The notes under the pieces were generated by a model that ran no database searches, had not been told where the DNA came from, and worked only from the letters and a program-made list of their open reading frames with translations. Of a stretch of 64,000 nucleotides of DNA, positions 1 through 64,000 are shown piece by piece. This DNA comes from Minisyncoccota bacterium (GTDB taxonomy: Bacteria > Patescibacteriota > Minisyncoccia > Minisyncoccales > JAQTPW01): contig JAQTPW010000001.1 of the NCBI GenBank assembly GCA_028712565.1, forward strand, positions 2,653-66,652, in the 5' to 3' direction. The position numbers were made by a program, and so were the translations under genes. Numbering within the stretch: position 1 is the stretch's first letter; every line of letters starts with the position of its first letter.

Positions 1-2
1 AG

Positions 3-236
3 GCGGAAGATTATGTCCATAGAATCGGCAGGACCGCAAGAGCCGGCAGAGAAGGACACGCGATTTCTTTTGTGACGCCGTCGGAGCAAGGAGAAATTCG
101 CGCGATCGAATGGCTAATCAGAAAAAAATTGCACATATCTACGCTTCCTGAATTTCCAACTATGCAATTTGCAAAGCCGAGGCTAGTTTATTCCAGCGAG
201 AAATACCGGAGGCGGAGGATGGGCGGAAGAAGATAA
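3..236 (+). CDS. DEAD/DEAH-box RNA helicase, C-terminal fragment (5' end outside window)
   Basis: Frame 3 reads ..[27 protein letters not shown].. (helicase motif VI HRIGRTxRAG). Stop TAA at 234-236. Confidence 0.8.
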
Positions 237-244
237 AATAAATT

Positions 245-1219
245 ATGCTTATTGATGATGTAAAAATAAATGTGGCGGCGGGGAGCGGCGGAAAGGGAAC
301 GGTAACATTTAATAGGACTAAAATGAATCGCGGGCCTACGGGCGGCAGCGGAGGAAAGGGCGGCAGTGTTTTTGTTGAAGGAATTTCCGATTTAAGCGCG
401 TTGAATAAATTTCGTTTTAAAAAAGTATTTAATGCAGAAAACGGAGAAGACGGCATGTCTCGGCTTCACGACGGCCGCGACGGAAAGGATTTAATTTTGT
501 CTGTTCCCCTCGGAACCGTGGTGCATAAATTAAATACAGGAGAAGATGTTGAAATAACTAAAATAGGTCAGCGCGAGATTATTGCCCGGGGCGGAAGGGG
601 CGGAAAAGGAAATTATCTTTTTCGGTCATCAACCAATACTACTCCGAAAGAATTTGAAGAAGGAAAAATCGGCGAATCGTTCGATTTGCGTTTGGAATTA
701 AAATTAATTGCGGATGTGGGATTTGTCGGGCTGCCAAATGTCGGCAAATCAAGTTTGCTTAACGAGCTGACAAACGCCAAAAGCAAGGTGGCTAATTACC
801 CTTTTACGACGTTGGAGCCGAACTTGGGGGTTTATTACGAATTGATATTGGCCGATCTTCCCGGACTGATTGAAGGGGCTTCCAAAGGCAAGGGTTTAGG
901 CATTAAATTTTTGCGGCACGTGGAGCGCACAAAAATACTTTTTCATATTATTGCCGCCGATTCAGCAGATCCGGTTTTGGATTATAAAACCGTGAGAGGC
1001 GAATTAGAGGCATACAATAAATTGCTTTTAGAAAAAAAAGAATATATTTTTGTAAGCAAAAGCGATGCGGTTTCGCAAGATGCGGCCGATAAGATAATCG
1101 ATAAACTTGAAAAATTAAATCAAAACGTGATGCTAATTTCCATATATGACTGGGACAGCATTGAGCGCGTCAAAAAAATACTCAACGATTTGATTTCAGA
1201 GAAAAAAGTTGTGGTATAG
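245..1219 (+). CDS. obg: GTPase Obg/CgtA
   Basis: 324 aa. Gly-rich Obg N-domain (GSGGKG..GGSGGKGG), G1 GLPNVGKSS, G3 DLPGLIEGA. Confidence 0.95.
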   Translation: MLIDDVKINVAAGSGGKGTVTFNRTKMNRGPTGGSGGKGGSVFVEGISDLSALNKFRFKKVFNAENGEDGMSRLHDGRDGKDLILSVPLGTVVHKLNTGEDVEITKIGQREIIARGGRGGKGNYLFRSSTNTTPKEFEEGKIGESFDLRLELKLIADVGFVGLPNVGKSSLLNELTNAKSKVANYPFTTLEPNLGVYYELILADLPGLIEGASKGKGLGIKFLRHVERTKILFHIIAADSADPVLDYKTVRGELEAYNKLLLEKKEYIFVSKSDAVSQDAADKIIDKLEKLNQNVMLISIYDWDSIERVKKILNDLISEKKVVV

Positions 1220-1248
1220 CATTTAAATTATAACTTCTAGAGGGATAA

Positions 1249-1303
1249 GTACGTACGCTTGTACGTACGCTTGTACGTACGGGCGTACGTACGGGCGTAC
1301 GTA
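1249..1303. repeat. Tandem 12-bp repeats built on the palindrome GTACGTAC
   Basis: GTACGTACGCTT x2, GTACGTACGGGC x2, plus a partial unit. Related palindromes at 8530-8553 sit in the same position relative to a shared promoter module. Confidence 0.85.
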
Positions 1304-1322
1304 AATGAATTGTCCTGCGAGA

Positions 1323-1363
1323 GGCGGTTTTTGTTTACACTAAACCGGTCGAGGTGGTAGAAT
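1323..1363 (+). promoter_or_regulatory. Conserved T-tail/promoter module (copy 1)
   Basis: GGCGGTTTTTG, then TTTACA (1334-1339), 18 nt, TGG-TAGAAT (1358-1363). ATG lies 7 nt after the -10. Near-identical modules at 3205-3246 and 8576-8618. Confidence 0.5.
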
Positions 1364-1369
1364 GAAAAT

Positions 1370-1507
1370 ATGAAAATATTTATTACGGGGAGTTCGGGAT
1401 ATATCGGCAGGGAATTGGTAAAATTCTTAAATTCAAGATACCAAATTATTGAATATGATTTTGCCAGCGGTCAGGACATTTTGGATTATGAGCAAGAGAT
1501 ATTTTAG
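1370..1507 (+). pseudogene. Remnant of NAD-dependent epimerase/dehydratase (N-terminal 45 codons only)
   Basis: MKIFITGSSGYIGRELV.. carries the Rossmann GxxGxxG start of a family that is normally about 300 aa. The ORF ends at TAG 1505-1507. Confidence 0.6.
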
Positions 1508-1597
1508 GTTATAGTCCTAATTAGTTCCAGATAATATAATGTACTAAAAATACTTCACACTAGGCGGGCCGGTGTGAAATAAAAAAATATTATTTTT

Positions 1598-2038
1598 ATG
1601 AAAATACGCTTTGCCACTTCGCAAGATAAAGAACAAATACTTAAATTAATGGACGAGTTTAACGTTTTGCTTAAATCGCAAGACGTGCCTTCGAAAATCG
1701 GCGGCGCGATGTTTGATGAAATAATTAAGAGTGGTGACAATAAAATATTTGTTGCGGAAGAAAATAATAAATTAATCGGCACGGCTACCCTTTATTTTTT
1801 GCCCAATATTCGGCATGGAGAGAAGATGGGCTATGTTAAAAACTTTTATGTCACGGAACGCATGCGCGACAAAGGTGTGGGGAGGGCGATTTTCGGGGCG
1901 ATAAAAAAATATTGCCTCGAAAATAACGTTAAAGTGATAAAATTGACTTCCAGTAATAAGCTCAAGAACGCTCATAATTTTTACGAAGCAATGGGCGGGA
2001 AATCTACCGAAAGATCTTTCAGATTCGATATCGAGTGA
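1598..2038 (+). CDS. GNAT family N-acetyltransferase
   Basis: 146 aa. Acetyl-CoA motif A region ..RDKGVGRAIFGAIKKYC.. and C-terminal NFYEAMG. Confidence 0.85.
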   Translation: MKIRFATSQDKEQILKLMDEFNVLLKSQDVPSKIGGAMFDEIIKSGDNKIFVAEENNKLIGTATLYFLPNIRHGEKMGYVKNFYVTERMRDKGVGRAIFGAIKKYCLENNVKVIKLTSSNKLKNAHNFYEAMGGKSTERSFRFDIE

Positions 2039-2092
2039 ACGAGGATCCTCTTGTTAAAAGGTAATTAAAATAAAAATTAATTATAAAAAACT

Positions 2093-2451
2093 ATGAAATT
2101 TGATTATATCCTACTTTACGTATCTGATTTGGAAAAAACATCTGATTTTTACGAAAAACTTGGGTTTGAAATCGTAAAATCTACGGCAAAAAAATAGTTG
2201 TTAAATTGGGCGATTTTGAACTTCATTGCTACGATCAGTCAAAAGTATTTTTCAAGCAGGATGTGGACAGAACCAAAGGCGCTGGCGTTTTTATTTATAT
2301 TTCTGTTGAAGACGTAGATGAAAAGTATTCGGAATTAATGAGTAAAGGATTGCAGCCCTCTGGAGAACCGAAAGATTTTGATTGGGGAAATCGAGAGTTT
2401 GCAATTAAAGACCCCGACGGCTATAAGATAATTTTCTATAAGAAAAAGTAA
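2093..2451 (+). pseudogene. VOC/glyoxalase-bleomycin-resistance family gene with a frameshift
   Basis: MKFDYILLYVSDLEKTSDFYEKLGFEIV..TAKK* (stop at 2195-2197) continues in another frame as ..KLGDFELHCYD...KDPDGYKIIFYKK. The break falls in the A7 run at 2188-2194. Confidence 0.7.
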
Positions 2452-2541
2452 TTTTCGGACGGGGAAGCAATAAAATCGCTAGATTTTCTCCAAGATCAGA
2501 ATAAATTGCAGAAAAGAAAATTTTACGTATAATAAAAATAT

Positions 2542-3051
2542 ATGTCAAAGCAAGAAAGTATCCCCTACGAAGAAGTTTTTTTGGCTTTAAACAAAGAAGG
2601 TATAAATTACGCAGTTTGCGGAGGATTGGCAGTGGTTCTATATGGATATGCCAGACTGACCGTAGATCTGGATTTGATCGTCGGTTTAGAGAAAGAAAAT
2701 CTGGAAAAACTTTATAACACCTTAATTAAATTAAACTATAAACCGCAGATTCCAATTAAAAAAGAGGAATTTATCCAAAAAGAAATGCTTGAAAAATTAG
2801 CCGAAGAAAAAAATATGAAAGTGGTTTCTTTTTATAACCCAAAAGAACCCTTCAACGTGATTGATATTGGCGTTAATTTGCCCAACATCTCAAAAATTTT
2901 GGAAAAGAAAAAACAAATTAGGATTAATGGCTTTTCTGTGCCGATAATTTTAATAGACGATTTAATCAAAATGAAAGAGGATTTAGCGCGTCCTCGCGAC
3001 TTAACCGATGTTGAAAACCTTAAAAAAATCAAAAAAGAAAAAAGATATTGA
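2542..3051 (+). CDS. Pol-beta-superfamily nucleotidyltransferase-fold protein
   Basis: 169 aa. CGGLAVVLYGYARLTVDLDLIV fits the hG[GS]-x9-13-DhD NTase motif. No partner gene recognised. Confidence 0.45.
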   Translation: MSKQESIPYEEVFLALNKEGINYAVCGGLAVVLYGYARLTVDLDLIVGLEKENLEKLYNTLIKLNYKPQIPIKKEEFIQKEMLEKLAEEKNMKVVSFYNPKEPFNVIDIGVNLPNISKILEKKKQIRINGFSVPIILIDDLIKMKEDLARPRDLTDVENLKKIKKEKRY

Positions 3052-3185
3052 CGAGCATTTGCTTTATATCCTCAAAAACACAACTCCTTATCAGAGAATG
3101 GTTTGGTTAAAAAAAACTTTAGATTTCTGGAAAACATTAAAAAGAAAAGAGCGGGTTGGCAACTAAAATTTAGAATACGTAAAAA

Positions 3186-3215
3186 CCGCCCTGAGTCACC
3201 CGAAGGGCGGTTTTT
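3186..3215. terminator. Rho-independent terminator hairpin
   Basis: CCGCCC (3186-3191) / GGGCGG (3205-3210), 13-nt loop TGAGTCACCCGAA, then T5. A-run upstream, so it could act on both strands. Confidence 0.7.
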
Positions 3216-3216
3216 G

Positions 3217-3246
3217 TTTACACTAAATTTGCTAAAGTGGTAGTAT
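3217..3246 (+). promoter_or_regulatory. Conserved promoter module (copy 2)
   Basis: TTTACA (3217-3222), 18 nt, TGG-TAGTAT (3241-3246). ATG at 3254, suggesting a leaderless or near-leaderless mRNA. Confidence 0.55.
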
Positions 3247-3253
3247 AAAATAT

Positions 3254-3700
3254 ATGCCAAACGAAAGATTCAAATTAATAGCTTCTGTCTATTTGGTTTT
3301 AATAAGAGATAATAAAATTCTTCTCTCAAGAAGGTATAATACCGGGTATTTTGACGGCAATTATAGTTTTCCCGCGGGGCATATTGATGGAAATGAAACA
3401 TTAAAGCAAGGTTTGGTTAGAGAAGTAAAAGAAGAAATCGGCGTTGATCTGGAATCGAATGATTTGGAGTTAATCCATGTAATGGACAGAAAAATACCAG
3501 ATGACGAAAGATTGGATTTCTTTTTTAGAACAAAGAAATACTTGGGTGAGCCAAAAATTATGGAAACGAACAAGTGTGATGATTTAAGCTGGTTCGAACT
3601 TAATAATTTGCCTCAAAATATAATTCCGTATATAAAACAAGCGATTGATTCTATTTTGAATAATATAATTTACAGCGAAAGAGAAGGTTTGGAGAAATAA
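3254..3700 (+). CDS. NUDIX hydrolase
   Basis: 148 aa. Nudix box GHIDGNETLKQGLVREVKEEIGV. Confidence 0.9.
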   Translation: MPNERFKLIASVYLVLIRDNKILLSRRYNTGYFDGNYSFPAGHIDGNETLKQGLVREVKEEIGVDLESNDLELIHVMDRKIPDDERLDFFFRTKKYLGEPKIMETNKCDDLSWFELNNLPQNIIPYIKQAIDSILNNIIYSEREGLEK

Positions 3701-3701
3701 T

Positions 3702-4124
3702 ATGAAAAAACGGCCGGATGTGACGGTGAAAATGATGCTACGGTATAAAGATGAAGTTTTGATGGTAAAACATAAGGACGGGCATTTCGGTTTTCCCGGC
3801 GGGCACGTGGAGTGGGAAGAATCTTTATTCGGCGCGTTAAAAAGAGAGTTGAGGGAAGAATTGAATTATAATTTAAAGAAAGAGCCCAAATTATTTGATG
3901 TTTGGAATTACATTCCAAAGGAAAATCCCGGCGCAACGCATAAGGGCCACACGGTTTTTCTTAATTATATTTTAAAACTTAATAAAAAGCCGGTTCTTTC
4001 TTCTCCCGAGAAGCTCGGAATTTTTTGGCTGAAAAGAAAAGATATTGTTAAAATGAATATTGTTAGAGATAAACAATTTTTAGATAAAGTTTTCAAAAAG
4101 ATAATGGATAGATATATTAATTAA
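3702..4124 (+). CDS. NUDIX hydrolase
   Basis: 140 aa. Nudix box GGHVEWEESLFGALKRELREELN. Confidence 0.9.
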   Translation: MKKRPDVTVKMMLRYKDEVLMVKHKDGHFGFPGGHVEWEESLFGALKRELREELNYNLKKEPKLFDVWNYIPKENPGATHKGHTVFLNYILKLNKKPVLSSPEKLGIFWLKRKDIVKMNIVRDKQFLDKVFKKIMDRYIN

Positions 4125-4129
4125 AAACG

Positions 4130-4861
4130 ATGGAAAAAATAAACACGAAAAGTTTTATCCTTGCGGTTTATGCAAGGGGTAACGAATCTTCGGAAAAGAT
4201 AGCTTTAGTTTTACCGGGGAAACTCGACACTAAAGATTACCCGCACATGAGAAGCCATGTGGATTTTTTAGCAAACCAAGGCTTTTTTGCGCTGTCGTTC
4301 GATCCGCCGGGAACTTGGGAGAGCCCGGGAGGTATCGAGCTTTATACTATGACTAATTATCTAAAAGCCATAAATGAACTTATTGGATACTTCGGTAATA
4401 AGCCAACGATTCTTTTAGGCCATAGCAGAGGTGGCAGTATGGCGATGCTTGGAGCAATCACAAGCCCTTATGTTACTCATTTTGTTGCGGTAATGTCCAG
4501 AGCCGGAGAACGCATGCCAAATAAACCGATGAAAGCTGGTGATACCAGCATAAGCTACAGAGATATGCCTGGGAGCCCAAATGAAAAGAAAAAGTTTGAG
4601 TTGCCGTTCAGTTATTTCGAAGACTCCGCCCGTTATAATATTCTTGAAGGGCTTAAGAGTTGCACTAAATCAAAATTATTCATAATGGGAACCCGAGATA
4701 TAACCGTAAAACCGGAGGAAGTGAAGGCAGCTTATGAAGCGGCGGCACAGCCTAAGGAGTTCCGAGAAATCGATTCGGATCATGATTACCGCTGGCATTC
4801 AGATTTAATCGATAAAGTAAATCAAATTGTTGGAGATTTTCTTAGTAAGAGGGAGAAATAA
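4130..4861 (+). CDS. Alpha/beta hydrolase
   Basis: 243 aa. Nucleophile elbow GHSRGG, with C-terminal D..H (DSDHDY). Confidence 0.75.
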   Translation: MEKINTKSFILAVYARGNESSEKIALVLPGKLDTKDYPHMRSHVDFLANQGFFALSFDPPGTWESPGGIELYTMTNYLKAINELIGYFGNKPTILLGHSRGGSMAMLGAITSPYVTHFVAVMSRAGERMPNKPMKAGDTSISYRDMPGSPNEKKKFELPFSYFEDSARYNILEGLKSCTKSKLFIMGTRDITVKPEEVKAAYEAAAQPKEFREIDSDHDYRWHSDLIDKVNQIVGDFLSKREK

Positions 4862-4865
4862 AAAC

Positions 4866-5525
4866 ATGAAACAGTGGAATAAGATTTTTAAAAAAGAGGG
4901 AAAGGTTTTTCTTGAACATCAAGAAGATATGCCGAGAATTGCAAAGGTGTTTAAGGAAAAGGGAGTTAAAAAAATTTTGGATTTGGGTTGCGGTTCAGGT
5001 AGGCATACGGTTTATCTGGCACGACTTGGCTTCGATGTTTATGGTATTGATATAGCTTCTGATGGCATGAAATTAGCAAAAGTTTGGCTAAGGAAGGAAA
5101 AACTGAAGGCAAATTCAAAAATTGGGAATATTTATAAAAAACTGCCTTATACGAATAATTTTTTTGACGCCGTGATCTCAACCCAGACAATCCATCATGA
5201 AAAAATTGAGAATATCCGTAAAACCATTAGGGAAGTTGAGAGAATTTTGAGACCAGGTGGCTTGATTTTTGTGAGCGTGCGTAAGAGAAAATTAGGGAAG
5301 AATTGGAAGAGTGGCGTGATAATCGAGAAATACGGCCTTCAAAGGTCCAGATATAAAGTAATCGGTCCCAGAACCTATGTTCCAATAGAAAGAGGCGAAA
5401 AAGGATTGATTCATTATCTTTTTAACAAAGAAATAATAAAAAAAGAATTCAAAAATTTCAGCCCGCGTATCTGGGTTGATCAAGATGGAAGGCATTATTG
5501 TTTTCTAGGAAAATTAAAAAAATAA
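4866..5525 (+). CDS. Class I SAM-dependent methyltransferase
   Basis: Motif I ILDLGCGSGRH. ATG 4866 is preferred over the track start 4827, which overlaps the previous gene. Confidence 0.85.
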   Translation: MKQWNKIFKKEGKVFLEHQEDMPRIAKVFKEKGVKKILDLGCGSGRHTVYLARLGFDVYGIDIASDGMKLAKVWLRKEKLKANSKIGNIYKKLPYTNNFFDAVISTQTIHHEKIENIRKTIREVERILRPGGLIFVSVRKRKLGKNWKSGVIIEKYGLQRSRYKVIGPRTYVPIERGEKGLIHYLFNKEIIKKEFKNFSPRIWVDQDGRHYCFLGKLKK

Positions 5526-5526
5526 T

Positions 5527-6546
5527 ATGAATAATAAAATAATTAGAAGTATTTGTTATTTTGATAAAGAACCGTCAGACGAGACGATCGAAAGATTAGA
5601 TAAAATAGCGGGCATTCTCACGGGGAGGGGATTTGAAATTCAAACGAAAAGAGTTTGTTCGTCATCTGTTGATAAAATAATTGAACTTGACTCAAAATAT
5701 GCCAGTAATAGTTATATTTTCGGCATCGGATCTTTGCAGAAAGACGAAATACGTCGACGATTTAACGATGTGCTCTCCTGCAAGGACACTTCATTCAATC
5801 TGGATTTAACCGGGAGGGAGATTACAATTGACGACGCACAATTACTTTTCGAAATCATCAGAAGGAATTCCAGCAAGACATTTAATTTTACTTACGTATT
5901 TAATAACCGGCCTTCGAGCCCTTTCTTTCCTTCGGGATCATATCAAAAGGACGGATTTTCAATCGGTCTGCAGCCAACGGATTTATCCGAAGATTGCAAT
6001 TCAATTGGAGAATGGCTCGAGAAGATGAAGGAAGTGTGGCTGGAAATTTATAATTTATTCAAAGACGATCCCGAATTTTTAGGCATTGATTCGTCGATAG
6101 CTCCGCTCTTTTCGGGGAAAAGCAGCTTGATTGGTTTTATAAAAAAATTAGGGTTGGATTTCTCGCGCTCGGCGACAACGGATACTTATCTCGCCATAAC
6201 TAAATTTTTAAAAGAAAATAACCCAAAACCGGTTGGTTTGTGCGGATTAATGTTTCCTTGCCTTGAGGATTTCGAGCTGGCCGAAGAATATGAAAAAGGT
6301 AATTTTTCAATAGAACGCAATGTTTTCCTTTCTTTGCATTCGGGTTTGGGCATAGATACATATCCCATTGCTATTGATGAAAAACCGGAAAGGGTATTGG
6401 AAATTTTGAAATTAGTGCAAGGATTATCGGATAAATATAAAAAGCCGCTGTCTGCGCGTTTCGTTTCAGATGGCAAGGCTAAAATTGGCGAAAAAACTGA
6501 TTTCCAAAATCAATATTTAAAAGACATTACAGTTAGATCTCTATAA
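5527..6546 (+). CDS. Hypothetical protein (possibly UPF0210/DUF711-like)
   Basis: 339-aa uninterrupted ORF. Only a weak remembered resemblance (..GLCGLMFPCLEDFELA..). Confidence 0.4.
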   Translation: MNNKIIRSICYFDKEPSDETIERLDKIAGILTGRGFEIQTKRVCSSSVDKIIELDSKYASNSYIFGIGSLQKDEIRRRFNDVLSCKDTSFNLDLTGREITIDDAQLLFEIIRRNSSKTFNFTYVFNNRPSSPFFPSGSYQKDGFSIGLQPTDLSEDCNSIGEWLEKMKEVWLEIYNLFKDDPEFLGIDSSIAPLFSGKSSLIGFIKKLGLDFSRSATTDTYLAITKFLKENNPKPVGLCGLMFPCLEDFELAEEYEKGNFSIERNVFLSLHSGLGIDTYPIAIDEKPERVLEILKLVQGLSDKYKKPLSARFVSDGKAKIGEKTDFQNQYLKDITVRSL

Positions 6547-6550
6547 TAAA

Positions 6551-7204
6551 ATGAAATTATTTTTGACGTCGGCGGGGTTGCCGCCGGAGACAACTGAAGA
6601 ATTTTTAAAACTGCTGGTTAAAAAGCCTGAAGAAACTAAGGTTTGTTTTATTGCCACGGCTTCTCATCCTGAAGAAAATAAATGGTATGTAGAAAAAGAC
6701 AAGGAGAGATTATTAGAATTGGGTTTTAAAATAACCGAACTGGATTTGAAAGAAGAAAATGAGAATTCTTTAACGGATAAATTAAAAGATTTTGATGTAA
6801 TTTTTGTTGAAGGAGGCAATACGTTTTATTTGCTAAAATATGTCAGGGAAAGCGGTTTTGATAAAGCTTTAAAATTATTTTTAGAAAGAGGAGGAATTTA
6901 TCTTGGAGTTAGCGCCGGCACGATTATTACCGGTCCGAATATTGATACGGCTTGGTGGAAATACGGAGAACCTAGTAAAAATAAGGTGGGCATAAGAGAT
7001 TTAACGGGATTAAATTTAGTTCCCTTTTTAACCGCAGTTCATATAAACGAAGCAAATGTCGCGATTATTAGAAGTTACGCTGGCAAGAGTAGTTATAAAG
7101 TTGTTGCTTTGACCGATAATCAGGCAATTTTAGTACAAAACGGAGAATATAAATTAGTCGGAGAGGGAGAGAAGTATGTTTTTAATACAAATGTAAAACT
7201 ATGA
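6551..7204 (+). CDS. Peptidase S51 (dipeptidase E-like)
   Basis: 217 aa. ..VIFVEGGNTFYLL.. and GVSAGTIITGP, the Ser nucleophile context of the S51 family. Confidence 0.75.
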   Translation: MKLFLTSAGLPPETTEEFLKLLVKKPEETKVCFIATASHPEENKWYVEKDKERLLELGFKITELDLKEENENSLTDKLKDFDVIFVEGGNTFYLLKYVRESGFDKALKLFLERGGIYLGVSAGTIITGPNIDTAWWKYGEPSKNKVGIRDLTGLNLVPFLTAVHINEANVAIIRSYAGKSSYKVVALTDNQAILVQNGEYKLVGEGEKYVFNTNVKL

Positions 7205-7809
7205 GTGTTAAAAATAAACAACTGAAAATAATTGGCATATCTGGAAGCCCAAGAGGACGGAATACAAATTATATGTTGCAGACGGTTTTGGATGCTTCGG
7301 GTTGTTATTACGAAATTATTTTGTTGAAGGATAAAAAAATAAAACCCTGCGCCGCTTGCGGCGGATGTTACAAATCGCACAAATGCGTTGTAAATGACGA
7401 TATGCAAGAATTGTATGAAAAATTACCAAAAGCCGATATTATTATTCTGGCCTCACCGACATTCTTCGCAAACGTTACTGGCATAATGAAAAATTTTATT
7501 GATAGGTGTTTGCCTTTATATCTTTCGGAAAAACTAAAAGGCAAAAAGGCAGTTTTGCTTACAGTTGGTAATTTCAGGAAGGATGAAGTGAGATATTTAG
7601 ATAATTTCGATATTGAAAAAGCAATGAAAAATCCTGCCAGTAGAAGGAAATTAGGAGAATCAATCCGAAGATGCTTGAATATAATGAAAATTTTTTGCCA
7701 AAAACATATGAAAATGAAAGTAATCGGAAGCGTTTATGTTATTAATGGAGATCCCGAATCAAAAAAGAAAGAATTAATAAAATTAGGAAGAATAATTGCA
7801 AATAAATAA
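7201..7809 (+). CDS. NAD(P)H-dependent FMN reductase / iron-sulfur flavoprotein-like
   Basis: 202 aa. ISGSPRGRNT.., a Cys cluster CAACGGCYKSHKC, and ..IIILASPTFFANVTG. Confidence 0.75.
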   Translation: MSVKNKQLKIIGISGSPRGRNTNYMLQTVLDASGCYYEIILLKDKKIKPCAACGGCYKSHKCVVNDDMQELYEKLPKADIIILASPTFFANVTGIMKNFIDRCLPLYLSEKLKGKKAVLLTVGNFRKDEVRYLDNFDIEKAMKNPASRRKLGESIRRCLNIMKIFCQKHMKMKVIGSVYVINGDPESKKKELIKLGRIIANK

Positions 7810-7813
7810 AACT

Positions 7814-8455
7814 ATGATAAAAGCAGTAATTTTCGATATGGATGGAGTAATTTCGGATACCCAAAAATTGCATGCTTCCATAGAAGTTGATTTGCTTAAG
7901 AAATATGGAGTATTCGTGACGGCGGAGGAAATAACTAAGAATTACAACGGACTTCCCGATAAGGTTTTCTTTGAAAAAATTTTTAAAGCATATAACGTTC
8001 TCGCAGATATAGATTCCATTCGTAAAGAAAAGTGGGAAAAGATGATGGTTTCTGCTCCCGGCAATATTTTTGCGATTCCGGGCGCGGTAAAAATTATAAA
8101 TGATTTGCGGCTTATGGGTCTAAAACTAGGCGTTGCGTCAAGCTCATCAGCTGAATTTGTTGAATTGGTTCTTTCGGAATTGGAAATAAAAAATAATTTT
8201 GATGCCATTACCTCTACAGCAGAGGTAAAATTTGGAAAACCGAATCCCGATATTTTTTTATTAGCGGCAAAAAAACTTGGCGCAGATCCTAAAGAGTGCG
8301 TGGTAATAGAAGACGCGATTAGCGGAATGACGGCGGCAAAATCCGCCGGAATGATGTGCGTCGGTTTAATCCATGACGATAGAAATTACCCGGCGGACTT
8401 AACAGTCACTACTTTGGAAGATTTAACCGTAGAAAAAATTATAAATTTAAAATAA
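7814..8455 (+). CDS. HAD-superfamily hydrolase (beta-phosphoglucomutase-like)
   Basis: MIKAVIFDMDGVISDT (DxDG motif I), ..GVASSS.. motif II, ..VIEDAISG.. motif IV. ATG 7814 chosen. Confidence 0.85.
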   Translation: MIKAVIFDMDGVISDTQKLHASIEVDLLKKYGVFVTAEEITKNYNGLPDKVFFEKIFKAYNVLADIDSIRKEKWEKMMVSAPGNIFAIPGAVKIINDLRLMGLKLGVASSSSAEFVELVLSELEIKNNFDAITSTAEVKFGKPNPDIFLLAAKKLGADPKECVVIEDAISGMTAAKSAGMMCVGLIHDDRNYPADLTVTTLEDLTVEKIINLK

Positions 8456-8529
8456 TGAAAATATATTTTGCGGCGCATTCGACGACGAAAGATATTTAAA
8501 ATATTTAAATTATCAACTGCTAGCGAAAT

Positions 8530-8553
8530 CCGTACGTACGGATGTACGTACAA
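8530..8553. repeat. Two adjacent GTACGTAC-core palindromes
   Basis: CCGTACGTACGG followed by TGTACGTACA. Same core as 1249-1303 and same placement upstream of the shared promoter module. Confidence 0.8.
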
Positions 8554-8589
8554 AAATCGTCCTTCGGCGCGGCTCAGGGCGGTTTTTTG

Positions 8590-8618
8590 TTTACACTGAA
8601 TATGGTTAGGTGTAAGAT
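8590..8618 (+). promoter_or_regulatory. Conserved promoter module (copy 3)
   Basis: GGCGGTTTTTTG-TTTACA (8590-8595), 17 nt, TAAGAT (8613-8618). It is followed by a 10-codon ORF only, and the HD gene starts at 8690. Confidence 0.45.
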
Positions 8619-8689
8619 AAAATATGTGGGAAAAAATGTTTTGCAAACTGGAATAACGAAAAAATAACTAAACACACAGCAAGAAATTT

Positions 8690-9283
8690 ATGAAAAATAA
8701 AAGAGATATAGAATTTTTATTTGAAATTGGTTCAACCCGCAATTTACAAAGAGGATGGCGGCAACATTTAGGTGTGGATTGCGCCGATGATTTGGAACAC
8801 ACTGTGCGTGTAATATGGCTGGCTTTAATTATCGCCAGAAAGGAAAAAATAAAAAATGAAGAAAAAATTATCAAAATGGCGCTGATCCACGACGTTGAAG
8901 AAACACGCACAAGCGATTTAAGTTATGTGCAAAAAGTTTATGTTAAAGCGGATGGCGAACATGCGGCTAAAGATTTATTTTATGGGACCATACTAAATGA
9001 TTTTTATAAATCGATTTTCAAGGAATATGAAGAAAGGAAATCAATCGAATCAAAAATAGTTAAAGATGCTGATAATTTGGATATCGATTTAGAGCTAAAG
9101 GAATTAGAGGAAAGGGGATCACAAATGCGTAAAAAATGGGCCCCATTTCGTAAAAAAGTAAGATACGAAAAATTATATACAAAGGCAGCTAAAGAAATAT
9201 GGGACGATATCCAAAAAGCAGATGTTTCAAGCTGGCATTTGGCTGCGAATAAGTGGCTTAAAATTAAGAGGGCTGGTAAGTAA
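8690..9283 (+). CDS. HD-domain phosphohydrolase (YfbR-like 5'-nucleotidase family)
   Basis: 197 aa. H..HD signature: ..LEHTVRV.. and ..ALIHDVEETRTSDL... Confidence 0.8.
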   Translation: MKNKRDIEFLFEIGSTRNLQRGWRQHLGVDCADDLEHTVRVIWLALIIARKEKIKNEEKIIKMALIHDVEETRTSDLSYVQKVYVKADGEHAAKDLFYGTILNDFYKSIFKEYEERKSIESKIVKDADNLDIDLELKELEERGSQMRKKWAPFRKKVRYEKLYTKAAKEIWDDIQKADVSSWHLAANKWLKIKRAGK

Positions 9284-9321
9284 TTCTCTAATAGAAGAAA
9301 ATTTATTTAAAATTTAATAAT

Positions 9322-9340
9322 CGCCCGAAGGGCGGTTTTT
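9322..9340 (+). terminator. Rho-independent terminator
   Basis: CGCCC-GAA-GGGCG followed by GTTTTT. Confidence 0.7.
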
Positions 9341-9493
9341 GGTTCAAAACAAGAAAAGATGAAGCGGACAAATATGTAGCGTAAAAGCTAACGTCCAAGA
9401 ATATAAAGCGCGTAAGCCCGTGGAGTTTCATTAATATTGCTGGAATTTTTTCGGCTTTTGGTATAAAATTAAAAGATGTAATTGCAATTTCAA

Positions 9494-10306
9494 ATGGACT
9501 ACGATTTACGAAATATAATAATTGTCAAAAATCTTATTAAGCAATTTAACGGCCAAAAAGCCGTCGATGATATATCTTTTGATGTAAAAAAAGGAGAGAT
9601 TTTTGCATTTTTGGGGCCAAATGGCGCGGGAAAAACCACAACTATCAGGATTCTAATTACACTTTTAGCTCCTACCAGCGGAGAAGCAATTATTGACGGC
9701 AAAAGCGTAATTCATAATCCGGCAGATGTGAGGAGGGTTATAGGTTACGTTCCCCAAATGATTTCTGTTGACGGGACTTTAACAGCATATGAAAATTTAG
9801 CCCTTTTTGCCCGGCTTTATGATATTCCCAGACGGGAAAGAAAAGAACGCATTGAAGAAATTTTGGAATTTTTAAAATTGGGGGAATATGCCAATTCTCT
9901 AGTCAGGAATTTTTCAGGGGGAATGATTAGAAAGCTTGAGGTTGGGCAGGCAATGATCCATCATCCGCATTTATTATTTCTTGACGAGCCAACAACTGGG
10001 TTGGATCCGGTGGCAAAAAGAAATGTTTGGGAGCATTTATTGGAGCTTAGAGATAAATTTGGAACGACAATTTTCTTTTCAACGCATAATATGGAAGAAG
10101 CAAATGAAGTGTCAAACAGGGTTGCAATTATTAATGCCGGAAAAATTTCTGCCATAGGCACAGTTTCCGAATTAAAAGAAAAAACACAAAAAGAAAAAGC
10201 CACTCTTGAAGACGCTTTTATATTTTTTACCGGAAATTCGCTTGTTGAAAAGGGGAATTTTCATGAAATAAAAAGAGAAAGGCAAACATTTAATAGATTG
10301 GGTTAA
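9494..10306 (+). CDS. ABC transporter ATP-binding protein (ABC-2/DrrA-like exporter)
   Basis: Walker A GPNGAGKTT, signature FSGGMIRK, Walker B LLFLDEPTTGLD. ATG 9494 chosen (track start 9482 is TTG). Confidence 0.9.
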   Translation: MDYDLRNIIIVKNLIKQFNGQKAVDDISFDVKKGEIFAFLGPNGAGKTTTIRILITLLAPTSGEAIIDGKSVIHNPADVRRVIGYVPQMISVDGTLTAYENLALFARLYDIPRRERKERIEEILEFLKLGEYANSLVRNFSGGMIRKLEVGQAMIHHPHLLFLDEPTTGLDPVAKRNVWEHLLELRDKFGTTIFFSTHNMEEANEVSNRVAIINAGKISAIGTVSELKEKTQKEKATLEDAFIFFTGNSLVEKGNFHEIKRERQTFNRLG

Positions 10307-10310
10307 TAAT

Positions 10311-11087
10311 ATGATAAAGCTTATTACGCAAACTGTCGTAAAATCTTATGTGATGGCGGAAATGGAAGTAAGAAAACTTCTTCATGATCCAACCGAGCTT
10401 GCCACCAGAGCAATTCAGCCGATTTTGTGGCTGGGAATTTTTGGAGAAGCTATGAGCAAAATTAAGGCAATACCTGCTGGAGAATATACTTATTTGCAAT
10501 TTATTACTCCTGGCATTTTAACCCAGTCAATTACTTTTTTGGCAATCTTTTATGGCTTATCAATAATTTGGGAAAGAGATATGGGGTTGCTTCAAAAGTT
10601 TTTGGTAACTCCGACTCCGAGATTGGCTTTGGTCTGGGGGAAAATGATTTCAGCTGGAATCCGGGGATTGAGCCAGGCAATTATTATTTTTATTTTCGCT
10701 TTTATTTTAAAAATTCCTTTGATTCTCACTCCACTTTCAATTTTGGGGGTAATTTTAATTACAATGCTTGGGGCTTCAGTTTTTTCAGGGTTATCTATGA
10801 TTATTGCCTCTTTGGTTAAAACTCGGGAAAGATTTATGGGAATTGGGCAAGTTTTAACCCTGCCCTTATTCTTTGCGTCAAATGCAATTTACCCGATTGA
10901 TATTATGCCAGTTTGGCTGCAGACAGTGGCTAAAATAAATCCATTAAGTTATATGGTTGAAGGGCTTAGAGCTTTGTTGGTTTCAGGAGATCTTTCCCGC
11001 CTTCCAATTGATATTCTTGTTTTGGTATTTGTTGCGGGAGCCATTTCAACAATCAGCGCGTATATGTATCCAAAAGTGGTGGCATAA
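10311..11087 (+). CDS. ABC-2 type transporter permease
   Basis: 258 aa, about 6 hydrophobic spans. Adjacent to the ATPase with a 4-nt gap. Confidence 0.85.
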   Translation: MIKLITQTVVKSYVMAEMEVRKLLHDPTELATRAIQPILWLGIFGEAMSKIKAIPAGEYTYLQFITPGILTQSITFLAIFYGLSIIWERDMGLLQKFLVTPTPRLALVWGKMISAGIRGLSQAIIIFIFAFILKIPLILTPLSILGVILITMLGASVFSGLSMIIASLVKTRERFMGIGQVLTLPLFFASNAIYPIDIMPVWLQTVAKINPLSYMVEGLRALLVSGDLSRLPIDILVLVFVAGAISTISAYMYPKVVA

Positions 11088-11130
11088 ACTTGTCTTTTAA
11101 AAGACAGGGCTTTTTGTTATAATAGAAAAT

Positions 11131-11661
11131 ATGAAAAAAATAATTATAATTATTATTGCTATATTCGTTTTAGGTTTTGGAGTTTTTGAATTAATAAATT
11201 TTAATAAAATGAAAAATCAAAATCAAAGCGAAAGTAAAAATGAGAATCAGTCGACCTCAACTGAAGAATCAGAAAGCGGCGCAACCACAACAGGAGAAGC
11301 AGAAAATAATCTTGTCGAAAATAAAAATTCTGCAAAAGAAGAATTAAAAATAGAGACATTAAGGCAGGGGACGGGAGCCGAAGCTAAAAATGGCGACAAC
11401 GTCAGGGTAGATTATATTGGTACGCTTGAAGACGGGACAAAATTTGATTCCAGTTATGACAGAGGAATGCCAATTTTGTTTACTTTGGGAAACGGTTCGG
11501 TAATTAAGGGATGGGAAATGGGAATTTTGGGGATGAAAGTCGGGGAGAAAAGGAGATTAACAGTTCCGCCAGATTTAGCTTATGGAGAATCGGGGTATCC
11601 CGGGGTGATTCCTCCAAATGCCACTCTTATTTTTGAAGTGGAATTAATAGGATTTAATTAA
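11131..11661 (+). CDS. FKBP-type peptidyl-prolyl cis-trans isomerase, membrane-anchored
   Basis: N-terminal TM helix. FKBP core ..VRVDYIGTLEDGTKFDSSYDRG..VIKGWEMGILGMKVGEKRRLTVPPDLAYG. Confidence 0.9.
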   Translation: MKKIIIIIIAIFVLGFGVFELINFNKMKNQNQSESKNENQSTSTEESESGATTTGEAENNLVENKNSAKEELKIETLRQGTGAEAKNGDNVRVDYIGTLEDGTKFDSSYDRGMPILFTLGNGSVIKGWEMGILGMKVGEKRRLTVPPDLAYGESGYPGVIPPNATLIFEVELIGFN

Positions 11662-11680
11662 TAAAAACTGCCTTTTCTAA

Positions 11681-11711
11681 ACCGCGCGGTTAGATAACCT
11701 CGCGGTTTTTT
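11681..11711 (+). terminator. Rho-independent terminator
   Basis: ACCGCG (11681-11686) / CGCGGT (11701-11706) followed by a T-run. Confidence 0.65.
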
Positions 11712-11736
11712 GTTAATATGAAATAACTCAAATTAA

Positions 11737-13587
11737 ATGATTGAAAACCAGGATAGAAATACAAAAATTTTTTTGAATCTTAATCTTTTGCTCTGTTTTG
11801 TTTTAATCCAGATTTTGCTTGCCTATTGGTTTAAGATTTTTCCTTTGGAAGACAAAATTTTATTTATAATTTCCTTTGCCGCAACCCTGCCAGTTCTTTT
11901 TAGCGCCATAAACTCTCTGAAAAATAAAAAAATCTCCATTGATTTGTTAGCCAGCATTGCTTTAATAGTTTCCTTGGCAAAAAAAGAATGGCTGCCGGCG
12001 ATTTTTATAAATCTGATGGTAGCTTCCGCAAGGGCTTTTATGGATTACGTAAAAATCAGATCTCATTCTGCGATTGAAAGCTTAAGAAAATTAAAACCTC
12101 AAAATGTAAAAGTGGAAGAAAATGGAAAAATTATAGAAATGCCTTTAGAAGATGTAAAAGTAGGCAATAATATTGTTGTCGAATTGGGAGAATGCGTTCC
12201 GGTTGACGGATTTATCATAAAGGGGCAGGCGACTATTGACCAATCATCTTTGACAGGAGAGTCGGCTCCAGTTTTAAAAAAAGAAGGGGATAATATTTTA
12301 AGTTTTACCACTGTTTTGGCCGGGCATTTGGTAATTCGGGCAGAAAAAGTGGGAAAGGAAACAACTCTCGAAAAAATTATTGATTTAGTTGAGCAGTCGC
12401 AGAGCAACAAAGCCCCGATTTATTCTCTGATAGATAAATTTGCCAAGTGGTATATCTTTATTACTTTAGGAGGAGCTATCTTAATTTATTTAGTTTCAAA
12501 AAATACAGATTTAGTTGTGGGCCTTCTTTTGGTGAGTTGCGCAGATGATATTGCCGTGGCGACTCCCATGGCTTTAATGTCTGCTATTACTCACAGCGCA
12601 AGGCACGGAGCAATAATTAAAGGCGGAGATTATTTGGAGGGTTTGGCAAAACTGAAAACAATTGTTTTTGATAAAACCGGCACATTAACACAAGGAAAAT
12701 TAAAAATTGAAGAAATTGTTCCCCTTGGCAATAAAACTATAGACGAGATTTTAGAGGTGGCCGCTGTCGCTTCTTCCTGTTCCAGCCATCCGATTGCGCA
12801 CGCAATTATCAGCTATGCTCAGGAAAAAAATATTCCTATTGGAGAGCCGGAAAATTTCGAAGAGTATGGCGGAAAGGGCATGTCCGCATATTTTAAAGGA
12901 AAAATAATTCTAATAGGAAAATTGTCATTTTTCCAAGATTTAAAAATTAAAATTAGCCAGTCACAAATTTCCGAGATTAAAAAAAGAATATCAAACAGAT
13001 TTAATGTCAGCTTAGTTGCTTATGGAAACGAATTGGCAGGCTTTATTGATTTGGTTGATACGGTAAAACCACAGGTAAAAGAAACCATAGCAGAATTAAA
13101 AAAATTAGGCATAGAAAAAACTGTAATGTTAACCGGAGATAATGAGAGAGTCGCGCAAAAAGTAGCCGAGGAAACAGGGATTGATGAATTTTATGCAAAT
13201 CTCCTGCCGGGTGATAAACTCGAATATCTGAAAAAATTCTTAAACAAAAAATACAAAGTAGCTATGGTCGGGGATGGAGTAAACGACGCGCCGGGTTTGG
13301 CCCTGTCCGATGTGGGAATTGCAATGGGGGCGATAGGATCAGATGCATCTATAGAAGCGGCTGATATTGCTTTGATGAAAGATGATTTGTCTCAGGTCCC
13401 GGAATTGATTAAGATAGGCCGTTCTACTATGGGAGTGATAAAACAGAATATAATAATATGGGCAATTTTAAATGTTTTAGGTTTTATTTTAGTTTTCAGC
13501 CACGTCCTTAATCCTTCGGGAGCTGCAGCCTATAATTTTATTTGCGACTTCATCCCAATTTTTAATTCTCTTCGGTTATTTAGATAA
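11737..13587 (+). CDS. P1B-type (heavy-metal) P-type ATPase without N-terminal metal-binding domain
   Basis: 616 aa. DKTGTLT, TGDN, GDGVNDAP. The TM motif is VSCADD where CPC/CPx is usual. Confidence 0.85.
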   Translation: MIENQDRNTKIFLNLNLLLCFVLIQILLAYWFKIFPLEDKILFIISFAATLPVLFSAINSLKNKKISIDLLASIALIVSLAKKEWLPAIFINLMVASARAFMDYVKIRSHSAIESLRKLKPQNVKVEENGKIIEMPLEDVKVGNNIVVELGECVPVDGFIIKGQATIDQSSLTGESAPVLKKEGDNILSFTTVLAGHLVIRAEKVGKETTLEKIIDLVEQSQSNKAPIYSLIDKFAKWYIFITLGGAILIYLVSKNTDLVVGLLLVSCADDIAVATPMALMSAITHSARHGAIIKGGDYLEGLAKLKTIVFDKTGTLTQGKLKIEEIVPLGNKTIDEILEVAAVASSCSSHPIAHAIISYAQEKNIPIGEPENFEEYGGKGMSAYFKGKIILIGKLSFFQDLKIKISQSQISEIKKRISNRFNVSLVAYGNELAGFIDLVDTVKPQVKETIAELKKLGIEKTVMLTGDNERVAQKVAEETGIDEFYANLLPGDKLEYLKKFLNKKYKVAMVGDGVNDAPGLALSDVGIAMGAIGSDASIEAADIALMKDDLSQVPELIKIGRSTMGVIKQNIIIWAILNVLGFILVFSHVLNPSGAAAYNFICDFIPIFNSLRLFR

Positions 13588-13655
13588 TAAAAATTCATTT
13601 TAATTTAATCTTTTTAAGATAATATATTCTTGCATTTAAAATTTCTTTATCTTTT

Positions 13656-14057
13656 GTGATAGAAAAAATCCGAAAAACCGAGGAGGAATGGAAAAAAATT
13701 CTTACTCCGAAACAATATCAAATAATGCGCGATCGCGGAACCGAACCTGCCTTTTCTTGCACCTGGGAAAAACAGGAAAATGGTATTTATCATTGCGCTG
13801 CGTGTGATTTGCCGCTTTTCCGGTCGAAAGCAAAATACGAGTCGGGTACTGGCTGGCCAAGTTTTTTCGTGCCGATAAACTCAGAATATATTGATGAATG
13901 CCCGGATAATTCTTCTGCTCTTCAGAGGATAGAAGTTCTTTGCGCAAGATGCGGATCCCATCTCGGCCATGTTTTTGCCGACGGCCCGCCGCCTACCGGA
14001 AAGCGCTACTGCATAAATTCCCTGGCTTTAAATTTTAAGCCAAATGGAAAAGAATAA
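13656..14057 (+). CDS. msrB: Peptide-methionine (R)-S-oxide reductase
   Basis: 133 aa. Zn CxxC pairs (CAACDLPLF, CARCGSHLGHVF) and catalytic ..RYCINS... GTG start. Confidence 0.9.
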   Translation: MIEKIRKTEEEWKKILTPKQYQIMRDRGTEPAFSCTWEKQENGIYHCAACDLPLFRSKAKYESGTGWPSFFVPINSEYIDECPDNSSALQRIEVLCARCGSHLGHVFADGPPPTGKRYCINSLALNFKPNGKE

Positions 14058-14069
14058 TAAAATATAAGA

Positions 14070-14104
14070 ATCCGTCCGGCTCCAGAAAACCGGGCGGATT
14101 TTTT
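14070..14104 (+). terminator. Rho-independent terminator
   Basis: ATCCGTCCGG ... CCGGGCGGAT stem followed by T6. Confidence 0.75.
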
Positions 14105-14140
14105 AATAAGCTGGCATAACATCAATTAGTTCTTGCAAAT

Positions 14141-14231
14141 TTAACACAAAGCCGAAAAGCATTATGTTAAGTTGGCACAAAACTGAAAAGTTTATGTCAA
14201 GAATTGACACAAAGCCGAAAAGCATTATATT
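14141..14231 (+). promoter_or_regulatory. Duplicated promoter upstream of ftsZ
   Basis: 25-bp direct repeat TT(A/G)ACACAAAGCCGAAAAGCATTAT at 14141-14165 and 14204-14228. Proximal copy: TTGACA (14204-14209), 16 nt, TATATT (14226-14231), ATG at 14238. Confidence 0.6.
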
Positions 14232-14237
14232 TAATTA

Positions 14238-15656
14238 ATGGCAAGGAAAAAGAAAAAAAATAAAAAGCGGGTTTTCGAAGGCAAAAAAGATTTGCCAGAA
14301 AGATTGGGTATGCCGGAAGTAAAAAATGAAGAGCCGAAAGTAAAAGCCACAAAAATCAGGGTAGTCGGAATTGGGGGCGGGGGAAGTTCAATTGTTTCAG
14401 AAATTGCTTCCAGAATAACAAAAGCTTCTTTTGTCGCGGCAAATACAGACAGCAAGGCATTGAAGGAGGTCAACAAAAATGTCATCCGTTTTCAATTTGG
14501 AGAAGATTTGACCCGAGGATTAGGAACGGGCATGAATCCGGAAATAGGCGAAACGGCGGCTTTGAACGAAAAAGATAAAATAAAAAATTTATTTGAAGGG
14601 CAGGATCTTTCAATAATAGTTGCTTGTTTGGGAAGCGGAACCGGGTCTGGAGCTGCTCCCATTTTTGCAAAAATTTCAAAAAATCTCGGAAATTTAACTT
14701 ACGGAATTTTCACTCTGCCTTTTGCTTTTGAAGGAGAAAAGAAAATGGCAATTGCCAAAGCTGCTTTGGAAAAAATAAAGCCGAGATTGCATGCGTTATC
14801 CGTAATACCCAATGAAAGGATTTTCCAAATTATCCAAAAAGAAACTCCACTGAGACAGGCCCTATCTGCAATAAATGACAGATTAGCTGCGGCTTTGGAG
14901 GGATTGATTGAAATAATTTACGACGTGGGTTTGATTAATATTGATTTTGCGGATTTCAGGACAATTTTGCAGGGGCAAGGAAGATTGGCATATTTAAATA
15001 CAATTCGAGTCCAGAAAAAAGAAGGAGCTGTCCAGGAAGCAATTGAAAAATTATTAAATTCACCGCTTTATCCTTACAGCATTAAAGGCGCAAAAAGCGT
15101 TTTATATAATATTGCCGGAGAAAAGGGGTTGACTTTGTCTGAAGTCAGCCAGATTTCAAAAACTATTTCTGAACTGGTAAACAAAGAGGCAAAAATTATT
15201 TTTGGGGTGTCGCAAAATCAAAAATTTGCAGGCGTAATCAAAACAACCTTGCTGGCAACTGGCTGCGGAAATAAAATTTTTGCGGGCGGGGGAAAAGAAA
15301 CCAGAAAAAAAACGAAAAAAAATTCGGGGAAAAAATCTGCGTCCGCCAAAACCATTGATTCTGCAGTTTCAGGCAAAAAGTCGCCAGAAAACAAGAAAAA
15401 AACAAATAAGAAGCCCAAAATAAATAAAAGAAGGGCAAAAAGATTCAAAGCCCCAAAAATTAAAATAATCCCTACTCCTGAAAATGAAATAGGAACCGAA
15501 GCAATTTTCACTTCTTTGGAAAATAAAAATGCACAAAAGGTGAGGAAAAACGCCCTCCAATTAAAAAAAGAAGCAGAAGCAGAAGAGGCAATAATGCTGG
15601 CTCGGGAGCAAGCTTGGGAAGTGCCGGCCTTTTTGAGGAGAAAAAAAATTATTTAA
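14238..15656 (+). CDS. ftsZ: Cell division protein FtsZ with long Lys-rich C-terminal linker
   Basis: GIGGGGSS, GLGTGMNPEIG, GSGTGSGAAP tubulin signature. About 120-aa K/S-rich tail, then a conserved C-terminal peptide ..WEVPAFLRRKK. Confidence 0.95.
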   Translation: MARKKKKNKKRVFEGKKDLPERLGMPEVKNEEPKVKATKIRVVGIGGGGSSIVSEIASRITKASFVAANTDSKALKEVNKNVIRFQFGEDLTRGLGTGMNPEIGETAALNEKDKIKNLFEGQDLSIIVACLGSGTGSGAAPIFAKISKNLGNLTYGIFTLPFAFEGEKKMAIAKAALEKIKPRLHALSVIPNERIFQIIQKETPLRQALSAINDRLAAALEGLIEIIYDVGLINIDFADFRTILQGQGRLAYLNTIRVQKKEGAVQEAIEKLLNSPLYPYSIKGAKSVLYNIAGEKGLTLSEVSQISKTISELVNKEAKIIFGVSQNQKFAGVIKTTLLATGCGNKIFAGGGKETRKKTKKNSGKKSASAKTIDSAVSGKKSPENKKKTNKKPKINKRRAKRFKAPKIKIIPTPENEIGTEAIFTSLENKNAQKVRKNALQLKKEAEAEEAIMLAREQAWEVPAFLRRKKII

Positions 15657-15671
15657 CTAGTTTTTTATTCC

Positions 15672-15694
15672 ACTGGCTCAAGGGCCAGTTTTTT
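15672..15694 (+). terminator. Rho-independent terminator of ftsZ
   Basis: ACTGGC-TCAAGG-GCCAGT followed by T6. Confidence 0.8.
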
Positions 15695-15696
15695 GT

Positions 15697-15840
15697 GCGC
15701 TTCGGGAAAGTAAGTTCTGGTACGCGCTTCGCTTGCCCAGCGTGCTCGCTCGCTCAGGTCCTCACCTCGCTCTTCCCTTCGGGAAACCATGCCCGCTCGG
15801 TTCCGGATCGTCCCAAAACTCACTTTCCCTCGCTTTGAAA
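15697..15840. repeat. GC-rich structured repeat, copy 1 (family 'R-eno/ftsZ')
   Basis: Outer arms GGGAAAGTAAGTTCTGG (15704-15720) and CCCAAAACTCACTTTCCC (15812-15829). The core shares a 36-nt identical block CCTCGCTCTTCCCTTCGGGAAACCATGCCCGCTCGG with 20788-20823. Confidence 0.85.
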
Positions 15841-16092
15841 AAGTGAAATGCGAAAGCGTGCCCCGAAAAGGCGGTTTTTGTTTTTGTGAAGGCTTGATTT
15901 TCCTTTCAAGTTTATTAAAATCTAAAATCATAGTAAATTAACAAATAAGGAGGAGTTAATGAGGATTGTAAACATTGAGAAGAATCGTCAAAGCCTCGCT
16001 ATTTTATGATGAGCGAAGACAAACAAATATGTAGACCTGCCTCGCTTATTTTTATTGTAAATTTAAATATGATAATATAGATAAATAAATAT

Positions 16093-16968
16093 ATGGAAAT
16101 TCAAAAAGTCGTAATTCCGGCTGCTGGCTGGGGGACAAGATTTTTGCCCCAAACCAAAGCTCTTCCTAAAGAGATGCTGCCAGTTGTGGACAAGCCCGTT
16201 GTCCAATATGTGGCTGAAGAAGCCGCGGCTTCGGGAATTAAAGATATTGTCTTAATAACCGGCTGGCATAAAAGGGCAATAGAAGACCATTTTGACAGGT
16301 CTTTGGAACTGGAAAAATATCTTCAAGATAGGGGAAAAGAAAAAGAACTGGCTGAAATAAAAAGAATTGCCGACCTTGCCAATTTTATTTATATCCGTCA
16401 AAAAGGCCCAGCTTATGGGAATGCAATTCCAGTGTTGGCGGCCGAGCCCGTAATAGGAAAAGAATATTTTGCGGTTTTATGGGGAGATGAATTTATTTGG
16501 GCAGATCCGCCAAGGTTAGCCCAGATGATTGAAGTTTACAAAAAATATAAAGGGGCGGTAATTTCTGCTGTCCGAATTGATTCAAAAGATAATCTTTCCA
16601 GATACGGCATTGCAGACTTGGAAGATGTCAAAGGAAATGTTTTTAAGATTAAAAAAATTGTTGAAAAGCCGCTTCCCCAAGAAGCTCCATCAAATTTGGC
16701 AACTCACGGAGCCTATATTCTGCCGCCCGAAATTTTTGACATTATCAGGAATTTGAAACCGGGCCGGGGAGGTGAAATTTGGCTGACTGATGCGATAAAC
16801 GCATTAATTTTACAGGGTTTTCCGGTTTTTGCCTGCGAAATAAAAAACGCAAAATATTATGACACCGGAAATAAAATAGAATATTTAAAAACTGTAGTTG
16901 AATTTGCTCTGCGCCATCAGGATTTCGGAAAAGAGTTCAAAAAATATCTTAAAGATTTAAAATTATAA
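16093..16968 (+). CDS. galU: UTP--glucose-1-phosphate uridylyltransferase
   Basis: 291 aa. VIPAAGWGTRFLPQTKALPKEMLPVVDKP. Confidence 0.92.
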   Translation: MEIQKVVIPAAGWGTRFLPQTKALPKEMLPVVDKPVVQYVAEEAAASGIKDIVLITGWHKRAIEDHFDRSLELEKYLQDRGKEKELAEIKRIADLANFIYIRQKGPAYGNAIPVLAAEPVIGKEYFAVLWGDEFIWADPPRLAQMIEVYKKYKGAVISAVRIDSKDNLSRYGIADLEDVKGNVFKIKKIVEKPLPQEAPSNLATHGAYILPPEIFDIIRNLKPGRGGEIWLTDAINALILQGFPVFACEIKNAKYYDTGNKIEYLKTVVEFALRHQDFGKEFKKYLKDLKL

Positions 16969-16988
16969 TTTTTTTAAAAAATTAAAAT

Positions 16989-17855
16989 ATGATTGAAGTT
17001 AAAAAAGATATTTTAAAAAATATATATAAAGAAAGAACGGAAGAAGAGGTAAAAAAATACGACTACGGATTATTAATTGTAATCGGAGGGTCGGATTTTT
17101 ACAGCGGCTCTCCAGCTTTGTCTTCTCTTGCCGCTTTCCGGGCAGGAGCGGATATGGTAAGAATCATTGCCCCAAAAAGAGCAGCTGATATTATTGCTTC
17201 TTTTTCGCCAATTTTGGCAGCTTATCCTTTGGAGGGAAAATGGCTGGAAAAAAATCATTTGGCAACTTTGGTAGGAATGACTGAAGCCGCAAAAGTGTCG
17301 GCCAAGGGGAAGGTTTCGGTTGTAATTGGCGGAGGAATCGGAAGATCAGATGAGACGCAAGATGTCATTTTGGAATATTTGGAACAAATCAACGTTCCTG
17401 TTGTAATTGATGCCGATGCCATTCACGCGATTTCTAAAAAGCCGGAAGTTATCAAAGGCAAAAATTTTTTGATTACTCCCAATACTTATGAATTTTTTGT
17501 TTTAACGAAAAGAGAAATTTATAAATTACCGATTGATGAAAAAATAAAAGCGATTCAGGAAGAGTCTGGAAAAATTGGAGCCACAATTTTGCAAAAAGGA
17601 GGTATTGATATAATTTCAAACGGAAAAGAATTGGCAATATCACAAGGCGGGTCCCCTTATATGACAAAAGGAGGAATGGGGGACACTTTAGCCGGAGTCT
17701 GCGGGGCCCTTCTTGCAAGAGGCGTTAACGTATTTGAGGCGGCCTGCGCCGCGTCCTATATTAATAAAAAAGCCGGAGAAGCGGCTGTAAAAAAACTGAG
17801 AGACGGCGTGACAGCAAAAGATTTAATTGAAAAAATTCCGGAAGTTTTGTACTAA
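16989..17855 (+). CDS. nnrD: ADP/ATP-dependent NAD(P)H-hydrate dehydratase (YjeF C-terminal type)
   Basis: 288 aa. ..GGSDFYSGSPALSSLAAFRAGADMV.. and ..GGMGDTLAGV... Confidence 0.85.
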   Translation: MIEVKKDILKNIYKERTEEEVKKYDYGLLIVIGGSDFYSGSPALSSLAAFRAGADMVRIIAPKRAADIIASFSPILAAYPLEGKWLEKNHLATLVGMTEAAKVSAKGKVSVVIGGGIGRSDETQDVILEYLEQINVPVVIDADAIHAISKKPEVIKGKNFLITPNTYEFFVLTKREIYKLPIDEKIKAIQEESGKIGATILQKGGIDIISNGKELAISQGGSPYMTKGGMGDTLAGVCGALLARGVNVFEAACAASYINKKAGEAAVKKLRDGVTAKDLIEKIPEVLY

Positions 17856-17860
17856 ATTTT

Positions 17861-18784
17861 ATGGAAGACCTATATGATTTAATTATAATTGGCGGGGGGC
17901 CTGCTGGAATTTCAGCAGGCATTTATGCGTCGCGGCAAAATTTGAAAACCTTGCTTCTGTCTAAAAGTTTTGGCGGGCAAATGACAAGAAAAGCCGTGAA
18001 TATTGAAAATTATCCGGGCTTTGAGGAGATTTCGGGCTTTGACCTAATCCAAAAGTTTGAGAGGCAGTTGAGGCGTCAGAAAATTGACATTCGGTTAGAA
18101 GAAGTTACAAAATTAAAAAAAAGCGGAAATAAGTTTTTAGTTTTTGTAAAAAATAAGCAAGAATTTTCCGCAAAAACCGTGATTGTTGCCACGGGCGCAG
18201 ATCCAAGGCCGCTGGAGGCGCCGGGAGAAAAAAAATTTATTGGCCGGGGAGTAAGCTATTGCACGGCCTGCGATGGCCCAATCTTCAAGGATAAAAGCGT
18301 TTCAGTAATCGGCGGCGGAAATTCAGGGTTTGAGGCGGCGATATTTTTGAGCGAATATGCAAAAAAAGTTTATATTTTAGAATGCGGAAAAACGGCCTGC
18401 GCCGATGAAACTATTCAAAAGCAGGCAAAGGCGACGAAAAAAATCGAAGTAATAACCGGTGCGGTTCTAAAAAGAATCCAAGGCCAAGATTTTGTTGATT
18501 CCATCATTTATGAAAATTTAAAAACCAAAGAGCTGGAAAAACTTGATGTCCAAGGGGTTTTTATTGAAATCGGCTCACAGCCGGCAACTTCTTTTTTGGA
18601 GGATTTGGTTGATTTTAACAAAAGGGATGAAATCATAGTTGACCCGAAATCAGGGCAGACAAAAACTCCCGGGCTTTTTTCGGCCGGCGATGTTGACGAT
18701 GTTCCTTACAAGCAAATTGTAATTGCCGCCGGGGAAGGGGCAAAAGCCGCCCTTTCTGCGTATAACTATATCAAAAAATTTTAA
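17861..18784 (+). CDS. trxB: Thioredoxin-disulfide reductase
   Basis: 307 aa. GGGPAG FAD motif, redox CTACDG, GGGNSG NADPH motif. Confidence 0.92.
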   Translation: MEDLYDLIIIGGGPAGISAGIYASRQNLKTLLLSKSFGGQMTRKAVNIENYPGFEEISGFDLIQKFERQLRRQKIDIRLEEVTKLKKSGNKFLVFVKNKQEFSAKTVIVATGADPRPLEAPGEKKFIGRGVSYCTACDGPIFKDKSVSVIGGGNSGFEAAIFLSEYAKKVYILECGKTACADETIQKQAKATKKIEVITGAVLKRIQGQDFVDSIIYENLKTKELEKLDVQGVFIEIGSQPATSFLEDLVDFNKRDEIIVDPKSGQTKTPGLFSAGDVDDVPYKQIVIAAGEGAKAALSAYNYIKKF

Positions 18785-18785
18785 T

Positions 18786-19514
18786 ATGTTTGTATTCAGC
18801 ATTACCGGAGCTTCTTATTTATTTTTGTCTTTAGTATCGCTTCTTTGGATTTTTCGCATTTTCCAATTTTGGAGAAAAGAAAACACAATTGTTTCCCGCC
18901 TTCTTTTGCTGTATCTGATTTTTTTCCAGATTTTTTGCCTTATTACAACTTTAGGAGTGTTTTTTTTCGCAAAAAACAGCGGAGTTTTAAAATTAATAGT
19001 CGTTAACGCCAGTTTCGCCCAAGGATTAATGTCTGCCGTTCTCGGATATTTGATATTCCATTTGAAATTTCCAAAAATTTCTCCTTGGCTCGGATTTTTT
19101 ATTGTCTTTAGCATTGGTTTTGCCGGGGCTGTTTTGAGCTTTTTAAAAATCTCAAATCCTCAGCTTGAAGGCATTTCCGTAAACTGGGACATAGTTCCTA
19201 TTGCTGATATTTTAAGATTTTTGACCATAATGATAAGCATACTTCCGATGGGAATTATTTTAATTCAAGAAGGAAAAGGGGCAAAGGATCCAAAAATAAA
19301 AAACAGGTCTTATGGTTTGGCATTTCTGTTTTTTGCGGGATTGGTTGCAGCCGCAACCGGATTTTTCCTTGAGAAGTATTTGCGGTTTGGGGCAATAAGC
19401 TCTGACATTTCCATTTTCTTTTTAGGCCTTTCCTTATTAATAATATTTTTAATTACCCAAAAAAGGCAGTCCGATATTTATTTAAAGGAAATAAATGGCG
19501 AATTCAAATATTAA
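18786..19514 (+). CDS. Polytopic membrane protein, unknown function
   Basis: About 7 hydrophobic segments. ATG 18786 chosen (track start 18723 overlaps trxB). The 3' end overlaps eno by 20 nt. Confidence 0.6.
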   Translation: MFVFSITGASYLFLSLVSLLWIFRIFQFWRKENTIVSRLLLLYLIFFQIFCLITTLGVFFFAKNSGVLKLIVVNASFAQGLMSAVLGYLIFHLKFPKISPWLGFFIVFSIGFAGAVLSFLKISNPQLEGISVNWDIVPIADILRFLTIMISILPMGIILIQEGKGAKDPKIKNRSYGLAFLFFAGLVAAATGFFLEKYLRFGAISSDISIFFLGLSLLIIFLITQKRQSDIYLKEINGEFKY

Positions 19515-20736
19515 AGTCAAATTTATTTGTGCCCGGGAAATTTTGGATTCAAAAGGCATGCCGACAGTGGAAGCCGAGTTAAAAACAAATTCCGGCAATT
19601 TTTTGGCGTCCGTTCCTTCGGGAATTTCAACTGGAAAATATGAAGCCGCAGAACTAAGGGATTCAGATGGCAAAGGAGTAAAGAAAGCGATTGAAAACAT
19701 AGAAAAAATCATATCTCCTGCGCTGGAAAATGAGGATTTAAACGATCAAAAAAGAATTGATGAAATTTTAATTACTTTGGATGGGACTAAAAATAAATCT
19801 CGTTTGGGAGCCAATGCAATTTTGCCGGTTTCTATTGCAGTTTGCCGCGCGATTGCCTCTTCAAAAGCTATATCGCTTTATCAATATATTTCTGAAATTT
19901 CGGCAGATCCAATTATAAAACTTCCCAAGCCTTCTTTTAATATGATAGAAGGCGGAAAACATGCAAAATCGGGTTTGGCTTTCCAAGAGTTTATGGCAGT
20001 TCCGCAAAGCGAAAGTTTCAAAGAAAATTTGGAGGGAGGGAAAAAAGTATATAAAAAACTTGGAGAGATTTTAAATAATAAATTTCCTAAAGTAGAATTA
20101 AGCGCAGAAGGCGCATTTGCTTCACCAGAAAAGGAAATTTCGAAAGTTTTGGATTTGCTTTCAGAGGCCATAGAAGACGTTGGGAAAAAAGATATGGTAA
20201 AAATTGCAATTGATGCGGCCGCTTCAGAATTCTGCGAGAATGGAAATTATAAAATAGGGGATGAAATTATTTCTGGAAAAGAATTAGTCGAACTCTATAA
20301 GGGTTTGGCAAAAATTTATCCGATTATTTCAGTTGAGGATCCTTTTTTTGAAGAAGATTTTGATAATTTTTCGCAATTAAAAAAAGAAACTAATGATAAG
20401 TTTATAATTTTAGGCGACGATTTAACGGCGACAAATATTGAGAGAATAAAATTGGCAAAAGAAAAAGATGCGTGCTCGGGCTTGATTTTAAAGCCGAATC
20501 AGATTGGTTCAGTTACGGAAGCAATAGACGCGGCAAAACTGGCAAAATCCTTTGGCTGGAAAATTATGGTGGCAAATAGGGCAGGAGAAACAGAAGACAG
20601 TTTTATTGCTGACTTGGCAGTAGGAATTTCTGCAGATTTTATTAAGTCCGGCGCCCCTTTTCCAAAAGAACGAATGGCAAAATATGAAAGATTGGCGGAG
20701 ATAGAGAAAGAGGTAGTGGGCGCTTCGGGAATGTGA
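19495..20736 (+). CDS. eno: Enolase
   Basis: 413 aa. ..REILDSKGMPTVEAEL.., ..SVPSGISTGKYEA.., ..LILKPNQIGSVTE... The last codons (..ASGM*) lie inside the repeat arm 20727-20744. Confidence 0.93.
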   Translation: MANSNIKVKFICAREILDSKGMPTVEAELKTNSGNFLASVPSGISTGKYEAAELRDSDGKGVKKAIENIEKIISPALENEDLNDQKRIDEILITLDGTKNKSRLGANAILPVSIAVCRAIASSKAISLYQYISEISADPIIKLPKPSFNMIEGGKHAKSGLAFQEFMAVPQSESFKENLEGGKKVYKKLGEILNNKFPKVELSAEGAFASPEKEISKVLDLLSEAIEDVGKKDMVKIAIDAAASEFCENGNYKIGDEIISGKELVELYKGLAKIYPIISVEDPFFEEDFDNFSQLKKETNDKFIILGDDLTATNIERIKLAKEKDACSGLILKPNQIGSVTEAIDAAKLAKSFGWKIMVANRAGETEDSFIADLAVGISADFIKSGAPFPKERMAKYERLAEIEKEVVGASGM

Positions 20737-20858
20737 ATTTTGTCACACATTCGCTCGCCCAGCGCGCTCGCTCATTCATGTTCTCGCCTCGCTCTTCCCT
20801 TCGGGAAACCATGCCCGCTCGGCTCCGGATGGAGACAAAATTCACATTCCCTCGCTTA
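20721..20858. repeat. GC-rich structured repeat, copy 2 (family 'R-eno/ftsZ')
   Basis: Perfect 18-bp arms GGGAATGTGAATTTTGTC (20727-20744) / GACAAAATTCACATTCCC (20834-20851) around a core homologous to 15721-15811. Confidence 0.9.
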
Positions 20859-20986
20859 AAAAATATATTTTAAAACCTTATTGCTTCGCTTTTCAAATGT
20901 GACAATTCGCCGGCGAGGTGCTCCATTGAAAAGCTTCACCCTCGCTTGAGTAACGAAAAATTTATTGACTCGCTTTTTAAATTAAT

Positions 20987-21023
20987 CCGTTCCGGATGGA
21001 GACAAAATTCACATTCCCTCGCG
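20987..21023. repeat. Partial third copy (3' arm) of the same repeat
   Basis: TCCGGATGGAGACAAAATTCACATTCCCTCGC (20991-21022) duplicates 20824-20855 exactly. Degenerate CCTCGCT-containing fragments lie between the two. Confidence 0.85.
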
Positions 21024-21063
21024 CTAAACGAAAAATATTTGATATTTAATATTTGATATTAAT

Positions 21064-21663
21064 ATGAAACTAATTTTACTTCGTCATTTTAAATCGCAGT
21101 GGAATTTGGAAAACCGCTTTACCGGCTGGACTGATGTGCCTTTGTGCAAAGAGGGAGTAGAGAGCGCTCCAGACATTTCAAAAAAATTAGCTAATGAAAA
21201 AATTGATGTTGTTTACACCTCTCCTTTAATAAGAAACCGAGAAACTGTTTCTTTGGTATTGGAAAATCTCGGCAAAAAAGATCTGCCGGTCGTAATTGAC
21301 AAAGCCCTAAATGAAAGGAATTACGGAAAGCTTCAGGGATTAAATAAAGACGAAACAAAAAAGAAATTCGGGGAGGAGCAAGTCAGATTGTGGCGAAGAA
21401 GTTGGGACCAGGCGCCGCCAGAGGGGGAGAGCTTAAAAGAGGTGTTTAACCGGGTCGTGCCTTTTTATCGAAAGCATATTGAAAAAGATTTGCGGGCTGG
21501 GAAAAATGTTTTGGTCGTGGCAAGCCATAATTCACTTCGGGCCATAATAAAATATGTTGACAAAATTTCAGATAAGGATATTATTTCTGCGGAGATGGAG
21601 TCAGGCGGAATGATCAAATACGAATTTGATGAAAAGTTGAATTTAAAGGGAAAAACCAATTAA
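21064..21663 (+). CDS. gpmA: 2,3-bisphosphoglycerate-dependent phosphoglycerate mutase (histidine phosphatase family)
   Basis: 199 aa. LILLRHFKSQWNLENRFTGWTDVPL (RH..S.WN motif). Confidence 0.85.
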   Translation: MKLILLRHFKSQWNLENRFTGWTDVPLCKEGVESAPDISKKLANEKIDVVYTSPLIRNRETVSLVLENLGKKDLPVVIDKALNERNYGKLQGLNKDETKKKFGEEQVRLWRRSWDQAPPEGESLKEVFNRVVPFYRKHIEKDLRAGKNVLVVASHNSLRAIIKYVDKISDKDIISAEMESGGMIKYEFDEKLNLKGKTN

Positions 21664-21702
21664 TCATTTGCAAAAAATAACAAATTTAATATACTAAATT
21701 AT

Positions 21703-22713
21703 ATGAATAAAAACTTTTTATTGCCCATTTCTATTGTTGTTGCCGGCTTAATAATTGCCGGAGGAATTTATTATGTAAACCAGGGGAAAGCCGCAAATCA
21801 GAATATGGATCAGGCTGAAACCCAATTTCTATCGCAAAGCGAGGCCGCAGTCCTGGCAATTGATTTTATTAATAAAAGCTTGGCCTCAGAGGGAGTGACA
21901 ACTACCGCCGATTTGCTAGAAGCTACCACTACAGACAGCGTTTACCAGATACGTTTTAAAATTGAAGAAAATGAATATACTGCTTTTGTTTCAAAGGCAG
22001 GAAAGTATCTTTTTCCGACAGCTTACGAATTGGCTAAGAATAACAGCGATACAAATTCTGGCGATTCAAATAATAATCAACAGGGAAATACATGCGAGAC
22101 GCTTTCAAAAGCAGACAGTCCCGTTTTTGACGCTTTTGTTGTAAGCCAGTGCCCTTATGGCCTGCAAATGCAGAGAGTTTTGGCAGAGGTTGTGAAAAAT
22201 ATTCCGTCTTTGGCCCAAAATATAAAAGTAAGATATATCGGCGCTGTCCAAGATAATAAAATAACTTCAATGCACGGCGATGTTGAAGCCCAAGAAAATT
22301 TGCGGCAAATTTGCATCAGGGAAGAGCAGGTAAATAAATACTGGAACTATGTTTCTTGCTATATGCAAGCCGGCAATACCGATGCCTGCCTGACAAGTTC
22401 TGGCGTTGATAAGACAAAGCTTTCTTCTTGCATGACTGATGTTGCAAAGGGATTAAAATATGCCCAGCAAGATTTTAATTTGCAAAATCAGCGGGATGTT
22501 TCCGGTTCCCCGACTTTATTTATAAATGGGAAACAGGTTGCCGAATCCAATTTTGGCGGAAGGACAGCAGATGCTTTGAAAACTATAATTTGCTGCGGAT
22601 TCAACCAAGAACCCAGCTTTTGTTCGCAAACTTTAAATACAAATTCCGCGGGAACAGGATTTTCTAGCACTTATGAAGGTTCTGGCGGTTCTTCCTCCGG
22701 AGGCTGCAATTAA
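21703..22713 (+). CDS. Membrane-anchored thioredoxin-fold (DsbA-like) protein
   Basis: N-terminal TM. ..VVSQCPYGLQ.. where a CxxC is expected, and ..GSPTLFINGKQV.. (cis-Pro loop context). Many extra Cys residues. Confidence 0.5.
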   Translation: MNKNFLLPISIVVAGLIIAGGIYYVNQGKAANQNMDQAETQFLSQSEAAVLAIDFINKSLASEGVTTTADLLEATTTDSVYQIRFKIEENEYTAFVSKAGKYLFPTAYELAKNNSDTNSGDSNNNQQGNTCETLSKADSPVFDAFVVSQCPYGLQMQRVLAEVVKNIPSLAQNIKVRYIGAVQDNKITSMHGDVEAQENLRQICIREEQVNKYWNYVSCYMQAGNTDACLTSSGVDKTKLSSCMTDVAKGLKYAQQDFNLQNQRDVSGSPTLFINGKQVAESNFGGRTADALKTIICCGFNQEPSFCSQTLNTNSAGTGFSSTYEGSGGSSSGGCN

Positions 22714-22716
22714 GAT

Positions 22717-22953
22717 ATGAAGGTAAAAATTTTTGACACTCCAACCTGCCCTTACTGCGAAACTTTAAAAGCATTTCTAAAAGAGAAAGGAGTTGAATTT
22801 GAAGAAGTTAATATTTGCCGAGACGAGAAAACAAAAGATGAATTTATCAAAAAAACCGGGCAAATGACGGTTCCGGTAGTGGAAATAGATGGGAAAATTG
22901 TGGTAGGATTTGATAAAGAGAAAATTTGTAAATTATTGCAAATCAAAGAATAA
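22717..22953 (+). CDS. Glutaredoxin-like protein (NrdH/YruB type)
   Basis: 78 aa. TPTCPYCETLK, ..TVPVVEIDGK... Confidence 0.88.
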   Translation: MKVKIFDTPTCPYCETLKAFLKEKGVEFEEVNICRDEKTKDEFIKKTGQMTVPVVEIDGKIVVGFDKEKICKLLQIKE

Positions 22954-22956
22954 AAT

Positions 22957-23979
22957 ATGACAAAAATTGCAATTTCGGGTTTTGGAAGAATAGGCAGGCC
23001 CGTTTTCAAACAAATTTTGGAAAGCCACAGAGATTTGGACGTGGTTGCAATCAATGATTTAGCTGATGCAAAAACTTTAGCTTATTTATTAAGATACGAT
23101 TCGGTTTACGGGGTTTATGACAAAACTGTAAAATTTGCAAACGATTCTCTTTTGATTGACGGAACTAAGTTTGGAAAACAAGTAAGGACTTTTGCTGAAA
23201 CCCAGCCGGAAAAGTTGCCCTGGAAGGAACTTGGTGTGGATGTTGTTTTGGAATGCACTGGAAACTTTACCGACTATGAAGGAGCTAAAAAACATTTAAC
23301 TGCCGGAGCGAAAGCCGTGATAATTTCCGCTCCCTCAAAGGATCCTGAAAAAATCCCTTCTTTTGTTTTAGGAGTTAACGAAGAAAAATTTGACGCGAAA
23401 AAATATAATATTGTGGATATGGGTTCTTGCACGACAAATTGTTTGGCCCCAGTAGCCAAGGTTTTGAACGATGAATATAAAATCAAAAAAGGATTTATGT
23501 CCACCATTCACAGTTATACAAATGACCAAAGGATTTTGGATCTGCCGCATAAAGACTTAAGAAGGGCAAGGGCCGCGGCTTTAAATATTATTCCAACCAG
23601 TACGGGAGCGGCAAAAGCAATTGGCAAAGTTATTCCGGAATTAAAGGGAAAATTAGATGGTTTGGCTTTTCGCGTTCCAACTCCTTCAGTTTCGGTACTG
23701 GATTTGATTTGCGAAGTGGAAAAGAAAGTTTCTGCAGAAGAGGTAAATTATGAATTTAAAAAAGCATCAATGAAAGAAGGGCTAAAGGGGATTTTAGGAA
23801 TTGAAGACGCGCTTTTGGTCTCTTCAGATTATATTAAAAATTCTTTTTCTGCGGTTGTGGATTCATCTTTGACTATGGCAATAGAAAATTTAGTGAAAGT
23901 TGTCGCTTGGTACGACAATGAATGGGCGTATGCTGCGAGATTAGCTGAATTTGCCGAATATGTTGGCAAAAAAATCTAA
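22957..23979 (+). CDS. gap: Type I glyceraldehyde-3-phosphate dehydrogenase
   Basis: 340 aa. GFGRIGR, active site SCTTNCLAP, ..WYDNEWAY... Confidence 0.95.
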   Translation: MTKIAISGFGRIGRPVFKQILESHRDLDVVAINDLADAKTLAYLLRYDSVYGVYDKTVKFANDSLLIDGTKFGKQVRTFAETQPEKLPWKELGVDVVLECTGNFTDYEGAKKHLTAGAKAVIISAPSKDPEKIPSFVLGVNEEKFDAKKYNIVDMGSCTTNCLAPVAKVLNDEYKIKKGFMSTIHSYTNDQRILDLPHKDLRRARAAALNIIPTSTGAAKAIGKVIPELKGKLDGLAFRVPTPSVSVLDLICEVEKKVSAEEVNYEFKKASMKEGLKGILGIEDALLVSSDYIKNSFSAVVDSSLTMAIENLVKVVAWYDNEWAYAARLAEFAEYVGKKI

Positions 23980-23991
23980 TTAATTTAAAAA

Positions 23992-24026
23992 CCCCGCCCC
24001 TTCGACAAAGCTCAGGGCGGGGTTTT
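23992..24026 (+). terminator. Rho-independent terminator with conserved loop
   Basis: CCCCGCCC / GGGCGGGG stem, loop CTTCGACAAAGCTCA, then T4. Confidence 0.8.
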
Positions 24027-24104
24027 GCTTTCTTTAAATACGATTTTTTGGTAAAATGAGATTAATATAAAACAGATCGTGAATTATAAATTGGTATTAC
24101 CATT

Positions 24105-26042
24105 ATGATCAAAAAAGATAATCTATATTTTCCGCCGGAAAAATTTAAGAAATCTGCCTGGATAAACAAAAAAGGCATTTATCAGGAGGCAGAAAAAGAC
24201 CCAATTAAATTTTGGGAAAAAATTGCAAAAGAGGCTTATTGGAAAAAGCCCTGGAATCTGGCATTTGAGCACAAAGCCCCTTATTTTAAGTGGTTTTTGG
24301 GCGGACAAATTAATCTTGCTGAAAATTGCCTAGATAAAAATCTTGAAAAGAAAAAAGATAAAATTGCCTTAATTTGGGAGCCCGAACCCGTTGAGGAACA
24401 GCCGAGAATTTTTACGTACAAAGAGCTTTTAAAAGAAGTTAATAAGGCCGCCAATGCTTTGAAAAAATTAGGAGTAAAAAAGGGAGATAGGGTGGGAATT
24501 TATTTGCCGATGATTCCGGAAGTAATAATTTCTATGTTGGCTTGCGCAAGAATAGGGGCTGTTCATACTGTTGTGTTTTCTGCTTTTTCTCCCCAAGCCC
24601 TTAAAGTGCGGCTTCAAGATACTGAGGCCAGAATTCTAATTACCGCTGATGGATATTTTAGGCGAGGTCAGATAATTAATCTAAAGTCCAATGCCGACGA
24701 AGCTACAAAAGAAACAAAAGTAGAAAAAGTTGTTGTGGTGAAAAGGACTAAAAACGAAGTTGTTTGGAATCCTGAAATTAATTTTTGGTTTGAGGACTTG
24801 TTAAAGAATGAAAAAGAGGTTTGCGAGCCAGAAGCCATGGATTCGGAAGATCTTTTATTTATACTCTACACTTCAGGTTCTACCGGAAAACCCAAAGGGA
24901 TTCTTCATACCTGCGGCGGATACACAGTCCAGTCAAAATTTACCGGAAAAATAATTTTTGACTTGCACGATAACGATATAATCTGGTGCACGTCCGATGC
25001 TGGCTGGATTACTGGCCACACTTACGCAATTTATTCGCCATTATTAAATGGCGCAACGACTGTTATTTTTGAAGGAGCGCCTGATTGGCCGACTCCTGAA
25101 AGATGGGCGCAGATTATTGAAGAGCACAAAGTCACTATTTTTTATACCGCTCCTACGGCCATTAGAATGTTTGAAAAATATGGGGCTGAAATAATTAAAA
25201 AATATAAATTTTCAACCTTGCGGCTTCTAGGCTCAGTAGGAGAGCCAATTGATGAATCAGCTTGGAATTGGTATTTTGCGGAAGTCGGGAAAGGAAAATG
25301 CCCTTTGGTTGATACTTGGTGGCAAACAGAAACCGGAGGAATATTAATTACTTCTTTGCCGGGAATCGGGCCTTTCAAACCTTCATTTACCGGACTTCCC
25401 TTGCCCGGAGTTAAAATTGATATTCTTGATGATGAAGGGAAATCCTGTCCTGTAAATAAAGAAGGGAATTTAGTTATTCTTCCTCCATTTACTCCCGGAA
25501 TGCTAAGAGGAGTTTACAAAAACCCTGAAAAATATTTAGAGACCTACTGGGCAAAATATGGAACCAATACTTATTTTACCTCTGATGGCGCTTTTCGTGA
25601 TGAAGGCGGTTTGGTCAGAATAGTAGGAAGAGTGGACGATGTATTAAAGGTTGCGGGACACAGAGTTTCTACCGGAGAATTGGAGAACGCGGCGGCTAAG
25701 CATCCTGATATTATTGAAAGCGCGGTAGTCGGGATTCCTGACGAAATAAAAGGAGAAGTTCCTATCATTTTTGCGGTTTCAAGAAAAGAAAAGCCGGAAG
25801 AAGAATTAAAAAAGGGAATAATTGATCAGATCAAAAAAGAAATTGGCCCGATTGCGCTTCCAAAAGAAGTTTATATAGTTGAAGATTTGCCAAAGACTAG
25901 GTCCGGAAAAATAATGAGAAGGATTTTAAAACGGCTTTTCACAGGTGAGGAATTGGGGGATTTGTCTACTTTATCAAATCCGGAAATCGTGGAAAAAATA
26001 AAGGGAAAAATGCAAAACCTTAATGGGAAAAATAAATCTTAA
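24105..26042 (+). CDS. acs: Acetyl-CoA synthetase (AMP-forming)
   Basis: 645 aa. YTSGSTGKPKG, ..WWQTETGG.., C-terminal ..KTRSGKIMRR... Confidence 0.95.
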   Translation: MIKKDNLYFPPEKFKKSAWINKKGIYQEAEKDPIKFWEKIAKEAYWKKPWNLAFEHKAPYFKWFLGGQINLAENCLDKNLEKKKDKIALIWEPEPVEEQPRIFTYKELLKEVNKAANALKKLGVKKGDRVGIYLPMIPEVIISMLACARIGAVHTVVFSAFSPQALKVRLQDTEARILITADGYFRRGQIINLKSNADEATKETKVEKVVVVKRTKNEVVWNPEINFWFEDLLKNEKEVCEPEAMDSEDLLFILYTSGSTGKPKGILHTCGGYTVQSKFTGKIIFDLHDNDIIWCTSDAGWITGHTYAIYSPLLNGATTVIFEGAPDWPTPERWAQIIEEHKVTIFYTAPTAIRMFEKYGAEIIKKYKFSTLRLLGSVGEPIDESAWNWYFAEVGKGKCPLVDTWWQTETGGILITSLPGIGPFKPSFTGLPLPGVKIDILDDEGKSCPVNKEGNLVILPPFTPGMLRGVYKNPEKYLETYWAKYGTNTYFTSDGAFRDEGGLVRIVGRVDDVLKVAGHRVSTGELENAAAKHPDIIESAVVGIPDEIKGEVPIIFAVSRKEKPEEELKKGIIDQIKKEIGPIALPKEVYIVEDLPKTRSGKIMRRILKRLFTGEELGDLSTLSNPEIVEKIKGKMQNLNGKNKS

Positions 26043-26595
26043 AAATTTTATAGAACGGGAAAGAAGGCTGGACCGCATCGTAAGATTTAGCGCCCATAGC
26101 CGGATCCGGGACCAAAGCGTATCCGAGCATTCATTCCATTGCGCAATTTACGCTATGATTTTAGCAGATATGGAAGAAAAAATCTTTGGGAAAAAAGTAG
26201 ATAAAGAAAGAGTCCTAAAATCTGCTCTTTTGCACGACCTGGAGGAATGTTTGACCGGAGACATAATCCACAGTTTCAAATATACTGATAAAAACTTAGC
26301 GGGAGAGATTGAAAAAGTCGGACAAAGATTTCTTCTGGGCTTATTAGATAATTTGCCCCCGAAAATTTCAAAAAATTATTTAGAATTGTGGAAAGATTCG
26401 AGAGATGCAAAAACCATAGAAGGGAAAATCGTTGAAGCTGCGGATAAATTAGAAGGATTGTTTTATACCTTAGATGAATTTTCGATGGGAAATAAAAAAT
26501 TTAAAAATATAATAAAAATATATCTGGAATTATTGGGAAAAATAAATTTAGGGTCGGTAAAATTAATTTTAAAAGAAATTAAAAAAGGCATCTAA
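26023..26595 (+). CDS. HD-domain phosphohydrolase (YfbR-like)
   Basis: 190 aa. ..SVSEHSFH.. and ..LLHDLEECLTGDI... Overlaps acs by 20 nt. Confidence 0.75.
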   Translation: MGKINLKNFIERERRLDRIVRFSAHSRIRDQSVSEHSFHCAIYAMILADMEEKIFGKKVDKERVLKSALLHDLEECLTGDIIHSFKYTDKNLAGEIEKVGQRFLLGLLDNLPPKISKNYLELWKDSRDAKTIEGKIVEAADKLEGLFYTLDEFSMGNKKFKNIIKIYLELLGKINLGSVKLILKEIKKGI

Positions 26596-26596
26596 A

Positions 26597-28978
26597 ATGA
26601 CAAAACAAAAATATATCCTTTGGTTTAACGAAACATCAAGAAAAAATGTCCCCGAGGTGGGAGGAAAAAATGCGTCTTTGGGAGAGATGTATTCTAATTT
26701 AACCGAAAAAGGGATTTCAATTCCTAATGGCTTTGCCACGACAAGCGGCGCTTATTGGTATTTTTTGAAAAAAAATCAATTATTGCCCAAATTAAAACAC
26801 CTTTTTACGAAATTAAATGTAAAAAATATTAAAAATTTGCAGGAAATTGGAAAGGGCGCAAGAGAATTGATATTAAGGGCTGAATTTCCTGATGATTTAA
26901 AAAATGAAATTATCCGAGATTACCGGAAATTAGGCGAGGAATATGGAAAAAATCCAGACGTTGCGGTGAGAAGTTCTGCGACTGCCGAAGACCTTCCTAC
27001 TGCGAGCTTTGCCGGGCTCCATGAAACGTATTTGAATATCAAAGGAGAAAAAGAATTATTATTGGCGGTTAAAAAATGCATCGCCTCCTTATTTAACGAT
27101 CGGGCGATTTTTTACAGAGTAGAAAAGGGATTTGACCATTTTAAAATTGCCTTATCTGTTGGAATTATGAAAATGGTAAGAAGCGATTTGGATTCAGCAG
27201 GCGTTATGTTTACTTTGGATACTGAAACAGGTTTTCGGGGAACCGTTTTAATTAATGGAAGCTGGGGCTTGGGAGAAATGGTGGTGAAAGGAAAAGCCAC
27301 TCCTGATGAATTTTTAGTTTTCAAACCGACGTTAATGGAAGGATTCAGGCCTATTATATTAAAAAATTTAGGCCCCAAAAGAATAAAATTAATTTATGGC
27401 AAAACTGAAACAAAAGAAGTAAATGTCCCCCTGGGAGACCAAAAAAGATTTGTTTTAAACGATGATGAAATTTTGCAGCTGGCAAAATGGGCTGTTTTAA
27501 TCGAAGAGCATTACGGCATGCCCATGGATATTGAATGGGCAAAAGACGGGATAAACAAAAAATTATTTATTGTTCAGGCAAGGCCAGAAACTGTTCATGC
27601 GGCAAATAAAACTCACAGTTATGTCCAATATCTTTTAAAAGAAAAAGGAGAGCTTATTCTGGAAGGCGAGGCAATCGGTTCTAAAATAGCTTCTGGTAAG
27701 GCCCGGGTAATTCCGAATGTTTCGGAAATAAAACAGTTTAATCCCGGTGAAATTTTGGTGACCAGAATTACCGATCCCGATTGGACAAGCATTATGAAAG
27801 AAGCCAAAGCCATAATTACTGAAGAAGGGGGGAGAACCTGCCATGCGGCAATTGTCAGCAGGGAGCTCGGGATTCCCTGCATTGTTGGGGCAGACAGGGC
27901 TACTAAAATTTTAAAAACAGGAAAGGTTTTGACAGTTGATTGTTCTGGAGGCCAAAGAGGGCAAATTTATAACGGCGAATTAAAGTTTGAAATTAAAAAA
28001 ACTGATTTAAAGAGCATTCCCAAAACCAGAACTAAAATTATGATGAATGTAGGCCAGCCGGATATTGCTTTCCAAAATTCATTTTTACCAAATTCCGGAG
28101 TGGGTTTGGCCAGAGAGGAATTTATTATTGCTTCTCAAATTAAGATCCATCCTTTGGCGCTTTATAATTTTAACAAAATTAAAGACGCGAATTTAAAACG
28201 AAAAATTGAAGAATTGACAAACGGCTACTCGGATAAAAAAGATTATTATATTGATAAGCTTGCCGAGGGAGTTGGTAAAATCGGAGCTGCTTTTTATCCA
28301 AATCCAGTAATTGTCAGATTTTCAGATTTTAAATCGAATGAATATGCCGAGCTTTTGGGCGGCGCTTCCTTTGAGCCCAAAGAATCAAATCCTATGCTCG
28401 GTTGGAGAGGAGCATCAAGATATTACGATGAAAATTTCAGGCCGGCTTTTAAAATGGAATGCCAGGCGATTAAAAAAGTACGAGAAGTTTTTGGCCTTAA
28501 AAATGTTTGGACAATGATTCCATTTTGCCGGACTATAAAAGAAGGGAAAACCGTTCTTGGGGAGATGGCAAAAAATGGCTTGGAAAAAGGAAAAGACGGC
28601 CTTAGGGTTATAGTCATGTGCGAAATTCCTTCCAATGTTATTTTGGCTGAAAAATTTTTGGATATTTTTGACGGAATGAGCATTGGCAGTAATGATTTAA
28701 CTCAGTTGGTTTTGGGGCTAGACCGTGATTCCGCTTTGGTTTATAGTGTCGGAGATGAAAGAAACGAAGCCGTAAAAGAAATGGTAAAAAAGGTAATTGA
28801 GATTTGCAAAAAAAGAAGAAAATATGTTGGAATTTGCGGAGAAGCGCCAAGCAATTGGCCGGAATTTGCTGAATTTTTAGTAGAGCAGGGGATTGAATCA
28901 ATGTCTTTAAATCCCGATACAGTGGTTAAAACTACTTTATTAGTAGCTAAAAAAGAATCTGCCCGCGGGCAGAAATAA
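26597..28978 (+). CDS. ppsA: Phosphoenolpyruvate synthase (pyruvate, water dikinase)
   Basis: 793 aa. ATP-grasp N-domain, phospho-His region ..EEGGRTCHAAIVSRELGIP.., PEP-utilising C-domain. Confidence 0.93.
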   Translation: MTKQKYILWFNETSRKNVPEVGGKNASLGEMYSNLTEKGISIPNGFATTSGAYWYFLKKNQLLPKLKHLFTKLNVKNIKNLQEIGKGARELILRAEFPDDLKNEIIRDYRKLGEEYGKNPDVAVRSSATAEDLPTASFAGLHETYLNIKGEKELLLAVKKCIASLFNDRAIFYRVEKGFDHFKIALSVGIMKMVRSDLDSAGVMFTLDTETGFRGTVLINGSWGLGEMVVKGKATPDEFLVFKPTLMEGFRPIILKNLGPKRIKLIYGKTETKEVNVPLGDQKRFVLNDDEILQLAKWAVLIEEHYGMPMDIEWAKDGINKKLFIVQARPETVHAANKTHSYVQYLLKEKGELILEGEAIGSKIASGKARVIPNVSEIKQFNPGEILVTRITDPDWTSIMKEAKAIITEEGGRTCHAAIVSRELGIPCIVGADRATKILKTGKVLTVDCSGGQRGQIYNGELKFEIKKTDLKSIPKTRTKIMMNVGQPDIAFQNSFLPNSGVGLAREEFIIASQIKIHPLALYNFNKIKDANLKRKIEELTNGYSDKKDYYIDKLAEGVGKIGAAFYPNPVIVRFSDFKSNEYAELLGGASFEPKESNPMLGWRGASRYYDENFRPAFKMECQAIKKVREVFGLKNVWTMIPFCRTIKEGKTVLGEMAKNGLEKGKDGLRVIVMCEIPSNVILAEKFLDIFDGMSIGSNDLTQLVLGLDRDSALVYSVGDERNEAVKEMVKKVIEICKKRRKYVGICGEAPSNWPEFAEFLVEQGIESMSLNPDTVVKTTLLVAKKESARGQK

Positions 28979-28979
28979 T

Positions 28980-29960
28980 ATGTTTGATATCATAACTTTC
29001 GGTTCGGCGAGCCAGGATATTTATTTAAAATCAGGAAAATTCATCCCGATTTTAAATAAAAAATTTACGACTGGAAAAGCGGTTTGTTTGGATTTTGGCT
29101 CAAAAAATGAGGTAGATGAAGTTTTCCTGTCTACGGGCGGCGGAGGAACAAATGCAGCTGCGACCTTTGCGCTTCAAGGTTTAAAAACGGCGTACTGCGG
29201 AAAGTTGGGCGCAGATCTCGCCTCCGAAAGCATAATTTCTGAGTTAAAAAAATTTGGAATTTGCACCGACTTTATTTTGAAAGACAAAAATTTCTCCACA
29301 AATATTTCCGTAATTTTAACTGGCTTTGGGAACGAAAGAACTATCTTAGTTTACCGGGGAGCGTCTGACAATCTAGGAAAAAAAGATATTCCTTGGCAAA
29401 AAATAAAAAATGCAAAATGGTTCTATTTTGCGCCCTTTTCCGGGAAATTGGCAGAAAATACCCAAGAATTAATTGATTTTGCAAAGAAAAATGGAATTTT
29501 TATCGCGTTCAATCCCGGCTATGCCCAGTTAAATTTCAAAACAGATCTTTTGAAACGAATTTTGCAGAAAATAGACATTTTGATTTTAAATCAAGAGGAA
29601 GCGGCCCATCTTACAAAAATTCCTTATAAAAAAGAGACAGAAATATTTAAAAAAATTGATAAATTAACAAAAGGAATAGTGATTATGACAAAAGGTGCAG
29701 AAGGCGCAACTGTTTCTGACGGAAAATATATTTATTTTGCAAAACCATTGGATGTAAAAGTTGCTGAAAAAACAGGAGCCGGGGATGCGTTCGGATCAGG
29801 TTTTGTTTCAGGAATTATTGAAAAAAATGATTTAGTTTATGCTATTCAGCTGGCAGTGGCAAATTCCGCAGCCAACATCACAGAAATCGGAGCGAAAACA
29901 GGATTGCTGCGGAGAGGTCAGAAATGGGAGAAGGTTAAAGTTAAAATCAACAAAATTTAA
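28980..29960 (+). CDS. PfkB-family carbohydrate kinase
   Basis: 326 aa. ..TGGGGTNAA.. and C-terminal ..TGAGDAFGSGF... Confidence 0.8.
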   Translation: MFDIITFGSASQDIYLKSGKFIPILNKKFTTGKAVCLDFGSKNEVDEVFLSTGGGGTNAAATFALQGLKTAYCGKLGADLASESIISELKKFGICTDFILKDKNFSTNISVILTGFGNERTILVYRGASDNLGKKDIPWQKIKNAKWFYFAPFSGKLAENTQELIDFAKKNGIFIAFNPGYAQLNFKTDLLKRILQKIDILILNQEEAAHLTKIPYKKETEIFKKIDKLTKGIVIMTKGAEGATVSDGKYIYFAKPLDVKVAEKTGAGDAFGSGFVSGIIEKNDLVYAIQLAVANSAANITEIGAKTGLLRRGQKWEKVKVKINKI

Positions 29961-29971
29961 AATTTAATTTT

Positions 29972-30832
29972 ATGAATTTCCGGGATTACATTATAGAAGC
30001 CCAAAAAGAAAAATGGGCAATCGGGCAGTTTAATATTTCAAATTTGGAAACCTTAAAAGCCATAGTTGCGGCTGCCCAGAAATTAAAAAGCCCAATTATT
30101 ATTGGCACGTCAGAAAATGAAAGCAAGTTTTTGGGCTTGGAGGAAACAGTCGCCTTAATTTCTGCGGTTCGGAAAAAAAGCGGCCTTCCTATCATTTTAA
30201 ATCTTGACCATGGAAAAACTTTAGATTATATTAAAGAGGCGGTATCTTTAGGATATGATGCCGTTCATTTTGACGGTTCAAAGCTTTCTTTGGCTGAAAA
30301 TATAGACATTACAAAAAAAGTTGTTGAATTTGCGTATAGAAAAAAGGTTTTAGTCGAAGGTGAGGTCGGAATTATTTTTGGAAGTTCTGAGCTTCATGAA
30401 GAAAAAATTGAAGTAAAAAAAGAAGATTTAACAGATCCAGAAAAAGCGCTGAAATTTATAAACGAAACTAAAGTTGATACTTTGGCAGTAAATGTTGGCA
30501 CCTTCCACGGGCTAGAGACAACGGGAGAAAAACATGTTAATATTAAAAGGTTAAAAGAGATTAAAAACAAGGTTAAAAACCAATTTCTGGTTTTGCATGG
30601 AGGTTCCGGGATTCCCGAAAAAGACATAAAAGAAGCGGTAAGGGGCGGAATTGTAAAAATCAATATTAACACTGAACTAAGATTGGCTTTTACCGAAGGG
30701 CTGAAAAAGAGTTTTTCTGAAGATTCTAAAGAAAGTGTGCCTTATAAATATATGCCAGAAGTAATTTCTGGAATACAAAAAGTCGTTGAAGAAAAAATAA
30801 AATTATTCGGTTCAAATAATAAAATAAAATGA
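29972..30832 (+). CDS. fba: Class II fructose-bisphosphate aldolase
   Basis: 286 aa. ..NLDHGKT.., ..LVLHGGSG... Confidence 0.88.
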   Translation: MNFRDYIIEAQKEKWAIGQFNISNLETLKAIVAAAQKLKSPIIIGTSENESKFLGLEETVALISAVRKKSGLPIILNLDHGKTLDYIKEAVSLGYDAVHFDGSKLSLAENIDITKKVVEFAYRKKVLVEGEVGIIFGSSELHEEKIEVKKEDLTDPEKALKFINETKVDTLAVNVGTFHGLETTGEKHVNIKRLKEIKNKVKNQFLVLHGGSGIPEKDIKEAVRGGIVKININTELRLAFTEGLKKSFSEDSKESVPYKYMPEVISGIQKVVEEKIKLFGSNNKIK

Positions 30833-31041
30833 AAATTACATTAGAAAGAGAAAAATGCATTGGCTGCGGTTCTTGCGTTTCTGTCTGCGGAAAATTTTTT
30901 GAAATGGCAGATGATGGAAAATCTACAATCAAGGGCGCAAAAACTGGCCAGGGCGGAAATCTTGAATTAGAAACGAATGAGGCCGAATGCGCAAAAGACG
31001 CAGCTGATATTTGCCCGGTTCAAATAATCCATATAAACTAA
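30829..31041 (+). CDS. Small [4Fe-4S]/[3Fe-4S] ferredoxin
   Basis: 70 aa. CIGCGSCVSVCG ... distal CP (..DICPVQ..). Confidence 0.8.
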   Translation: MKITLEREKCIGCGSCVSVCGKFFEMADDGKSTIKGAKTGQGGNLELETNEAECAKDAADICPVQIIHIN

Positions 31042-31057
31042 AAATTTAGAAATATTT

Positions 31058-31747
31058 ATGTTAAGTTTATCCGTAAAAACTAGAGAAATTCTTGGAAAGA
31101 AAACAAAAACCCTCAGGAAAAAAAATATAATTCCCGCTGTTTTGTATGGCCCGGAAGTAAAAAATATTTCTTTGGACATTGATGAAAAGCAATTTGAAAA
31201 AATCTTCAGCGAAGTCGGAGAATCCTCTTTGATAAGCCTTGAATTGGAAGGAAAAACGAAAAAAGATTTTCAGGTTTTAATACATGAGGTCCAAAGAAAC
31301 AATTTGGATGGAAAACTAATCCATGTTGATTTTTATGCCCCGCCATTGTCAGAAGAAATCATCATTAAAGTGCCTCTTACAATCGTAGGCCAATCTCCGG
31401 CGATTAAAGATTTAGGGGGGACTTTGGTAAGAGACATCCATGAAATAGAAATTAAAGGTTTGGTTTCCGATTTGCCAAAAGAAATTAAAGTGGACATATC
31501 TTCTCTTAAAACTTTTGAAGATCATATTTTGATTAAGCATTTGGATCTTCCTTTAAAAATTAAAGTTTTGAAAAATCCGGAAGATATCATAATTTCAGTA
31601 GCTCCGCCGGAAAAGGTGGAAGAAGAATTAGCAAAGCCGGCAGAAGAAAAAATAGAAGAGGTGGAAAAAGTAGAAAAGCCCAAAAAGGCAGAAGCGGCAG
31701 AAGCCGAGGAAGAAACTGCAAAAACCGAGGTACAAAAATCAAAATAA
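31058..31747 (+). CDS. rplY: 50S ribosomal protein L25/Ctc
   Basis: 229 aa. ..RKKNIIPAVLYG.., with an acidic/Lys-rich C-terminal extension. Confidence 0.88.
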   Translation: MLSLSVKTREILGKKTKTLRKKNIIPAVLYGPEVKNISLDIDEKQFEKIFSEVGESSLISLELEGKTKKDFQVLIHEVQRNNLDGKLIHVDFYAPPLSEEIIIKVPLTIVGQSPAIKDLGGTLVRDIHEIEIKGLVSDLPKEIKVDISSLKTFEDHILIKHLDLPLKIKVLKNPEDIIISVAPPEKVEEELAKPAEEKIEEVEKVEKPKKAEAAEAEEETAKTEVQKSK

Positions 31748-31749
31748 TA

Positions 31750-33123
31750 ATGAAGCGTTTTTGCTTTTCAAAAATTCTCTTATCTTTTTTTGTATGTTTG
31801 GCGTTGTTTGCGCCTAATTTGGGATTTTTGGTTTTGGCCGATTCCGATCCGGCTTCCGAAAGAACCGCCCTTGAGTTAGAACTGAAGGAGCTGGAAAATC
31901 AAATTGCAAATTATGAAAAAGACATATCCAAAACCCAAGCCCAAAAAAATACTCTTAAAAATCAAATTTCTCTTTTGAAAAAAAAGATTGATAAGTTGAA
32001 TCTTCAGATCCAGCAGGGAAACATAATGATAAAGGATTTGAATATTCAAATTTCTGACACTGAAACGTCTATTATTAAGACTTCAAAAAAGATTGACGAT
32101 TCCAAAGAAAAATTAACAAGTATTTTAAGGATAATTTACGAAGAAGATCAAAAATCCGGCCTTGAGGTTCTTTTGTCTGGCAAAGAAATTTCTGATTTTT
32201 TTGACAATCTTATGGCTTTGGAGGTTTTAAACTCAAAAAACCAGGATCTTTTGAAGGAAATAAAGAATTTAAAATCAGATTTGGAGAGCCAAAAAACTTC
32301 GTTAGACAGCGAAAAATCAGATTTGGAAAATGTTGTAAAAATACAGACATTGCAGAAAAAGGAAAATGAAAGCAATAAAATAACTCAGGAAAGCCTGTTG
32401 AAATTAACAGAAGCTGAATACCAAAAGAGTTTGCAGCAGAAAGCCGAAGCCGAAAAAAAAGCGGCTGAAATAAGAAGCAGAATTTTCCAATTAATTGGCG
32501 TTTCAAAAGCTCCGACTTTCGGCGAGGCTTATGAGATTGCAAAATATGTTTCTGGAATTACTGGGATCCGTCCCGCATTTTTGCTGGCAATATTAACTCA
32601 AGAATCAAATATTGGGCAGAATGTGGGCCAGTGTTATCTAAAGGACCCCAAAACTGGCAGCGGAATTTATATAAAAACTGGTGCAACTGCTCCAAACACA
32701 ATGAGCCCGAAAGAGGTCCCTTATTTTTTGGAAATTATAAATAACTTAAATAAATCTAAAGGACTGTCTCGCGACGCTTACCAAACTCCGGTTTCCTGCT
32801 GCATGTATTCCAACGGAAAGCCCTACGGTTGGGGAGGAGCAATGGGGCCTAGCCAATTTATTCCTTCTACGTGGTCAAAATATGGGCAAAAAGTAACAGA
32901 AATCACTGGCAAGGCTTCTGATCCTTGGAATATCAGCGACGCTTTTTTGGCAACCGGCCTGTATCTTAGGGATTTGGGAGGGGCTCAAAAAGAATTTAAT
33001 GCCGCAATGCATTATTTTTCCGGGGCAACTTGGGCGAAATGGGAAGAATTTTATGGGAGATCGGCTGTCCAAATTGCAAATCAATACGAGGCAGATATTA
33101 AAGATCTTGAAGGGGCTAAGTAA
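31750..33123 (+). CDS. Secreted coiled-coil protein with C-terminal lytic-transglycosylase-like (SLT_2/MltB-type) domain
   Basis: Signal/TM at the N-terminus, about 230-aa heptad-rich region, then ..LAILTQESNIG.. and ..GAMGPSQFIPSTW... Confidence 0.65.
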   Translation: MKRFCFSKILLSFFVCLALFAPNLGFLVLADSDPASERTALELELKELENQIANYEKDISKTQAQKNTLKNQISLLKKKIDKLNLQIQQGNIMIKDLNIQISDTETSIIKTSKKIDDSKEKLTSILRIIYEEDQKSGLEVLLSGKEISDFFDNLMALEVLNSKNQDLLKEIKNLKSDLESQKTSLDSEKSDLENVVKIQTLQKKENESNKITQESLLKLTEAEYQKSLQQKAEAEKKAAEIRSRIFQLIGVSKAPTFGEAYEIAKYVSGITGIRPAFLLAILTQESNIGQNVGQCYLKDPKTGSGIYIKTGATAPNTMSPKEVPYFLEIINNLNKSKGLSRDAYQTPVSCCMYSNGKPYGWGGAMGPSQFIPSTWSKYGQKVTEITGKASDPWNISDAFLATGLYLRDLGGAQKEFNAAMHYFSGATWAKWEEFYGRSAVQIANQYEADIKDLEGAK

Positions 33124-34197
33124 TCAGGTATTTAAATTTTTTTCCAAACTTTCTATAATTTGGTCTAATTTTCCGTCCATAATCGCCTCTAGATTATGGA
33201 AGCTTTTTTTGATGCGGTGGTCAGTCAATCTGTCTTGGGGAAAATTATAGGTTCTAATTTTTTCTGCTCTTTTTGCCTGTCCAATCTGGGTTTTTCTTTT
33301 TCCGGAAATCTTTTCATTTTCTGAAGTAATTTGCTGCTCCAGTAATTTTGCTTCCAAAATAGAAAGCGCATTGTTTTTATTTTGGAATTGGTCTCTTTCA
33401 GTTTGAGAAGTCACAACCAAGCCGGTCGGCAAATGGGTTATTCTTACTGCTGTATGCCTTTTATTTACATACTGGCCGCCCGGACCAGAAGAGCAATAAA
33501 AATCAATTTTTATTTCATCTGGCTTTATTTTAATTTCCGCTTTTTTAGGTTTGGGTAAAACCGCAACTGACGCGGTTGAAGTGTGGATTCTGCCGCTTTT
33601 TTCGGTTTCAGGTATCCTTTGAACCCTGTGCACTCCTCCCTCATACTGCATTTTTTCAAAAACATTTCCGCTTAATTCAAAAATTATTTCTTTAAATCCT
33701 CCTATTCCAGCGGGGCTGGAATCCAAGTTTTTTAGCCGCCATCCTTTATTTTGCGCATATCGCGAATACATTCTGTACAAATCTCCCACAAACAGGGCAG
33801 CTTCGTCGCCGCCTGTCCCGGCCCTGATTTCAATAATTGCAGACATCCCTTCGCTTTTTTGGGCATTGGCAGACAAAGCTTCTTCAGGGTCTTCATTTCC
33901 ATTTAATAAACTATCCAGATTCTTAATTAATGATTTTTCCTTTTCCTGAAGTTGAAGAATTTCTCCTTCCGCCAAGGATACGAGTTCCGGATCTTCGCCG
34001 CCTGAAATTATTAATTTATTTTCTTCAATTTTATTTTTTGTTTCGCTTATCTCCTTTTCTGTTTCAAATATTTTTTCCAAAAAATTTTTCCTTTTCAAAA
34101 GTTCCTGAAATTTTTCCCAATCTGAAAGCAACTCAGGGTTGCTGAGTTGCGCTAAAATATCTTCGTGTTCCTTTCTTAGAGTTTCGATGTTATTCAT
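33124..34197 (-). CDS. prfA: Peptide chain release factor 1
   Basis: 357 aa. GGQ (SGPGGQYVNK) and an RF1-type PxT tripeptide (RIPETEKSGRIHTS). Its stop codon abuts the stop of the convergent gene with 0-nt spacer. Confidence 0.93.
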   Translation of the reverse strand: MNNIETLRKEHEDILAQLSNPELLSDWEKFQELLKRKNFLEKIFETEKEISETKNKIEENKLIISGGEDPELVSLAEGEILQLQEKEKSLIKNLDSLLNGNEDPEEALSANAQKSEGMSAIIEIRAGTGGDEAALFVGDLYRMYSRYAQNKGWRLKNLDSSPAGIGGFKEIIFELSGNVFEKMQYEGGVHRVQRIPETEKSGRIHTSTASVAVLPKPKKAEIKIKPDEIKIDFYCSSGPGGQYVNKRHTAVRITHLPTGLVVTSQTERDQFQNKNNALSILEAKLLEQQITSENEKISGKRKTQIGQAKRAEKIRTYNFPQDRLTDHRIKKSFHNLEAIMDGKLDQIIESLEKNLNT

Positions 34198-34275
34198 GCG
34201 AATAGATATACTAATTTGATGCTAATCATGCGAATTTGCATTATTTGAATAAAATTCGCATTTGAATTCGCATGC
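34198..34275. repeat. Inverted CATGCGAAT / ATTCGCATG repeats in the prfA-rpmE spacer
   Basis: CATGCGAAT x2 (34196-34204, 34228-34236), then ATTCGCAT x2 (34255-34262, 34267-34275). The first copy contains the prfA start codon. Confidence 0.75.
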
Positions 34276-34500
34276 TTACTTCTTCTTTTTCAGCTCTTCT
34301 TTCTTTGCCATTCTTTTCCTGAATTTTTCAACTCTTCCCATGGTGTCCACCATTTTTTCCTTGCCCGTATAAAAAGGATGGCATTTCGAACAAATTTCAA
34401 CTTCAAGATATTCTTTAGTAGAACCTACAGTAAAAGTGTTTCCGCACGCGCAGCGGACCTGCGCATTTGGATAATATTTTGGATGGATTTTTTCTTTCAT
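34276..34500 (-). CDS. rpmE: 50S ribosomal protein L31
   Basis: 74 aa. MKEKIHPKY.., Zn motif C..C...C..CHPFYTGK. Confidence 0.93.
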
Positions 34501-34595
34501 ATATGTTAATATAACAAATTGATTTTAAAAATCAAGAGATTTTCCGCAGATCTTGATTTAAAATCAGGGAATGATATACTAATTATTGATTTATT

Positions 34596-35321
34596 ATGGC
34601 AATTAATAACGAAAAAATTAAAGAAGAAGATTTAAAGTTAGACATTGAAGAAATGGCGAAAGCCGGCCTGCATTTTGGGCATCGTGTTTCTAATACAAAT
34701 CCCAAGATGAAACCTTATATTTTTGGCGTAAGGAATTCAATGCATATTTTGGATCTTGAAAAAACCTCAGAGAAATTAAAAGAAGCCGTAAAATTTATCC
34801 AGAAATTAATTTCCGAGGGGAAAGTTTTATTAGTAGTCGGCACAAAAATTCAAATTAATTCTTTAGTTAAGGATTTTGCAAAAGAATGCGACCTTCCTTA
34901 TGTTTCAGAGAGATGGTTAGGAGGAACTTTTACTAATTTTGAAACTATTTCAAAAAGGATCGCCTTTTTTAAAGATTTGGAAAGAAAAAAGCAGACGGGA
35001 GAGCTGGAAAAATACACAAAAAAAGAAAGATCTCAATTTGATCAAAAGCTTAAAGATTTTGAAAATAAATTTGGCGGTATTAAAGATTTGGGCCGCTTGC
35101 CTGATGCGATTTTAATTTTAGATATGAAAAAAGATGAAATAGCGGTTAGAGAGGCAAAAAATGTCGGAATAAAAATAATCGGGATAACCCATACCAATGT
35201 TGATCCGACTTTGGCGGATTTTCCGATTCCCGCAAACGACGACGCTATTTCTTCAGTAAAATATATTTTGGACAAAATAAAAGAGGCAATACAGAAGGTA
35301 CGACCAAATCCTAAATCCTAA
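34596..35321 (+). CDS. rpsB: 30S ribosomal protein S2
   Basis: 241 aa. ..AGLHFGHRVSNTNPKMKPYIFG... Confidence 0.95.
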   Translation: MAINNEKIKEEDLKLDIEEMAKAGLHFGHRVSNTNPKMKPYIFGVRNSMHILDLEKTSEKLKEAVKFIQKLISEGKVLLVVGTKIQINSLVKDFAKECDLPYVSERWLGGTFTNFETISKRIAFFKDLERKKQTGELEKYTKKERSQFDQKLKDFENKFGGIKDLGRLPDAILILDMKKDEIAVREAKNVGIKIIGITHTNVDPTLADFPIPANDDAISSVKYILDKIKEAIQKVRPNPKS

Positions 35322-35422
35322 TTTCTAAATTCTAAACAAATTCAAAACAGTTTTTTATTTCGGTCACTATAATTTTTTTATTGTTTAGGATTTCGTGCTT
35401 ATAATTTAGAATTTATAATTCT

Positions 35423-35869
35423 ATGGCAAATATTGAGCAAATCAAAAAACTTAGAGAAGAAACGGGATTGTCCGTTATAGAATGCCAAAAAGCTTTAAAA
35501 GAAGCTGACGGGGATTCCGAAGCCGCAAAAGAAATTTTAAAAAAATGGGGAAAAGATTTTGCCCAGACCCGAACCGATAGGGCAGTTAAACAAGGCATAG
35601 TTGACGCTTATGTTCATTGCGGAAGCAAGATAGGAGTAATGATTGAGCTTCGGTGTGAGTCAGATTTTGTCGCAAAGTCAGATGATTTTAAAAATTTAGC
35701 CCATGAATTGTGCTTACAAATTGCAGCTATATCTCCGGATGATATGCCATTGTTGGACCAGCCCTGGATTCGCGATCAAGCAAAAACTATAAAAGACCTG
35801 ATATCTGAATATATTGCAAAATTAGGCGAGAATATTACCCTAGAAAAGTTTGTAAGATATGCGATGTAA
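35423..35869 (+). CDS. tsf: Elongation factor Ts (short form)
   Basis: 148 aa. UBA-like N-terminus IKKLREETGLSVIECQKALKEADGD. Follows rpsB as usual. Confidence 0.9.
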   Translation: MANIEQIKKLREETGLSVIECQKALKEADGDSEAAKEILKKWGKDFAQTRTDRAVKQGIVDAYVHCGSKIGVMIELRCESDFVAKSDDFKNLAHELCLQIAAISPDDMPLLDQPWIRDQAKTIKDLISEYIAKLGENITLEKFVRYAM

Positions 35870-35886
35870 TAGAATCTCAAATAATT

Positions 35887-36255
35887 ATGAGTCTTGAAAC
35901 ATTTAGTTTGGCAATATTAATTTCTAGCTTTTTAGGATTATTATTTTTTGTATTTAGGAAAATCCCTTCTCTAATTAAATTACCAGAGGCATCTTTGGAA
36001 GTTTCTGGAGGAAATTTTTTTTCGAAAGTAAAAGATAAGATTAAAAATAAGACAGGGTTTAAATCCTTTTCTCCCAATATAATTTTGCAGAAAATAATTT
36101 CTCAAATCAGGATTCTCAGCTTAAAAACCGACAGCAAAACCTTTAGTTGGCTAAAGAAAATGAGAGAAAAAGATCAGGAAAATAAACTGACCGACGATAA
36201 TTATTGGGAGGAATTAAAGGACCCAACGGAAGATTCTAAAGACTTAAAAAAATAG
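35887..36255 (+). CDS. Hypothetical small membrane protein
   Basis: 122 aa, one N-terminal hydrophobic helix, no recognisable motif. Confidence 0.45.
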   Translation: MSLETFSLAILISSFLGLLFFVFRKIPSLIKLPEASLEVSGGNFFSKVKDKIKNKTGFKSFSPNIILQKIISQIRILSLKTDSKTFSWLKKMREKDQENKLTDDNYWEELKDPTEDSKDLKK

Positions 36256-36274
36256 AGCGAAATATTTTTAAGCT

Positions 36275-36345
36275 GCCTCCTTAGCTTAGTGGCAAAGCAG
36301 TAGTTTTGTAAACTACTGACGCGGGTTCGATTCCTGCAGGAGGCT
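36275..36345 (+). tRNA. tRNA-Thr (anticodon UGU)
   Basis: Manual cloverleaf: acceptor GCCTCCT/AGGAGGC, D stem GCTT/AAGC, anticodon stem GTAGT/ACTAC with loop TT-TGT-AA, T arm GCGGG-TTCGATT-CCTGC. No encoded CCA. Confidence 0.85.
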
Positions 36346-36398
36346 TTTTCTGTTGTTCGCGAGCTCGATTCTTTTAATCGGCTTCTCATTGTAGAAAA

Positions 36399-36893
36399 TT
36401 GTTTCTGCGAGAACGATGGAAAAAACAAAAATTTTGCTCCAATAAATGTGCGATGAAAGTAATTGGTGGGAAACCAACTTCTCCCAAGGCCGCGAGGGGG
36501 AAAGCGGGCATTAGGCAAGACATCAATGGGAAAATTTATTTTTACAGTCGTTGGGAAGCAAACGTCGCTCGTTTATATAATTATTTAGGGATTAAGTGGT
36601 TATATCAGCCTAAAACCTTCGATTTGGGTTCACAAAGCTATACCCCCGATTTTTATCTGCCAAAAGAAAAAGCTTATATTGAGGTTAAGAATTTTCTTTG
36701 GAAATATTCAAAAATAAGAGATGAAAAATTTAGAAAAATTTACCCCGATATTAAATTAAAATTGATTTTAAAAGCTGAATATTCAAAGCTTGAAAACAAA
36801 TATTCAAAACTCATAAGGAATTGGGAGTATAGGAATAGCCCTTTTCCTTGTAGAACGAATGTTTGCAAACTCCGAAGGGGTAAGGTAGAATAA
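36399..36893 (+). CDS. PD-(D/E)XK nuclease (T7 endonuclease I / TnsA-N-like), possibly 5'-truncated
   Basis: ..SRWEANVARL..YTPDFYLPKEKAYIEVK.. has the E..PD..(E)xK layout. The N-terminus keeps only half of an FCS-type zinc ribbon (KFCSNKC) and has no ATG (TTG start). Sits directly 3' of tRNA-Thr. Confidence 0.55.
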   Translation: MFLRERWKKQKFCSNKCAMKVIGGKPTSPKAARGKAGIRQDINGKIYFYSRWEANVARLYNYLGIKWLYQPKTFDLGSQSYTPDFYLPKEKAYIEVKNFLWKYSKIRDEKFRKIYPDIKLKLILKAEYSKLENKYSKLIRNWEYRNSPFPCRTNVCKLRRGKVE

Positions 36894-36897
36894 CGCT

Positions 36898-37314
36898 ATG
36901 AAAATAATGATTTGCGGTTCCATGCATTTTGCTAGGGAAATGCTGGATGTGCAGAAAAAATTAGAAGCAAACGGGCATACCGTTTTTATCCCCTTAGATA
37001 CTCAAGATTGTTTAAAGAATCCCGATTTAAATATGGATATGGAATATTGCATTAATACTAACGTCCAGGAGGAAAGTTTTAATAATATTCCCAAAAGTGA
37101 TGCGGTTTTGGTTTTAAATTACCAAAGAAATGGAATCCCTGGTTATATAGGAGGAGCTACCTTAATGGAGATAGGAATTGCGCAGCATTTGAAGAAAAAG
37201 ATTTTCCTCCTAAATCCGCCGCCAAAAGTTAAAGATTTGAGATATTCCATAGAAATTCAATTAGCAAAGCCGATAATTTTAAACGGTAATTTAAATTTAA
37301 TAAATGAGATATGA
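36898..37314 (+). CDS. Nucleoside 2-deoxyribosyltransferase/DNPH1-like protein (paralog 1)
   Basis: 138 aa. MKIMICGSM.. and ..GYIGGATLMEIGIAQHLKKKIFLL... Confidence 0.6.
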   Translation: MKIMICGSMHFAREMLDVQKKLEANGHTVFIPLDTQDCLKNPDLNMDMEYCINTNVQEESFNNIPKSDAVLVLNYQRNGIPGYIGGATLMEIGIAQHLKKKIFLLNPPPKVKDLRYSIEIQLAKPIILNGNLNLINEI

Positions 37315-37736
37315 AAATTACACTTTGCGGGAGCGTAAAATTTGCCAAAAATATAGTTGAAATTTATCGCCAACTTGAAAAGTTAGGGCACACGCCTATG
37401 ATGCATGAAAAAATGTTTGGGATAGCTGATGGTACAGCCAAAGAAATAATTGATGGTATTGCCAAAGACCACGCAAAGTTAAAAAGGCAGGAAGGATTTA
37501 TCAAGTGGTGGTATAACTGCATTAAAAGTGGTGATGCAATTTTGGTTTGTAATTTTGATAAAAACGGAATCAAAAATTATATTGGCGGGAATACTTTAAT
37601 GGAAATCGGGTTTGCGCACGTAAATGATAAAAAAGTATTTTTATTAAATCCTATACCCAAAGATGTTTCTTATACGGCTGAAATAGAAGCGATGACTGAT
37701 GTTATTCTAAATGGAGACCTAAGCAAGATAAAATGA
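37311..37736 (+). CDS. Nucleoside 2-deoxyribosyltransferase/DNPH1-like protein (paralog 2)
   Basis: 141 aa. MKITLCGSV.. and ..NYIGGNTLMEIGFAHVNDKKVFLL... ATGA overlap with neighbours on both sides. Confidence 0.6.
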   Translation: MKITLCGSVKFAKNIVEIYRQLEKLGHTPMMHEKMFGIADGTAKEIIDGIAKDHAKLKRQEGFIKWWYNCIKSGDAILVCNFDKNGIKNYIGGNTLMEIGFAHVNDKKVFLLNPIPKDVSYTAEIEAMTDVILNGDLSKIK

Positions 37737-38314
37737 AAATAATTTTAGCAACAACATCGCCTTACCGAAAAGAAGCATTTGCTTTTTTGGGAATTCCGTT
37801 TGAAGCAGAAGGAAGCAAGGTTGACGAATCGCAAGTTAAAAGGAGAAATCCGGAAGATCTGGTGAAACAACTTTCAAAATTAAAAGCCGAAGCGGTGGCG
37901 AAAAATTACGCCGACGCAGTTGTCATTGGTCTGGATTCAGTGGGTTTTTTTGAAGGTAAAATTTTGGAAAAACCGAAATCGAAAGAAAAAGGATTTGAAA
38001 GATTAAAATCTCTATCAGGCAATAATTTTCAATTTTATACAGGAATTTATATGATTAATACGGCCGAAAATAGGTTTGTCGAAAATGTTGTGAAAACAGA
38101 TGCCTTTTTGAGAAATATTTCTGATGATGAAATTAATAAATACCTTTCCGAAGATCAGAATTATAACACTTACGCGCTTGGATTTGATCCTCTCTGCCAT
38201 TCCAGCTCGTCATTTATTCAAAAAATAGAAGGGAGTTACAATAATCTTTTGAGGGGCATTCCTTTGGAAGTTGTTCCTGAAATGTTGAGAGAGGCTGGCA
38301 ATAATAATTTCTAA
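37733..38314 (+). CDS. maf: Maf-like nucleoside-triphosphate pyrophosphatase
   Basis: 193 aa. IILATTSPYRKEAFAFLGIPFE.., ..DSVGFFEGKILEKP... Confidence 0.85.
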   Translation: MKIILATTSPYRKEAFAFLGIPFEAEGSKVDESQVKRRNPEDLVKQLSKLKAEAVAKNYADAVVIGLDSVGFFEGKILEKPKSKEKGFERLKSLSGNNFQFYTGIYMINTAENRFVENVVKTDAFLRNISDDEINKYLSEDQNYNTYALGFDPLCHSSSSFIQKIEGSYNNLLRGIPLEVVPEMLREAGNNNF

Positions 38315-38315
38315 T

Positions 38316-38663
38316 ATGATTTTTATTTATACTACGTGTAAAAATAAAAAAGAGGCGGAAAAAATCGGCTTGCATTTGGTTAAAAAACAACTGGTGGCGT
38401 GCGTGAATATTTTTCCCCTGATAAAATCTATTTTCAGTTGGCAGGGCAAAATTGAAAAAAAGAGCGAGTCGGTCTTAATTATCAAAACAAAAAAGGAAAA
38501 TTTTGCTAAAATTGAAAAAGACATTAAAAAAATAAGCGGTTTTACGACACCTTGTATCTTGGAAATTCCGATCGCGAGGGGAAACAAAGATTATTTAAAA
38601 TGGATAGAAAAAGAAGTTAAATGGAACGGGGTATTGACAACGGTTTTAAAAAAAGTAAAATAG
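38316..38663 (+). CDS. cutA: Divalent-cation tolerance protein CutA
   Basis: 115 aa. ..LVACVNIFPLIKSIFSWQGKIEKKSE... Confidence 0.85.
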   Translation: MIFIYTTCKNKKEAEKIGLHLVKKQLVACVNIFPLIKSIFSWQGKIEKKSESVLIIKTKKENFAKIEKDIKKISGFTTPCILEIPIARGNKDYLKWIEKEVKWNGVLTTVLKKVK

Positions 38664-38795
38664 AAAACGTAGAGAGATTTAATTAATAATATGGCAAAGA
38701 AAAAAGGAAAAAAAGGAGGCTGTTCTTGCTAAAGGATAGATAGTAAAATAAATTGGAGATTATAAATCAGGAAATCTCGTCCTGGTTTTTATTTG

Positions 38796-38908
38796 TCGCT
38801 TCTCGCTATTGTTCAGTAAAATATAATCCGAATATCATTCGAATCGCATCCGAATGCTTCGAATATTAATTAGGAGATTCGGATTATAGATCAATAGCGA
38901 GCAGCGAT
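38796..38908. repeat. Palindromic repeat E1 (TCCGAAT-rich), homologous to an insertion in 23S
   Basis: Arms TCGCTTCTCGCTATTG (38796-38811) / CAATAGCGAGCAGCGA (38893-38908). The interior (ATAATCCGAATATCAT.., ATCCGAATGCT.., AGATTCGGATT) matches 46333-46479. Confidence 0.85.
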
Positions 38909-38930
38909 GGGAAAGAACATTGTAAAATAA

Positions 38931-39056
38931 CCCCGTTAGAAATTTGCTTGTGGCTGATAAGATATACTAAATATTATTCTTTATTTAGTTTCAGTCTTGC
39001 TGGAAAAGATTGCTATCTTTTCCAGCCGGGAAAACATAGGCAAATTTCTAACGGGG
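38931..39056. repeat. Inverted-repeat element T1 (CCCCGTTAGAA family)
   Basis: Perfect 17-bp arms CCCCGTTAGAAATTTGC (38931-38947) / GCAAATTTCTAACGGGG (39040-39056). Inner 11-bp hairpin CTGGAAAAGAT/ATCTTTTCCAG. Confidence 0.9.
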
Positions 39057-39111
39057 TAAATAGCCATCATACTTAAGTTCCACTAAGTATCGGGTGGTCG
39101 TTAATTAGTTT

Positions 39112-39126
39112 TTTAGAGTTGTCCCG
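39112..39126 (+). other. 5' strand of the pre-16S processing stem
   Basis: TTTAGAGTTGTCCCG is the exact reverse complement of CGGGACAACTCTAAA at 41738-41752 (15 bp). This is an RNase III-type stem bracketing the 16S. Confidence 0.75.
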
Positions 39127-39159
39127 AATGTTCCGACATTGGTCGGAACGCGCGGATTG

Positions 39160-39250
39160 ACGCTGATACGAGTCGCTTCGGCGACTGTCGCTGATTAACG
39201 CTGATATTTTTCAGCGTAAATCTGCGTAGATATCTGCGTAAAATCTGCGT
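39160..39250. repeat. Short repeats ACGCTGATA x2 followed by inverted ATC(A/T)GCGTA units in the 16S leader
   Basis: ACGCTGATA at 39160-39168 and 39198-39206. TCAGCGTAA at 39211-39219. TCTGCGT(A) at 39221, 39233 and 39244. The same unit recurs in frame in a CDS at 59381-59418. Confidence 0.8.
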
Positions 39251-40620
39251 TTTTTTTGAGGATTTGATCCTGGTCCAGGATGAACGCTGGCGGCGTGGAT
39301 AAGGCATGCAAGTCGTGCGGCCTGAGTCGCAAGACGAAGGCAGCGGCAAACGGGTTAATAACACGTAGATTACCAACCCCAATCACGGGCATAATCCGCC
39401 GAAAGGCGGACTAATTCCCGATGGTCCGCGCGGGCGTAAGCTTTGCGCGGTAAAGACGTAAGTCGGAATGGGATGGGTCTGCGGCCCATCAGCTAGTTGG
39501 TGAGGTAAAGGCCCACCAAGGCGATGACGGGTAGGGGGGATGAGAGTCTATTCCCCAACAAGGACACTGCGACACGGGTCCTACTCCTACGGGAGGCAGC
39601 AGTCGAGGATATTCGGCAATGGGCGAAAGCCTGACCGAGCGACGCCGCGTGAACGAAGAAGGACTTCGGTCTGTAAAATTCTTTTCTAGGGGATGAACCC
39701 GCAAGGGTGACAGTACCCTAGGAATAAGGGGGTGCAAATTCTGTGCCAGCAGCCGCGGTAAGACAGAACCCCCAAGCGTTATCCGGATTTATTGGGCGTA
39801 AAGGGTCCGTAGGTGTCCCATCGCATCTTTTGTTAAACTTTCAAGGCTCAACCTTGGAAATGCGAAAGACATGGATGGGATTGAGGGCATTAAGGGCTGA
39901 TGGAACGGTCGGTGTAGGGGTGAAATCCGTTGATATCGATCGGAACACCAAAAGCGAAAGCATTCAGCTAGGGTGACCCTGACACTGAGGGACGAAAGCG
40001 TGGGGAGCAAAAAGGATTAGATACCCTTGTAGTCCACGCTGTAAACAATGAACACTAGCTATCTGAAGTGTCGACCCTTCGGGTGGCGAAGCCAACGCAT
40101 TAAGTGTTCCGCCTGGGAAGTACGATGGCAACATTAAAACTCAAAGGAATAGACGGGGACTCACACAAGCGGTGGATCATGTGGCTCAATTCGACAACAA
40201 ACGAGGAACCTTACCAGGACTTGAAAAGCTAGTGAAATCCGCCAGAAACGGCGGACTACCCACAAGGACACTAGCCCAGGTGCTGCATGGTTGTCGTCAG
40301 CTCGTACTCTGAAGCGTACGCTTAAGTGCGATAACGAGCGCAACCCTTATTGTTTGTTTTATTTGTCAAACGAAACCGCCCGCGATAAGCGGGAGGAAGG
40401 TAAGGATGACGCCAAATCAGCACGGCCCTTTGATGTCCTGGGCTGCACACATGATACAATGGGGCTGACAATGGGTTGCCAAGCCGTAAGGCGGAGCTAA
40501 TCCCATCAAACGGTCCCTCAATTCGGATTGAGGTCTGCAACTTGACCTCATGAAGCCGGAATCGCTAGTAATCGCCAATCAGCTATGTGGCGATGAATAT
40601 GTTCCTGAGTCTTGTACTCA

Positions 40621-41480
40621 CAATAAAAGCGCTCGGCAGTTTATTTTTCTATGCGGTTAAAATCCGCGCCTCTAGCCGTCCTAGAGAGTAGCCAAAGGAT
40701 AGTTTGTTACCGCGAGGTAATAAGCGAAGGATTCGGCGGCAAAAGACAGCCCGAACAAAAAAAGGCAAACCGACCCATCAATGAGCGGTGAGGATGGGGA
40801 AGGTCAAAGTAAAGCCTGTTTGGGATGCCCGGAAGAGAAAATTAAATAACCCGAGGAGATCTGACGTTGTTGCCATGAAAATTGCATGGTATAATGAACT
40901 TACGCAGCGTCAGAAGTCAGCTGAATCATAGTAACCTGAGTCCTAAATTTATAAAAGGACAAAGGAGAAGGATTCACTCTAGTAATTATGCTTAATCCTA
41001 ATTATATCGTAGGTTTAGTTGATGGAGAGGGAAGCTTTACGGTGTACGTAAGGCAACCTAATTCTGCCAAGAAAGTAAAACGAAGAGCGAGAGCGGAACC
41101 AAGATTTTATCTGAAACTTATAGAGAAAGATAAAGATATTCTCTATATGATCAAAAGATTCTTTTCTTGCGGAAGCGTTTATTTCCAGAAAGATAATCGT
41201 ATAAACCATCAAAATTGTTATCGATACGAAGTGGCAAACAGAAAAGATTTGGAAGAAATTATTATTCCTTTTTTCAAACGGCATCAACTGAAATTATTGT
41301 CGAAGAAAAAAGATTTCCGGATTTTCTGTGAATTAATGAGAAGAATTAAAAAAGGAGAACATCATACGAAATTAGGATTACGGCATTTATATCTTATAAA
41401 ACAAGGTATGCATTAGAGCTCGTCGCATGCGGGAAATCTGCAGGTGCGATGGGAACATCAACTCTAAGTTCGTAGAGGAT
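40621..41480 (+). mobile_element. Intron (probably group I) in 16S at the site equivalent to E. coli ~1395-1400
   Basis: Conserved ..CTTGTACTCAC stops at about 40621 and ..CTCGCCCGTCACGCC resumes at about 41482. The junction is ambiguous over a repeated ACTC (+/-6 nt). The insert carries a LAGLIDADG ORF. Confidence 0.8.
40988..41416 (+). CDS. LAGLIDADG homing endonuclease (single-motif, I-CreI-like)
   Basis: 142 aa. ..NYIVGLVDGEGSF.. motif, basic DNA-binding saddle. Located inside the 16S intron. Confidence 0.88.
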   Translation: MLNPNYIVGLVDGEGSFTVYVRQPNSAKKVKRRARAEPRFYLKLIEKDKDILYMIKRFFSCGSVYFQKDNRINHQNCYRYEVANRKDLEEIIIPFFKRHQLKLLSKKKDFRIFCELMRRIKKGEHHTKLGLRHLYLIKQGMH

Positions 41481-41804
41481 ACTCGCCCGTCACGCCAAGC
41501 GAGCTGGGAATAGCCAAAGTTCTCCGCAAGGAGACCTAAGCTGGGCTCAGTGAGAGGGGCGAAGTCGTAACAAGGCACGCGTAGGGGAACCTGCACGTGG
41601 ATAAATTATTTTTTTCTAGTATTTCTTAATGAGATACTAGAGTCGACTAAAGTTGAAGGGCGAAAATTTTCTCTTTAACTTTAAGGTGTTAATCTCTAAC
41701 CTAAAATAAAGATTCCTTGGTCTCGCGGAACGAGACCCGGGACAACTCTAAAGGACTAAATCGTGGAAACTAGTAACTGGTTTACTAGTAACTAGTAACA
41801 AACT

Positions 41805-41824
41805 TCGGGCATTGCCCGATTTTT
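41805..41824 (+). terminator. Terminator-like hairpin after the 16S trailer
   Basis: TCGGG-CATTG-CCCGA followed by T5. Lies just past the processing stem. Confidence 0.55.
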
Positions 41825-41860
41825 GGTTTGATAGAAGTTCGGGTTTGGCGATATACCCGT

Positions 41861-41896
41861 ATATTATTAACATAGCTATCGCTTGGTTAGTAATAT
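41861..41896 (+). promoter_or_regulatory. Conserved hairpin/promoter-like motif, copy A (ATAGCTATCGC family)
   Basis: ATATTATTAAC-ATAGCTATCGCTTG-GTTAGTAATAT. Can also be read as TTAACA, 18 nt, TAATAT. Confidence 0.55.
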
Positions 41897-41902
41897 TCTG
41901 TA

Positions 41903-41999
41903 TTAGTTGGTAATTTTAATGTTTTGGTTTGGCGATTCGAAAGTAAGGTCCTAGCCAGTCCAAGGAGAGATTTCCAATTATTTCTCCTTTTTCTTTTTA
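41903..41999 (+). ncRNA. Candidate small RNA (about 95 nt) between motif A and a terminator
   Basis: Lies downstream of the -10-like TAATAT (41891-41896). Ends in a 9-bp hairpin AAGGAGAGA/TTTCTCCTT (41962-41989) followed by TTTTCTTTTT. No family recognised. Confidence 0.25.
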
Positions 42000-42091
42000 A
42001 TAATTTTTTAATCTTAAAATTATAAGCTATAAGTGGGTTCTATCTTTGCCCAGAGTCCGATTTTTATAACACTAAATCTCCTCCCTTTATC

Positions 42092-42124
42092 GGGGCGGGC
42101 GGCAAATCGCGCGCCGCCCGCCCC
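42092..42124. other. Extreme GC hairpin
   Basis: GGGGCGGGCGGC-AAATCGCGC-GCCGCCCGCCCC, a perfect 12-bp G/C stem in otherwise AT-rich DNA. Confidence 0.85.
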
Positions 42125-42236
42125 CAAAAGCCCTTTAAAAATTTATATGGTGGAGAAAAATTCGCAGTTCGGCCGTATACGATCAAAGAGCAGGTCTGTC
42201 CGAAAGAACCATTACCTAATAAGGATAAATAGTTCC

Positions 42237-42287
42237 GCTATAGCTCAGCGAATCCGCGGAAACTCTAGTTAACCGCGGCTCCACCGA
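42237..42287 (+). pseudogene. tRNA-Ala-like relic (internally deleted)
   Basis: GCTATAGCTCAGC ... CCGCGGCTCCACC resembles the 5' (GGGGCTATAGCTCAGC) and 3' (..GCTCCACCA) ends of bacterial tRNA-Ala. The middle is replaced by a CCGCGG-N13-CCGCGG hairpin. Confidence 0.35.
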
Positions 42288-42300
42288 CCCGAAAATCGTA

Positions 42301-42335
42301 AGCCAGATGAATCAATCTTCGATTCCTGGCTTTTG
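42301..42335 (+). terminator. Rho-independent terminator
   Basis: AGCCAG..GAATC..GATTC..CTGGCT followed by TTTTGTGTTTTT. Confidence 0.6.
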
Positions 42336-42400
42336 TGTTTTTAGAGATAAATTATCGCAAAAATTTTTCCATTTTTTTTGCTACAATATCTGTAGCACCA

Positions 42401-42437
42401 TATATTATTAATATAGCTATCGCCTAGATAATAATAT
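42401..42437 (+). promoter_or_regulatory. Conserved hairpin/promoter-like motif, copy B
   Basis: TATATTATTAAT-ATAGCTATCGCCTAG-ATAATAATAT. Confidence 0.55.
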
Positions 42438-42614
42438 TTGATATTTACTGATTAAAATTAGTGATGTTTTATTGTAGCTTGTTTTTTTAATTATTTTTTG
42501 TTAAAATCTTAAATTGAAAGTTAAATTTTCTATATGCCCCGCAGTAGAATTTTGAACCCTACGGAGGCGTATAAAATTTTTTCTAAATTTTAATTCAAAA
42601 TTCACTGACAGGGT

Positions 42615-43082
42615 ATGCAAATACCGGCAAAAATTTTAAAATTCTTGGATTCGAAAAAGATAAAATATGTTGTAATAAATCATAGGACAGTTTATACTGC
42701 TTATGATAAAGCCACGACGTTGAAGGTGAAACCGAATGTGATTGGAAAGACACTGGTTTTGAAAATAGATTCCAACTTAATTATGGTTTTGGTGCCGGGA
42801 AATAAAAATTTGGATTTGTCAAAAATAAAAAAAGCAGTTGGTGTCCAAAAAATTAATATAGTTTCTGAAACGATTATAAAAAATAAATTCAAGGGAATAA
42901 AAATCGGCGCGATTCCGCCAGCGGCGGAAATTTGGAAATTACGGATATTTATTGATAATAATTTGATGAAAGAAAAAAATATTTTTGTAAATTCGGGAAT
43001 TTACGAAGCATCATTCAAATTATCGCCAAAAGTTTTCGAAAAGTTGGGAGCGGTCGTGGGAAATTTTGGCAAACCCCGTTAG
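42615..43082 (+). CDS. YbaK/ProX-type aminoacyl-tRNA trans-editing (deacylase) domain protein
   Basis: 155 aa. ..VIGKTLVLKID..LIMVLVPGNKNLDLSKIKK.. layout of the YbaK family. The stop codon TAG lies inside the arm of repeat T2 (CCCCGTTAG). Confidence 0.65.
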   Translation: MQIPAKILKFLDSKKIKYVVINHRTVYTAYDKATTLKVKPNVIGKTLVLKIDSNLIMVLVPGNKNLDLSKIKKAVGVQKINIVSETIIKNKFKGIKIGAIPPAAEIWKLRIFIDNNLMKEKNIFVNSGIYEASFKLSPKVFEKLGAVVGNFGKPR

Positions 43083-43185
43083 AAGTTTTGCTAAGATCTG
43101 TGGTAGATTTATAATTTTAAAGATCAAATCGGCTCCGCCTTAAGTAAGATTTTATAAAAAATCTTTAGCGGAACTTCTAACGGGG
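43074..43185. repeat. Inverted-repeat element T2 (CCCCGTTAGAA family)
   Basis: Arms CCCCGTTAGAAGTT (43074-43087) / AACTTCTAACGGGG (43172-43185). Inner hairpin AAGATTTT-ATAA-AAAATCTT. Confidence 0.88.
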
Positions 43186-43305
43186 CAAAGCTAAAAAATA
43201 AAATTTGGGCGGAACGTAAAATCGCTTTGCGATTAACGTTCCAGCCCCGTGAATTTTCAAGATCAAATTTTAAGGGCGATTAGCTCAGCTGGTTAGAGCG
43301 CGTCA

Positions 43306-43456
43306 ATGCTTAATTGATTTTCATAAGCGAGAAAACGGGGGCGTGTAGCTCAGTTGGTTAGAGCACGTCACTGATAATGACGGGGTCAGAGGTTCGAGTC
43401 CTCTCATGCCCACTCTCGCTTATGAAAATCAATTATCCGACGAGCGTAGTGAGGAG
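43306..43456 (+). other. Intervening sequence: 22-bp perfect helix capped by a whole tRNA gene
   Basis: TAATTGATTTTCATAAGCGAGA (43311-43332) is the exact reverse complement of 43414-43435. tRNA-Ile (43339-43412) sits between the two arms. Confidence 0.85.
43339..43412 (+). tRNA. tRNA-Ile (anticodon GAU)
   Basis: Acceptor GGGCGTG/CATGCCC, D stem GCTC/GAGC, anticodon stem CGTCA/TGACG with loop CT-GAT-AA, T arm AGAGG-TTCGAGT-CCTCT, discriminator A. No CCA. Confidence 0.9.
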
Positions 43457-43503
43457 ATCATAATGACGAGGTCAATGGTTCGAGTCCATTATCGCCCACA
43501 AAG

Positions 43504-43575
43504 GGGCCTGTAGTTCAGTGGTAGAACACCCGGTTTGCATCCGGGAGATCGGGAGTCCAAATCTCCCCGGGTCCA
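43504..43575 (+). tRNA. tRNA-Ala (anticodon UGC)
   Basis: Acceptor GGGCCTG/CGGGTCC with G3:U70, D stem GTTC/GAAC, anticodon stem CCCGG/CCGGG with loop TT-TGC-AT, T arm GGGAG-TCCAAAT-CTCCC (unusual C55). Confidence 0.8.
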
Positions 43576-43613
43576 CCGAGTCAAACTCGGTTTGACCGAG
43601 TCAAACTCGGTTT
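43576..43613 (+). terminator. Two tandem identical terminator hairpins
   Basis: CCGAGT-CAA-ACTCGG-TTT repeated at 43576-43593 and 43596-43613. Confidence 0.7.
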
Positions 43614-43701
43614 ACGAGTTTGCGAGGTAGGCAAGTCAGACTTGCCACAATATTTTATAGCAATACCATTTGCAACGTTAGACGTTGCATAAAAAAGAAA
43701 A

Positions 43702-43731
43702 TTTTTCATATTTATTTTTATACAAAAAATC
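43702..43731. repeat. Left copy of a ~26-30-bp direct repeat bracketing the two orphan genes
   Basis: TTTTTCATA..TTTTATACAAAAAATC. The 16-mer TTTTATACAAAAAATC (43716-43731) is identical to 44841-44856. Both copies are followed by a hairpin plus T-run. Confidence 0.75.
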
Positions 43732-43878
43732 ATCCTTCGACACGGCTCAAGATGTTTTTTTATTCTTGACAAACTAAGCTCTGTACGGGGGAATAAAATC
43801 TGATATGATTTTACTAACGAGTTAAGCTCGTTAAAATAAAAAAATTGGGAGATAAATTTTTTATCTCGGGAGGAAAAA

Positions 43879-44364
43879 ATGAATGAGTTGGCTAATGTAA
43901 CTGACGCAAGAATTAACCAGATTGCTTTAGGTACCATGGGTATTTTTTTGAGGGAACATCCCGTTCCGGAAGATGAAAATAAGTACAAGATGTTTGTGGG
44001 CATATACCAGATGTGTGAGGGTATGTGTAAGGAATGGGAAATGGCAGAGATTAAGGTGACCCCCAGCGAACTTCTTGAAGTTTTCTCGTATGTAGTAGGT
44101 GGCGGAAGCGAGGTAATTTCCGACAGGATGGGACAGATCGCAAACGCCTTCATGAGTATTAAATTGCGAGAAAAGAATCGAGGGGAAGTTGAGGGCGTCA
44201 AACATGTAATTGTCAAATATGTCTGCCCAAAGCCTGAAATGACAAGGATAAATGCCTTGCCTGAAGAACTTTTCGCGGCATATATGCGGATCCGTGTAAA
44301 AATTCTTCGGCACGAGAAGAATCAACCACTTTCCGTCGGGAGCTCCAATAGGAGCGAGAGTTAA
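43879..44364 (+). CDS. Hypothetical protein (orphan), strong SD
   Basis: 161 aa. GGGAGG lies 7 nt upstream of the ATG. By eye, local GC is higher than in the flanks, and long antisense ORFs are probably a by-product of this. No motif recognised. Confidence 0.55.
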   Translation: MNELANVTDARINQIALGTMGIFLREHPVPEDENKYKMFVGIYQMCEGMCKEWEMAEIKVTPSELLEVFSYVVGGGSEVISDRMGQIANAFMSIKLREKNRGEVEGVKHVIVKYVCPKPEMTRINALPEELFAAYMRIRVKILRHEKNQPLSVGSSNRSES

Positions 44365-44570
44365 AAAAAAGATTTAATTTCAAAAAGTCTTAGAAAAAAG
44401 TCCTTAGGGTTCAAAAACTCTTTGGACTTTTTCATTTGTGAAAAATTTGTTTACTTAAGCTTAAAAAAATACGCTCTATACAGGGCAAAGAGAATTTGCT
44501 ATATTGTATTAACGAGCTAAAAGAGCTTATTTTATAAAGGTCGCGGTAATTAAAAAATTTTTATATTCAT

Positions 44571-44825
44571 ATGGCAAAAGCTAATTCAGCATTTATGAAG
44601 CCAATGAAAGTCAGCGAAGATTTATCAGCTGTCGTCGGCAAAGGCCCCCTTCCAAGATCCGAAGTTGTTAAGAAACTTTGGGCATACATTAAGAAGAACG
44701 GCCTTCAGGATGCAAAGAATAAACGCAATATTAACGCTGATGCTAATTTGAAAAAAGTTTTCGGCGGAAAAGGGACAGTTAATATGTTTGAGATGACAAA
44801 GCTTGTTTCAAAGCATCTTTCATAA
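44571..44825 (+). CDS. SWIB/MDM2 domain protein
   Basis: 84 aa. ..LSAVVGKGPLPRSEVVKKLWAYIKKNGLQD..NINADANLKKVFG.. is the typical SWIB core. Confidence 0.85.
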   Translation: MAKANSAFMKPMKVSEDLSAVVGKGPLPRSEVVKKLWAYIKKNGLQDAKNKRNINADANLKKVFGGKGTVNMFEMTKLVSKHLS

Positions 44826-44830
44826 GCCAG

Positions 44831-44876
44831 TTTTTCATTATTTTATACAAAAAATCCGTTGTAAGGCGGATTTTTT
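44831..44876. repeat. Right copy of the direct repeat, plus terminator hairpin
   Basis: TTTTTCATTATTTTATACAAAAAATC, then CCG-TTGTAAG-CGG within AATCCG..CGGATT, then T6. Confidence 0.75.
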
Positions 44877-44996
44877 GTTGGAGAAAGATAAGTTTTCCAC
44901 AGCCGGGCTTTTATGTTTTTGCATACACTGTATAATAGACTAATGACAAAAAAGGTCGAATAAATTGTTATAATAAAACCTTAAATTTAATAAACT

Positions 44997-45689
44997 ATGT
45001 TTTTTCAAAATTTAGGAATATCAATTAGCGACGCTCTGATAAATATCTGGAATAGATTTATAAATTTTGCTCCAAATATCATAGTGGCAATAATTATTTT
45101 TGTTATTGGCTGGTTTATTGCGCTTTTTGTTGGAAAATTAATTGCTGAAATCCTAAAGAGATTGAAATTCAATGAGATTTTTGAGAAAGGAAATTGGGAT
45201 GAGGCACTGGCAAAAGCTGATATTAAAGTAGATGTATCTGAGTTTATTGGAGCTATTTTCAAATGGGTTTTAGTGATTGTTTTTCTTCAGCTTTCAGTTG
45301 GTCTTTTGGGTTGGATGCAATTTACCTTGCTTTTGGATAAAATTATAAATTATCTTCCGCATGTAATAGTTGCGGCTTTGATTTTTGTTGTTACAGTTGT
45401 GGTTGTTGATATTGTTGAAAAGTTAGTCAGGGTTACCGTAGAAAGAATGAAAGTGGGCTATGGCCAGACAGTTAGCGCGGTTGTCAGGTGGGCGATTTGG
45501 ACTTTTGCAATTCTGATGATTTTACGGGAATTGATTATTGTGCCTGCATTTATTGACACGATATTTAACGCAATGATTTATGGGACAGTGGCATTTTTGG
45601 TGATATCTTTTGGGCTTTCATTTGGCTTGGGCGGGAAGGAGGCTGCGGCAAAAATGATTGAAGAATTAAAGAGCAAAATTGCAAGATAG
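44997..45689 (+). CDS. Membrane protein with conserved-TM-helix repeats (mechanosensitive-channel-related family)
   Basis: 230 aa, 4-5 TM segments, with repeated ..II.F.IGW..A..VGK.. type helices. Confidence 0.5.
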   Translation: MFFQNLGISISDALINIWNRFINFAPNIIVAIIIFVIGWFIALFVGKLIAEILKRLKFNEIFEKGNWDEALAKADIKVDVSEFIGAIFKWVLVIVFLQLSVGLLGWMQFTLLLDKIINYLPHVIVAALIFVVTVVVVDIVEKLVRVTVERMKVGYGQTVSAVVRWAIWTFAILMILRELIIVPAFIDTIFNAMIYGTVAFLVISFGLSFGLGGKEAAAKMIEELKSKIAR

Positions 45690-45713
45690 GTTTCTTTATT
45701 AATGTGCATAACC

Positions 45714-45740
45714 AATGCCGCCCTCTTCGGGGGCGGCATT
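45714..45740 (+). terminator. Strong hairpin (no clear T-run)
   Basis: AATGCCGCCC-TCTTCGG-GGGCGGCATT, 10-bp perfect stem. Confidence 0.5.
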
Positions 45741-45753
45741 GTATATTGCGGGC

Positions 45754-45781
45754 TTGACACGCACTTTTGTTTTGCTAATAT
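45754..45781 (+). promoter_or_regulatory. Sigma70-like promoter upstream of 23S
   Basis: TTGACA (45754-45759), 16 nt including TGC, then TAATAT (45776-45781). Confidence 0.55.
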
Positions 45782-46332
45782 ATTAGCAGGATTATATATG
45801 AATATAAAAACAAAAACTATAAACAAAGAGAGCGGCTAATTTGCTGTTTTTCGCGCGTGATTGAAGCCGCTTCTCCAAAGCGGTTTTTGTTTTTTCAGTA
45901 GAGCAACTTCGACAAAAGTTTTTAAAGAAAACTTTTAAATCTTAAAAAGAGTCGAAGATGTCTTGCTGGATTTTTCCGAACGGTAAGAACTTTAAAAATT
46001 TATCAGTAAATATTAGGGTCTACAATTAATTAAATTATTTAAAACGATTATTAATTGCTAGCCAAGATGGTAAATTAAGGGCGTATGGTGGATGCCTTGG
46101 GAGATTGAGGCGATGAAGGACGCGGCGTGACTGCGATAAGCCTCGGGTAGGTGTCTAGCAACCTCTAATCCGGGGATTTCCGAATGGGGAAACCCAATTC
46201 CATTTTATGGAATTGCCCTGAGAGCAATCGAAGGGCGCATACCCGCTGAAGCGAAACATCCCAGTAAGCGGAGGAAAAGAAAAAAACTTTTTATTTCCTG
46301 AGTAGCGGCGAGCGAAAAGGAAACAGTCCAAA

Positions 46333-46479
46333 CTTATTACTCCTCACTATTGTTCGGAGCAAAATAATCCGAATATCATCCGAATCTTATCCGAATGCTA
46401 CGAATTTAATTTGCAGATTCGGATTTCATTCGTAGATTCGTATTATTTTTAGCGACGAGCAGCAGCGAGGAGTAATGAG
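46333..46479 (+). repeat. Insertion E2 in 23S domain I, homologous to intergenic repeat E1
   Basis: 24-bp imperfect stem CTTATTACTCCTCACTATTGTTCG / CGACGAGCAGCAGCGAGGAGTAATGAG. The interior aligns with 38805-38890. Confidence 0.85.
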
Positions 46480-46731
46480 GGTTGCAAGGAAATGTCGTCG
46501 GGAGCACCCCTCACGTTGAATTAAATTAATGTGAGGGGTTAACCCGAGGGAGAATATTTAGATAAAGTTTTGCTAGTTAAATGCCCCTGGAACGGGCAAC
46601 CATAGAAGGTAATAGTCCTGTAAACGAAAACAACTTTATGCTCCTTGATGTTTTTCTTAAGTACCACGGGAAAAGAAAGTCCTGTGGGAAACAGGCCCAA
46701 CTATAAGGGCCAAGACTAAATACTCAATCTC

Positions 46732-46770
<39 letters not shown>

Positions 46771-46828
46771 CAGGGAGGTGATCCCGGTGAAATAGAAACT
46801 GAAACCATATGCTCACAAAAAGTTCGAG

Positions 46829-46979
46829 CCCCGTTACAATTTTGCTCCTGACATGGCGAGCGAAGCGCGAGTGGCGAATAGCCACATCCTTTTATGGGCG
46901 CAGCGCTTCGCCCAGCAAGGGTGCACCTATTCGGTGCGCGCGCTGCGCAAAATAATTCAGAGGCAAAATTGTAACGGGG
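46829..46979 (+). repeat. Intervening sequence T3 replacing the tip of 23S helix 25 (CCCCGTTA family arms)
   Basis: Perfect 17-bp arms CCCCGTTACAATTTTGC / GCAAAATTGTAACGGGG around a GC-rich core. Flanked by ..GTTCGAG and TGAGAGCGTAC.., which correspond to E. coli ..GTGGGAGC[H25]GTGACTGCGTACC. Confidence 0.85.
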
Positions 46980-49125
46980 TGAGAGCGTACTTTTTGGAGA
47001 ACGAGCCAACGAGTTTCTTCACGCTTTTTGTCTAAGCCCCTATGGGGCGGAGGCGTAGTGAAAGCAAGCGTTAATAGCGCAAAAAAATAAAGCGTGGGGA
47101 AGACCCGAAGCCAAGCGAGCTTGCCATGATCAGGGCGAACTCTGGAGAAATCTGGAGGGAGGCCCGAACCTATGAGCCGTGCAATACTCTGGGACGAATT
47201 GTGGCAAGAAGAGAAAACCTAAACGAGCTTGGTAATAGCTGGTTCTCCCCGAAACAGCTTTGGGGCTAATGGCAGGTAAAAACTTTTGGAGGTAGAGCAC
47301 TAAATGGATAACCGTGGACTTCGTCCAGGTAATCCAATTAAACTCCGAATACCAGAAGTCTATTTCCTGCTAGCAAGACCGTGGGGGCTAAGCTTCACGG
47401 TCAAAAGGGAAGCAGCCCAGATCTTCATCTAAGGTCCCTAAACTGAGCTAAGTGTTATTAAGGAAGTGGAGTTCCTTTGATAGTTAGGAGGTTTGCTTAG
47501 AAGCAGTAACCCTTTAAAAAGTGCGTAACAGCTTACTAACTAAGGAATTCTGCGCTAAAGATTTAGGGGCTAAGCTCAGTACCGAAGATAAGAATGAACA
47601 TGCAATTTATTGCGTGTTCGTGGTAGGGGAGCGTCCTGCTCGCAGCGAAGATAAATCGTAAGATTTGTTGGAGTGAGCAGGAGTGAAAATGTTGGCATGA
47701 GTAACCGCAATGCAGGTGAAATCCCTGCACACCGAAAACCTAAAGTTTCCTTGGCAACGACAATCGGCCAAGGGTTAGGCGGTCCTTAGCTGAACCCGAA
47801 AGGGGCAAGTGATGGACAGCCGGTTAATATTCCGGCCCTCTGGCCTATTTTTTAGGAAGTGACGAAATTTAGTAACTCGGGCTAATTATGGATTTTAGTT
47901 TTTGCCTTAAGATTTTTCAAAAGGCAAGAAAATGTTCCCCCTCGGGGGGATAAATCCGAGCGAGCAAGTTTCCCAGAAAAACTTCCAAGAGTTAAATAGG
48001 CCGGATCCGTACCAAAACCGACACAGGTAGGTTGGTGTGAATACACTAAGGTGAACGGGCGAAGCCTCGTTAAGGAACTCGGCAAAAAAGTGTTCGTACG
48101 TTCGCAATAAGAACTTCCCGAACCCGCAAGGGTGAGGGACGCAGCGAAAGTTTTCCAGGCGACTGTTTATCAAAAACACAGGTCCCTGCTCAACTCGCAA
48201 GAGGATGTATAGGGGCTGAAGTCTGACCAGCGCTGGAATGTTAAAGGTGAGGGTTGCTTCCGCAAGGGAGTAGCTCATTGCACTAAGCTTCCAGTCAGCG
48301 TCCGCCGTAACTATAACGGTGTTAAAGTAGCGTATCCCCTTGTCAGGTAAGTTCTGACCCGCATGAAAGACTTCACGACTTGGAAACTGTCTCAACGAGG
48401 AGCTCGGTGAAAACACAATACCGGTAAAGATGCCGGTTACCTGCGGCTAGACGGAAAGACCCCGGGAGCTTTACTGTAACTAGATATTGAATTTTGGTTT
48501 TGGATGCGTAGCGTAGAGGTGAGGATTTGAGGCCGCGATCTCGGTTGCGGCTGATCCGACAATGAAACAGCCTTCTTTCGAAACCACAGTTCTAACCCCC
48601 ATTAAATTGGGGAGACAGTGTCTGGCGGTCAGTTTAAGTGGGGCACTTGCCTCCTAAAATGTAATGGAGGCGTTTAAAGGTCGGCTAACTCCGGATGGAA
48701 ATCGGAGTGGTCGTGCAAAGGCATAAGCCGGCTTTACTGCAAGAACTATATTTCGCGCAGTTGGGAAACCAGAACTTAGTGAACCGACGGATTCTCATAG
48801 AAAATCCGAAGATCATCAACCAAAAGTTACCCCGGGGATAACAGGCTAGTAGGACCCGCGAGTCCATATCAACGGTCCTGTTCGGCACCTCGATGTCGGC
48901 TCTCCGCATCCTGGAGGTGAAGTCGCTTCCAAGGGTCTGACTGTTCGCCAGTTAAAGCGGAACGTGAGCTGGGTTCAGTACGTCGTAAGACAGTACGGTC
49001 CCTATCTACCGTAGGCGTTGAATCTTGAGGGGACTTGGGAATAGTACGAGAGGACTTTCCTGAACTGACCTCTGGTGTACCAGCTGTTCTGCCAAGAGCA
49101 TTGCTGGGTAGCTATGTCGGGAACT

Positions 49126-49156
<31 letters not shown>

Positions 49157-49373
49157 AAACCCCAAGATTAGGATTCATAGATTCCAGAGAGACCATCTGG
49201 TCGATAGACTGCCGGTGTAAGCTCCGTAAGGGGTTAAGCCAAGCAGCACTAATAAATCATTACACAAATCTTGACTAGCAATTAATGATCATTGGAAAAT
49301 AATTTAACTAATATTTTAAACCTTAGCGAAAGGCGGCGCGTCAAACGTGCCAGGCCTCGTGAGAGGGCGCTGA

Positions 49374-49487
49374 GGTGGCGGTTATACTGGCATTGTCCCA
49401 CCTGTTCCCATTCCGAACACAGAAGTGAAATATGCCAAGGCCGATGATAGTATCCTTTTGGATGCGAAAGTAGGAAGCTGCCACCTT
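49374..49487 (+). rRNA. rrf: 5S rRNA
   Basis: GGTGGCGGTTATAC...CCCACCTGTTCCCATTCCGAACACAGAAGTGAAA...GTAGGAAGCTGCCACC. The terminal helix closes correctly. Confidence 0.9.
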
Positions 49488-49561
49488 AGCGCCTTTTTGG
49501 TTACAAAATTTCGAGCACATAATAGGGCTTTTATTTTTTTTTCTTTGATATTAATATATAA

Positions 49562-50356
49562 ATGATGAAGCGTTTTTCTAAAATAAAATTAGGCGCAATT
49601 GGCATTTTGTTAATCGCGTTTTTTGTTTTAGTGAATCTGCCAGGTTTTTCCAAAGGAATCCGAAATTTTTTCTATTCGTTTTCTTCCCCAATCCAGAGAA
49701 TGCTATTGGGAGCAGGGGATAATATGTCAAATTTTTTTGCCGGAATTTTTAGCTACGGAAATTTAAAAAAAGAAAATGATAATTTTAAAGTTCAAATTCT
49801 TGAGAAATCTGCCGAAATCTCCGGCCTTCAAGAATTAAAAAAAGAGAACGAGGCTTTAAAAGCGGGTTTGGTCCAGAATCTTCAAAAAGATTTTAAATTA
49901 ATTTTTGCTAATATTGTCAGCAAGGGAATTGGAGATTTTATTCTGATTAATAAGGGTTTAAATGACGGGGTAAAAAAAGACATGCCTGTAATTACGGAAC
50001 AGAAATTTTTACTAGGTAAAATTTACGAAGTTTATAAAAATTATTCGAAAGTATTGCTAATTACGAATAAAGACAGCTCCTTTGATGCTGAAATTTTATC
50101 AGCTGAGGCAACAGGAGTTTTAAAAGGCAAGGGAAATTTTAACGCAGTTTTGGATTCGGTCCCCCAGGAAGCGGAAATAAAAACCGGGGATTTGGTTTTT
50201 ACAACTTCTTTGGGCGACGTTTTCCCCGAAGGCCTTTTAGTAGGCGAAATAAAATCCCTTAATAAAAACGATGTCAGTTCTTTTCAGCAAGCTGAAATAA
50301 AACCGGCATTTGATAAGGCGTTGAAAAGCAGCGTTTTTATAATTTCTAACTTTTGA
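49562..50356 (+). CDS. mreC: Rod shape-determining protein MreC
   Basis: 264 aa. N-terminal TM, coiled coil, ..GDLVFTTSLGDVFPEGLLVGEI... Confidence 0.88.
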   Translation: MMKRFSKIKLGAIGILLIAFFVLVNLPGFSKGIRNFFYSFSSPIQRMLLGAGDNMSNFFAGIFSYGNLKKENDNFKVQILEKSAEISGLQELKKENEALKAGLVQNLQKDFKLIFANIVSKGIGDFILINKGLNDGVKKDMPVITEQKFLLGKIYEVYKNYSKVLLITNKDSSFDAEILSAEATGVLKGKGNFNAVLDSVPQEAEIKTGDLVFTTSLGDVFPEGLLVGEIKSLNKNDVSSFQQAEIKPAFDKALKSSVFIISNF

Positions 50357-50667
50357 TGCTGAAAAATATTTTAATTCTAATTTTTGGCTTATACATTTTA
50401 GTTTTGTTTCAAACAAGCCTTTTTGCTGATTTTCGCGCTTTTGGATTCCCCCCAAATTTTATTTTGGTTTTTGTAATTTTGTTTAATTTCTTTGAAAGTC
50501 CCGCGAAGAAATTTGGCTTAATTTCTGCAATTTTCGGCGGCTTTTTTTTGGATGTTTTTTCTGCCAGCTTCTTTGGATTTCACATTTTATTTCTATTGGT
50601 CTGCGCAGTTTTTATTAAATTTATAGTTAGGAGATATGTTAGAATTCCAGGTATCCAAAAATATTAA
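50353..50667 (+). CDS. mreD: Rod shape-determining protein MreD-like small membrane protein
   Basis: 104 aa, 3-4 TM segments. Assignment rests on its position between mreC and pbp2. Confidence 0.6.
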   Translation: MMLKNILILIFGLYILVLFQTSLFADFRAFGFPPNFILVFVILFNFFESPAKKFGLISAIFGGFFLDVFSASFFGFHILFLLVCAVFIKFIVRRYVRIPGIQKY

Positions 50668-52609
50668 AAAAAGAAGAATTTCATTTGCCTACCAAAACGA
50701 TATCGAGCCGCACGAGGCGCTTTTGGATAAATTAGCCCAAAGAAAAGAAGAAGAATTTGGCCTTACGGGGAAAAAATTTGAAGTTCCCCTTTCAAAAAAG
50801 GTTTTGATTGGTTTTTTGATTGGGTCTCTTTCTTTATTTTTATTTTTATTTTTGAAAACTGCCCAGCTTCAGATATTAGAAGGAAAAAAGTATTCAATGC
50901 TTTCTCAAAAAAATAAATTCATAAATTCCCAGATTCAGGCAGAAAGAGGCGTAATTTATGATAAAAATTTAAATCAATTGGTTTTTAACGTTCCGGCATT
51001 CGACCTAATTTTCAATAAAGCGAATTTTCCAGAAGATGGGGCAGAAAAAAACCGAATAATTGCGGAAGTTTCTCAAATAATCGGGGAGAGCATTGAAAAC
51101 GTGGAGGAAAAAATAGAAAATAACGAGAATCCGGTTTTGGAAAATATCCCGCATCAGGTTTTAATTGTTTTGGAAACAAAAATGGATGATCTTTTAGGAT
51201 TTGAAATTCGCAAAGACTGGGTTAGGGAGTATAAAGATAGTGAAAATTTTTCTCATTTGTTGGGGTATTTGGGAAAAATAACAGCCGCTGAATTAAAAGA
51301 TTCTAACTATACGGTTTTTGATTGGGTGGGAAGGGCAGGTATTGAAAAAAAGTATGAGGACTTTTTAAAGAAAGATCCTGGAGAATTGCAGATTGAAAGA
51401 GATGCTTTGGGGAATGAAATTTCTCGAGAAATTATTTCTCAGCCAGAATCCGGGAAAAGTTTAGTCCTTTGGGTGGATTCTGGTTTGCAAAATAAGATAA
51501 CCGAAGCGCTAAAGACAATTTTGAGGGAAAAAGGATTAAAAAATGCAGCAGCTGTTGCTTTGGATCCAAAAACTGGAGGGATTTTATCTATGGTTTCTTT
51601 GCCAAGTTATGATAATAATCTTTTTAACAAAGGTTCCAACGCCGATGAGCTTTTAAGCCTTCTTTCTAACCCCAATGAGCCGCTTTATAATTTAGCAATA
51701 GGTGGGCAATTCCCAAGCGGGTCAACTATCAAACCGTTGATTGCTTCGGCTGCTCTGCAGGAAAAAATTATATCTCCTAATAAAAAAATAAATGATAGCA
51801 AAGGAAATATTGAAATTCCCAATCCGTGGGATCCTGATTCGCCGACTATAAAGGGCGACTGGACAATTCATGGCTTGACTGATATGCGAAAAGCACTTGC
51901 CGAATCATGCAACGTTTATTTTTATACAATAGGCGGAGGCTATGGCGACCAAAATGGGTTGGGGATCACCAAAATTAAAAAATACCTTGAGCTGTTCGGT
52001 TGGGGAAAGAAAACTAATATAGATTTGCCGGGAGAAGTAGATGGATTCTTGCCTACGCCGGAATGGAAAAAAACAAAAACCGGAAATGACTGGCTTTTAG
52101 GAGATACTTATAATGTTTCTATTGGTCAGGGAGATGTTTTGGTAACTCCGCTTCAGATGGCGGCGAGCTTTCTTCCAATAGTAAATGGGGGCAAGCTTTT
52201 GGAGCCGCAGGTTGTTCAAAAAATAGTTGATTCTAAAAAAAATACGATTGAAAGTTTTGGAACGAAAATTATCAGAGAAAATTTCATAGATCCGGAAAAT
52301 TTAGAAATTGTTAGAGAAGGAATGCGGCAAGGCGTAACCGGGGAAAACAGCCCGCACGCGTCGTCCGTAACATTAAATACCTTGCCCGTAGCTGCCGCCG
52401 CAAAAACCGGAACTGCCGAAACGGGAAAAGTGATAAACGGCGAAAGAATTTATAACCACTGGATTACAGTTTTTGCGCCGTACGACGACCCGCAAATTGT
52501 ATTAACTATAGTTTTTAAAGATGTAAAAGGACTCGGCGGGACTACCTTGCCTGCGGCAAAAGAAATTTTGCAGTGGTATTTTACCGAAGGCGGAGGCGCT
52601 TCGAAATAG
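50636..52609 (+). CDS. mrdA: Penicillin-binding protein 2 (transpeptidase)
   Basis: 657 aa. SxxK (PSGSTIKP), SxN-like region, KTGTAE. Confidence 0.9.
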   Translation: MLEFQVSKNIKKRRISFAYQNDIEPHEALLDKLAQRKEEEFGLTGKKFEVPLSKKVLIGFLIGSLSLFLFLFLKTAQLQILEGKKYSMLSQKNKFINSQIQAERGVIYDKNLNQLVFNVPAFDLIFNKANFPEDGAEKNRIIAEVSQIIGESIENVEEKIENNENPVLENIPHQVLIVLETKMDDLLGFEIRKDWVREYKDSENFSHLLGYLGKITAAELKDSNYTVFDWVGRAGIEKKYEDFLKKDPGELQIERDALGNEISREIISQPESGKSLVLWVDSGLQNKITEALKTILREKGLKNAAAVALDPKTGGILSMVSLPSYDNNLFNKGSNADELLSLLSNPNEPLYNLAIGGQFPSGSTIKPLIASAALQEKIISPNKKINDSKGNIEIPNPWDPDSPTIKGDWTIHGLTDMRKALAESCNVYFYTIGGGYGDQNGLGITKIKKYLELFGWGKKTNIDLPGEVDGFLPTPEWKKTKTGNDWLLGDTYNVSIGQGDVLVTPLQMAASFLPIVNGGKLLEPQVVQKIVDSKKNTIESFGTKIIRENFIDPENLEIVREGMRQGVTGENSPHASSVTLNTLPVAAAAKTGTAETGKVINGERIYNHWITVFAPYDDPQIVLTIVFKDVKGLGGTTLPAAKEILQWYFTEGGGASK

Positions 52610-52675
52610 ATTTAAAGTAGACGTATTCCCCCTTAATTTTTATTAGATCGAATATAATAATATTTTGTAAAATGC

Positions 52676-52715
52676 GTATATTACTAACATAGCTATCGCC
52701 AAGATAGTAATATAT
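52676..52715 (+). promoter_or_regulatory. Conserved hairpin/promoter-like motif, copy C
   Basis: GTATATTACTAAC-ATAGCTATCGCCAAGA-TAGTAATATAT. Abuts or overlaps ATG 52714 of the PaaX-like gene. Confidence 0.6.
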
Positions 52716-53304
52716 GATATACGAAAGTATGAGTAAATATAAATATTATTTTAGAAAACCAAGATCGGAAATTATAAAAGATTTTTTAAACACGCTACTA
52801 GTTGCGGGCACCATTACGATTGCCGCTTCTTCTCCTTATTTTATTGTTAATTTATTAAAAGCCAATAAAAGTTTTAGGCGGTATCCAAAGCCGAGGATTG
52901 CCGATACTTTCGCGCGTTTGAAAAGGGAAGGATTAGTAGAAACCGTACGGCGTAATGGACAAATTTATATAAAACTTACTGATAAGGGAGAAAAGAAAGC
53001 CGGTTTTTACCAAATTAATAGTTTGAAAATAAAAAAACCGAAAAAATGGGATGATAAATGGAGAATTGTTATTTTTGATATTTCTGAGCTAAAAAGAAGC
53101 CACCGGGAAGCTTTTCGAGGAAAATTAAAGGAATTAGGATTTAAATCTCTTCAAAAAAGCGTTTGGGTGCATCCTTTCCAATGTAAAGATGAGATAGCGC
53201 TCCTGCGTGATTTTTTCGGTTTGGAAAAAAATGATATTCGCATAATAGTTGCCGAAGAAATCGAAAATAGCGCCGATTTAAAGAAATATTTTCTTCTTAA
53301 TTAA
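52714..53304 (+). CDS. PaaX-like regulator: TM segment + winged helix + PaaX/Cas2-fold domain (paralog 1)
   Basis: 196 aa. ..FARLKREGLVETVRRNGQIYIKLTDKG.. (wHTH) and ..WDDKWRIVIFDISELKRSHREAFRGKLKELGFKSLQKSVWVHP... The start may be ATG 52729. Confidence 0.65.
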   Translation: MIYESMSKYKYYFRKPRSEIIKDFLNTLLVAGTITIAASSPYFIVNLLKANKSFRRYPKPRIADTFARLKREGLVETVRRNGQIYIKLTDKGEKKAGFYQINSLKIKKPKKWDDKWRIVIFDISELKRSHREAFRGKLKELGFKSLQKSVWVHPFQCKDEIALLRDFFGLEKNDIRIIVAEEIENSADLKKYFLLN

Positions 53305-53335
53305 CACATACGGTTAATTAACTACAAAATAACAA

Positions 53336-53375
53336 AATATTGTTAACATAGCTATCGCCTTGTTAATAATATATT
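53336..53375 (+). promoter_or_regulatory. Conserved hairpin/promoter-like motif, copy D
   Basis: AAATATTGTTAAC-ATAGCTATCGCC-TTGTTAATAATATATT. Confidence 0.55.
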
Positions 53376-53416
53376 GTTTTGTTGTTTGTTAATACTAGAT
53401 ATTGGATATATTGAAT

Positions 53417-53449
53417 AAAAAGTCCCGAGCGGTTAATTCCGTCGGGACT
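53417..53449 (-). terminator. Terminator of the minus-strand orphan gene
   Basis: AGTCCCGA (53421-53428) / TCGGGACT (53442-53449). An A-run on the + strand gives a T-run on the - strand. Confidence 0.7.
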
Positions 53450-53453
53450 TTAA

Positions 53454-53804
53454 TTAAAGGAGGCGAGGTAATATTATTTCTCGGCAACAATCAACGTTAA
53501 AGTCAAAAATTGGTGCTATTTTTGGTTGGCGAGCAATCCACTCCCAAGATTTTCTATTCCAGTATTTCAAGGCCATAAGCGCCAGTTCAGAAGATACACT
53601 GTAAACTAATTTGGGGCCATAGTTTTCTTCTGGATTTATTTCTGAATCAAGATTTATTGCTGGACCAACGACTATTTGTTTTGGTCCTTCAGCTTGAAAA
53701 ATTATTCCAATCCATCCTTTGCGTATTTCCTCAGGGATGCCGGGCCCTTCTGGAGTTTTAACTATCGCTATTAACTTCTTATTTGTCATTTTTCCTTCCT
53801 CCAA
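53454..53804 (-). CDS. Hypothetical protein (orphan), strong SD
   Basis: 116 aa. On its own strand GGAGGAAGGAAAA precedes the ATG. It is a lone minus-strand gene in a + strand array. Confidence 0.55.
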   Translation of the reverse strand: MEEGKMTNKKLIAIVKTPEGPGIPEEIRKGWIGIIFQAEGPKQIVVGPAINLDSEINPEENYGPKLVYSVSSELALMALKYWNRKSWEWIARQPKIAPIFDFNVDCCREIILPRLL

Positions 53805-53953
53805 AATTTATTAAAAGTGCCAAAATTCCGAGATTTTCTCGGTATTTTGATATTAAAATAATAAAATTAAAAGTCAAATTTTCCACTGTTTTTAACTTGT
53901 CTAAGCCAAAAATTTAAAGTAGAATAAAATATCGACTATTTGTGTTAGAAACT

Positions 53954-55417
53954 ATGGCGAATATTGACGAAATAAGAAAAATAAGAATACAAAAGTTAGA
54001 AGCTATAAAGAAAGCCGGGATTTTGGCGTATCCGGAAATAACGAAAAGAACCCACGAAATAGCCAGTGCCCTTAAGGATTTTTCAGCTTTGAATAAAAGT
54101 AAAAAGGAAATAATTTTGTCCGGCAGGATAAAGTCCTTAAGAATTCATGGAGGAGCCACTTTTTTGAATATGGAAGACGGGACCGGAACAATTCAGGCTT
54201 TTTTCAATAAAAATCGGATAGGGGAAAACGGCTACGATTTTTTTACTGAAAATTTTGACATTGGAGATTTCGTTGAAATCAGAGGAATTTTATTTGAGAC
54301 AAAAACCGGAGAAAAAACCTTAGAAGCCGCAGATTTTAAAATGCTGGCAAAGTCACTCCTGCCCCTTCCTGAAAAATGGCACGGCATCCAAGACGTCGAG
54401 GAGAGATTCAGGAAGAGATATTTGGATTTGATTTTTAACAAAGATGTAAAAGAAAAGTTCATTCTTCGTGCCAGGATAATAAAAGAAATCAGAAATTTTT
54501 TTGAAAATGAAGGTTTTATCGAGGTTGAAACTCCGATTTTGCAACCCATATACGGGGGGGCGACCGCCCGGCCATTTAAAACCCATTTGAACGCACTGGA
54601 CGCCGATTTGTATTTAAGGATTTCACCCGAGCTTTATTTAAAAAGGCTTTTAATTGGAGGATTTGAAAAAGTTTTTGAAATTGGGAAATGTTTCCGAAAC
54701 GAGGGTTTAGACCGGCAGCACAATCCTGATTTTACGGAATTGGAATTTTACTGGGCTTATACCGATTATAAAAATTTGATGAATTTCACCGAAAAATTTT
54801 TCTCAACTTTGCTCAAAAATTTGTTCGGAAGCCAGAAAATAAACTATGAAGGCAGAGAAATAGATTTTAAAATTCCCTGGCAGAGGATAGAATACAATGT
54901 CTTATTCAAAAAATATGCCGATATAAATCTGGAGGAAATAAACACTGAAGCATTGAGGAAAAAAGCAAAAGAAATTTTGGGTTCCTCCCCGAAAGGCGAG
55001 AAAGCGGAAATTGCCGACGAGATTTATAAAAAGCTCTGCCGGCCCAAGATAATAGAACCCACCTTTTTGATTCATCATCCGAAGGGTTCGGCTCCTTTGG
55101 CAAAGGAAATTGAAGGAGATCCTTCCGAACTGGCGAGATTCCAGTTGGTTGCCGCGGGCGGTATGGAGCTGGTTAATGCTTTTTCAGAGCTTAACGATCC
55201 AATAGAGCAGAGAGCTAGGTTCAAAGAGCAGGAAAAAATATTAAAAGAAGGTTTTGAAGAGGCGCAGAGAATGGATGAAGATTTTATTGAGGCTTTGGAG
55301 TACGGCATGCCGCCGGCAGCCGGATTTGGCATGGGAATCGACAGATTGGTGGCTTTATTAACCGATTCGCATAGTTTGAGAGAAGTTATATTGTTTCCGA
55401 CAATGAGGAAAAAATAA
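53954..55417 (+). CDS. lysS: Lysine--tRNA ligase (class II)
   Basis: Class II motifs: ..FIEVETPILQPIYGGA.. (motif 2 region) and ..GFGMGIDRLVALL.. (motif 3). ATG 53954 chosen. Confidence 0.93.
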   Translation: MANIDEIRKIRIQKLEAIKKAGILAYPEITKRTHEIASALKDFSALNKSKKEIILSGRIKSLRIHGGATFLNMEDGTGTIQAFFNKNRIGENGYDFFTENFDIGDFVEIRGILFETKTGEKTLEAADFKMLAKSLLPLPEKWHGIQDVEERFRKRYLDLIFNKDVKEKFILRARIIKEIRNFFENEGFIEVETPILQPIYGGATARPFKTHLNALDADLYLRISPELYLKRLLIGGFEKVFEIGKCFRNEGLDRQHNPDFTELEFYWAYTDYKNLMNFTEKFFSTLLKNLFGSQKINYEGREIDFKIPWQRIEYNVLFKKYADINLEEINTEALRKKAKEILGSSPKGEKAEIADEIYKKLCRPKIIEPTFLIHHPKGSAPLAKEIEGDPSELARFQLVAAGGMELVNAFSELNDPIEQRARFKEQEKILKEGFEEAQRMDEDFIEALEYGMPPAAGFGMGIDRLVALLTDSHSLREVILFPTMRKK

Positions 55418-55442
55418 TATTTAGAATTTAGAAATTAGCAAT

Positions 55443-56711
55443 ATGTTAGATATAAAATACATAAGAGAAAATCTGCAAGTTGTAAAAGAAGGCGCAAAAA
55501 ATAAAGGCGTTGATATTGACATTGGCCGGCTTTTGGAAGTGGACAAAAAAAGACGCGAAGTTCTTCAGGCATTAGAAGATATGCGGGCCCAAAAAAACAA
55601 GGCGTCGAAAGAAATTCCTCAAATGAAAGATGAAAAAGAAAGGGGAAAAATAATTTTAAAAATGCGGGAATTAGATATAAACAGCGACAGGTTAAATCAG
55701 GAATTAAAATCATCTGAAGAGGAATTTAATAGTTTGATGGCAAAAATTCCCAATATCCCTTTGGAAGGCGTGCCCGTGGGAAAAGATGATAGCGAAAATG
55801 TTGTTTTAAAAGAAGTGGGGGAAAGGACAAAATTCGATTTTACCCCCAAAAATTATTTAGATATTGCCGAAAAATTAGACATAATTGATGTTGACCGGGC
55901 TGCGAAAATTTCAGGAACCAGATTTGGATTTTTAAAAGGAGAGGCGGCTTTATTGGAAGTTGCTTTAATTAATCTCGTTTTTGAAAATTTGATCAAAGAG
56001 GGATTTATTCCAATTATTCCTCCTGTTATGCTAAAACCGGAAATGGCGTGGGGCATGGGGTATTTGGAGCAAACGAACAGCGAAGAGGCATATCATTTAG
56101 AAGCAGATAATTTATATTTGACTGCAACCGCTGAACAATCATTGGGAACCATGCATTCGGGGGAAATTTTTGACGAAAAAGATTTGCCAAGAAGATATTT
56201 GGGATTTTCCACTTGTTTCAGGAGAGAAGCAGGAGCTTATGGAAAAGATACAAAAGGAATCTTTAGAGTCCATCAGTTTGATAAAATTGAGATGTTCAGT
56301 TATTGCAAGCCGGAACATTCTCTAAACGAGCACGAATTTCTTTTGGAAAGAGAAGAAAAACTAATGCAGGCCTTGGAAATTCCGTATCACGTTTTAAAAA
56401 TTTGTACTGGAGATCTTGGGACTCCGGCTGCGGCAAAATATGATATAGAAGCTTGGATTCCCAGCGAAAACCGCTACCGAGAGACCCATTCAACTTCAAA
56501 TTGCACCGATTTTCAAGCCAGAAGATTAAATATTCGCTATAAAGATAAGACGGGAAAATTAAACTTTGTTCATACTTTAAACGGTACAGCTTTTGCCATC
56601 GGCAGAATTTTAATTTCTATTATTGAGAATTACCAGCAAAAAGATGGGAGTATAAAAATACCAAAAGCTCTTCAACAATATTTTAATCTTAAAATGATTA
56701 AAAATAAGTAG
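55443..56711 (+). CDS. serS: Serine--tRNA ligase
   Basis: 422 aa. N-terminal coiled-coil arm, ..FRREAGAYGKDTKGIFRVHQF.., ..LNGTAFAIGRILISIIEN... Confidence 0.93.
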   Translation: MLDIKYIRENLQVVKEGAKNKGVDIDIGRLLEVDKKRREVLQALEDMRAQKNKASKEIPQMKDEKERGKIILKMRELDINSDRLNQELKSSEEEFNSLMAKIPNIPLEGVPVGKDDSENVVLKEVGERTKFDFTPKNYLDIAEKLDIIDVDRAAKISGTRFGFLKGEAALLEVALINLVFENLIKEGFIPIIPPVMLKPEMAWGMGYLEQTNSEEAYHLEADNLYLTATAEQSLGTMHSGEIFDEKDLPRRYLGFSTCFRREAGAYGKDTKGIFRVHQFDKIEMFSYCKPEHSLNEHEFLLEREEKLMQALEIPYHVLKICTGDLGTPAAAKYDIEAWIPSENRYRETHSTSNCTDFQARRLNIRYKDKTGKLNFVHTLNGTAFAIGRILISIIENYQQKDGSIKIPKALQQYFNLKMIKNK

Positions 56712-56713
56712 AG

Positions 56714-57550
56714 ATGGAGGAAAAGAAAATTTCTGTTAATAGCTTAACTATTAACTACAAAATTACAGAAGAGGAAGATCCTCTTTTAAGTTTTGCCGGG
56801 ATTAAATTCTATCCTGAAAAGGTCCCCATAAAGGGAACGATTTTGATATTGCATGGGTGGGGCGGATCTTCTGATTCTTGGATTGAAGTTCAAAAAAATT
56901 TAATAAAAAACGGATATAAAACCATAGTTCCTGATTTGCCGGGATTTGGAAAGTCAGTGACTCCGCTCAAAGCCTGGGGAATTGATGATTATACAGATTT
57001 TGTTTCAAAATTTGCCGAAAAAATAAATTTGACAGGACCTTTCTTTTTGCTCGGCCATTCTTTTGGCGGAAGAATAGCAATAAGATTTGTCTTAAAACAT
57101 CCCGAAAAAATAAAAGGATTAATTTTGTGCGATTCAGCCGGAATAAAACCCAAAATGGGGATAAAAACAATGTTGATTTACTGGACAGCCAAGCTGGGAA
57201 ACGCATTGTTGACGCCAAAACACTTTTCAAGATTTCGGGATTCTGCGCGCAATTTTTTCTACGCAGTTATCCGCCACCGGGATTATGAAAAGGCGGACGG
57301 AGTGATGAAAGAAACGATTATAAAAGTTTTAAATGAAGATTTATTTGCTGATCTCTCCAAAATTAAAACAAAAACACTTTTGGTCTGGGGAAAAAATGAC
57401 AAAATGGTGCCTGTAAAGTATGCCAATGTATTCAAAATAAATATTGAAAACTCCGAATTGGAAATTTTACCAAAAATTGGCCATAGTCCGCACTTGGAAG
57501 TTCCAGATAAATTATCTGAAATTCTTCTCAAATTTTTAAATAAATTTTAA
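56714..57550 (+). CDS. Alpha/beta hydrolase
   Basis: 278 aa. HGWGGS, nucleophile elbow GHSFGG, C-terminal ..IGHSPHLE... Confidence 0.8.
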   Translation: MEEKKISVNSLTINYKITEEEDPLLSFAGIKFYPEKVPIKGTILILHGWGGSSDSWIEVQKNLIKNGYKTIVPDLPGFGKSVTPLKAWGIDDYTDFVSKFAEKINLTGPFFLLGHSFGGRIAIRFVLKHPEKIKGLILCDSAGIKPKMGIKTMLIYWTAKLGNALLTPKHFSRFRDSARNFFYAVIRHRDYEKADGVMKETIIKVLNEDLFADLSKIKTKTLLVWGKNDKMVPVKYANVFKINIENSELEILPKIGHSPHLEVPDKLSEILLKFLNKF

Positions 57551-57553
57551 AAA

Positions 57554-58948
57554 ATGCCCGTTTTTTTAAATATAATTGGACTTCTGCTATTTATAAAGCT
57601 GTTTCTTTTCTGGCTGTGGCTTTGGCAATTGAAAGAATATCATATTGGGCGTTTTCTAGCCCATTTTGAAACTCAGGCAATAACTAAAATTATTTCCAGC
57701 TTTTGGAGGATAAAACTTCCTAAATTTACCGGAAAAACTGCCGTAATTTTTATTTCTGAAATCATTGCTGCAACAGCGCTCTCCCTATATTTTAAATTCG
57801 CAATTCTATTTTTAATTTTATTTGCTCCGGTTTTTTCCTCGGCAATTGTTCTGCTTTTTCAAATTCCAACAGTTTTTTTGAGAAACCGGATTATTAAAAA
57901 AGCCAAGATAAAAATTAGGCAATTCCCAAATCTTTTGGTAATAGGCATTACGGGAAGTTATGGCAAAACTTCAACAAAAGAATTTTTGTATTCGATTTTA
58001 TCGGAAAAATTCAAAAATAAGGTTTTAAAGACGAAAGAACACCAGAATTCGGAAATTGGGATTTCCCAGTGCATTTTAGCGGATTTGGAACAAGAGCATG
58101 AAATTTTTATAGTTGAAATGGGAGCTTATAACAGAGGGGGAATAAAAATGCTTTGCGATATTGTAAGGCCAAAAATAGGCATTTTAACTGGAATTAATGA
58201 GCAGCATATGTCGACATTCGGATCATTAGAAAATATAATTAAAGGAAAGTATGAGTTAATTGAATCATTGCCCGCAGACGGAGTTGCATTTTTCAATGCG
58301 AAAAATAAATATTGTTTAGAACTTTATAATGAAACTCTTCGACGGCTCCCAGTGAAAGCGATTTTGTACGGACAAAATGCTACTTTTTTTGGCGAGGAGA
58401 ATATTTTAGGAGCAATGGCAGCCGCAAAAGAATTAGGAATGGCTGACGCTGAAATTAAAGCCGCGGTCGATAGAATTGAAAACAAGATGCCGGGAATTAA
58501 AATTAAAGAGGGGATTGGCGGCTTAAAAATTATAGATGCTACTTATTCGGCAAACCCGGATGGAGTAATTGCTAATTTGGAATATTTAAAAAATAATTTT
58601 TCCGGGAAAAAGATTATTGTTATGCCATGCTTAATAGAACTTGGTAAGGCGTCAAAAGAAGTTCACACAAGAATCGGTAAAAAAATCGGAGAGGTCTGTG
58701 ATTTAGCAATAATTACAACAAAAGATTATTTTAAAGAAATTAAAGAAGCCGCCTTCGCTTCCGCCATCGCTGAAGCTATGGCGGGCAAAGAAGCTACGGC
58801 GAGCCAAAGGAAGCCAGAAATTCTGTTTCTCGAAAATCCGAAAGAAATTTTTGCGAAAATAATGGGCGTTGTGAAAGAGGGAGATGCAGTTCTTTTGGAA
58901 AGCAGAGTGCCTAAAGAGGTGGTTGAACAGTTAACAGGAAGCAGTTAA
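57554..58948 (+). CDS. murF: UDP-MurNAc-tripeptide--D-Ala-D-Ala ligase with N-terminal membrane extension
   Basis: 464 aa. About 110-aa hydrophobic N-terminus, Mur ligase P-loop ITGSYGKTSTKEF. Contains a GC-rich in-frame insert near the C-terminus. Confidence 0.85.
   Translation: MPVFLNIIGLLLFIKLFLFWLWLWQLKEYHIGRFLAHFETQAITKIISSFWRIKLPKFTGKTAVIFISEIIAATALSLYFKFAILFLILFAPVFSSAIVLLFQIPTVFLRNRIIKKAKIKIRQFPNLLVIGITGSYGKTSTKEFLYSILSEKFKNKVLKTKEHQNSEIGISQCILADLEQEHEIFIVEMGAYNRGGIKMLCDIVRPKIGILTGINEQHMSTFGSLENIIKGKYELIESLPADGVAFFNAKNKYCLELYNETLRRLPVKAILYGQNATFFGEENILGAMAAAKELGMADAEIKAAVDRIENKMPGIKIKEGIGGLKIIDATYSANPDGVIANLEYLKNNFSGKKIIVMPCLIELGKASKEVHTRIGKKIGEVCDLAIITTKDYFKEIKEAAFASAIAEAMAGKEATASQRKPEILFLENPKEIFAKIMGVVKEGDAVLLESRVPKEVVEQLTGSS
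58747..58815 (+). repeat. GC-rich repeat inserted in frame in murF
   Basis: GCCGCCTTCGC..GAAGCT..GCTACGGCGAGCCAAAGG encodes AAFASAIAEAMAGKEATASQRK. It shares blocks with the 42-bp unit at 59622-59742. Confidence 0.75.
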
Positions 58949-58960
58949 CAATTAACAAAA

Positions 58961-58991
58961 AAATGCCGTCGTCAGAAGACGGACGGCATTT
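58961..58991. terminator. Bidirectional terminator between murF and the minus-strand orphan
   Basis: AAATGCCGTCGTC-AGAA-GACGGACGGCATTT (13 bp, one bulge), with an A-run before and a T-run after. Confidence 0.8.
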
Positions 58992-59012
58992 ACGACGAAG
59001 TGCTTAAACGTA

Positions 59013-59228
59013 TTATTTCTTCTCTATGACTTTAACTCGGAACCAAAATGTTTCGTATGGGTTTCTCCAACCGGTCGGAATCATAATACATGCGCAGCCG
59101 TATTGTTTTAGACTTTCAAATAGCTGCTCCATCGATTCCGGGATTTTCGATAGATCCATACCCGTAATGTCTGGCGTCAAAGACATTGTTAAGCTTCCGT
59201 CTTTTTCTGCTACTATTTTCGCATTCAT
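59013..59228 (-). CDS. Hypothetical small protein (orphan), strong SD
   Basis: 71 aa. On its own strand AAGGAGGTATGAA precedes the ATG. Lone minus-strand gene. Confidence 0.55.
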   Translation of the reverse strand: MNAKIVAEKDGSLTMSLTPDITGMDLSKIPESMEQLFESLKQYGCACIMIPTGWRNPYETFWFRVKVIEKK

Positions 59229-59266
59229 TTCATACCTCCTTACAGAAAAATAATATTACATAAATA

Positions 59267-60739
59267 ATGTTTTGTCAATATTTAAACCCAAAACCAATAT
59301 CGATTTCTTTGTCTCCTAATACTGAAAAGGATGATATCCTATTGGCTTTTAAGTTGCTTTGGAAACCTTGGCGATGGAAATTCAGCGTAAATCAGCGTAA
59401 CAATCAGCGTCAATCAGCTTCTACGATTTTAGAAGAGGAATTTAAAAAATATTTGGGAGTAAAATATGCCATATCATTTAACAGCGGGAGGTCGGCGTTG
59501 ATGGCAATATTGGCTGCTCTTTTCGGAGAGCAGGCATCCTCCGAAGCCTTGGCGAAGGAGGATGAGGAGGTTCTTTTACAAGCCTTCACTTGTAACGCAG
59601 TTCCAAATCCGGTTATTTGGTCCCGCCTTCGCGAGGCCGAAGCTCGCTACGGCGAGGCAAAGGCCCGCCTTCGCGAGGCCGAAGCTCGCTACGGCGAGGC
59701 AAAGGCCCGCCTTCGCGATGACGCTTCGGCGAGGCAAGCAGGCTTGAAACCTATTTATGTAGATTGCAACGAAAATACATTTAACATTGATCCAGAAGAT
59801 TTAAGGCGTAAGATTACGTCAAACAGCCGCGCCGTAATAGTCCAGCACACTTTCGGTTTGCCCGCAGAAATGGATGAAATTATAAAAATTTGTCAGGCAC
59901 ATAATTTAATATTAATTGAAGATTGCGCGCATTCTTTAGGTGCTACCTATAAAGGAAAAAAGATCGGAACCTTCGGCAGAGTTTCATTTTTCAGTTTTTC
60001 CAGAGATAAAGTAATTTCTTCAGTTTACGGCGGAATGGTAGTTACTTCTGATGATGAACTTGCAAAAAAAATTAAGGAATACCAGGAAAGAATCGGTTAT
60101 CCTTCATATTTTTGGATTCTTCAGCAATTATTGCACCCTGTATTAATGAATTGGCTTATTTTGCCAACATATAAATATTTTGGAAAATATTTATTGATTT
60201 TATTCCAATGGCTTCACATTTTTTCAAAAGCCGTCCATTGGAAGGAAAAGAGGGGGCAAAAACCCTGTTATTTTCCAAAGCGTTTACCAGATGCCTTGGC
60301 AATTTTGGCTCAAAACCAATTTCGGAAATTGGAAAAATTCAACCGGCATCGCCGGGAAATCGCCGAATTTTATAATCGCGAATTAGCCGATACCAGCTAC
60401 CAGCTACCAGTTACCAGCGACGGCGACATTTTCCTTCGTTATGCAATAAAACATCCGAACGCTCATCAAATTATTCAGAAGGCATGGAGTCATAATCTAT
60501 TGGTTGGGGATTGGTATACAACGCCGATTGCTCCGCATGATACTAAATTAGAAAAAATGCAATATACTTTAGGGAGTTGCCCAAATGCGGAAAAATTGGC
60601 AAAAATTACATTAAATTTGCCGACTCATATTAATATTTCGGTGAAAGATGCCCAAAAAATCGTAGACTTTTTAAAAAAAATAAGTAAAAACAATAAAGAC
60701 CATAATACGATTTCCACGGCCGTAGAAAAAGTATTATAA
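59267..60739 (+). CDS. DegT/DnrJ/EryC1/StrS-family PLP aminotransferase carrying several in-frame repeat insertions
   Basis: 490 aa, against my recollection that this family is usually about 370-400 aa. ..ISFNSGRSALMAIL.., ..LIEDCAHSLGATYKGKKIG.., ..FFSFSRDKVIS.. (PLP Lys context). Confidence 0.85.
   Translation: MFCQYLNPKPISISLSPNTEKDDILLAFKLLWKPWRWKFSVNQRNNQRQSASTILEEEFKKYLGVKYAISFNSGRSALMAILAALFGEQASSEALAKEDEEVLLQAFTCNAVPNPVIWSRLREAEARYGEAKARLREAEARYGEAKARLRDDASARQAGLKPIYVDCNENTFNIDPEDLRRKITSNSRAVIVQHTFGLPAEMDEIIKICQAHNLILIEDCAHSLGATYKGKKIGTFGRVSFFSFSRDKVISSVYGGMVVTSDDELAKKIKEYQERIGYPSYFWILQQLLHPVLMNWLILPTYKYFGKYLLILFQWLHIFSKAVHWKEKRGQKPCYFPKRLPDALAILAQNQFRKLEKFNRHRREIAEFYNRELADTSYQLPVTSDGDIFLRYAIKHPNAHQIIQKAWSHNLLVGDWYTTPIAPHDTKLEKMQYTLGSCPNAEKLAKITLNLPTHINISVKDAQKIVDFLKKISKNNKDHNTISTAVEKVL
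59381..59418 (+). repeat. In-frame short tandem repeat (A)ATCAGCGTAA
   Basis: TTCAGCGTAAATCAGCGTAACAATCAGCGTCAATCAGC encodes FSVNQRNNQRQS. Same unit as in the 16S leader (39211-39250). Confidence 0.8.
59525..59570 (+). repeat. In-frame GC-rich palindromic insert
   Basis: CCTCCGAAGCCTTGGCGAAGGAGG folds as CCTCC/GGAGG plus GCC/GGC. Encodes ..ASSEALAKEDE.. between conserved AILAAL and EVLLQAFTC. Confidence 0.65.
59622..59742 (+). repeat. In-frame 42-bp GC-rich tandem repeat (2 full units plus a diverged third)
   Basis: CCCGCCTTCGCGAGGCCGAAGCTCGCTACGGCGAGGCAAAGG at 59622-59663 and 59664-59705, with a diverged copy to about 59742. Encodes RLREAEARYGEAKA x2. Confidence 0.9.
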
Positions 60740-60740
60740 T
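60705..60740. repeat. Left copy of 33-bp direct repeat (3' end of the DegT-family gene)
   Basis: TACGATTTCCACGGCCGTAGAAAAAGTATTATA (60708-60740) versus 61281-61313, one mismatch. Contains the palindrome ACGGCCGT. Confidence 0.9.
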
Positions 60741-60749
60741 TAAATAAAT

Positions 60750-61280
60750 ATGAAATTTCCAGTTACCGATAGATTTTTATGGGATTTATATGATTTTCTT
60801 GAAAAGGCAGGTGATATTTATGATGTTTTTTTGGCACGACCCTGGAAAGAAGTTTGGTCTCCGGAACTTCACAAATTTAGATATGAATGGAAGAAAAAGA
60901 AGGATCGAAAATTATTCAGTCGGCTTGTTTATTATTTAAAAAAGAAAGGGTATATAAAGACTAAAAATTTAGAGGAAAAAGAAGCTGTTTTGTTAACAAG
61001 GAAAGGAGCCGATAAGATTTTGAAATTGAAACTTAAAGAAAGTAATAAAAAGAAAAGACCAGACGGAAAGTGGCAAATGGTAATTTTTGATATCCCCGAA
61101 AGAAAGCGTTTTTTAAGAGATTTACTTAGAGAAAATCTTTATCTTTTAGGCTATCAACTGTTGCAACAAAGTATTTGGGTTTGTCCATATGATGTTTCAT
61201 ATAAAACAGAAATAATTCTCAATAAATATTCCCTTGATCAATACGTAAAAACATTTTTAATTAAAGAAATAGAAGTATAG
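60750..61280 (+). CDS. PaaX-like regulator with wHTH + PaaX/Cas2-fold domain (paralog 2)
   Basis: 176 aa. ..LVYYLKKKGYIKTKNLEEKEAVLLTRKG.. and ..PDGKWQMVIFDIPERKRFLRDLLRENLYLLGYQLLQQSIWVCP... Confidence 0.65.
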   Translation: MKFPVTDRFLWDLYDFLEKAGDIYDVFLARPWKEVWSPELHKFRYEWKKKKDRKLFSRLVYYLKKKGYIKTKNLEEKEAVLLTRKGADKILKLKLKESNKKKRPDGKWQMVIFDIPERKRFLRDLLRENLYLLGYQLLQQSIWVCPYDVSYKTEIILNKYSLDQYVKTFLIKEIEV

Positions 61281-61313
61281 TACGATTTCCACGGCCGTAG
61301 AAAATGTATTATA
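61281..61313. repeat. Right copy of the 33-bp direct repeat
   Basis: TACGATTTCCACGGCCGTAGAAAATGTATTATA, starting immediately after the stop of the PaaX-like gene. Confidence 0.9.
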
Positions 61314-61361
61314 TGATTTGTTTAAATTTTTCTTCGTAAGCATTTTATTTGTAAGTATTTT

Positions 61362-62021
61362 ATGTGTATGAATACTTTATTGAATAGTTTGTGGATAGTG
61401 CTTAGTTATCTTCTCGGCGCAATTCCTTTTGGGTTTTTAATTTCGAAATATTCAAAAAATATAGATATCCGTAAAGTTGGTAGAAAGCAAATAGGAGCCA
61501 GTAATGTTTATCATACGGTTGGGCATTTAGAGGGCGCGCTGACTGGAGTTTTAGATGTTGCAAAGGGTTGGATTGTAGTTTTTTTGGCGCAGAAATTCCA
61601 TTTCCCAATTTCGATTCAGCTATTTTCAGGTTTGGTTGCAATCATCGGCCATAACTGGCCAATTTATCTCAATTTTTTCGGGGGAAGGGGAGTGGCGACA
61701 ACTCTGGGAGCGACCTTAGCTTTAAATCCAATTATATTTTTTTATTCGGCGATTCCACTCGCTGTAATCGGTATTATTTGGGATGGGGCACCCGCCACTA
61801 TACTTTTTTTGGTTGCATATTTTATTCTTGCAGATTATAAGCATGAACCAAAAATTTTTTCTGTTTTTATAATTTTCGTCTTTGTAATTATTTTATTGAA
61901 AAGAATTTCTATAATAAAAGAAGATTTGTTGCAAAAAAAATTGAGTTTTAGCCTGGTTTTAAATCGGCTTATATTTGACCGCGCCGAAGGAATAAAAAAT
62001 TTTCGATGGACAAAAAAGTAA
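61362..62021 (+). CDS. plsY: Glycerol-3-phosphate acyltransferase PlsY
   Basis: 219 aa. ..YLLGAIPFGFLISK..DIRKVGRKQIGASNVYHTVG... The start may be ATG 61368. Confidence 0.85.
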   Translation: MCMNTLLNSLWIVLSYLLGAIPFGFLISKYSKNIDIRKVGRKQIGASNVYHTVGHLEGALTGVLDVAKGWIVVFLAQKFHFPISIQLFSGLVAIIGHNWPIYLNFFGGRGVATTLGATLALNPIIFFYSAIPLAVIGIIWDGAPATILFLVAYFILADYKHEPKIFSVFIIFVFVIILLKRISIIKEDLLQKKLSFSLVLNRLIFDRAEGIKNFRWTKK

Positions 62022-62024
62022 ATT

Positions 62025-63095
62025 ATGGATTTATCAATTTCAGAAATATCAGATAAAAATACTTGGGAGGAATTTTTGGCAGGTATTAAAGAAAAAACTT
62101 TTCTGCAGTCTTGGAATTGGGGAGAATTTCAGAAAAAAATGGGAAACTCCACCCAAGGTGGGTCCGCCTCGGGCGGAAAAATTTGGAGATTAGGGATATA
62201 CGAAGAAAGAAATTTAATTGCAGCTATTTTAGTTTCTAAGGTGGTCGCAAAGAGAGGAATTTTTCTGTTACTACAGCATGGGCCAAATGTAAAAAATGAA
62301 AGATCAAATATCAAAAATCAAATAATGGCTGTTTTATTGGGGAAATTAAAAGAAATTGGCAAAGAAGAAAAAGTTGATTTTATACGGATTGCACCATTGT
62401 TTGATGATTCAAAAGAAAATCTAAAAATATTTCAAGATTTGGGATTTCATAAATCTCCAATGCATGCCAATGCCTATGAGGCGACGTGGAAATTAGATAT
62501 TTCCGTCTCCGCGGAAGAAATTTTGAAAAACATGCGGAAAACCACTAGGTATTTGATAAGGCAGGCAGAGAAAAATCCGGAAATTAGCATTGAAACCAGT
62601 ATAAATTTTCGTGATTTAAATCTTTATTTTGATTTAAATCGTCAGGTTGCCAAGCGGCAAAATTTTACGCCGTTTTCTGAAGAATATATAAAAAATGAAT
62701 TTAATTCATTCATAAATGACAATGAGGTATTGTTACTATTTGGGAAATATAAAAATGAGCTAGCCGCTGCAGCTATGGTAATTTTTTGGCAGGGGATTGG
62801 CTTTTACCATCAAGCGGCATCTCTTTCAAAATTTGCAAAACTTTCTATTCCTTATCTGTTGCAATGGGAAGCAATAAAAGAAGCAAAAAAAAGAGGATGT
62901 ATTTTATATGATTTTTGGGGGTTCACTGATCCTGAAAAATACCCTAAACATCCCTGGGCAGGGCCCACTTTATTTAAAATGGGATTTGGAGGTTTTGCAA
63001 AAGAACATATAAAAACCCAGGATTTCCCGCTTTCAAAAAAATACTGTTTAATTTATATTTTTGAGCAGATTCGAAAAATAAAAAGAGGATTTTAG
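62025..63095 (+). CDS. FemAB-family peptidoglycan interpeptide-bridge aminoacyltransferase
   Basis: 356 aa. ..FLQSWNWGEFQKKMG.., ..RYLIRQAEKN.., ..GFYHQAAS... Carries a small GC-rich insert. Confidence 0.8.
   Translation: MDLSISEISDKNTWEEFLAGIKEKTFLQSWNWGEFQKKMGNSTQGGSASGGKIWRLGIYEERNLIAAILVSKVVAKRGIFLLLQHGPNVKNERSNIKNQIMAVLLGKLKEIGKEEKVDFIRIAPLFDDSKENLKIFQDLGFHKSPMHANAYEATWKLDISVSAEEILKNMRKTTRYLIRQAEKNPEISIETSINFRDLNLYFDLNRQVAKRQNFTPFSEEYIKNEFNSFINDNEVLLLFGKYKNELAAAAMVIFWQGIGFYHQAASLSKFAKLSIPYLLQWEAIKEAKKRGCILYDFWGFTDPEKYPKHPWAGPTLFKMGFGGFAKEHIKTQDFPLSKKYCLIYIFEQIRKIKRGF
62148..62177 (+). repeat. In-frame GC-rich double-hairpin insert in the femAB-like gene
   Basis: CCACC-CAA-GGTGG and TCCGCC-TCG-GGCGGA. 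Encodes ..STQGGSASGG.. between the conserved ..EFQKKMG and KIWRLGIY... Confidence 0.65.
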
Positions 63096-63101
63096 TATTT
63101 T

Positions 63102-63959
63102 ATGAAAAGAAATTTCCGGAAACCGTACCGAATTAAAAAGAAAAAATCAATATTGAAAAGCCGTTTTTTTTGGCTTCCAGTTTTAATTTTTACTACAGTT
63201 GGAGGGATCTGCTATTTCATTTTTTTCTCATCGTTTTTCCAGATAAAAGAAGTTAAGATTTCCGGCAATCAAAAAATCGCAACTAATAAATTAGAAAGCT
63301 TGGTTCAAAGCCAGCTTACAAAAAAAATCGCCCTTTTCCCCACGAAAAGCATATTTTTGGCGAATTTAGGAAAAATACAAAAAATGGGTCAGGATAATTT
63401 TCCGCAAATTGCAAAAATCAGCTTCAAAAAAGATTTCCCAGATATTATATTAGTAAACGTTGAAGAGAGGAATCCGGTTGCGGTTTTGACCCATACCCTG
63501 AATTCTTCTTCGACCGCTCTATTCGCAACAACAAGTGCGGAAGTTTTAGAGGAAAATTTTTTTATTGATAAAGAAGGGATAGTTTTTGAAAAAGTTCTGG
63601 ATCCAGATTCTAATTTGCTAAAAATAGAAAACCAGATTTTGCCAAACAAACTGCGATTAGGGGAAAGTGTAATAGAGGAGCCGTTAGTCGCAAAAATTTT
63701 AAATATCGAATCAAAATTGAAAAACGAATTGGAAATCAAAATTGATACGGTTACGATAGTTTCGAGGAAAAGATTAAATGTGAAAGCTGCCGAGGGCTGG
63801 GAAGTTTATTTTAATCCAGAAGGCGATATGGATTGGCAAATTACCGAATTAACGGCGGTTTTGGAAAATAAAATTCCTCCTGAAAAAAGGAAGAATCTTG
63901 GATATATTGATTTAAGGTTTGAAAAAATTTATATTTTCCCTGAAAATTACAACAAATAA
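63102..63959 (+). CDS. ftsQ: Cell division protein FtsQ/DivIB
   Basis: 285 aa. Basic N-terminus, one TM, POTRA start ..FQIKEVKISGNQKIATNKLESLV... Confidence 0.8.
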   Translation: MKRNFRKPYRIKKKKSILKSRFFWLPVLIFTTVGGICYFIFFSSFFQIKEVKISGNQKIATNKLESLVQSQLTKKIALFPTKSIFLANLGKIQKMGQDNFPQIAKISFKKDFPDIILVNVEERNPVAVLTHTLNSSSTALFATTSAEVLEENFFIDKEGIVFEKVLDPDSNLLKIENQILPNKLRLGESVIEEPLVAKILNIESKLKNELEIKIDTVTIVSRKRLNVKAAEGWEVYFNPEGDMDWQITELTAVLENKIPPEKRKNLGYIDLRFEKIYIFPENYNK

Positions 63960-64000
63960 CTTACTCAATTTTATACACGAAAATTGAATACCCGATTTTT

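Follow-up and report, generated by a model that had tools for sequence, protein, structure and literature searches.

A hairpin-forming repeat family with features of miniature transposable elements, which probably includes an insert in helix 25 of a bacterial 23S rRNA gene

The window, i.e., the whole stretch of 64,000 nucleotides which was analysed, covers the rRNA operon region of a bacterium of the candidate phyla radiation (CPR). The genes are arranged in the order 16S rRNA, a ybaK-like gene, tRNA-Ile and tRNA-Ala, SWIB and mechanosensitive-channel-like genes, 23S rRNA and 5S rRNA. Three elements with similar ends, designated T1, T2 and T3, are all situated within this region. The features considered below are the following:

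T1, 38931 to 39056, no strand assigned: probable family member of 126 nt, located in the leader of 16S and 195 nt ahead of its 5' end
16S rRNA gene, 39252 to about 41605: an intron-like insert, which bears a LAGLIDADG ORF, interrupts the gene
ybaK-like gene (aminoacyl-tRNA editing domain), 42615 to 43082, forward strand: PF04073, E 1e-22
T2, 43074 to 43185, no strand assigned: probable family member of 112 nt, inserted into the ybaK-like gene at its 3' end and 153 nt ahead of tRNA-Ile
23S rRNA gene hosting T3, 46065 to 49273, forward strand: RF02541, 2286 bits, model positions 1-2925
native helix-25 base, 5' strand GUUCGAG, 46822 to 46828, forward strand: pairs with 46980-46986
T3, 46829 to 46979, forward strand: probable family member of 151 nt in place of the 23S helix-25 tip
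native helix-25 base, 3' strand UGAGAGC, 46980 to 46986, forward strand: pairs with 46822-46828

Re-reading of the sequence placed the three elements at the coordinates, and with the arms, given in a first-pass annotation of this DNA. Their common termini are CCCCGTTA[G/C]AA / TT[C/G]TAACGGGG, with arms of 14-17 bp; those of T1, for example, are CCCCGTTAGAAATTTGC and GCAAATTTCTAACGGGG. The arms of T3 are identical to those of T1 at 15 of 17 positions and deviate from both T1 and T2 at position 9. The motif CCCCGTTASAA has six exact sites in the 64-kb window, which form three inward-facing pairs; when up to one mismatch was allowed, seven sites were found, compared to a mean of 1.6 in 100 dinucleotide-preserving shuffles, none of which reached seven. 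The paired arm pattern did not occur at all in shuffles of the window. Apart from the outer 17 nt or so of each arm, the interiors show no relation to one another, as had been claimed, since local alignment scores stayed at the level of shuffled sequences; their GC contents are 0.32 (T1), 0.26 (T2) and 0.59 (T3). All three fold into long hairpins beyond shuffled controls (z = -11.0, -5.7 and -8.2 for T1, T2 and T3, respectively). No curated covariance model, including those of group I and group II introns, matched T1-T3 at gathering thresholds, and at lax E-values only sub-threshold, hairpin-like matches to known RNA families were obtained. The motif GCGCTTCGCCCAGC in the core of T3 had been thought to resemble the core of an ftsZ/eno repeat; it is single in the window even with up to two mismatches, and this tie to another repeat was dropped for want of a second copy there.

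T1 is flanked by ATAA and TAAA, which have TAA in common and match only with an offset of 1 nt. A promoter-like site is present upstream of it (38634-38661). T2 is bordered by an exact 4-bp duplication, CAAA / CAAA, and the last two codons and the stop codon of the ybaK-like gene derive from this element. The reading frame 42615-43082 terminates at the TAG of the left arm, in agreement with the earlier reading that T2 supplies the stop. The product ends ...F G K P R; when T2 and one CAAA were deleted in silico, it ended ...F G K A K K, followed by a stop codon, which makes a plausible reading frame. T2 contains a promoter-like sequence, TTGCTA-16-TATAAT, at 43088-43115.

T3 falls in the helix-25 hairpin of the Rfam LSU alignment, and relatives, which were found via a conserved neighbour gene, have the same GAG (5') and UGA (3') flanks around tips of 12-70 nt; both lines of evidence place T3 at helix 25, where the first-pass annotation had put it. 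The native tips in these relatives begin with CC(C) and end with (G)GG. Presence of the insert among relatives is patchy, with T3-type sequences in some 23S genes and short or unrelated tips in others. The sequences CGAG and TGAG next to T3 were considered as a target duplication and rejected, since GAG...UGA is the conserved base of helix 25 in relatives; the flanks being conserved rRNA residues, T3 has no target duplication. As in known 23S intervening sequences, the native tip of helix 25 is replaced and a long double-stranded stem is situated at the base of the insert. No RNase III gene was found within the 64-kb window, which has no bearing on the rest of the genome.

For a genome-wide search, which had been proposed as a check on the existence of a family, one genome per species was scanned for CCCCGTTANAA, followed by a gap of 71-131 nt and TTNTAACGGGG. 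At least 126 usable copies of 94-162 nt were obtained from at least 120 loci in more than ten phyla. Among the matches listed, Patescibacteria made up about half of the hosts (Saccharibacteria, Nealson-, Staskawicz-, Buchanan- and Nomurabacteria, and others); the remainder were Omnitrophota, Planctomycetota, Desulfobacterota, Nitrospirota, Elusimicrobia, Bacillota and a few more. Most of the hosts are metagenome bins and some taxon labels are possibly wrong, although contigs of 1.2 and 3.3 Mb speak against this as a general explanation. The consensus of the ends is CCCCGTTAGAA-R-T, an inverted repeat of about 13 bp. In the copies listed the perfect inverted repeat was 8-17 bp long (median 13), its first 11 bp being imposed by the search. 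Position 9 of the arm, which was free in the search, was nevertheless G in 235 of 252 arms, and position 12 was A or G in 240 of 252 (copies listed); the end sequence is therefore kept beyond what the search pattern demanded. C at position 9 with a compensating G, as in T3, is a recurrent variant (L006, L051, L072). Folding gave z below -3 for 97% of 60 sampled copies.

None of the at least 126 copies from the genome scan codes for a protein, and none has an interior in common with T1-T3. The window has three copies and L146 up to five, and several copies were also present in single metagenome-assembled genomes (MAGs). Mini members of 26-30 nt, barely more than two ends, occur with duplications of TTAA (L117) and CTTG (L127), and intergenic copies with duplications were found in Nitrospirota (L047, L067, L114). 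There was no recurrent neighbour gene; the neighbours are housekeeping genes (LepA, PNPase, PBP2, type II secretion ATPase, and others). Carriage by phages was discarded as a cause of the spread, as only two loci are on viral contigs. Among the 126 genome-scan copies listed, none is located in an rRNA gene.

Several observations speak for movement at the DNA level. Identical 4-bp flanks were present in 79 of the 126 copies listed (63%), compared to 11.6 in a control in which left and right flanks were randomly re-paired; identity at 3 bp was found in four copies and at 5 bp in three, and 47 of the 126 had no identical flanks. The consensus of the flanks is T-N-N-A, with T at -4 in 110 and A at -1 in 109 of the 126 copies listed, among which the commonest duplications were TAAA/TTTA (28), TGAA/TTCA (24), TCAA/TTGA (12) and CATA/TATG (6). 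Duplications were equally common in CPR hosts (41/59) and non-CPR hosts (31/52 of the copies listed). In locus L122 one member is nested within another, and the outer one is flanked by an exact TTCA/TTCA. Many copies abut the ends of genes; in about 12 the stop codon is the TAG of the repeat, as in T2, and in about 12 others it is the duplicated TGA or TAA. At the helix-25 site of locus L140 a T3-type interior is present in inverted orientation (85% identity when reversed, 71% in the forward direction), and a site in domain I of 23S rRNA is filled in L146 and empty in L135. [quoted passage not shown] The proposal of one MITE-like hairpin family defined by its stem base is supported by the recurrence of the same termini in at least 126 elements, by the 4-bp flanking repeats of 79 of the 126 listed, and by the nested, inverted, and filled or empty states.

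Neither an autonomous element nor a transposase came to light in loci totalling about 0.9 Mb, in plasmids or beside any copy. Housekeeping genes were all that was obtained from searches for paired ends at distances of 200-4000 bp (whether or not their flanks matched), for solo ends adjoining a long ORF, and for ORFs present at more than one locus. Locus L010 appeared at first to be a composite element; it proved to be a 324-bp inverted duplication around an ORF with an Ig domain, and the ORF next to the nested copies in L122 belongs to a prophage serine integrase, not to a DDE transposase. A plasmid search with a member of the deltaproteobacterial subfamily yielded no match. With the ISEcp1 (IS1380) transposase, tblastn gave no match in any locus, and no IS1380-like ORF was present in the loci. 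The ends of piggyBac elements begin with CCC, their target duplications are TTAA with the variants TAAA, TCAA and TATG, and IS1380 is their prokaryotic relative (PMC10813416). Ends of the IS1380 family retrieved from plasmids have only the initial CC in common with the family described here; those of ISEcp1 and IS1678 begin with CCT, and IS1678 has a direct repeat of 5 bp. The ends of the present family, which begin with CCC, and its 4-bp duplication agree with the CC(C) ends and 4-5 bp duplications of IS1380/piggyBac; neither a match of the repeat to the IS1380 ends examined nor an adjacent transposase was found. From the signature of the ends, it may tentatively be suggested that a transposase of this superfamily moves the family.

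A scan of metagenomes for a conserved 23S segment, GAAATAGNANCTGAAACC, followed by CCCCGTTA within 15-35 nt, yielded 15 loci. In ten of these a full family member occupies the exact nucleotide of T3 (...GAG, CCCC....GGGG, TGA...), and three groups can be distinguished. Members of group A (L141, L145, L147) are orthologues of T3, with ends CCCCGTTACAATTTTGC, lengths of 152-153 nt and 83-88% identity across the group (84-88% to T3 itself). Group B (L135; L143, which equals L146) has ends CCCCGTTAGAAATTTGG and an AT-rich interior of 133 nt. In group C (L138, which equals L139; L142) the ends are CCCCGTTAGACAAAGC and the interiors measure 126-145 nt; the interiors of B and C are unrelated to that of T3. 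A neighbour-joining tree, built from about 520 nt of the 23S flanks, united the hosts of A and B in one clade, which also holds Nealsonbacteria with a short helix 25 and L128 with an unrelated 70-nt hairpin. L128 is the closest relative of the window (87%) and has a different occupant of helix 25. The hosts of group C are distant in this tree (58-65% identity); RpoD encoded beside the 23S gene of L142 is 96% identical to a protein from Thermodesulfovibrionales, which assigns group C to the Nitrospirota.

The single 23S gene of L146 harbours three group-B copies, 85-90% identical to each other, in three helices: in domain I at about model position 400, in helix 25, and at a third site which we tentatively place in helix 63 by reference to the E. 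coli sequence. The helix-25 copy of L135 is 87-91% identical to these copies, and the domain-I site of L135 is empty. Upstream of the L146 23S gene there are two shorter members, flanked by sequences of the TAAA type. Short helix-25 tips beginning with CCCCGTTA were seen in L134/L137 and L136; they were chosen by the search pattern and are absent in four unselected relatives, and may be remnants, or the repeat may mimic the native stem.

The helix-25 copies have no target duplication, though three subfamilies in two phyla have the same boundaries. Simple random transposition does not predict three subfamilies at one nucleotide in two phyla. Considered as explanations were a site-specific entry; one or a few ancient insertions, after which interiors were swapped or turned round by recombination between the repeats of 13-19 bp; and insertion with subsequent trimming under selection for stacking of the stem on the GA/AG motif. 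Recombination and turnover would fit the inverted copy in L140 and the differing occupants among close relatives, and to explain the helix-25 copies of Nitrospirota, the same nucleotide must have been entered at least once more.

A consensus fold of T3 was derived from the four sequences in the same orientation (T3, L141, L145, L147). Its outer part consists of a native base of 4 bp, a GA/AG motif and a 19-bp stem which never varies; with three more pairs following the 19 contiguous ones, the stem, invariant in the four orthologues, comprises about two helical turns. The inner part is a stem with three hairpins, including two invariant loops, GAAUA and UAUUC, which are mutually complementary. 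Eight pairs are changed on both sides within the group (two in the native base, six in the interior), whereas shuffles had a mean of 2.8 and none of 500 reached the observed 8; when the fold was slid by 1-3 columns, 0 to 2 such pairs remained. With four sequences, the support for selection on base pairing is modest but real. As the stem base is invariant while the interior and the rRNA flanks change, its sequence appears to be constrained as well as its pairing, and the conserved structure of the interior suggests that selection acts on more than a stem which can be cleaved.

On this evidence T1, T2 and T3 are quite probably copies of one non-coding, hairpin-forming, MITE-like family with terminal inverted repeats. 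New copies would be made at the DNA level, leaving the 4-bp T-N-N-A target duplication, with interiors of any sequence, and a transposase supplied in trans would move the family. Copies would persist where a gene-dense genome tolerates them, i.e., in the last codons of genes, in spacers and in surface helices of rRNA. T3 would be an old copy, vertically kept, which took over the tip of helix 25, T1 in the 16S leader and T2 at the 3' end of ybaK, upstream of tRNA-Ile, being passenger copies in the same operon. Within pre-23S rRNA, T3 would be transcribed and its perfect stem of 19-22 bp would stack on the conserved GA/AG base of helix 25. Such a long duplex would be a substrate for RNase III, and T3 would then be cut out; excision as a classical intervening sequence, which would leave a split 23S rRNA, is the somewhat likelier fate, and retention as an expansion segment is a reasonable prospect as well. 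Excision is favoured by analogy with the classical intervening sequences of helix 25, and it would also be in line with the view of Tsurumaki et al. on the short inserts of CPR bacteria (PMC11270868).

That the stem base is kept for RNase III or a lineage-specific factor, and that T1-T3 are functional cleavage or stability signals instead of selfish DNA, would agree with several observations. All three copies lie in one rRNA operon region and on the transcribed strand, with none elsewhere in the 64 kb; T1 is situated in the 16S leader, T2 before tRNA-Ile and T3 at the classical site of intervening sequences. The 19-bp stem base is invariant among the T3 orthologues, in which interior and native helix-25 base vary, helix-25 copies in two phyla are without duplications, and many copies stand directly after stop codons, as is expected of hairpins at mRNA 3' ends. 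However, direct repeats of 4 bp surround 63% of the copies listed, and the nesting in L122, the truncation of a coding sequence by T2 and the inversion in place in L140 point to insertion at the DNA level. Hosts in more than ten phyla would also need one sequence-specific factor, and RNase III has no such sequence requirement. A site for a nuclease cannot explain everything in view of the target-site duplications, and we regard this reading as unlikely; a role in processing can, in any case, coexist with mobility, as it does in Correia elements. Considerably less probable is an element specific for rRNA, for which the helix-25 tip is target or origin, spreading by homing or recombination, with the intergenic copies as escapees. 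Its attraction lies in the three subfamilies, unrelated in their interiors, which occupy one and the same nucleotide in Parcubacteria-like hosts and in Thermodesulfovibrionales and have no duplications there, in the fact that T3 is shared with more distant hosts and not with the closest relative, L128, whose helix 25 is occupied otherwise, in the existence of short tips beginning with CCCCGTTA (L134/L137, L136), and in repeats of 13-19 bp, long enough for an interior to be swapped or flipped. Yet 0 of the 126 genome-scan copies listed lie within an rRNA gene, the duplications of intergenic copies are of the ordinary kind and lie at various T-N-N-A sites, two helices other than helix 25 are occupied in L146, and the short tips were selected by the search pattern, four unselected relatives being without them.

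A mere coincidence, by which T3 would be an ordinary, lineage-specific extension of helix 25 with a stem resembling T1 and T2 by chance, can practically be dismissed: although native tips in relatives also begin with CC(C) and end with (G)GG, and T3 differs from T1 and T2 in position 9 and its GC-rich interior, it has 15/17 arm positions in common with T1, its C at position 9 recurs with a compensating G (L006, L051, L072), the paired pattern was absent from all shuffles, and in other 23S genes the site is taken by family members of the G type. A further conception, somewhat doubtful in our opinion, would be a mobile rRNA module adapted to the helix-25 tip and, to a lesser extent, to other surface helices, which enters one and the same nucleotide without duplication, in phyla as far apart as Patescibacteria and Nitrospirota, by homing or repeat-guided recombination and acts as a portable expansion segment or as a portable RNase III site at which the 23S is split; intergenic copies would then be its reservoir or escapees.

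If T3 is a copy of the MITE-like family, as we prefer to think, the short rRNA inserts of CPR bacteria, hitherto unexplained, could be given a concrete origin. Where the intervening sequences of bacterial rRNA come from has been debated since the early 1990s, and no source element has been identified; the present finding ties one short insert without ORF in a CPR 23S gene, by its sequence, to a repeat family with hallmarks of DNA transposition. New aspects are the breadth of the family, the 4-bp T-N-N-A duplication, the use of one and the same rRNA nucleotide by members from two phyla, the presence of multiple copies within a single 23S gene, and the conserved, structured interior in the T3 lineage. 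Several questions should now be testable, e.g., which enzyme moves the family, whether RNase III cleaves at the stems and thereby fragments 23S rRNA, and whether mobile hairpins are a general route to expansion segments. In view of its unusually broad host range among uncultivated anaerobes, the family should be useful as a marker of gene flow between lineages.

Intervening sequences which are excised from 23S rRNA by RNase III are known from helices 25 and 45 in Salmonella, Leptospira, Campylobacter and Coxiella, and a selfish origin has long been suspected for them (PMC2801512, PMC4990558). T3 resembles them in its position at the helix-25 tip, the self-complementary stem which replaces the tip, and its patchy occurrence among relatives. 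Unlike the intervening sequences of Leptospira and Coxiella, it contains no ORF; it is tied to a repeat family, genome-wide and cross-phylum, which has inverted-repeat ends and target duplications. Most CPR 23S genes carry inserts; at the sites 23IS2 and 23IS4 short inserts without ORFs were counted and left uncharacterised, and the spread of rRNA inserts was attributed to LAGLIDADG homing (Tsurumaki et al. 2024, PMC11270868). These short inserts are probably the same objects as the members of the present family, being smaller than 200 bp, without ORF, not group I or II introns, and situated at sites of intervening sequences. In contrast to that account (PMC11270868), the inserts are here linked to a MITE-like family which occurs also outside of rRNA and outside of the CPR. 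In the literature search no paper was found which connects MITEs with the intervening sequences of bacterial rRNA or with CPR, and the repeat sequence appeared in unrelated primers only.

REP/RAYT-type palindromic elements, which have no target duplication and go together with a Y1 (RAYT) transposase gene, were ruled out as a counterpart, since duplications are present and a recurrent neighbour gene, such as RAYT, is lacking. More appropriate counterparts would appear to be the Correia elements of Neisseria and the palindromic elements of Rickettsia, which are about 100-150 bp long, with inverted-repeat ends and a target duplication, and form hairpins in transcripts; no transposase is known for either. 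Correia elements are cut by RNase III and bear promoters, Rickettsia palindromic elements insert within genes without destroying them, and each of the two families is confined to one genus and has interiors in common. The present family differs from both in that only about 13 bp per end are kept, hosts belong to more than ten phyla, the duplication is 4 bp of the type T-N-N-A, and rRNA helices are occupied; like the Correia elements, whose promoters are mentioned in PMC3184786, it combines features of MITEs with a missing autonomous partner. With IS1380/piggyBac it has the CC/CCC ends and 4-bp duplications in common, and it differs in a repeat sequence which does not match the ends of ISEcp1 or IS1678; a precedent for residence in rRNA genes is Pokey, a piggyBac element of Daphnia rDNA (PMC3849761). 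Site and architecture are those of an intervening sequence and the DNA features are those of a MITE, and the elements thus join two known kinds of sequence and are not a categorically new system.

Besides T3, the window 23S gene has two extra segments, and a further element is located in the 16S leader:

38796-38907: hairpin in the 16S leader, directly beside T1, the leader member of the MITE-like family
46333-46479: other insert of the 23S gene, 131 nt, in domain I, a hairpin
46498-46557: third extra 23S segment, palindromic, about 59 nt, also in domain I

The leader hairpin and the 131-nt insert showed about 81% identity across 73+ nt. Both are rich in CCGAAT/TCGAAT, and both gave folding z values of about -8. 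They constitute a second hairpin family, which is unrelated to the family of T1-T3. Since the domain I insert matches the element next to T1, both large hairpin inserts of the window 23S gene possess paralogues in the 16S leader. Among the 148 fetched loci, no copies of the second family were found; at the same 23S site, locus L124 contained a hairpin of similar style with TTCGAAA repeats.

Members of the first family were present elsewhere in multiple, shortened, nested and duplicated arrangements:

L146 2045-2175, 2354-2486 and 3683-3815: group-B copies in three different helices of one 23S gene
L146 306-371 and 1152-1213: shorter members upstream of these copies (n = 2)
L117 2660-2688, L127 6706-6734: mini members of 26-30 nt, found also in L037, L042, L063 and L098
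L010 2046-2369 and 4832-5155: inverted duplication of 324 bp, flanking an ORF with an Ig domain

The three copies in the L146 23S gene belong to one subfamily, with mutual identities of 85-90%; excision of all three would leave this 23S rRNA in four pieces. L143 is the L146 region in reverse. The mini members consist of scarcely more than two family ends, some with 4-bp duplications (TTAA, CTTG), and that of L127 is situated directly 3' of the channel gene which precedes the 23S gene. In L122 (2599-2766), and likewise in L123, one member is inserted within another; the L122 pair lies on an IMG/VR contig, at the 3' end of the gene for a large serine recombinase from a prophage. Each arm of the L010 duplication contains a member of 94 nt, and the repeat was found again, together with its flanks, on other contigs of the same MAG.

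Other features of the window operon are the following:

40622-41480 (approximately): insert of about 860 nt, splitting the 16S gene near its 3' end
40988-41416: LAGLIDADG ORF within this insert (PF00961, E 1.5e-17)
43311-43332 and 43414-43435: perfect 22-bp inverted repeat around tRNA-Ile (43339-43413)

A group-II D1-D4 match in the 16S insert (40876-40973) was weak and sub-threshold. The 16S 3' end (41580-41615) terminates in ...GGAACCTGCACGTGGATAAATTATTTTT; the usual anti-Shine-Dalgarno tail CACCUCCUU is missing there, and there is no nearby match. The 22-bp repeat resembles a processing stem enclosing a single tRNA. Positions 43460-43499, immediately 5' of tRNA-Ala, and the 3' half of tRNA-Ile share 80% identity; this stretch may represent a tRNA remnant or duplication.

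GC-rich tandem repeats with a spacing of 21 nt occur at 59622-59705; the remainder of the genome is AT-rich.

Matches to promoter consensus sequences were not enriched overall in the region. A 48-nt motif (..TATATTATTAACATAGCTATCGC..) that overlaps promoter-like hexamers is present at 41857, 42398, 52674 and 53333, the 16S-tRNA spacer harboring two of the four copies. T2, the member at the 3' end of the ybaK-like gene, includes a promoter-like site (TTGCTA-16 nt-TATAAT, 10/12; 43088-43115), with tRNA-Ile 225 nt downstream, which is reminiscent of the promoters carried by Correia elements.

Follow-up and report, generated by a model that had tools for sequence, protein, structure and literature searches.

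The 64-kb stretch of DNA analysed here, referred to as the window, carries two PaaX-like genes, p1 and its paralogue p2, each flanked on both sides by a short palindromic element (Table 1). Copy C ends 15 nt before the ATG of p1, and copy D begins 32 nt past the p1 stop codon and sits between convergent genes; the minus-strand ORF beyond it (53454–53804) has its own promoter-like site. Two further copies of the p1 type are orphan sites located between the 16S gene and tRNA-Ile, where the order is 16S, A, 504 nt, B, ybaK, tRNA-Ile. Copy A lies ∼270 nt past the 16S 3′ end. Copy B lies 178 nt upstream of a ybaK-like gene (42615–43082), which is followed by tRNA-Ile and tRNA-Ala, and its first bases are overlapped by the −10 hexamer of the candidate match TTGCTA-17-TATATT. 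The layout of copy A, an element and then a terminator, recurs in the related loci L007 and L009. The second pair, around p2, is of a different type and was absent from an earlier reading made from the sequence alone (the sequence-only reading). Its copy E overlaps the last codons of the upstream ORF, and copy F overlaps the p2 stop codon.

Table 1. Elements, genes and nearby signals in the window.
Feature	Position	Strand	Remarks
Copy A, p1-type 36-nt palindrome	41861–41896	+	exact core; 49.5 bits; −13.4 kcal/mol, z −3.6
Terminator-like hairpin and T-run	41962–41989	+	consensus scan; 66 nt past copy A
Sigma-70-like match TTGCTA-17-TATATT	42378–42406	+	consensus scan only; candidate, not evidence of function
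Copy B, orphan site	42402–42437	+	exact core; covariance model 45.7 bits
Copy C, 5′ flanking site of p1	52678–52713	+	exact core; covariance model 45.0 bits
p1 gene, PaaX-like, 191 aa	52729–53304	+	Pfam PaaX_M 7.8e-21
Copy D, 3′ flanking site of p1	53337–53372	+	exact core; covariance model 47.2 bits
Sigma-70-like site TTGTCT-17-TAGAAT	53897–53925	+	consensus match; just upstream of lysS
Copy E, 5′ site of p2, ATAATACGATTTCCACGGCCGTAGAAAAAGTATTAT	60702–60737	+	folds at −8.3 kcal/mol, z −3.2
p2 gene, PaaX_M paralogue, 176 aa	60750–61280	+	∼34% local identity to p1
Copy F, 3′ site of p2	61277–61312	+	folds at −11.2 kcal/mol, z −3.7

Two types of hairpin element and the proteins they flank

The string ATAGCTATCGC occurs exactly four times in the window, always on the plus strand (starts at 41872, 42413, 52689 and 53348), and four matches were reached in none of 100 dinucleotide-preserving shuffles. 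A covariance model built from 25 related hairpins and searched across the whole window with filters off returned only copies A to D, at 45–49.5 bits (E 1e-7 to 1e-6), with a runner-up at 15.6 bits. The four copies are alike over ∼40 nt and show no similarity beyond; the p1-type core of copies C and D is GCTATCGC. The element is best seen as a 36-nt near-palindrome without gaps (16 + 4 + 16), its internal loop falling at positions 12–14, and all four copies fold into a predicted hairpin (−7.1 to −15.4 kcal/mol, z −2.1 to −6.8). The sequence-only reading had listed exactly these four co-oriented copies, quoted their sequences, and remarked that the arms differ yet stay complementary; all of this holds, and the covariation tests below agree. 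Its 11-bp stem with a 12–14-nt loop is replaced by the 16 + 4 + 16 geometry. The overlap of copy C with the gene start, which it had also claimed, does not exist, as homologues and the identical protein P0001 (191 aa, 100%) share the start at ATG 52729.

The elements match no Rfam family, whether A to F or related elements are searched, even at E ≤ 10. Copies A to D do not resemble intrinsic terminators: in the window clade their stems are 14–33% G+C, a T-run is absent and the terminator scan does not flag them. The p2-type core, AC-GGNC-GT or ACGG(C/T)CGT, is found in the window and with the p2 homologues of L023, L024 and L025.

The p1 protein begins with two hydrophobic helices, followed by a winged helix, with the presumed recognition helix at about residues 57–66, and a Cas2-like PaaX_M domain. 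The hydrophobic helices suggest a membrane anchor, which is atypical for PaaX. PaaX_M is the sole Pfam domain, and the N-terminal and C-terminal (ligand-binding) domains of PaaX are absent. Scores against the PaaX family model TIGR02277 (41.6 bits for p1, 28.1 bits for p2, and 28–44 for the proteins studied here) do not reach its cut-off of 264.55. The best fold match of p1 is PaaX (8a39), followed by Cas2 and VapD, and among the neighbours with a Cas2 fold are the RNases SSO8090 and VapD. The alignments show Asp117 in 'IVIFDI' to be invariant; this Asp, at the end of strand 1 ('FDI'), presumably occupies the position of the Cas2 catalytic Asp. More than 1371 homologues of p1 were found, and the protein is 60–75% identical across lineages. 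At 100% identity, p2 corresponds to P0121, a protein of a Candidatus Pacebacteria MAG, and 177 homologues of p2 were counted.

Association of the paired elements with PaaX-like genes

Beyond the window, an element lies on each side of the orthologous gene in 10 further distinct loci. Without exception, the p1 orthologues examined (the window, L002, L007, L009, L012, L015, L016, L017, L019 and L020) have an element both upstream and downstream. The neighbours of p1 vary and include pbp2/lysS, radical-SAM/lysS, greA/lysS, 16S/tRNA-Ile, a PG-binding protein with murB, and dnaK. The gene and both elements stay together in at least five genomic contexts. Across the p1 and p2 sets the paired repeats are 575–800 nt apart. 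The genes reside within gene clusters for the cell wall and for cell division (mreCD-pbp2, mur ligase, femAB, ftsQ), and in or beside rRNA operons. The sequence-only reading had linked the copies to the adjacent PaaX-like protein and had named a motif search over the genome and its relatives as a check. The link is strongly supported: the pair accompanies the gene in at least five contexts, and the paralogue has a distinct pair of its own.

Outside these pairs the elements are rare. In the 10–20 kb around six orthologues a mismatch search found no orphan elements, and the covariance model added only L009 G1 and G2 and weak hits. In ∼230 kb of related loci, no other genes had hairpins of this kind, the exceptions being L009 G1/G2 and a small number of orphans. 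The scans used to gather loci gave one true locus in genomes and three in metagenomes, and a scan of IMG/VR gave zero loci. Matches in L001, L003 and L005 lack the arms and were set aside as chance, and that in L008 is doubtful (29.7 bits, PaaX-like context absent).

The orphan pair A and B was earlier taken to bracket a relic spacer. The idea finds indirect support in L017 and L020/L021, where the order is 16S, element, PaaX-like gene, element, tRNA-Ile. A and B, 541 nt apart from start to start, and L009 G1 and G2, 599 nt apart, both bracket non-coding units of about the size of the gene; G1 follows the 5S gene, with a terminator next, and G2 precedes mreC. No coding remnant is detectable between A and B: a six-frame profile search at maximum sensitivity for a decayed PaaX-like gene gave negative scores only, with 69 bits for the p2 control, and the best match covers 13 residues (IFAQSPIFITLNL; E 0.3–0.9). 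The same profile search of the L009 G1–G2 unit was likewise negative, and alignment of its interior with the A–B interior was unconvincing for homology. In the gene tables of ybaK homologues (two look-ups), ybaK lies outside the rRNA spacer.

Covariation, conserved core and strand bias

In the arms, 82% of cells are paired, and for 13 of the 16 pairs both partners change (57 cells). None of 500 shuffles equalled the observed covariation, and slid controls were 28–53% paired. The core GC-NATN-GC is kept across p1 lineages, and the arms are replaced between lineages and still complementary. A core that is conserved and specific to the paralogue family, combined with free arms, points to a sequence-specific reader. 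The four central bases are TATA, GATC or CATG in p1 lineages and GGCC in p2, and position 17 covaries with position 20; the TATC centre of the window clade itself is not self-complementary and is an exception to the central symmetry. Symmetry running through the four central bases fits a symmetric dimer on duplex DNA and is not expected of a 4-nt loop.

The stems also differ between strands. Sense-strand mismatches outside columns 12–14 comprise 26 G·T and 4 A·C, for which base composition predicts ∼1.1:1, although the copies are not phylogenetically independent and the significance is approximate. Where two copies that flank one gene differ, the changes tend to fall on both members of a pair (odds ratio 7.1, p = 2e-7); in L023 this is so for all four differences between copies. 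Compensation is within copies, as at position 7 of C/D and positions 5, 9 and 10 of L023, and a long-range duplex between the 5′ and 3′ copies, in the manner of an rRNA-type processing stem, was therefore rejected. Compensatory pair changes and strand-specific tolerance of G·U are traits of a structured RNA hairpin. The G·T bias and the intra-copy compensation are not explained by recognition of duplex DNA alone, and they speak for a single-stranded hairpin, likely of RNA.

Candidate functions of the elements

The comparative support makes it most likely that A to D are cognate sites of the protein whose gene they flank. We infer that this protein is the binder, that it binds duplex DNA and that the outcome is regulatory. 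The reading that we tentatively favour is that A to D are autoregulatory cis-sites of p1, bound as duplex DNA. A two-fold symmetric p1 dimer would bind the 36-bp palindrome with a geometry resembling the way E. coli PaaX sits on an inverted repeat of 39 bp. It would occupy one site where its own transcription unit begins and another just past its own stop codon, and may repress or insulate its own expression as a roadblock and possibly also by looping out the ∼600-bp gene. The dimer could act at A and B too, in the spacer between 16S and ybaK/tRNA-Ile, and p2 would act likewise through the orthogonal sites E and F. With sites in transcribed UTRs, the sense transcript would fold as a hairpin, and selection could retain the fold. 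In L009, L012, L020 and at window copy B, the 5′ copies lie at or just past predicted promoters (consensus matches only), and 36-nt palindromes at or next to such putative promoters have a geometry compatible with PaaX-style autoregulation. The low number of copies, as given by the covariance model in the window and by the few orphans at other loci, is in keeping with a small regulon and not with a dispersed repeat. Both a site past the stop codon and the position of copy E inside an upstream ORF are odd for a classical operator.

The closest characterised relative is the PaaX repressor of E. coli and Pseudomonas; E. coli PaaX represses its own promoter Px through the 39-bp site TGATTC(N27)GAATCA (PMC9493321). 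The systems share the superfamily, with a winged helix and a Cas2-like PaaX_M dimerisation domain, a long inverted-repeat operator of the same scale (39 bp against 36 nt here), and in PaaX the control of its own gene. In contrast to PaaX, p1 and p2 are without the PaaX N- and C-terminal Pfam domains and p1 carries hydrophobic helices at its N-terminus; there are sites on either side of the gene, their centre is conserved, their arms covary as in a hairpin, and no paa genes are nearby. The box TGATTC-N27-GAATCA, allowing ≤2 mismatches, has two matches elsewhere in the window (4.3 expected by chance) and none at A to F. Searches of the literature on PaaX in Patescibacteria, PaaX combined with Cas2-like proteins, and palindromic Cas2 in CPR found no prior description.

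Other systems resemble the arrangement in part. In the E. coli bgl operon, the gene of a BglG/LicT-type antiterminator is bracketed by ∼30-nt imperfect-palindrome targets (RAT) that are read as hairpins in the sense transcript. The likeness lies in a regulator gene bracketed by its own palindromic target, but the CAT-PRD fold is unrelated, and RAT overlaps the terminator that it prevents, whereas any terminators here are 10–66 nt downstream and non-overlapping. At lac (O1/O2) and gal (OE/OI), two symmetric operators lie a few hundred bp apart, one at the start and one downstream. The copies here are similarly symmetric and spaced, but the second site is beyond the stop codon, so that the whole regulator gene would be looped, and oligomerisation past a dimer is not known. 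In REPtrons, RAYT transposase genes are flanked by cognate REP palindromes, which number hundreds per genome. Palindromes of ∼36 nt also flank a gene there, with a type per gene family and transcribed intergenic orphan copies. A REP element or REPtron was nevertheless rejected, given that the PaaX_M/Cas2 fold is not that of RAYT (an HUH/Y1 transposase), that there are 2–4 copies per 64 kb (four plus two in the window) in direct and not inverted orientation, and that six orthologue flanks are without orphans bar L009 G1/G2. CRISPR/Cas6 and ToxIN type III share ∼36-nt direct repeats with hairpin potential, a neighbouring protein of Cas2/ferredoxin-like fold and a family-specific repeat. Unlike these systems, the repeats here are two and non-tandem, the 'spacer' is a protein gene, there is no array, and the ten ORFs flanking A to D (40988–55417) that were scanned against Pfam include no cas1 or effector gene. 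Only two repeats per set, 575–800 nt apart, where an array would have at least three with 25–50-nt spacers, led us to discard a CRISPR array, and in those ten ORFs the sole cas-like Pfam match is the Cas2-like domain of p1. Integron attC sites were likewise discarded: no integrase is present among the called genes of the loci, and synteny is conserved.

A possible but rather unlikely alternative to DNA binding is that the flanked protein reads the elements as RNA. The sites would then act only as sense-strand hairpins in the 5′/3′ UTRs and in the transcript of the rRNA-operon spacer, their apex bound through the winged helix or the Cas2-like/RRM-like domain, and the protein would control translation or stability, or cleave or trim the RNA as Cas6, ToxN and VapD do. 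The 26:4 bias, which composition does not explain, and intra-copy compensation within one genome speak for RNA, as does the co-orientation of all window-clade copies with transcription. In L009, L012 and L020 the predicted transcription start (consensus matches) coincides with the first base of the 5′ hairpin or slightly precedes it, the 3′ copy of L007 lies between the stop codon and a terminator 10 nt on, and the p2 sites are enclosed in an operon that leaves no space for a promoter. The presence of the RNases SSO8090 and VapD among the fold neighbours and the invariant Asp of 'FDI' point the same way. Against this, the central four bases are self-complementary and covarying in most lineages, for which a tetraloop gives no reason, and the nearest characterised relative is a DNA-binding repressor. 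Furthermore, the best promoter matches of window copy B and of the upstream copy of L017 would initiate inside the element, and in L024 an extended −10 (TGTATAAT) is downstream of the 5′ element.

A further proposal, of doubtful probability, is that p1 and p2 are sequence-specific binders or cleavers of RNA hairpins, each reading the apex of its own 36-nt hairpin and defining the 5′/3′ ends of its own mRNA. If true, sites such as A/B and L009 G1/G2 would let them set the ends of transcripts that come out of the rRNA operon as well, and the module would be a Cas6-/ToxN-like 'self-delimiting cistron' on the Cas2 fold, widespread and possibly essential in Patescibacteria, which are without Shine-Dalgarno-based initiation.

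It is improbable that the hairpins are protein-independent RNA structures, such as 5′/3′-terminal stabilisers or RNase III-type processing signals, that delimit short transcripts in or near rRNA and cell-wall operons, their link to PaaX-like genes being incidental to position. Covariation and G·T tolerance are as such structures would have them, hairpins do occur at the ends of transcription units (A after 16S and followed by a terminator, L009 G1 after 5S and likewise followed, G2 before mreC), and the gene lies inside the rRNA operon in L017 and L020. However, the core is conserved and specific to each paralogue family with arms free, the pair accompanies the gene into unrelated contexts, and ∼230 kb of related loci are without such hairpins at other genes, bar L009 G1/G2 and the few orphans.

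Two suggestions of the sequence-only reading fare worse still. The first is that the elements are recombination or boundary sites of small cassettes. Spelled out as an element-gene-element cassette that is or once was mobile, comparable to REPtrons, integron cassettes or IS200/IS605 ends and with A–B as an emptied copy, it is very improbable. It draws on the different genomic positions of gene and elements in each lineage, on a repeat type for each paralogue, and on the gene-sized non-coding units within the orphan pairs A–B (541 nt) and L009 G1–G2 (599 nt). The cassette reading is not supported: the unit and its neighbourhood are free of transposase, integrase and HUH domains. Synteny is stable within clades, and p1, with 60–75% identity from lineage to lineage, resembles a housekeeping gene passed on vertically. 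Copies are very few, there was no sign of target-site duplications, and no coding remnant lies between A and B.

The second, that the elements are sigma-70-type promoters (TTAACA, 18 nt, TAATAT), is hardly credible: all four window copies match 9–10 of the 12 positions, and B, C, L006 and L002 D′ have a same-strand gene downstream, but the hexamers vary in orthologous elements (the right arm ends AATACTAT in L009, AGCACTAT in L012 and ATTACAGT in L019) and conservation is highest in the 'spacer', the gene that D faces is convergent, a terminator follows the L007 3′ copy and L007a within 10–25 nt, and better matches lie outside the elements, upstream of 5′ copies and downstream of 3′ copies. 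Promoter-like matches are also not enriched relative to shuffles (22 vs 16.5 ± 4.8; 12 vs 6.4 ± 2.5). The sigma-70-like site directly upstream of lysS, of a kind also present in L009 and L012, means that lysS does not depend on copy D as a promoter.

To our knowledge, recognisable regulators are very few in Patescibacteria (CPR), and hardly any cis-elements have been defined there by experiment. Read as an autoregulatory protein and its cognate 36-nt element, p1 and its sites would form a concrete and testable pair, with p1 60–75% identical across Paceibacteria-type lineages, and p2 with E/F would form an orthogonal pair with a built-in specificity control. The element carries the marks of a DNA operator with two-fold symmetry as well as those of an RNA hairpin on the sense strand, and settling between DNA and RNA would show the substrate of a Cas2-fold domain outside CRISPR. 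The paired palindromes are a useful annotation landmark in Patescibacteria genomes. Given the location of the genes in cell-wall and cell-division clusters and in or beside rRNA operons, there may be a link through this module between growth of the envelope and ribosome synthesis.

Four palindromic elements and the genes they flank

Four matches to the 11-mer ATAGCTATCGC are present in the window, starting at 41872, 42413, 52689, and 53348 and all of them on the + strand, a count reached by none of 100 dinucleotide-preserving shuffles. The matches mark four copies (A to D) of an ungapped 36-nt near-palindrome, in which two 16-nt arms enclose TATC and an internal loop lies at positions 12–14. 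When 200-nt stretches were aligned, likeness among the copies was confined to ∼40 nt. RNA folding of the copies is predicted at −7.1 to −15.4 kcal/mol (z −2.1 to −6.8), and a covariance model run over the window with filters off recovered exactly A to D at 45–49.5 bits, the next best match reaching 15.6 bits. The sequence-only reading of four hairpins in one orientation is thus confirmed by the 11-mer count, the shuffles, and the model.

The window is Patescibacteria DNA, and the relevant part of it reads 16S, A, a 504-nt unit without a gene, B, and a ybaK-like gene, followed by tRNA-Ile and tRNA-Ala, three protein genes, and 23S and 5S, and further on by mreC, mreD, pbp2, C, a PaaX-like gene (p1), D, a convergent ORF, and lysS.

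Features of the window; promoter and terminator calls, here and throughout, are consensus pattern matches, not measurements
Feature	Position	Strand	Remark
16S rRNA	39252 to ∼41592		interrupted near 3′ end
Insertion in 16S	40622-41482		∼860 nt; 16S resumes ∼41483 ('ctcgcccgtcac')
LAGLIDADG endonuclease ORF	40988-41416		within insertion
Group II intron D1–D4 matches	40706-40973		weak; within insertion
Copy A	41861-41896	+	p1-type
A–B unit	41897-42400		504 nt
Copy B	42402-42437	+	p1-type
ybaK-like gene	42615-43082		spacer gene
ORF	43879-44364		spacer gene
SWIB gene	44571-44825		spacer gene
MscS-like gene	44997-45689		spacer gene
23S match	46065-49273		3209 nt
Copy C	52678-52713	+	p1-type
PaaX-like gene p1	52729-53304		191 aa
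Copy D	53337-53372	+	p1-type
Hairpin	53420-53452		belongs to convergent ORF
Convergent ORF	53454-53804	−	116 aa
Promoter-like site	53877-53850		belongs to convergent ORF
Promoter-like site of lysS	53897-53925		TTGTCT-17-TAGAAT
Copy E	60702-60737		ATAATACGATTTCCACGGCCGTAGAAAAAGTATTAT; overlaps end of upstream ORF
p2 gene	60750-61280		176 aa; PaaX_M paralogue
Copy F	61277-61312		overlaps p2 stop codon

Copy C had been described as overlapping the start of the PaaX-like gene. The start codon is the ATG at 52729 rather than 52714, since the homologues all begin MSKYKYYF and an identical database protein has 191 aa; C therefore ends 15 nt before it, without overlap. The protein combines two hydrophobic N-terminal helices, a winged helix, and a Cas2-like PaaX_M domain. 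In structure it comes closest to E. coli PaaX (8a39) and then to Cas2 and VapD proteins, and it scores far below the PaaX family cut-off. More than 1371 homologues were found at E ≤ 1e-10, with 60–83% identity across named Patescibacteria groups. The convergent ORF, which faces the PaaX-like gene, has no Pfam match and is missing from the syntenic locus L002.

Elements in relatives and at a second paralogue

The motif was searched for in a genome scan and in a metagenome scan, which together gave true copies in four related loci (L002, L004, L006, and L007); in L002 and L007 two copies bracket the orthologous gene. DNA was also fetched around seven p1 homologues, and all seven have one palindrome 15–90 nt 5′ of the start codon and another 2–135 nt 3′ of the stop codon. 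Copies lie on both flanks of the gene despite differing neighbours (pbp2/lysS, radical-SAM/lysS, greA/lysS, PG-binding protein/murB, dnaK, and 16S/tRNA-Ile). In L004, an orphan window-type copy (3164-3199) lies directly after an unannotated 112-aa gene, convergent with the RNase P RNA gene (region 2751-3090) and 76 nt from its 3′ end. Tandem repeats occur in L002 between the 3′ element and lysS (3960-4100; aatttggtgaaa x3 and 'tctttattttg'-like units) and in L019 between the stop codon and the 3′ element (10590-10700; a cttaatgttagtgagt array); L019 also has an N run upstream of its 5′ element.

The p1-type centre is constant as GC-NATN-GC, with central bases TATC, TATA, GATC, CATG, or GTTC, while the arms are swapped out between lineages with complementarity kept (ATATTACTAAC, ATAGTATTATC, ATCGTATAATT, ACTGTAATAAG, AGCGTATAATT). 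When 25 elements are aligned without gaps, pairing holds in 82% of cells and both sides have changed in 13 of 16 pairs (57 cells), bearing out the earlier claim that the arms differ yet stay complementary. None of 500 shuffles reached any of five pairing measures, and sliding the partner by 1–3 columns lowered pairing to 28–53%. The L015 upstream, L016, and L025 downstream elements fit the ungapped frame poorly.

The second paralogue, p2, has an identical counterpart in a 'Candidatus Pacebacteria' MAG and is bracketed by two copies (E and F) of another 36-nt palindrome, unlike A to D. Three p2 homologues sit in a conserved mur-ligase/aminotransferase/femAB/ftsQ cluster, each with a flanking pair of core ACGG(C/T)CGT; in L023 four arm positions distinguish one copy from the other, in every case with both members of a pair changed. 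That a sequence-specific reader exists is argued most strongly by the fact that each paralogue family has its own core and lets the arms vary provided that they pair. The simplest candidate for this reader would be the protein whose gene lies between the sites.

Element pairs at rRNA operons

The sequence-only reading treated the A–B interval as a relic. In its favour, L017 and L020/L021 have the order 16S, element, PaaX-like gene, element, tRNA-Ile, so that A and B, in that same spacer, may mark a former gene position; against it, no coding or PaaX-like remnant was detectable between them. The 504-nt unit is much more strongly folded than its shuffles (z −4.7) and has no credible ORF or Rfam match. 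It contains terminator-like hairpins at 41962-41989 and ∼42300-42340, a G+C-rich hairpin at ∼42083-42125, and a long-range stem GGTGGAG/CTCCACC (∼42149 and ∼42279), and may be an RNA of unknown kind or else a relic. L009 has an extra p1-like pair just after 5S (2261-2296 and 2860-2895), with the GCCATGGC core of L017 and L020 rather than that of its own PaaX-like gene. Between its two copies lie 563 nt of non-coding, strongly structured sequence, in which the 5S 3′ end recurs as a duplicate and 'ttaggtactcagtgtctaac' is repeated. Both pairs have a terminator match after the first element and the next operon after the second, so A and B might just as well be functional where transcripts end.

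The 23S match exceeds the 2925-position model, and the gene probably carries an insertion too. The 16S–23S spacer spans ∼4.5 kb (region 40651-46065) with protein genes beside the tRNAs; an MscS-like gene lies directly 5′ of 23S in L016 and L017 as well. The CCUCC anti-Shine-Dalgarno is missing from the 3′ tail of the 16S in the window (41575-41600, GGAUAAAUUAUUU), L017 (∼2990-3010), and L020 (∼9610-9630), and none of 47 window genes inspected has an upstream Shine-Dalgarno motif, which points to lineage-wide translation initiation without Shine-Dalgarno pairing.

Possible recognition of the elements

A single-stranded sense hairpin is suggested on two grounds. Stem mismatches outside the internal loop are G·T in 26 cases and A·C in 4, against ∼1.1:1 expected from intergenic base composition, and where the two copies flanking one gene differ, a change in one member of a pair tends to go with a change in the other (odds ratio 7.1, Fisher p = 2e-7, p-values being only indicative because many of the ∼35 elements, from ∼15 genomes, share descent). 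On the other side, the four central bases are self-complementary in most lineages, as for duplex DNA and a symmetric dimer, and the outer two of them covary (T..A, G..C, C..G), for which a 4-nt loop gives no reason; moreover, PaaX, the relative that has been characterised, acts on a 39-bp inverted repeat, TGATTC(N27)GAATCA, to repress its own promoter (PMC9493321), which also points to duplex reading. Given lines on both sides, we tentatively place first a PaaX-type operator that would also be transcribed and kept foldable. A purely RNA-level cognate site, which the mismatches favour and the centre does not, ranks second and seems unlikely. Protein-independent stabiliser or processing hairpins follow as an improbable reading, and the cassette boundaries of the sequence-only reading are more doubtful still. 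A duplex between 5′ and 3′ copies was rejected, as compensation is intra-copy.

Least credible is that the elements are promoters. The hexamers noted earlier vary among orthologous elements, D faces an ORF with its own promoter-like site, and lysS has its own as in L009 and L012. In L007 the same terminator comes within ∼10–25 nt after both the 3′ copy and an extra copy. A sigma-70-like match 5′ of the upstream copy in L009, L012, and L020 places the predicted transcription start at or just before the element's first base, and for B and the L017 upstream copy the best match extends into the left arm.

As a general kind, regulators that lie between their own palindromes are already known. Our literature search found no paper describing these PaaX-like proteins or elements, and Rfam has no family for the latter. 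What appears to be new is the flanking on both sides, the family-specific core with free, paired arms, the mixed DNA and RNA signatures, the two orthogonal paralogue systems, and the wide conservation in Patescibacteria beside rRNA and cell-wall genes.

What the first reader, a model, noticed from the sequence alone, without database searches (positions are those of the whole stretch)
58747..59745. GC-rich palindromic repeats inserted in frame into essential cell-wall genes (murF, DegT-type aminotransferase, femAB-like), in the manner of Rickettsia palindromic elements
Seen in sequence, in the DegT-family gene. From memory, members of this family are usually about 370-400 aa, so this 490-aa gene would be roughly 100 aa longer than usual.
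- A 42-bp unit CCCGCCTTCGCGAGGCCGAAGCTCGCTACGGCGAGGCAAAGG is repeated at 59622-59663 and 59664-59705, with a diverged third copy. It encodes RLREAEARYGEAKA x2.
- A second insert (59525-59570) lies between the conserved AILAAL and EVLLQAFTC.
- A third (59381-59418, ATCAGCGTAA units) is the same short repeat found in the 16S leader (39211-39250).
- TACCAGC repeats lie at about 60398-60425.

In other genes:
- murF has a related block at 58747-58815 (GCCGCCTTCGC..GAAGCT..GCTACGGCGAGCCAAAGG). It is translated partly in a different frame from the DegT copy.
- The femAB-like gene has a double mini-hairpin insert at 62148-62177.

By eye, all of these are far more GC-rich than the host genes, and all keep the reading frame.

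Established knowledge: in-frame invasion of ORFs by palindromic repeats is documented for Rickettsia RPEs.

Inference: a comparable selfish-repeat system operates here and creates surface loops in essential enzymes.
Basis: partly seen in the sequence, partly recalled or inferred. Interest (0 to 1): 0.7.

Follow-up and report, generated by a model that had tools for sequence, protein, structure and literature searches.

The report
In-frame hairpin repeats in CPR genes
Three neighbouring cell-wall genes of an ultra-small (CPR/Patescibacteria) bacterium carry short GC-rich hairpin-forming DNA repeats inserted in frame, and the same repeat families turn up inside many other essential genes of related bacteria and, outside genes, in several other bacterial phyla.

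Summary
The 42-bp unit is an exact tandem duplicate followed by a 33-bp related unit. Orthologues lack the DegT site-3 (39 aa) and FemAB (10 aa) inserts; the MurF and DegT site-2 positions are variable, and some orthologues carry a related element there.

The MurF block, the three DegT site-3 units and the DegT site-2 insert (in reverse orientation) share one architecture: CGCC-TYC-GC[variable stem-loop]GC-TAC-GGCG-AGSCAAG. The MurF copy holds a second copy nested in its loop.

A pattern built from these copies matched at least 119 places in other genomes: CPR, Acidobacteriota, Verrucomicrobiota, Proteobacteria and others. In CPR it lies in frame in GyrB, MetRS, IF-2, RecG, Tgt, DnaK and BipA, and all three reading frames are used.

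The FemAB insert belongs to a second dispersed family (peptide GGSASGG), also found in frame in SMC and DnaJ and at the start of a SOD reading frame.

Two listed items do not belong. The TACCAGC repeat is not an insert. The ATCAGCGTAA repeat is a different, non-GC-rich repeat.

Best reading: REP-like selfish palindromic elements, retained only where they are in frame and tolerated, as with Rickettsia RPEs and intragenic REPs. Mobility and the mobilising enzyme are inferred, not shown. I found no report of this in CPR.

The parts
57554..58948 (+). Host gene: MurF-type Mur ligase
   Evidence: Pfam Mur_ligase_M and Mur_ligase_C. It lies in the conserved order LysRS-SerRS-hydrolase-MurF-DegT-FemAB-FtsQ.
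58748..58810 (+). Family-1 element in MurF, outer copy: GCCGCC-TTC-GCT[...]AGC-TAC-GGCG-A-GC-CAAAGG
   Evidence: Architecture scan. Covariance model R1 gives 40.8 bits, E = 2e-9. The site is variable among orthologues; L005 has a single element at the same site, while L004 and L006 have none.
58759..58791 (+). Second family-1 copy nested in the hairpin loop of the outer MurF copy; net addition 30 nt
   Evidence: Read directly from the sequence. Full-length R1 alignment, 14.7 bits. Removing it leaves a canonical single unit like those of L018 and L005.
59267..60739 (+). Host gene: DegT/DnrJ/EryC1-type aminotransferase, 490 aa
   Evidence: Pfam PF01041 matched in three separate stretches. 100% identical to a protein of a 'Candidatus Pacebacteria bacterium' MAG.
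59381..59418 (+). ATCAGCGTAA-type ~10-nt tandem repeat. A different family: not GC-rich and not palindromic.
   Evidence: Tandem Repeats Finder. 18 of 20 bases match the 16S leader at 39210-39229. Related ISINQ..KSA peptides occur at this site in several orthologues.
59535..59564 (-). Family-1-type element in reverse orientation (DegT site 2), with a compensated outer stem CATCCTCC/GGAGGATG
   Evidence: Architecture scan. Partial R1 match, 11.2 bits. The same site carries forward copies in P0118 and P0009 and a reverse copy in P0030.
59622..59705 (+). Two identical 42-nt family-1 units (inner stem GCGAG/CTCGC), DegT site 3
   Evidence: R1 gives 42.5 bits. Absent from all 17 aligned orthologues.
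59706..59738 (+). Third family-1 unit, 33 nt (inner stem GCG/CGC). Probably the original insert at this site.
   Evidence: R1 gives 41.6 bits. P0012 and P0047 carry a single 30-nt unit (RLRQGFGGQA) at exactly this position and frame.
60391..60418 (+). TACCAGC x4 repeat. Not an insert and not part of the system.
   Evidence: Tandem Repeats Finder. Orthologues have the same length and similar residues here.
60702..60738 (+). 37-nt near-palindrome that supplies the last 12 codons and the stop of DegT. Its twin at 61277-61313 lies on the other side of the PaaX_M-like gene.
   Evidence: the repeat finder family D20, 95% identity. Alignment of the C-terminal tail. The same cassette is present in L003.
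62025..63095 (+). Host gene: FemAB-family peptidyltransferase
   Evidence: Pfam FemAB and Acetyltransf_6.
62148..62177 (+). Family-2 element: two mini-hairpins, CCACC-CAA-GGTGG and TCCGCC-TCG-GGCGGA, read as STQGGSASGG
   Evidence: Absent from 5 of 5 orthologues. Folding z = -2.2. A 22-nt core was found in 6 metagenome contigs: in frame in SMC and DnaJ, at the very start of a SOD reading frame (possibly upstream of its true start), and between genes.

Best explanation
The MurF, DegT and FemAB inserts are copies of short (30-42 nt) GC-rich, REP-like palindromic DNA elements. They belong to at least two dispersed families.

**Family 1** has an outer stem (C/G)CCGCC...GGCG-A-G(G/C), a 3x3 internal loop TYC/TAC (the other strand reads GTAG...GAA), a freely covarying inner stem-loop and a CAAG tail.

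**How the present state arose.** Copies enter DNA seamlessly, with no target duplication. Inside essential genes, only copies whose length is a multiple of three, that carry no stop codon, and that fall in permissive loops survive. These are translated as short Ala/Gly/Arg/Glu/Lys/Ser-rich peptides. After arrival they can expand in two ways: by tandem duplication (the 42-bp x2 in DegT) and by a copy landing in the loop of another copy (MurF).

**What moves them.** The most likely mobiliser is a single-strand-DNA Y1/HUH transposase of the RAYT / IS200 type acting in trans. This step is inferred.

**Shown:** family membership, absence from orthologues, use of several frames and both orientations, re-use of the same sites, spread across genes and phyla, and foreign codon usage.

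**Inferred:** active mobility in this genome, the enzyme, and neutrality for the host proteins.
For: **Insert status**
- Orthologues lack the DegT 39-aa and FemAB 10-aa segments. MurF and DegT site 2 are variable sites.
- Empty sites are clean: TGG TCN GGN in seven orthologues, against TGG TC[C CGC...GCA] GGC in the window. No target duplication is visible.
- GC3 of the inserts is 0.59-0.77 against 0.27-0.34 in the hosts. CGC is used for Arg instead of the host's AGA.

**One family**
- The architecture scan finds exactly the MurF (outer and nested), DegT site-3 (x3) and site-2 copies in 64 kb, against 0-1 in shuffles.
- The covariance model built from other genomes scores them at 41-42 bits. 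It also finds independent copies in DegT of L127, L128 and L005.

**Structure**
- Inner stems differ between copies but stay complementary: 150 Watson-Crick pairs against 6 mismatches.
- The outer pair in alignment columns 2 and 33 covaries: CG 40, GC 22, 3 exceptions.

**Dispersal**
- At least 119 matches in species-representative genomes where fewer than about 5 are expected by chance, across many phyla.
- In CPR the element is in frame in GyrB, MetRS, IF-2, RecG, Tgt, DnaK, BipA, RluD and a FemAB-like gene, in all three frames.
- 120 DegT orthologues carry dozens of such inserts at about 20 sites or more.
- Family 2 lies in frame in SMC and DnaJ and at the start of a SOD reading frame.

**Plausibility of the enzyme**
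- CPR genomes encode a widespread ~225-aa Y1/HUH RAYT-like protein, bracketed by genome-specific hairpins.

**Known precedent**
- Intragenic REPs and RPEs (PMC3733652).
Against: - No Y1/RAYT gene lies in the window. The CPR RAYT-like genes I examined are flanked by hairpins that are not family 1, so no enzyme is linked to this family.
- Within the 64 kb, all six family-1 copies lie in 1 kb of two adjacent genes, with none elsewhere. Local duplication could account for part of this.
- Single units do not fold better than shuffled GC-rich sequence (z = -0.3 to -1.0).
- The scan pattern was derived from the window, so most conserved columns of the model are conserved by construction.
- Shared insertion sites (DegT site 3 with P0012/P0047; MurF with L005; GyrB and MetRS across classes) could mean old, vertically inherited segments rather than recent insertions.
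- The GTAG tag is replaced by GAAG in several copies.
- Translation of the inserts has not been demonstrated.
Confidence: 0.72

Rival explanations
1. The hairpins are kept because they work at the RNA or DNA level inside the genes. Possible roles include mRNA stability, an RNase processing site, a translational pause, or a binding site for gyrase or another protein. On this view the peptides are by-products.
For: - The element is conserved almost base for base across phyla.
- Inner stems are kept perfectly complementary and one outer pair covaries.
- The element is 100% identical in GyrB of L011 and L019 while the flanking codons differ.
- Orientation is strongly biased: about 16 sense to 1 antisense for copies well inside long ORFs.
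- Terminator-like hairpins in the window have similar loops.
- REPs elsewhere are thought to act as RNA elements (PMC3733652).
Against: - Most orthologues do without the elements at any given site.
- Positions differ from gene to gene.
- No G-U wobble excess was seen in stems that would point to RNA rather than DNA.
- No Rfam family matches.
- Part of the conservation is forced by how the copies were found.
Confidence: 0.13
2. These are ordinary lineage-specific low-complexity loop expansions made locally by replication slippage. No dispersed element family is involved.
For: - The exact 42-bp tandem duplication is a slippage-type event.
- All window copies lie within 1 kb.
- The TACCAGC and ATCAGCGTAA runs are simple tandem repeats.
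Against: - The same 30-nt sequence occurs in unrelated genes and genomes, in different frames and in both orientations.
- Codon usage is foreign to the host genes.
- Neighbouring genes LysRS and SerRS have no inserts, and the hydrolase and FtsQ have only AT-rich ordinary indels.
Confidence: 0.04
3. The inserts are removed before or during translation, as an RNA-level intervening sequence or a ribosomal bypass element like the mitochondrial 'byp' GC clusters. The proteins would then be unaffected.
For: - They are GC-rich hairpins in an AT-rich genome, as with the yeast mitochondrial GC clusters and byps (my own knowledge).
- CPR rRNA genes do carry intervening sequences. Here the 16S gene carries a LAGLIDADG ORF.
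Against: - Every insert measured is a multiple of 3 (30, 30, 33, 42, 42 nt) and free of stop codons in the host frame.
- All CPR gene copies keep the downstream frame.
- That constraint is expected only if the inserts are translated.
Confidence: 0.04
4. Assembly or binning artefact: chimeric reads or misassembled repeats placed in the genes.
For: The window comes from a metagenome-assembled genome. Exact tandem repeats are error-prone in short-read assembly, so the copy number (2 versus 1 or 3) is uncertain.
Against: - The inserts are in frame.
- Related copies are seen at the same and other sites in many independent assemblies from different projects.
- The flanks are continuous coding sequence.
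Confidence: 0.02

Closest known systems
Intragenic REPs of the GTAG/CGTC-tagged REP superfamilies (Di Nocera et al. 2013, PMC3733652), e.g. in Opitutus terrae
   Same: - A short 20-40-nt GC-rich stem-loop repeat with an unpaired GTAG-type motif beside the stem and a 3-nt motif (GAA) on the other side.
- Singletons, tandem groups and clusters all occur.
- Some copies lie wholly inside ORFs, including tRNA synthetase and DNA-metabolism genes, and encode 10-40 extra residues.
- Verrucomicrobia and Opitutaceae are among the carriers of the present family.
   Different: - Here the GTAG-bearing hairpin is enclosed by a further conserved outer stem and a CAAG tail.
- The GTAG is GAAG in several copies.
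- The inner stem varies freely while the outer sequence is conserved across phyla.
- In the CPR genomes sampled, a large share of copies are intragenic.
- No cognate RAYT has been identified.
- I could not match the family to a numbered GTAG family, because the paper's figures are not held and its supplements do not contain the sequence.
Rickettsia palindromic elements (RPE; Ogata et al. 2000, from my own knowledge; mentioned in PMC3733652)
   Same: - A selfish palindromic repeat inserted in frame into essential genes of a reduced genome.
- Absent from orthologues.
- Tolerated as extra peptide segments.
   Different: - RPE-1 is about 100-150 bp and restricted to Rickettsia, where the shorter RPE-4 and RPE-6 are CGTC-type REPs.
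- The present elements are 30-42 nt, of GTAG/GAAG type, and shared with distant phyla.
- No sequence relationship to RPEs was tested or is expected.
REP/RAYT systems (REPtrons, REPINs)
   Same: - Hairpin repeats presumed to be moved as single-stranded DNA by a domesticated Y1/HUH transposase, leaving no target duplication.
- CPR genomes do carry RAYT-like genes bracketed by hairpins.
   Different: - The hairpins bracketing the CPR RAYT-like genes are not family 1.
- No RAYT lies in the window.
- REPINs are usually species-specific inverted pairs, which is not seen here.
GC clusters / byp elements of yeast mitochondrial genomes (my own knowledge)
   Same: GC-rich palindromic mini-elements that invade protein-coding genes of an AT-rich genome.
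   Different: Byps are skipped by the ribosome and need not keep the frame. Here every insert keeps the frame, which suggests translation.

Membership tests
GTAG-tagged REP superfamily (Di Nocera 2013) | Short (20-40 bp) repeat forming a stem-loop | tested here: met
   Units of 30-42 nt. Inner stems are complementary in nearly all copies, and an outer pair covaries.
GTAG-tagged REP superfamily (Di Nocera 2013) | Unpaired GTAG (CTAC on the other strand) next to the stem-loop | tested here: inconclusive
   GC-TAC-GGCG is present in the MurF outer copy and the two 42-nt units. It is TTC (GAAG) in unit 3, in site 2, and in the L127, L128 and L135 copies. In the genome-scan set the TAC was imposed by the search pattern.
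GTAG-tagged REP superfamily (Di Nocera 2013) | Many dispersed copies in the same genome | not testable with these tools
   Only 64 kb of the source genome is available: 6 copies, all within 1 kb. The source contig was not retrievable. Other CPR loci show about 1-3 copies per 8 kb around an ascertained copy.
REP/RAYT (REPtron) system | A cognate RAYT (Y1/HUH transposase) gene flanked by the same repeats | tested here: not met
   No RAYT-like gene lies in the window. RAYT-like genes in CPR loci L011, L136 and L138 are flanked by other hairpins, and the model R1 finds no family-1 copy beside them. The rest of the source genome could not be examined.
Rickettsia palindromic elements (RPE) | In-frame insertion in ORFs, absent from orthologues | tested here: met
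Rickettsia palindromic elements (RPE) | Membership of the RPE sequence families (RPE-1 about 100-150 bp; Rickettsia) | tested here: not met
   The size (30-42 nt) and the host lineage (CPR) differ.
Rickettsia palindromic elements (RPE) | Insert lies at the protein surface, away from the active site | tested here: inconclusive
   In the AlphaFold2 model (mean pLDDT 64), inserts are low-confidence segments between core helices and strands: residues 40-47, 89-98, 106-159. PDB homologues align only around the inserts.
MITE (miniature inverted-repeat transposable element) | Terminal inverted repeats plus a target-site duplication | tested here: not met
   No duplication at the DegT site-3 or FemAB junctions when compared with empty sites. 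The element is a single hairpin, not terminal repeats around a core.
Any Rfam RNA family | Match to a curated covariance model | tested here: not met
   No match at the elements at gathering thresholds. Only chance-level matches at E up to 10.

The most novel reading that the evidence does not exclude
One ~30-nt structured element family, conserved almost base for base from CPR to Acidobacteriota, Verrucomicrobiota and Proteobacteria, moves between phyla. The route might run between CPR episymbionts and their hosts.

In the tiny CPR genomes it would be a major and still active source of new loops in essential proteins. It would insert seamlessly at preferred sites through a single-strand-DNA mechanism whose enzyme is not yet identified. 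Alternatively, it could have a conserved nucleic-acid-level function that explains its cross-phylum conservation.
Probability: 0.2. Interest if true: 0.8.

Novelty: new variant of a known kind. Interest (0 to 1): 0.62.

Why it matters
CPR/Patescibacteria have very small genomes with little room for selfish DNA. If REP-like hairpins routinely sit inside GyrB, IF-2, MetRS, MurF and similar genes, several things follow.

- **Protein evolution.** They would be a significant and overlooked source of protein-length variation and new surface loops in a very large bacterial radiation.
- **Practical confusion.** They can mislead annotation, alignment, phylogenomic trimming and structure prediction.
- **Markers.** They could serve as markers for recent insertion and excision events.
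- **An open question made testable.** A 30-nt element with a defined architecture, shared by several phyla and matching no Rfam family or paper that I could find, makes the question of what moves or preserves REP-type elements directly testable.

Tried and rejected
- **Source contig.** Looking up the source contig by the DegT protein found no record.
- **Folding energies.** For single units they do not exceed shuffles, so 'palindromic' rests on architecture and covariation rather than on free energy.
- **Rfam.** Nothing at gathering or permissive thresholds.
- **Viral contigs.** No matches to the family-1 pattern.
- **Plasmid collection.** Only chance-level partial matches.
- **G-T versus A-C mismatches in inner stems.** Too few mismatches to separate RNA-level from DNA-level selection.
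- **tblastn with E. coli RayT and with two RAYT-like proteins.** Run against the window and all loci. Nothing in the window; one gene in L118 and one in L011, neither flanked by family-1 copies.
- **Literature.**
  - Searches combining CPR or Patescibacteria with REP, RAYT, REPIN, in-frame or palindromic found no paper on the phenomenon, and a search for the element's sequence strings found none either.
  - The supplements of PMC3733652 do not contain the sequence.
- **Interpretations rejected.**
  - A protein-domain origin, because the same DNA is read in three frames.
  - An amino-acid-composition cause for the GC richness, because GC3 is also high.
  - Treating the TACCAGC and ATCAGCGTAA repeats as part of the system.

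Full report
**Context**

The window has 37.5% GC. It carries an rRNA operon and mostly plus-strand genes. Its DegT protein is 100% identical to one from a 'Candidatus Pacebacteria bacterium' metagenome-assembled genome.

The finding lies in the conserved gene run LysRS-SerRS-hydrolase-MurF-DegT-FemAB-FtsQ. Five syntenic loci from related Patescibacteria (L001, L003-L006) have the same order.

**Checking the observation**

- *DegT site 3.* The 42-bp unit is an exact tandem pair at 59622-59705. It is followed by a 33-nt unit with the same ends and a different centre, at 59706-59738. Together they add 39 residues, which are absent from all 17 aligned orthologues.
- *DegT site 2.* The sequence at 59535-59564 is extra relative to most orthologues.
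- *FemAB.* A 30-nt insert of two mini-hairpins is absent from 5 of 5 orthologues.
- *MurF.* About 20 extra residues sit at a variable site. L004 and L006 have nothing there, and L005 has a shorter related segment.
- *Composition.* Third-position GC of the inserts is 0.59-0.77, against 0.27-0.34 in the host genes. Arg is encoded by CGC rather than the host's AGA, so the GC richness is not an amino-acid effect.
- *Two listed items do not fit.* The TACCAGC x4 repeat (60391-60418) is not an insert. The ATCAGCGTAA run (59381-59418) does match the 16S leader at 18 of 20 bases. But it is 45% GC, non-palindromic and partly shared with orthologues, so it is a different repeat.
- *Neighbouring genes.* LysRS and SerRS have no inserts. 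The hydrolase and FtsQ have only ordinary AT-rich indels.

**Anatomy of family 1**

The MurF block, the three DegT site-3 units and DegT site 2 share one architecture. It consists of an outer stem (C/G)CCGCC...GGCG-A-G(G/C), a 3x3 internal loop TYC/TAC, an inner stem beginning GC...GC with variable sequence and loop, and a CAAG tail.

- The 42-nt units have the inner stem GCGAG/CTCGC. The 33-nt unit has GCG/CGC.
- Site 2 is the same design on the other strand, with a compensated outer stem CATCCTCC/GGAGGATG.
- The MurF block is a canonical unit with a second unit of about 79% identity (net +30 nt) inside its hairpin loop. Removing the inner copy restores a unit like the single one in L005 MurF.
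- A scan for this architecture finds only these copies in 64 kb, against 0-1 per shuffle.
- Folding energies of single units are not better than shuffles. The case for structure therefore rests on architecture and covariation.

**Family 1 elsewhere**

A pattern built from the window and L005 copies has a chance expectation below about 5, even if the whole database were GC-rich.

- *Taxa hit.* Paceibacterota, Kaiserbacteria, Saccharibacteria, Moranii-, Staskawicz-, Wildermuth-, Magasanikii- and Berkelbacteria; many Vicinamibacterales and other Acidobacteriota; Verrucomicrobiota including Opitutaceae; Delta- and Gammaproteobacteria; Planctomycetota; Cyanobacteriota; and a Bradyrhizobium.
- *Features the pattern did not impose.* The inner region is self-complementary in nearly every copy although its sequence differs (150 Watson-Crick pairs against 6 mismatches). 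The base before CCGCC covaries with the S of GAGSCAA (CG 40, GC 22, 3 exceptions).
- *Covariance model.* A model built from 65 of these copies (R1) scores the window copies at 41-42 bits. It finds independent members in DegT of L127 (two copies, one on each strand), L128 (reverse) and L005.
- *Negative searches.* Viral contigs have none. Rfam has no matching family.

**In CPR genomes the element is often inside genes**

- *Host genes.* It lies in frame in GyrB (L011, L018, L019, same site), MetRS (L023, L056, same site), IF-2, RecG, Tgt, DnaK, BipA, RluD, an M16 peptidase and a FemAB-like protein.
- *Frames.* It is read in all three frames, for example AASAEATASQ, PASAQGYGEAK and RLR..LRRGK.
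- *Orientation.* About 16 sense copies to 1 antisense among copies well inside long ORFs.
- *DegT orthologues.* Among 120 orthologues there are dozens of short inserts at about 20 sites or more.
  - P0012 and P0047 carry a single 30-nt unit (RLRQGFGGQA) at exactly the window's site 3 and in the same frame.
  - Site 2 carries forward copies (P0118, P0009) and reverse copies (the window, P0030).
  - Other recurring hairpin families appear, such as GEEDKSSSSP.. and a 57-nt TEPR..KVKKR element shared by DegT of P0118 and FemAB of L003.

**Family 2**

The FemAB insert is not family 1. A 22-nt core of it occurs exactly in six metagenome contigs (37-62% GC).

- It is in frame as GGSASGG in an SMC protein and in DnaJ.
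- It lies at the very start of a superoxide dismutase reading frame, possibly upstream of the true start.
- It also occurs between genes.

The first hairpin shows a compensatory change: CCCGCC/GGTGGG elsewhere, CCACC/GGTGG here.

**Mechanism**

*Shown.*
- The inserts are copies of dispersed DNA families rather than protein modules.
- Junctions are seamless. Empty sites read TGG TCN GGN and filled sites TGG TC[C CGC...GCA] GGC, with no target duplication.
- All measured inserts are multiples of three and open in the host frame.
- Sites are re-used in distant lineages and in both orientations.
- Copies expand by tandem duplication and by nesting.

*Inferred.*
- Insertion is indifferent to reading frame, and selection keeps only in-frame copies in permissive loops. 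The inserts coincide with the low-confidence segments between core elements of a mediocre AlphaFold model. PDB homologues align only around them.
- Movement uses single-stranded DNA and a Y1/HUH transposase, as proposed for REPs.
  - In favour, a ~225-aa Y1/HUH protein is widespread in Paceibacterota and Kaiserbacteria, with at least 703 clusters. Its matches to NCBIfam REP_Tyr_transpos (E = 5e-5) and Pfam Y1_Tnp are weak and below the curated cut-offs.
  - In the three genomes examined it sits in conserved chromosomal neighbourhoods, bracketed on both sides by a genome-specific perfect hairpin, much like a REPtron.
  - Against a direct link, those hairpins are not family 1, and the window has no such gene.
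- The sense-strand bias would fit insertion into the lagging-strand template in genomes whose genes run with replication. It fits selection at the mRNA level equally well.

**Comparison with what is known**

The closest described things are the intragenic GTAG/CGTC-tagged REPs of Di Nocera et al. 2013 and the Rickettsia RPEs. In that paper REPs lie inside ORFs in several species, most of all in the verrucomicrobium Opitutus terrae, often in DNA-repair and tRNA-related genes.

The present elements behave like those. They are not members of the RPE families, given their size and host. Their status as GTAG REPs is only partly met: the stem-loop criterion is satisfied, the GTAG tag is variable, the genomic copy number could not be tested, and no cognate RAYT was found.

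What differs:
- the extra conserved outer stem and tail;
- near-identical sequence across phyla, whereas MITE families are reported to stay largely within a genus or species and some REP families are species-specific;
- the high share of intragenic copies in AT-rich CPR genomes.

I found no paper linking REP-type elements to CPR, and none containing the sequence.

**Limits**

- Only 64 kb of the source genome was available.
- The scan pattern came from the window, so conservation of the patterned columns is circular.
- The genome scan was truncated, so abundances and taxon shares are not quantitative.
- Hot-spot re-insertion cannot yet be told from old inserts with precise loss.
- Translation of the inserts and their neutrality are untested.
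- The copy number of the exact 42-bp repeat depends on a short-read assembly.

Noticed in passing
window 39252-41603 (ORF 40988-41416): The 16S rRNA gene appears to be interrupted. The Rfam match ends at 40651, but 16S 3'-end sequence lies near 41530-41603. The gap holds a 142-aa ORF with a LAGLIDADG-type motif (LVDGEGSF), as is common in CPR rRNA genes.
   Followed up: partly
window 60702-61313: A PaaX_M/Cas2-like gene (60750-61280) is bracketed by 37-nt near-palindromic direct repeats that are 95% identical. The first repeat supplies the last 12 codons and the stop of DegT. The same cassette, with a perfect 36-nt palindrome, lies between DegT and FemAB in the closest relative L003. It is absent from L001, L004, L005 and L006, so it looks like an inserted cassette.
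   Followed up: partly
window 15728-15841, 20750-20863, 20986-21022: A GC-rich intergenic repeat of about 114 nt (86% identical) lies just downstream of ftsZ and of enolase, with a partial third copy. It is a different element from those in the finding.
   Followed up: no
window 41857-41904, 42398-42445, 52674-52721, 53333-53380: Four copies of a 48-nt AT-rich repeat (77-81% identical). Two lie in the 16S-tRNA-Ile spacer region and two downstream of the rRNA operon.
   Followed up: no
L011 6868-7618; L136 9896-10680; L138 9969-10707: CPR genomes carry a ~225-aa Y1/HUH (RAYT-like) gene bracketed on both sides by a genome-specific perfect hairpin, arranged like a REPtron. It sits in conserved chromosomal neighbourhoods, next to gyrB or rnc. 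There are at least 703 protein clusters, and the named ones are from Paceibacterota and Kaiserbacteria.
   Followed up: partly
L127 992-1072; L003 5318-5398; L005 10100-10225: Further in-frame hairpin families occur in orthologues. One is a 57-nt two-hairpin element (TEPR..KVKKR.K.S.P) in DegT of one genome and FemAB of another. Another is a 48-nt GEEDKSSSSPFAAARE unit, found at one DegT site in six orthologues and duplicated at another site in P0009. The two share the hairpin GAAGAGGA/TCCTCTTC.
   Followed up: partly
window 23989-24025, 8551-8590: Terminator-like hairpins have the loop sequence CTTCGACAAAGCTCAGG, which resembles the family-1 core CTTCGCCAAGGCTACGG. Intergenic terminators and the intragenic elements may therefore be related.
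   Followed up: no
window 1249-1303: A tandem 12-nt repeat, GTACGTACGCxx, with about 4.6 copies and self-complementary CGTACG cores.
   Followed up: no
window 42913-42929: The mini-hairpin TTCCGCC-AGC-GGCGGAA lies inside the ORF 42615-43082. It resembles the second hairpin of the FemAB insert (TCCGCC-TCG-GGCGGA). Whether it is an insert was not checked.
   Followed up: no
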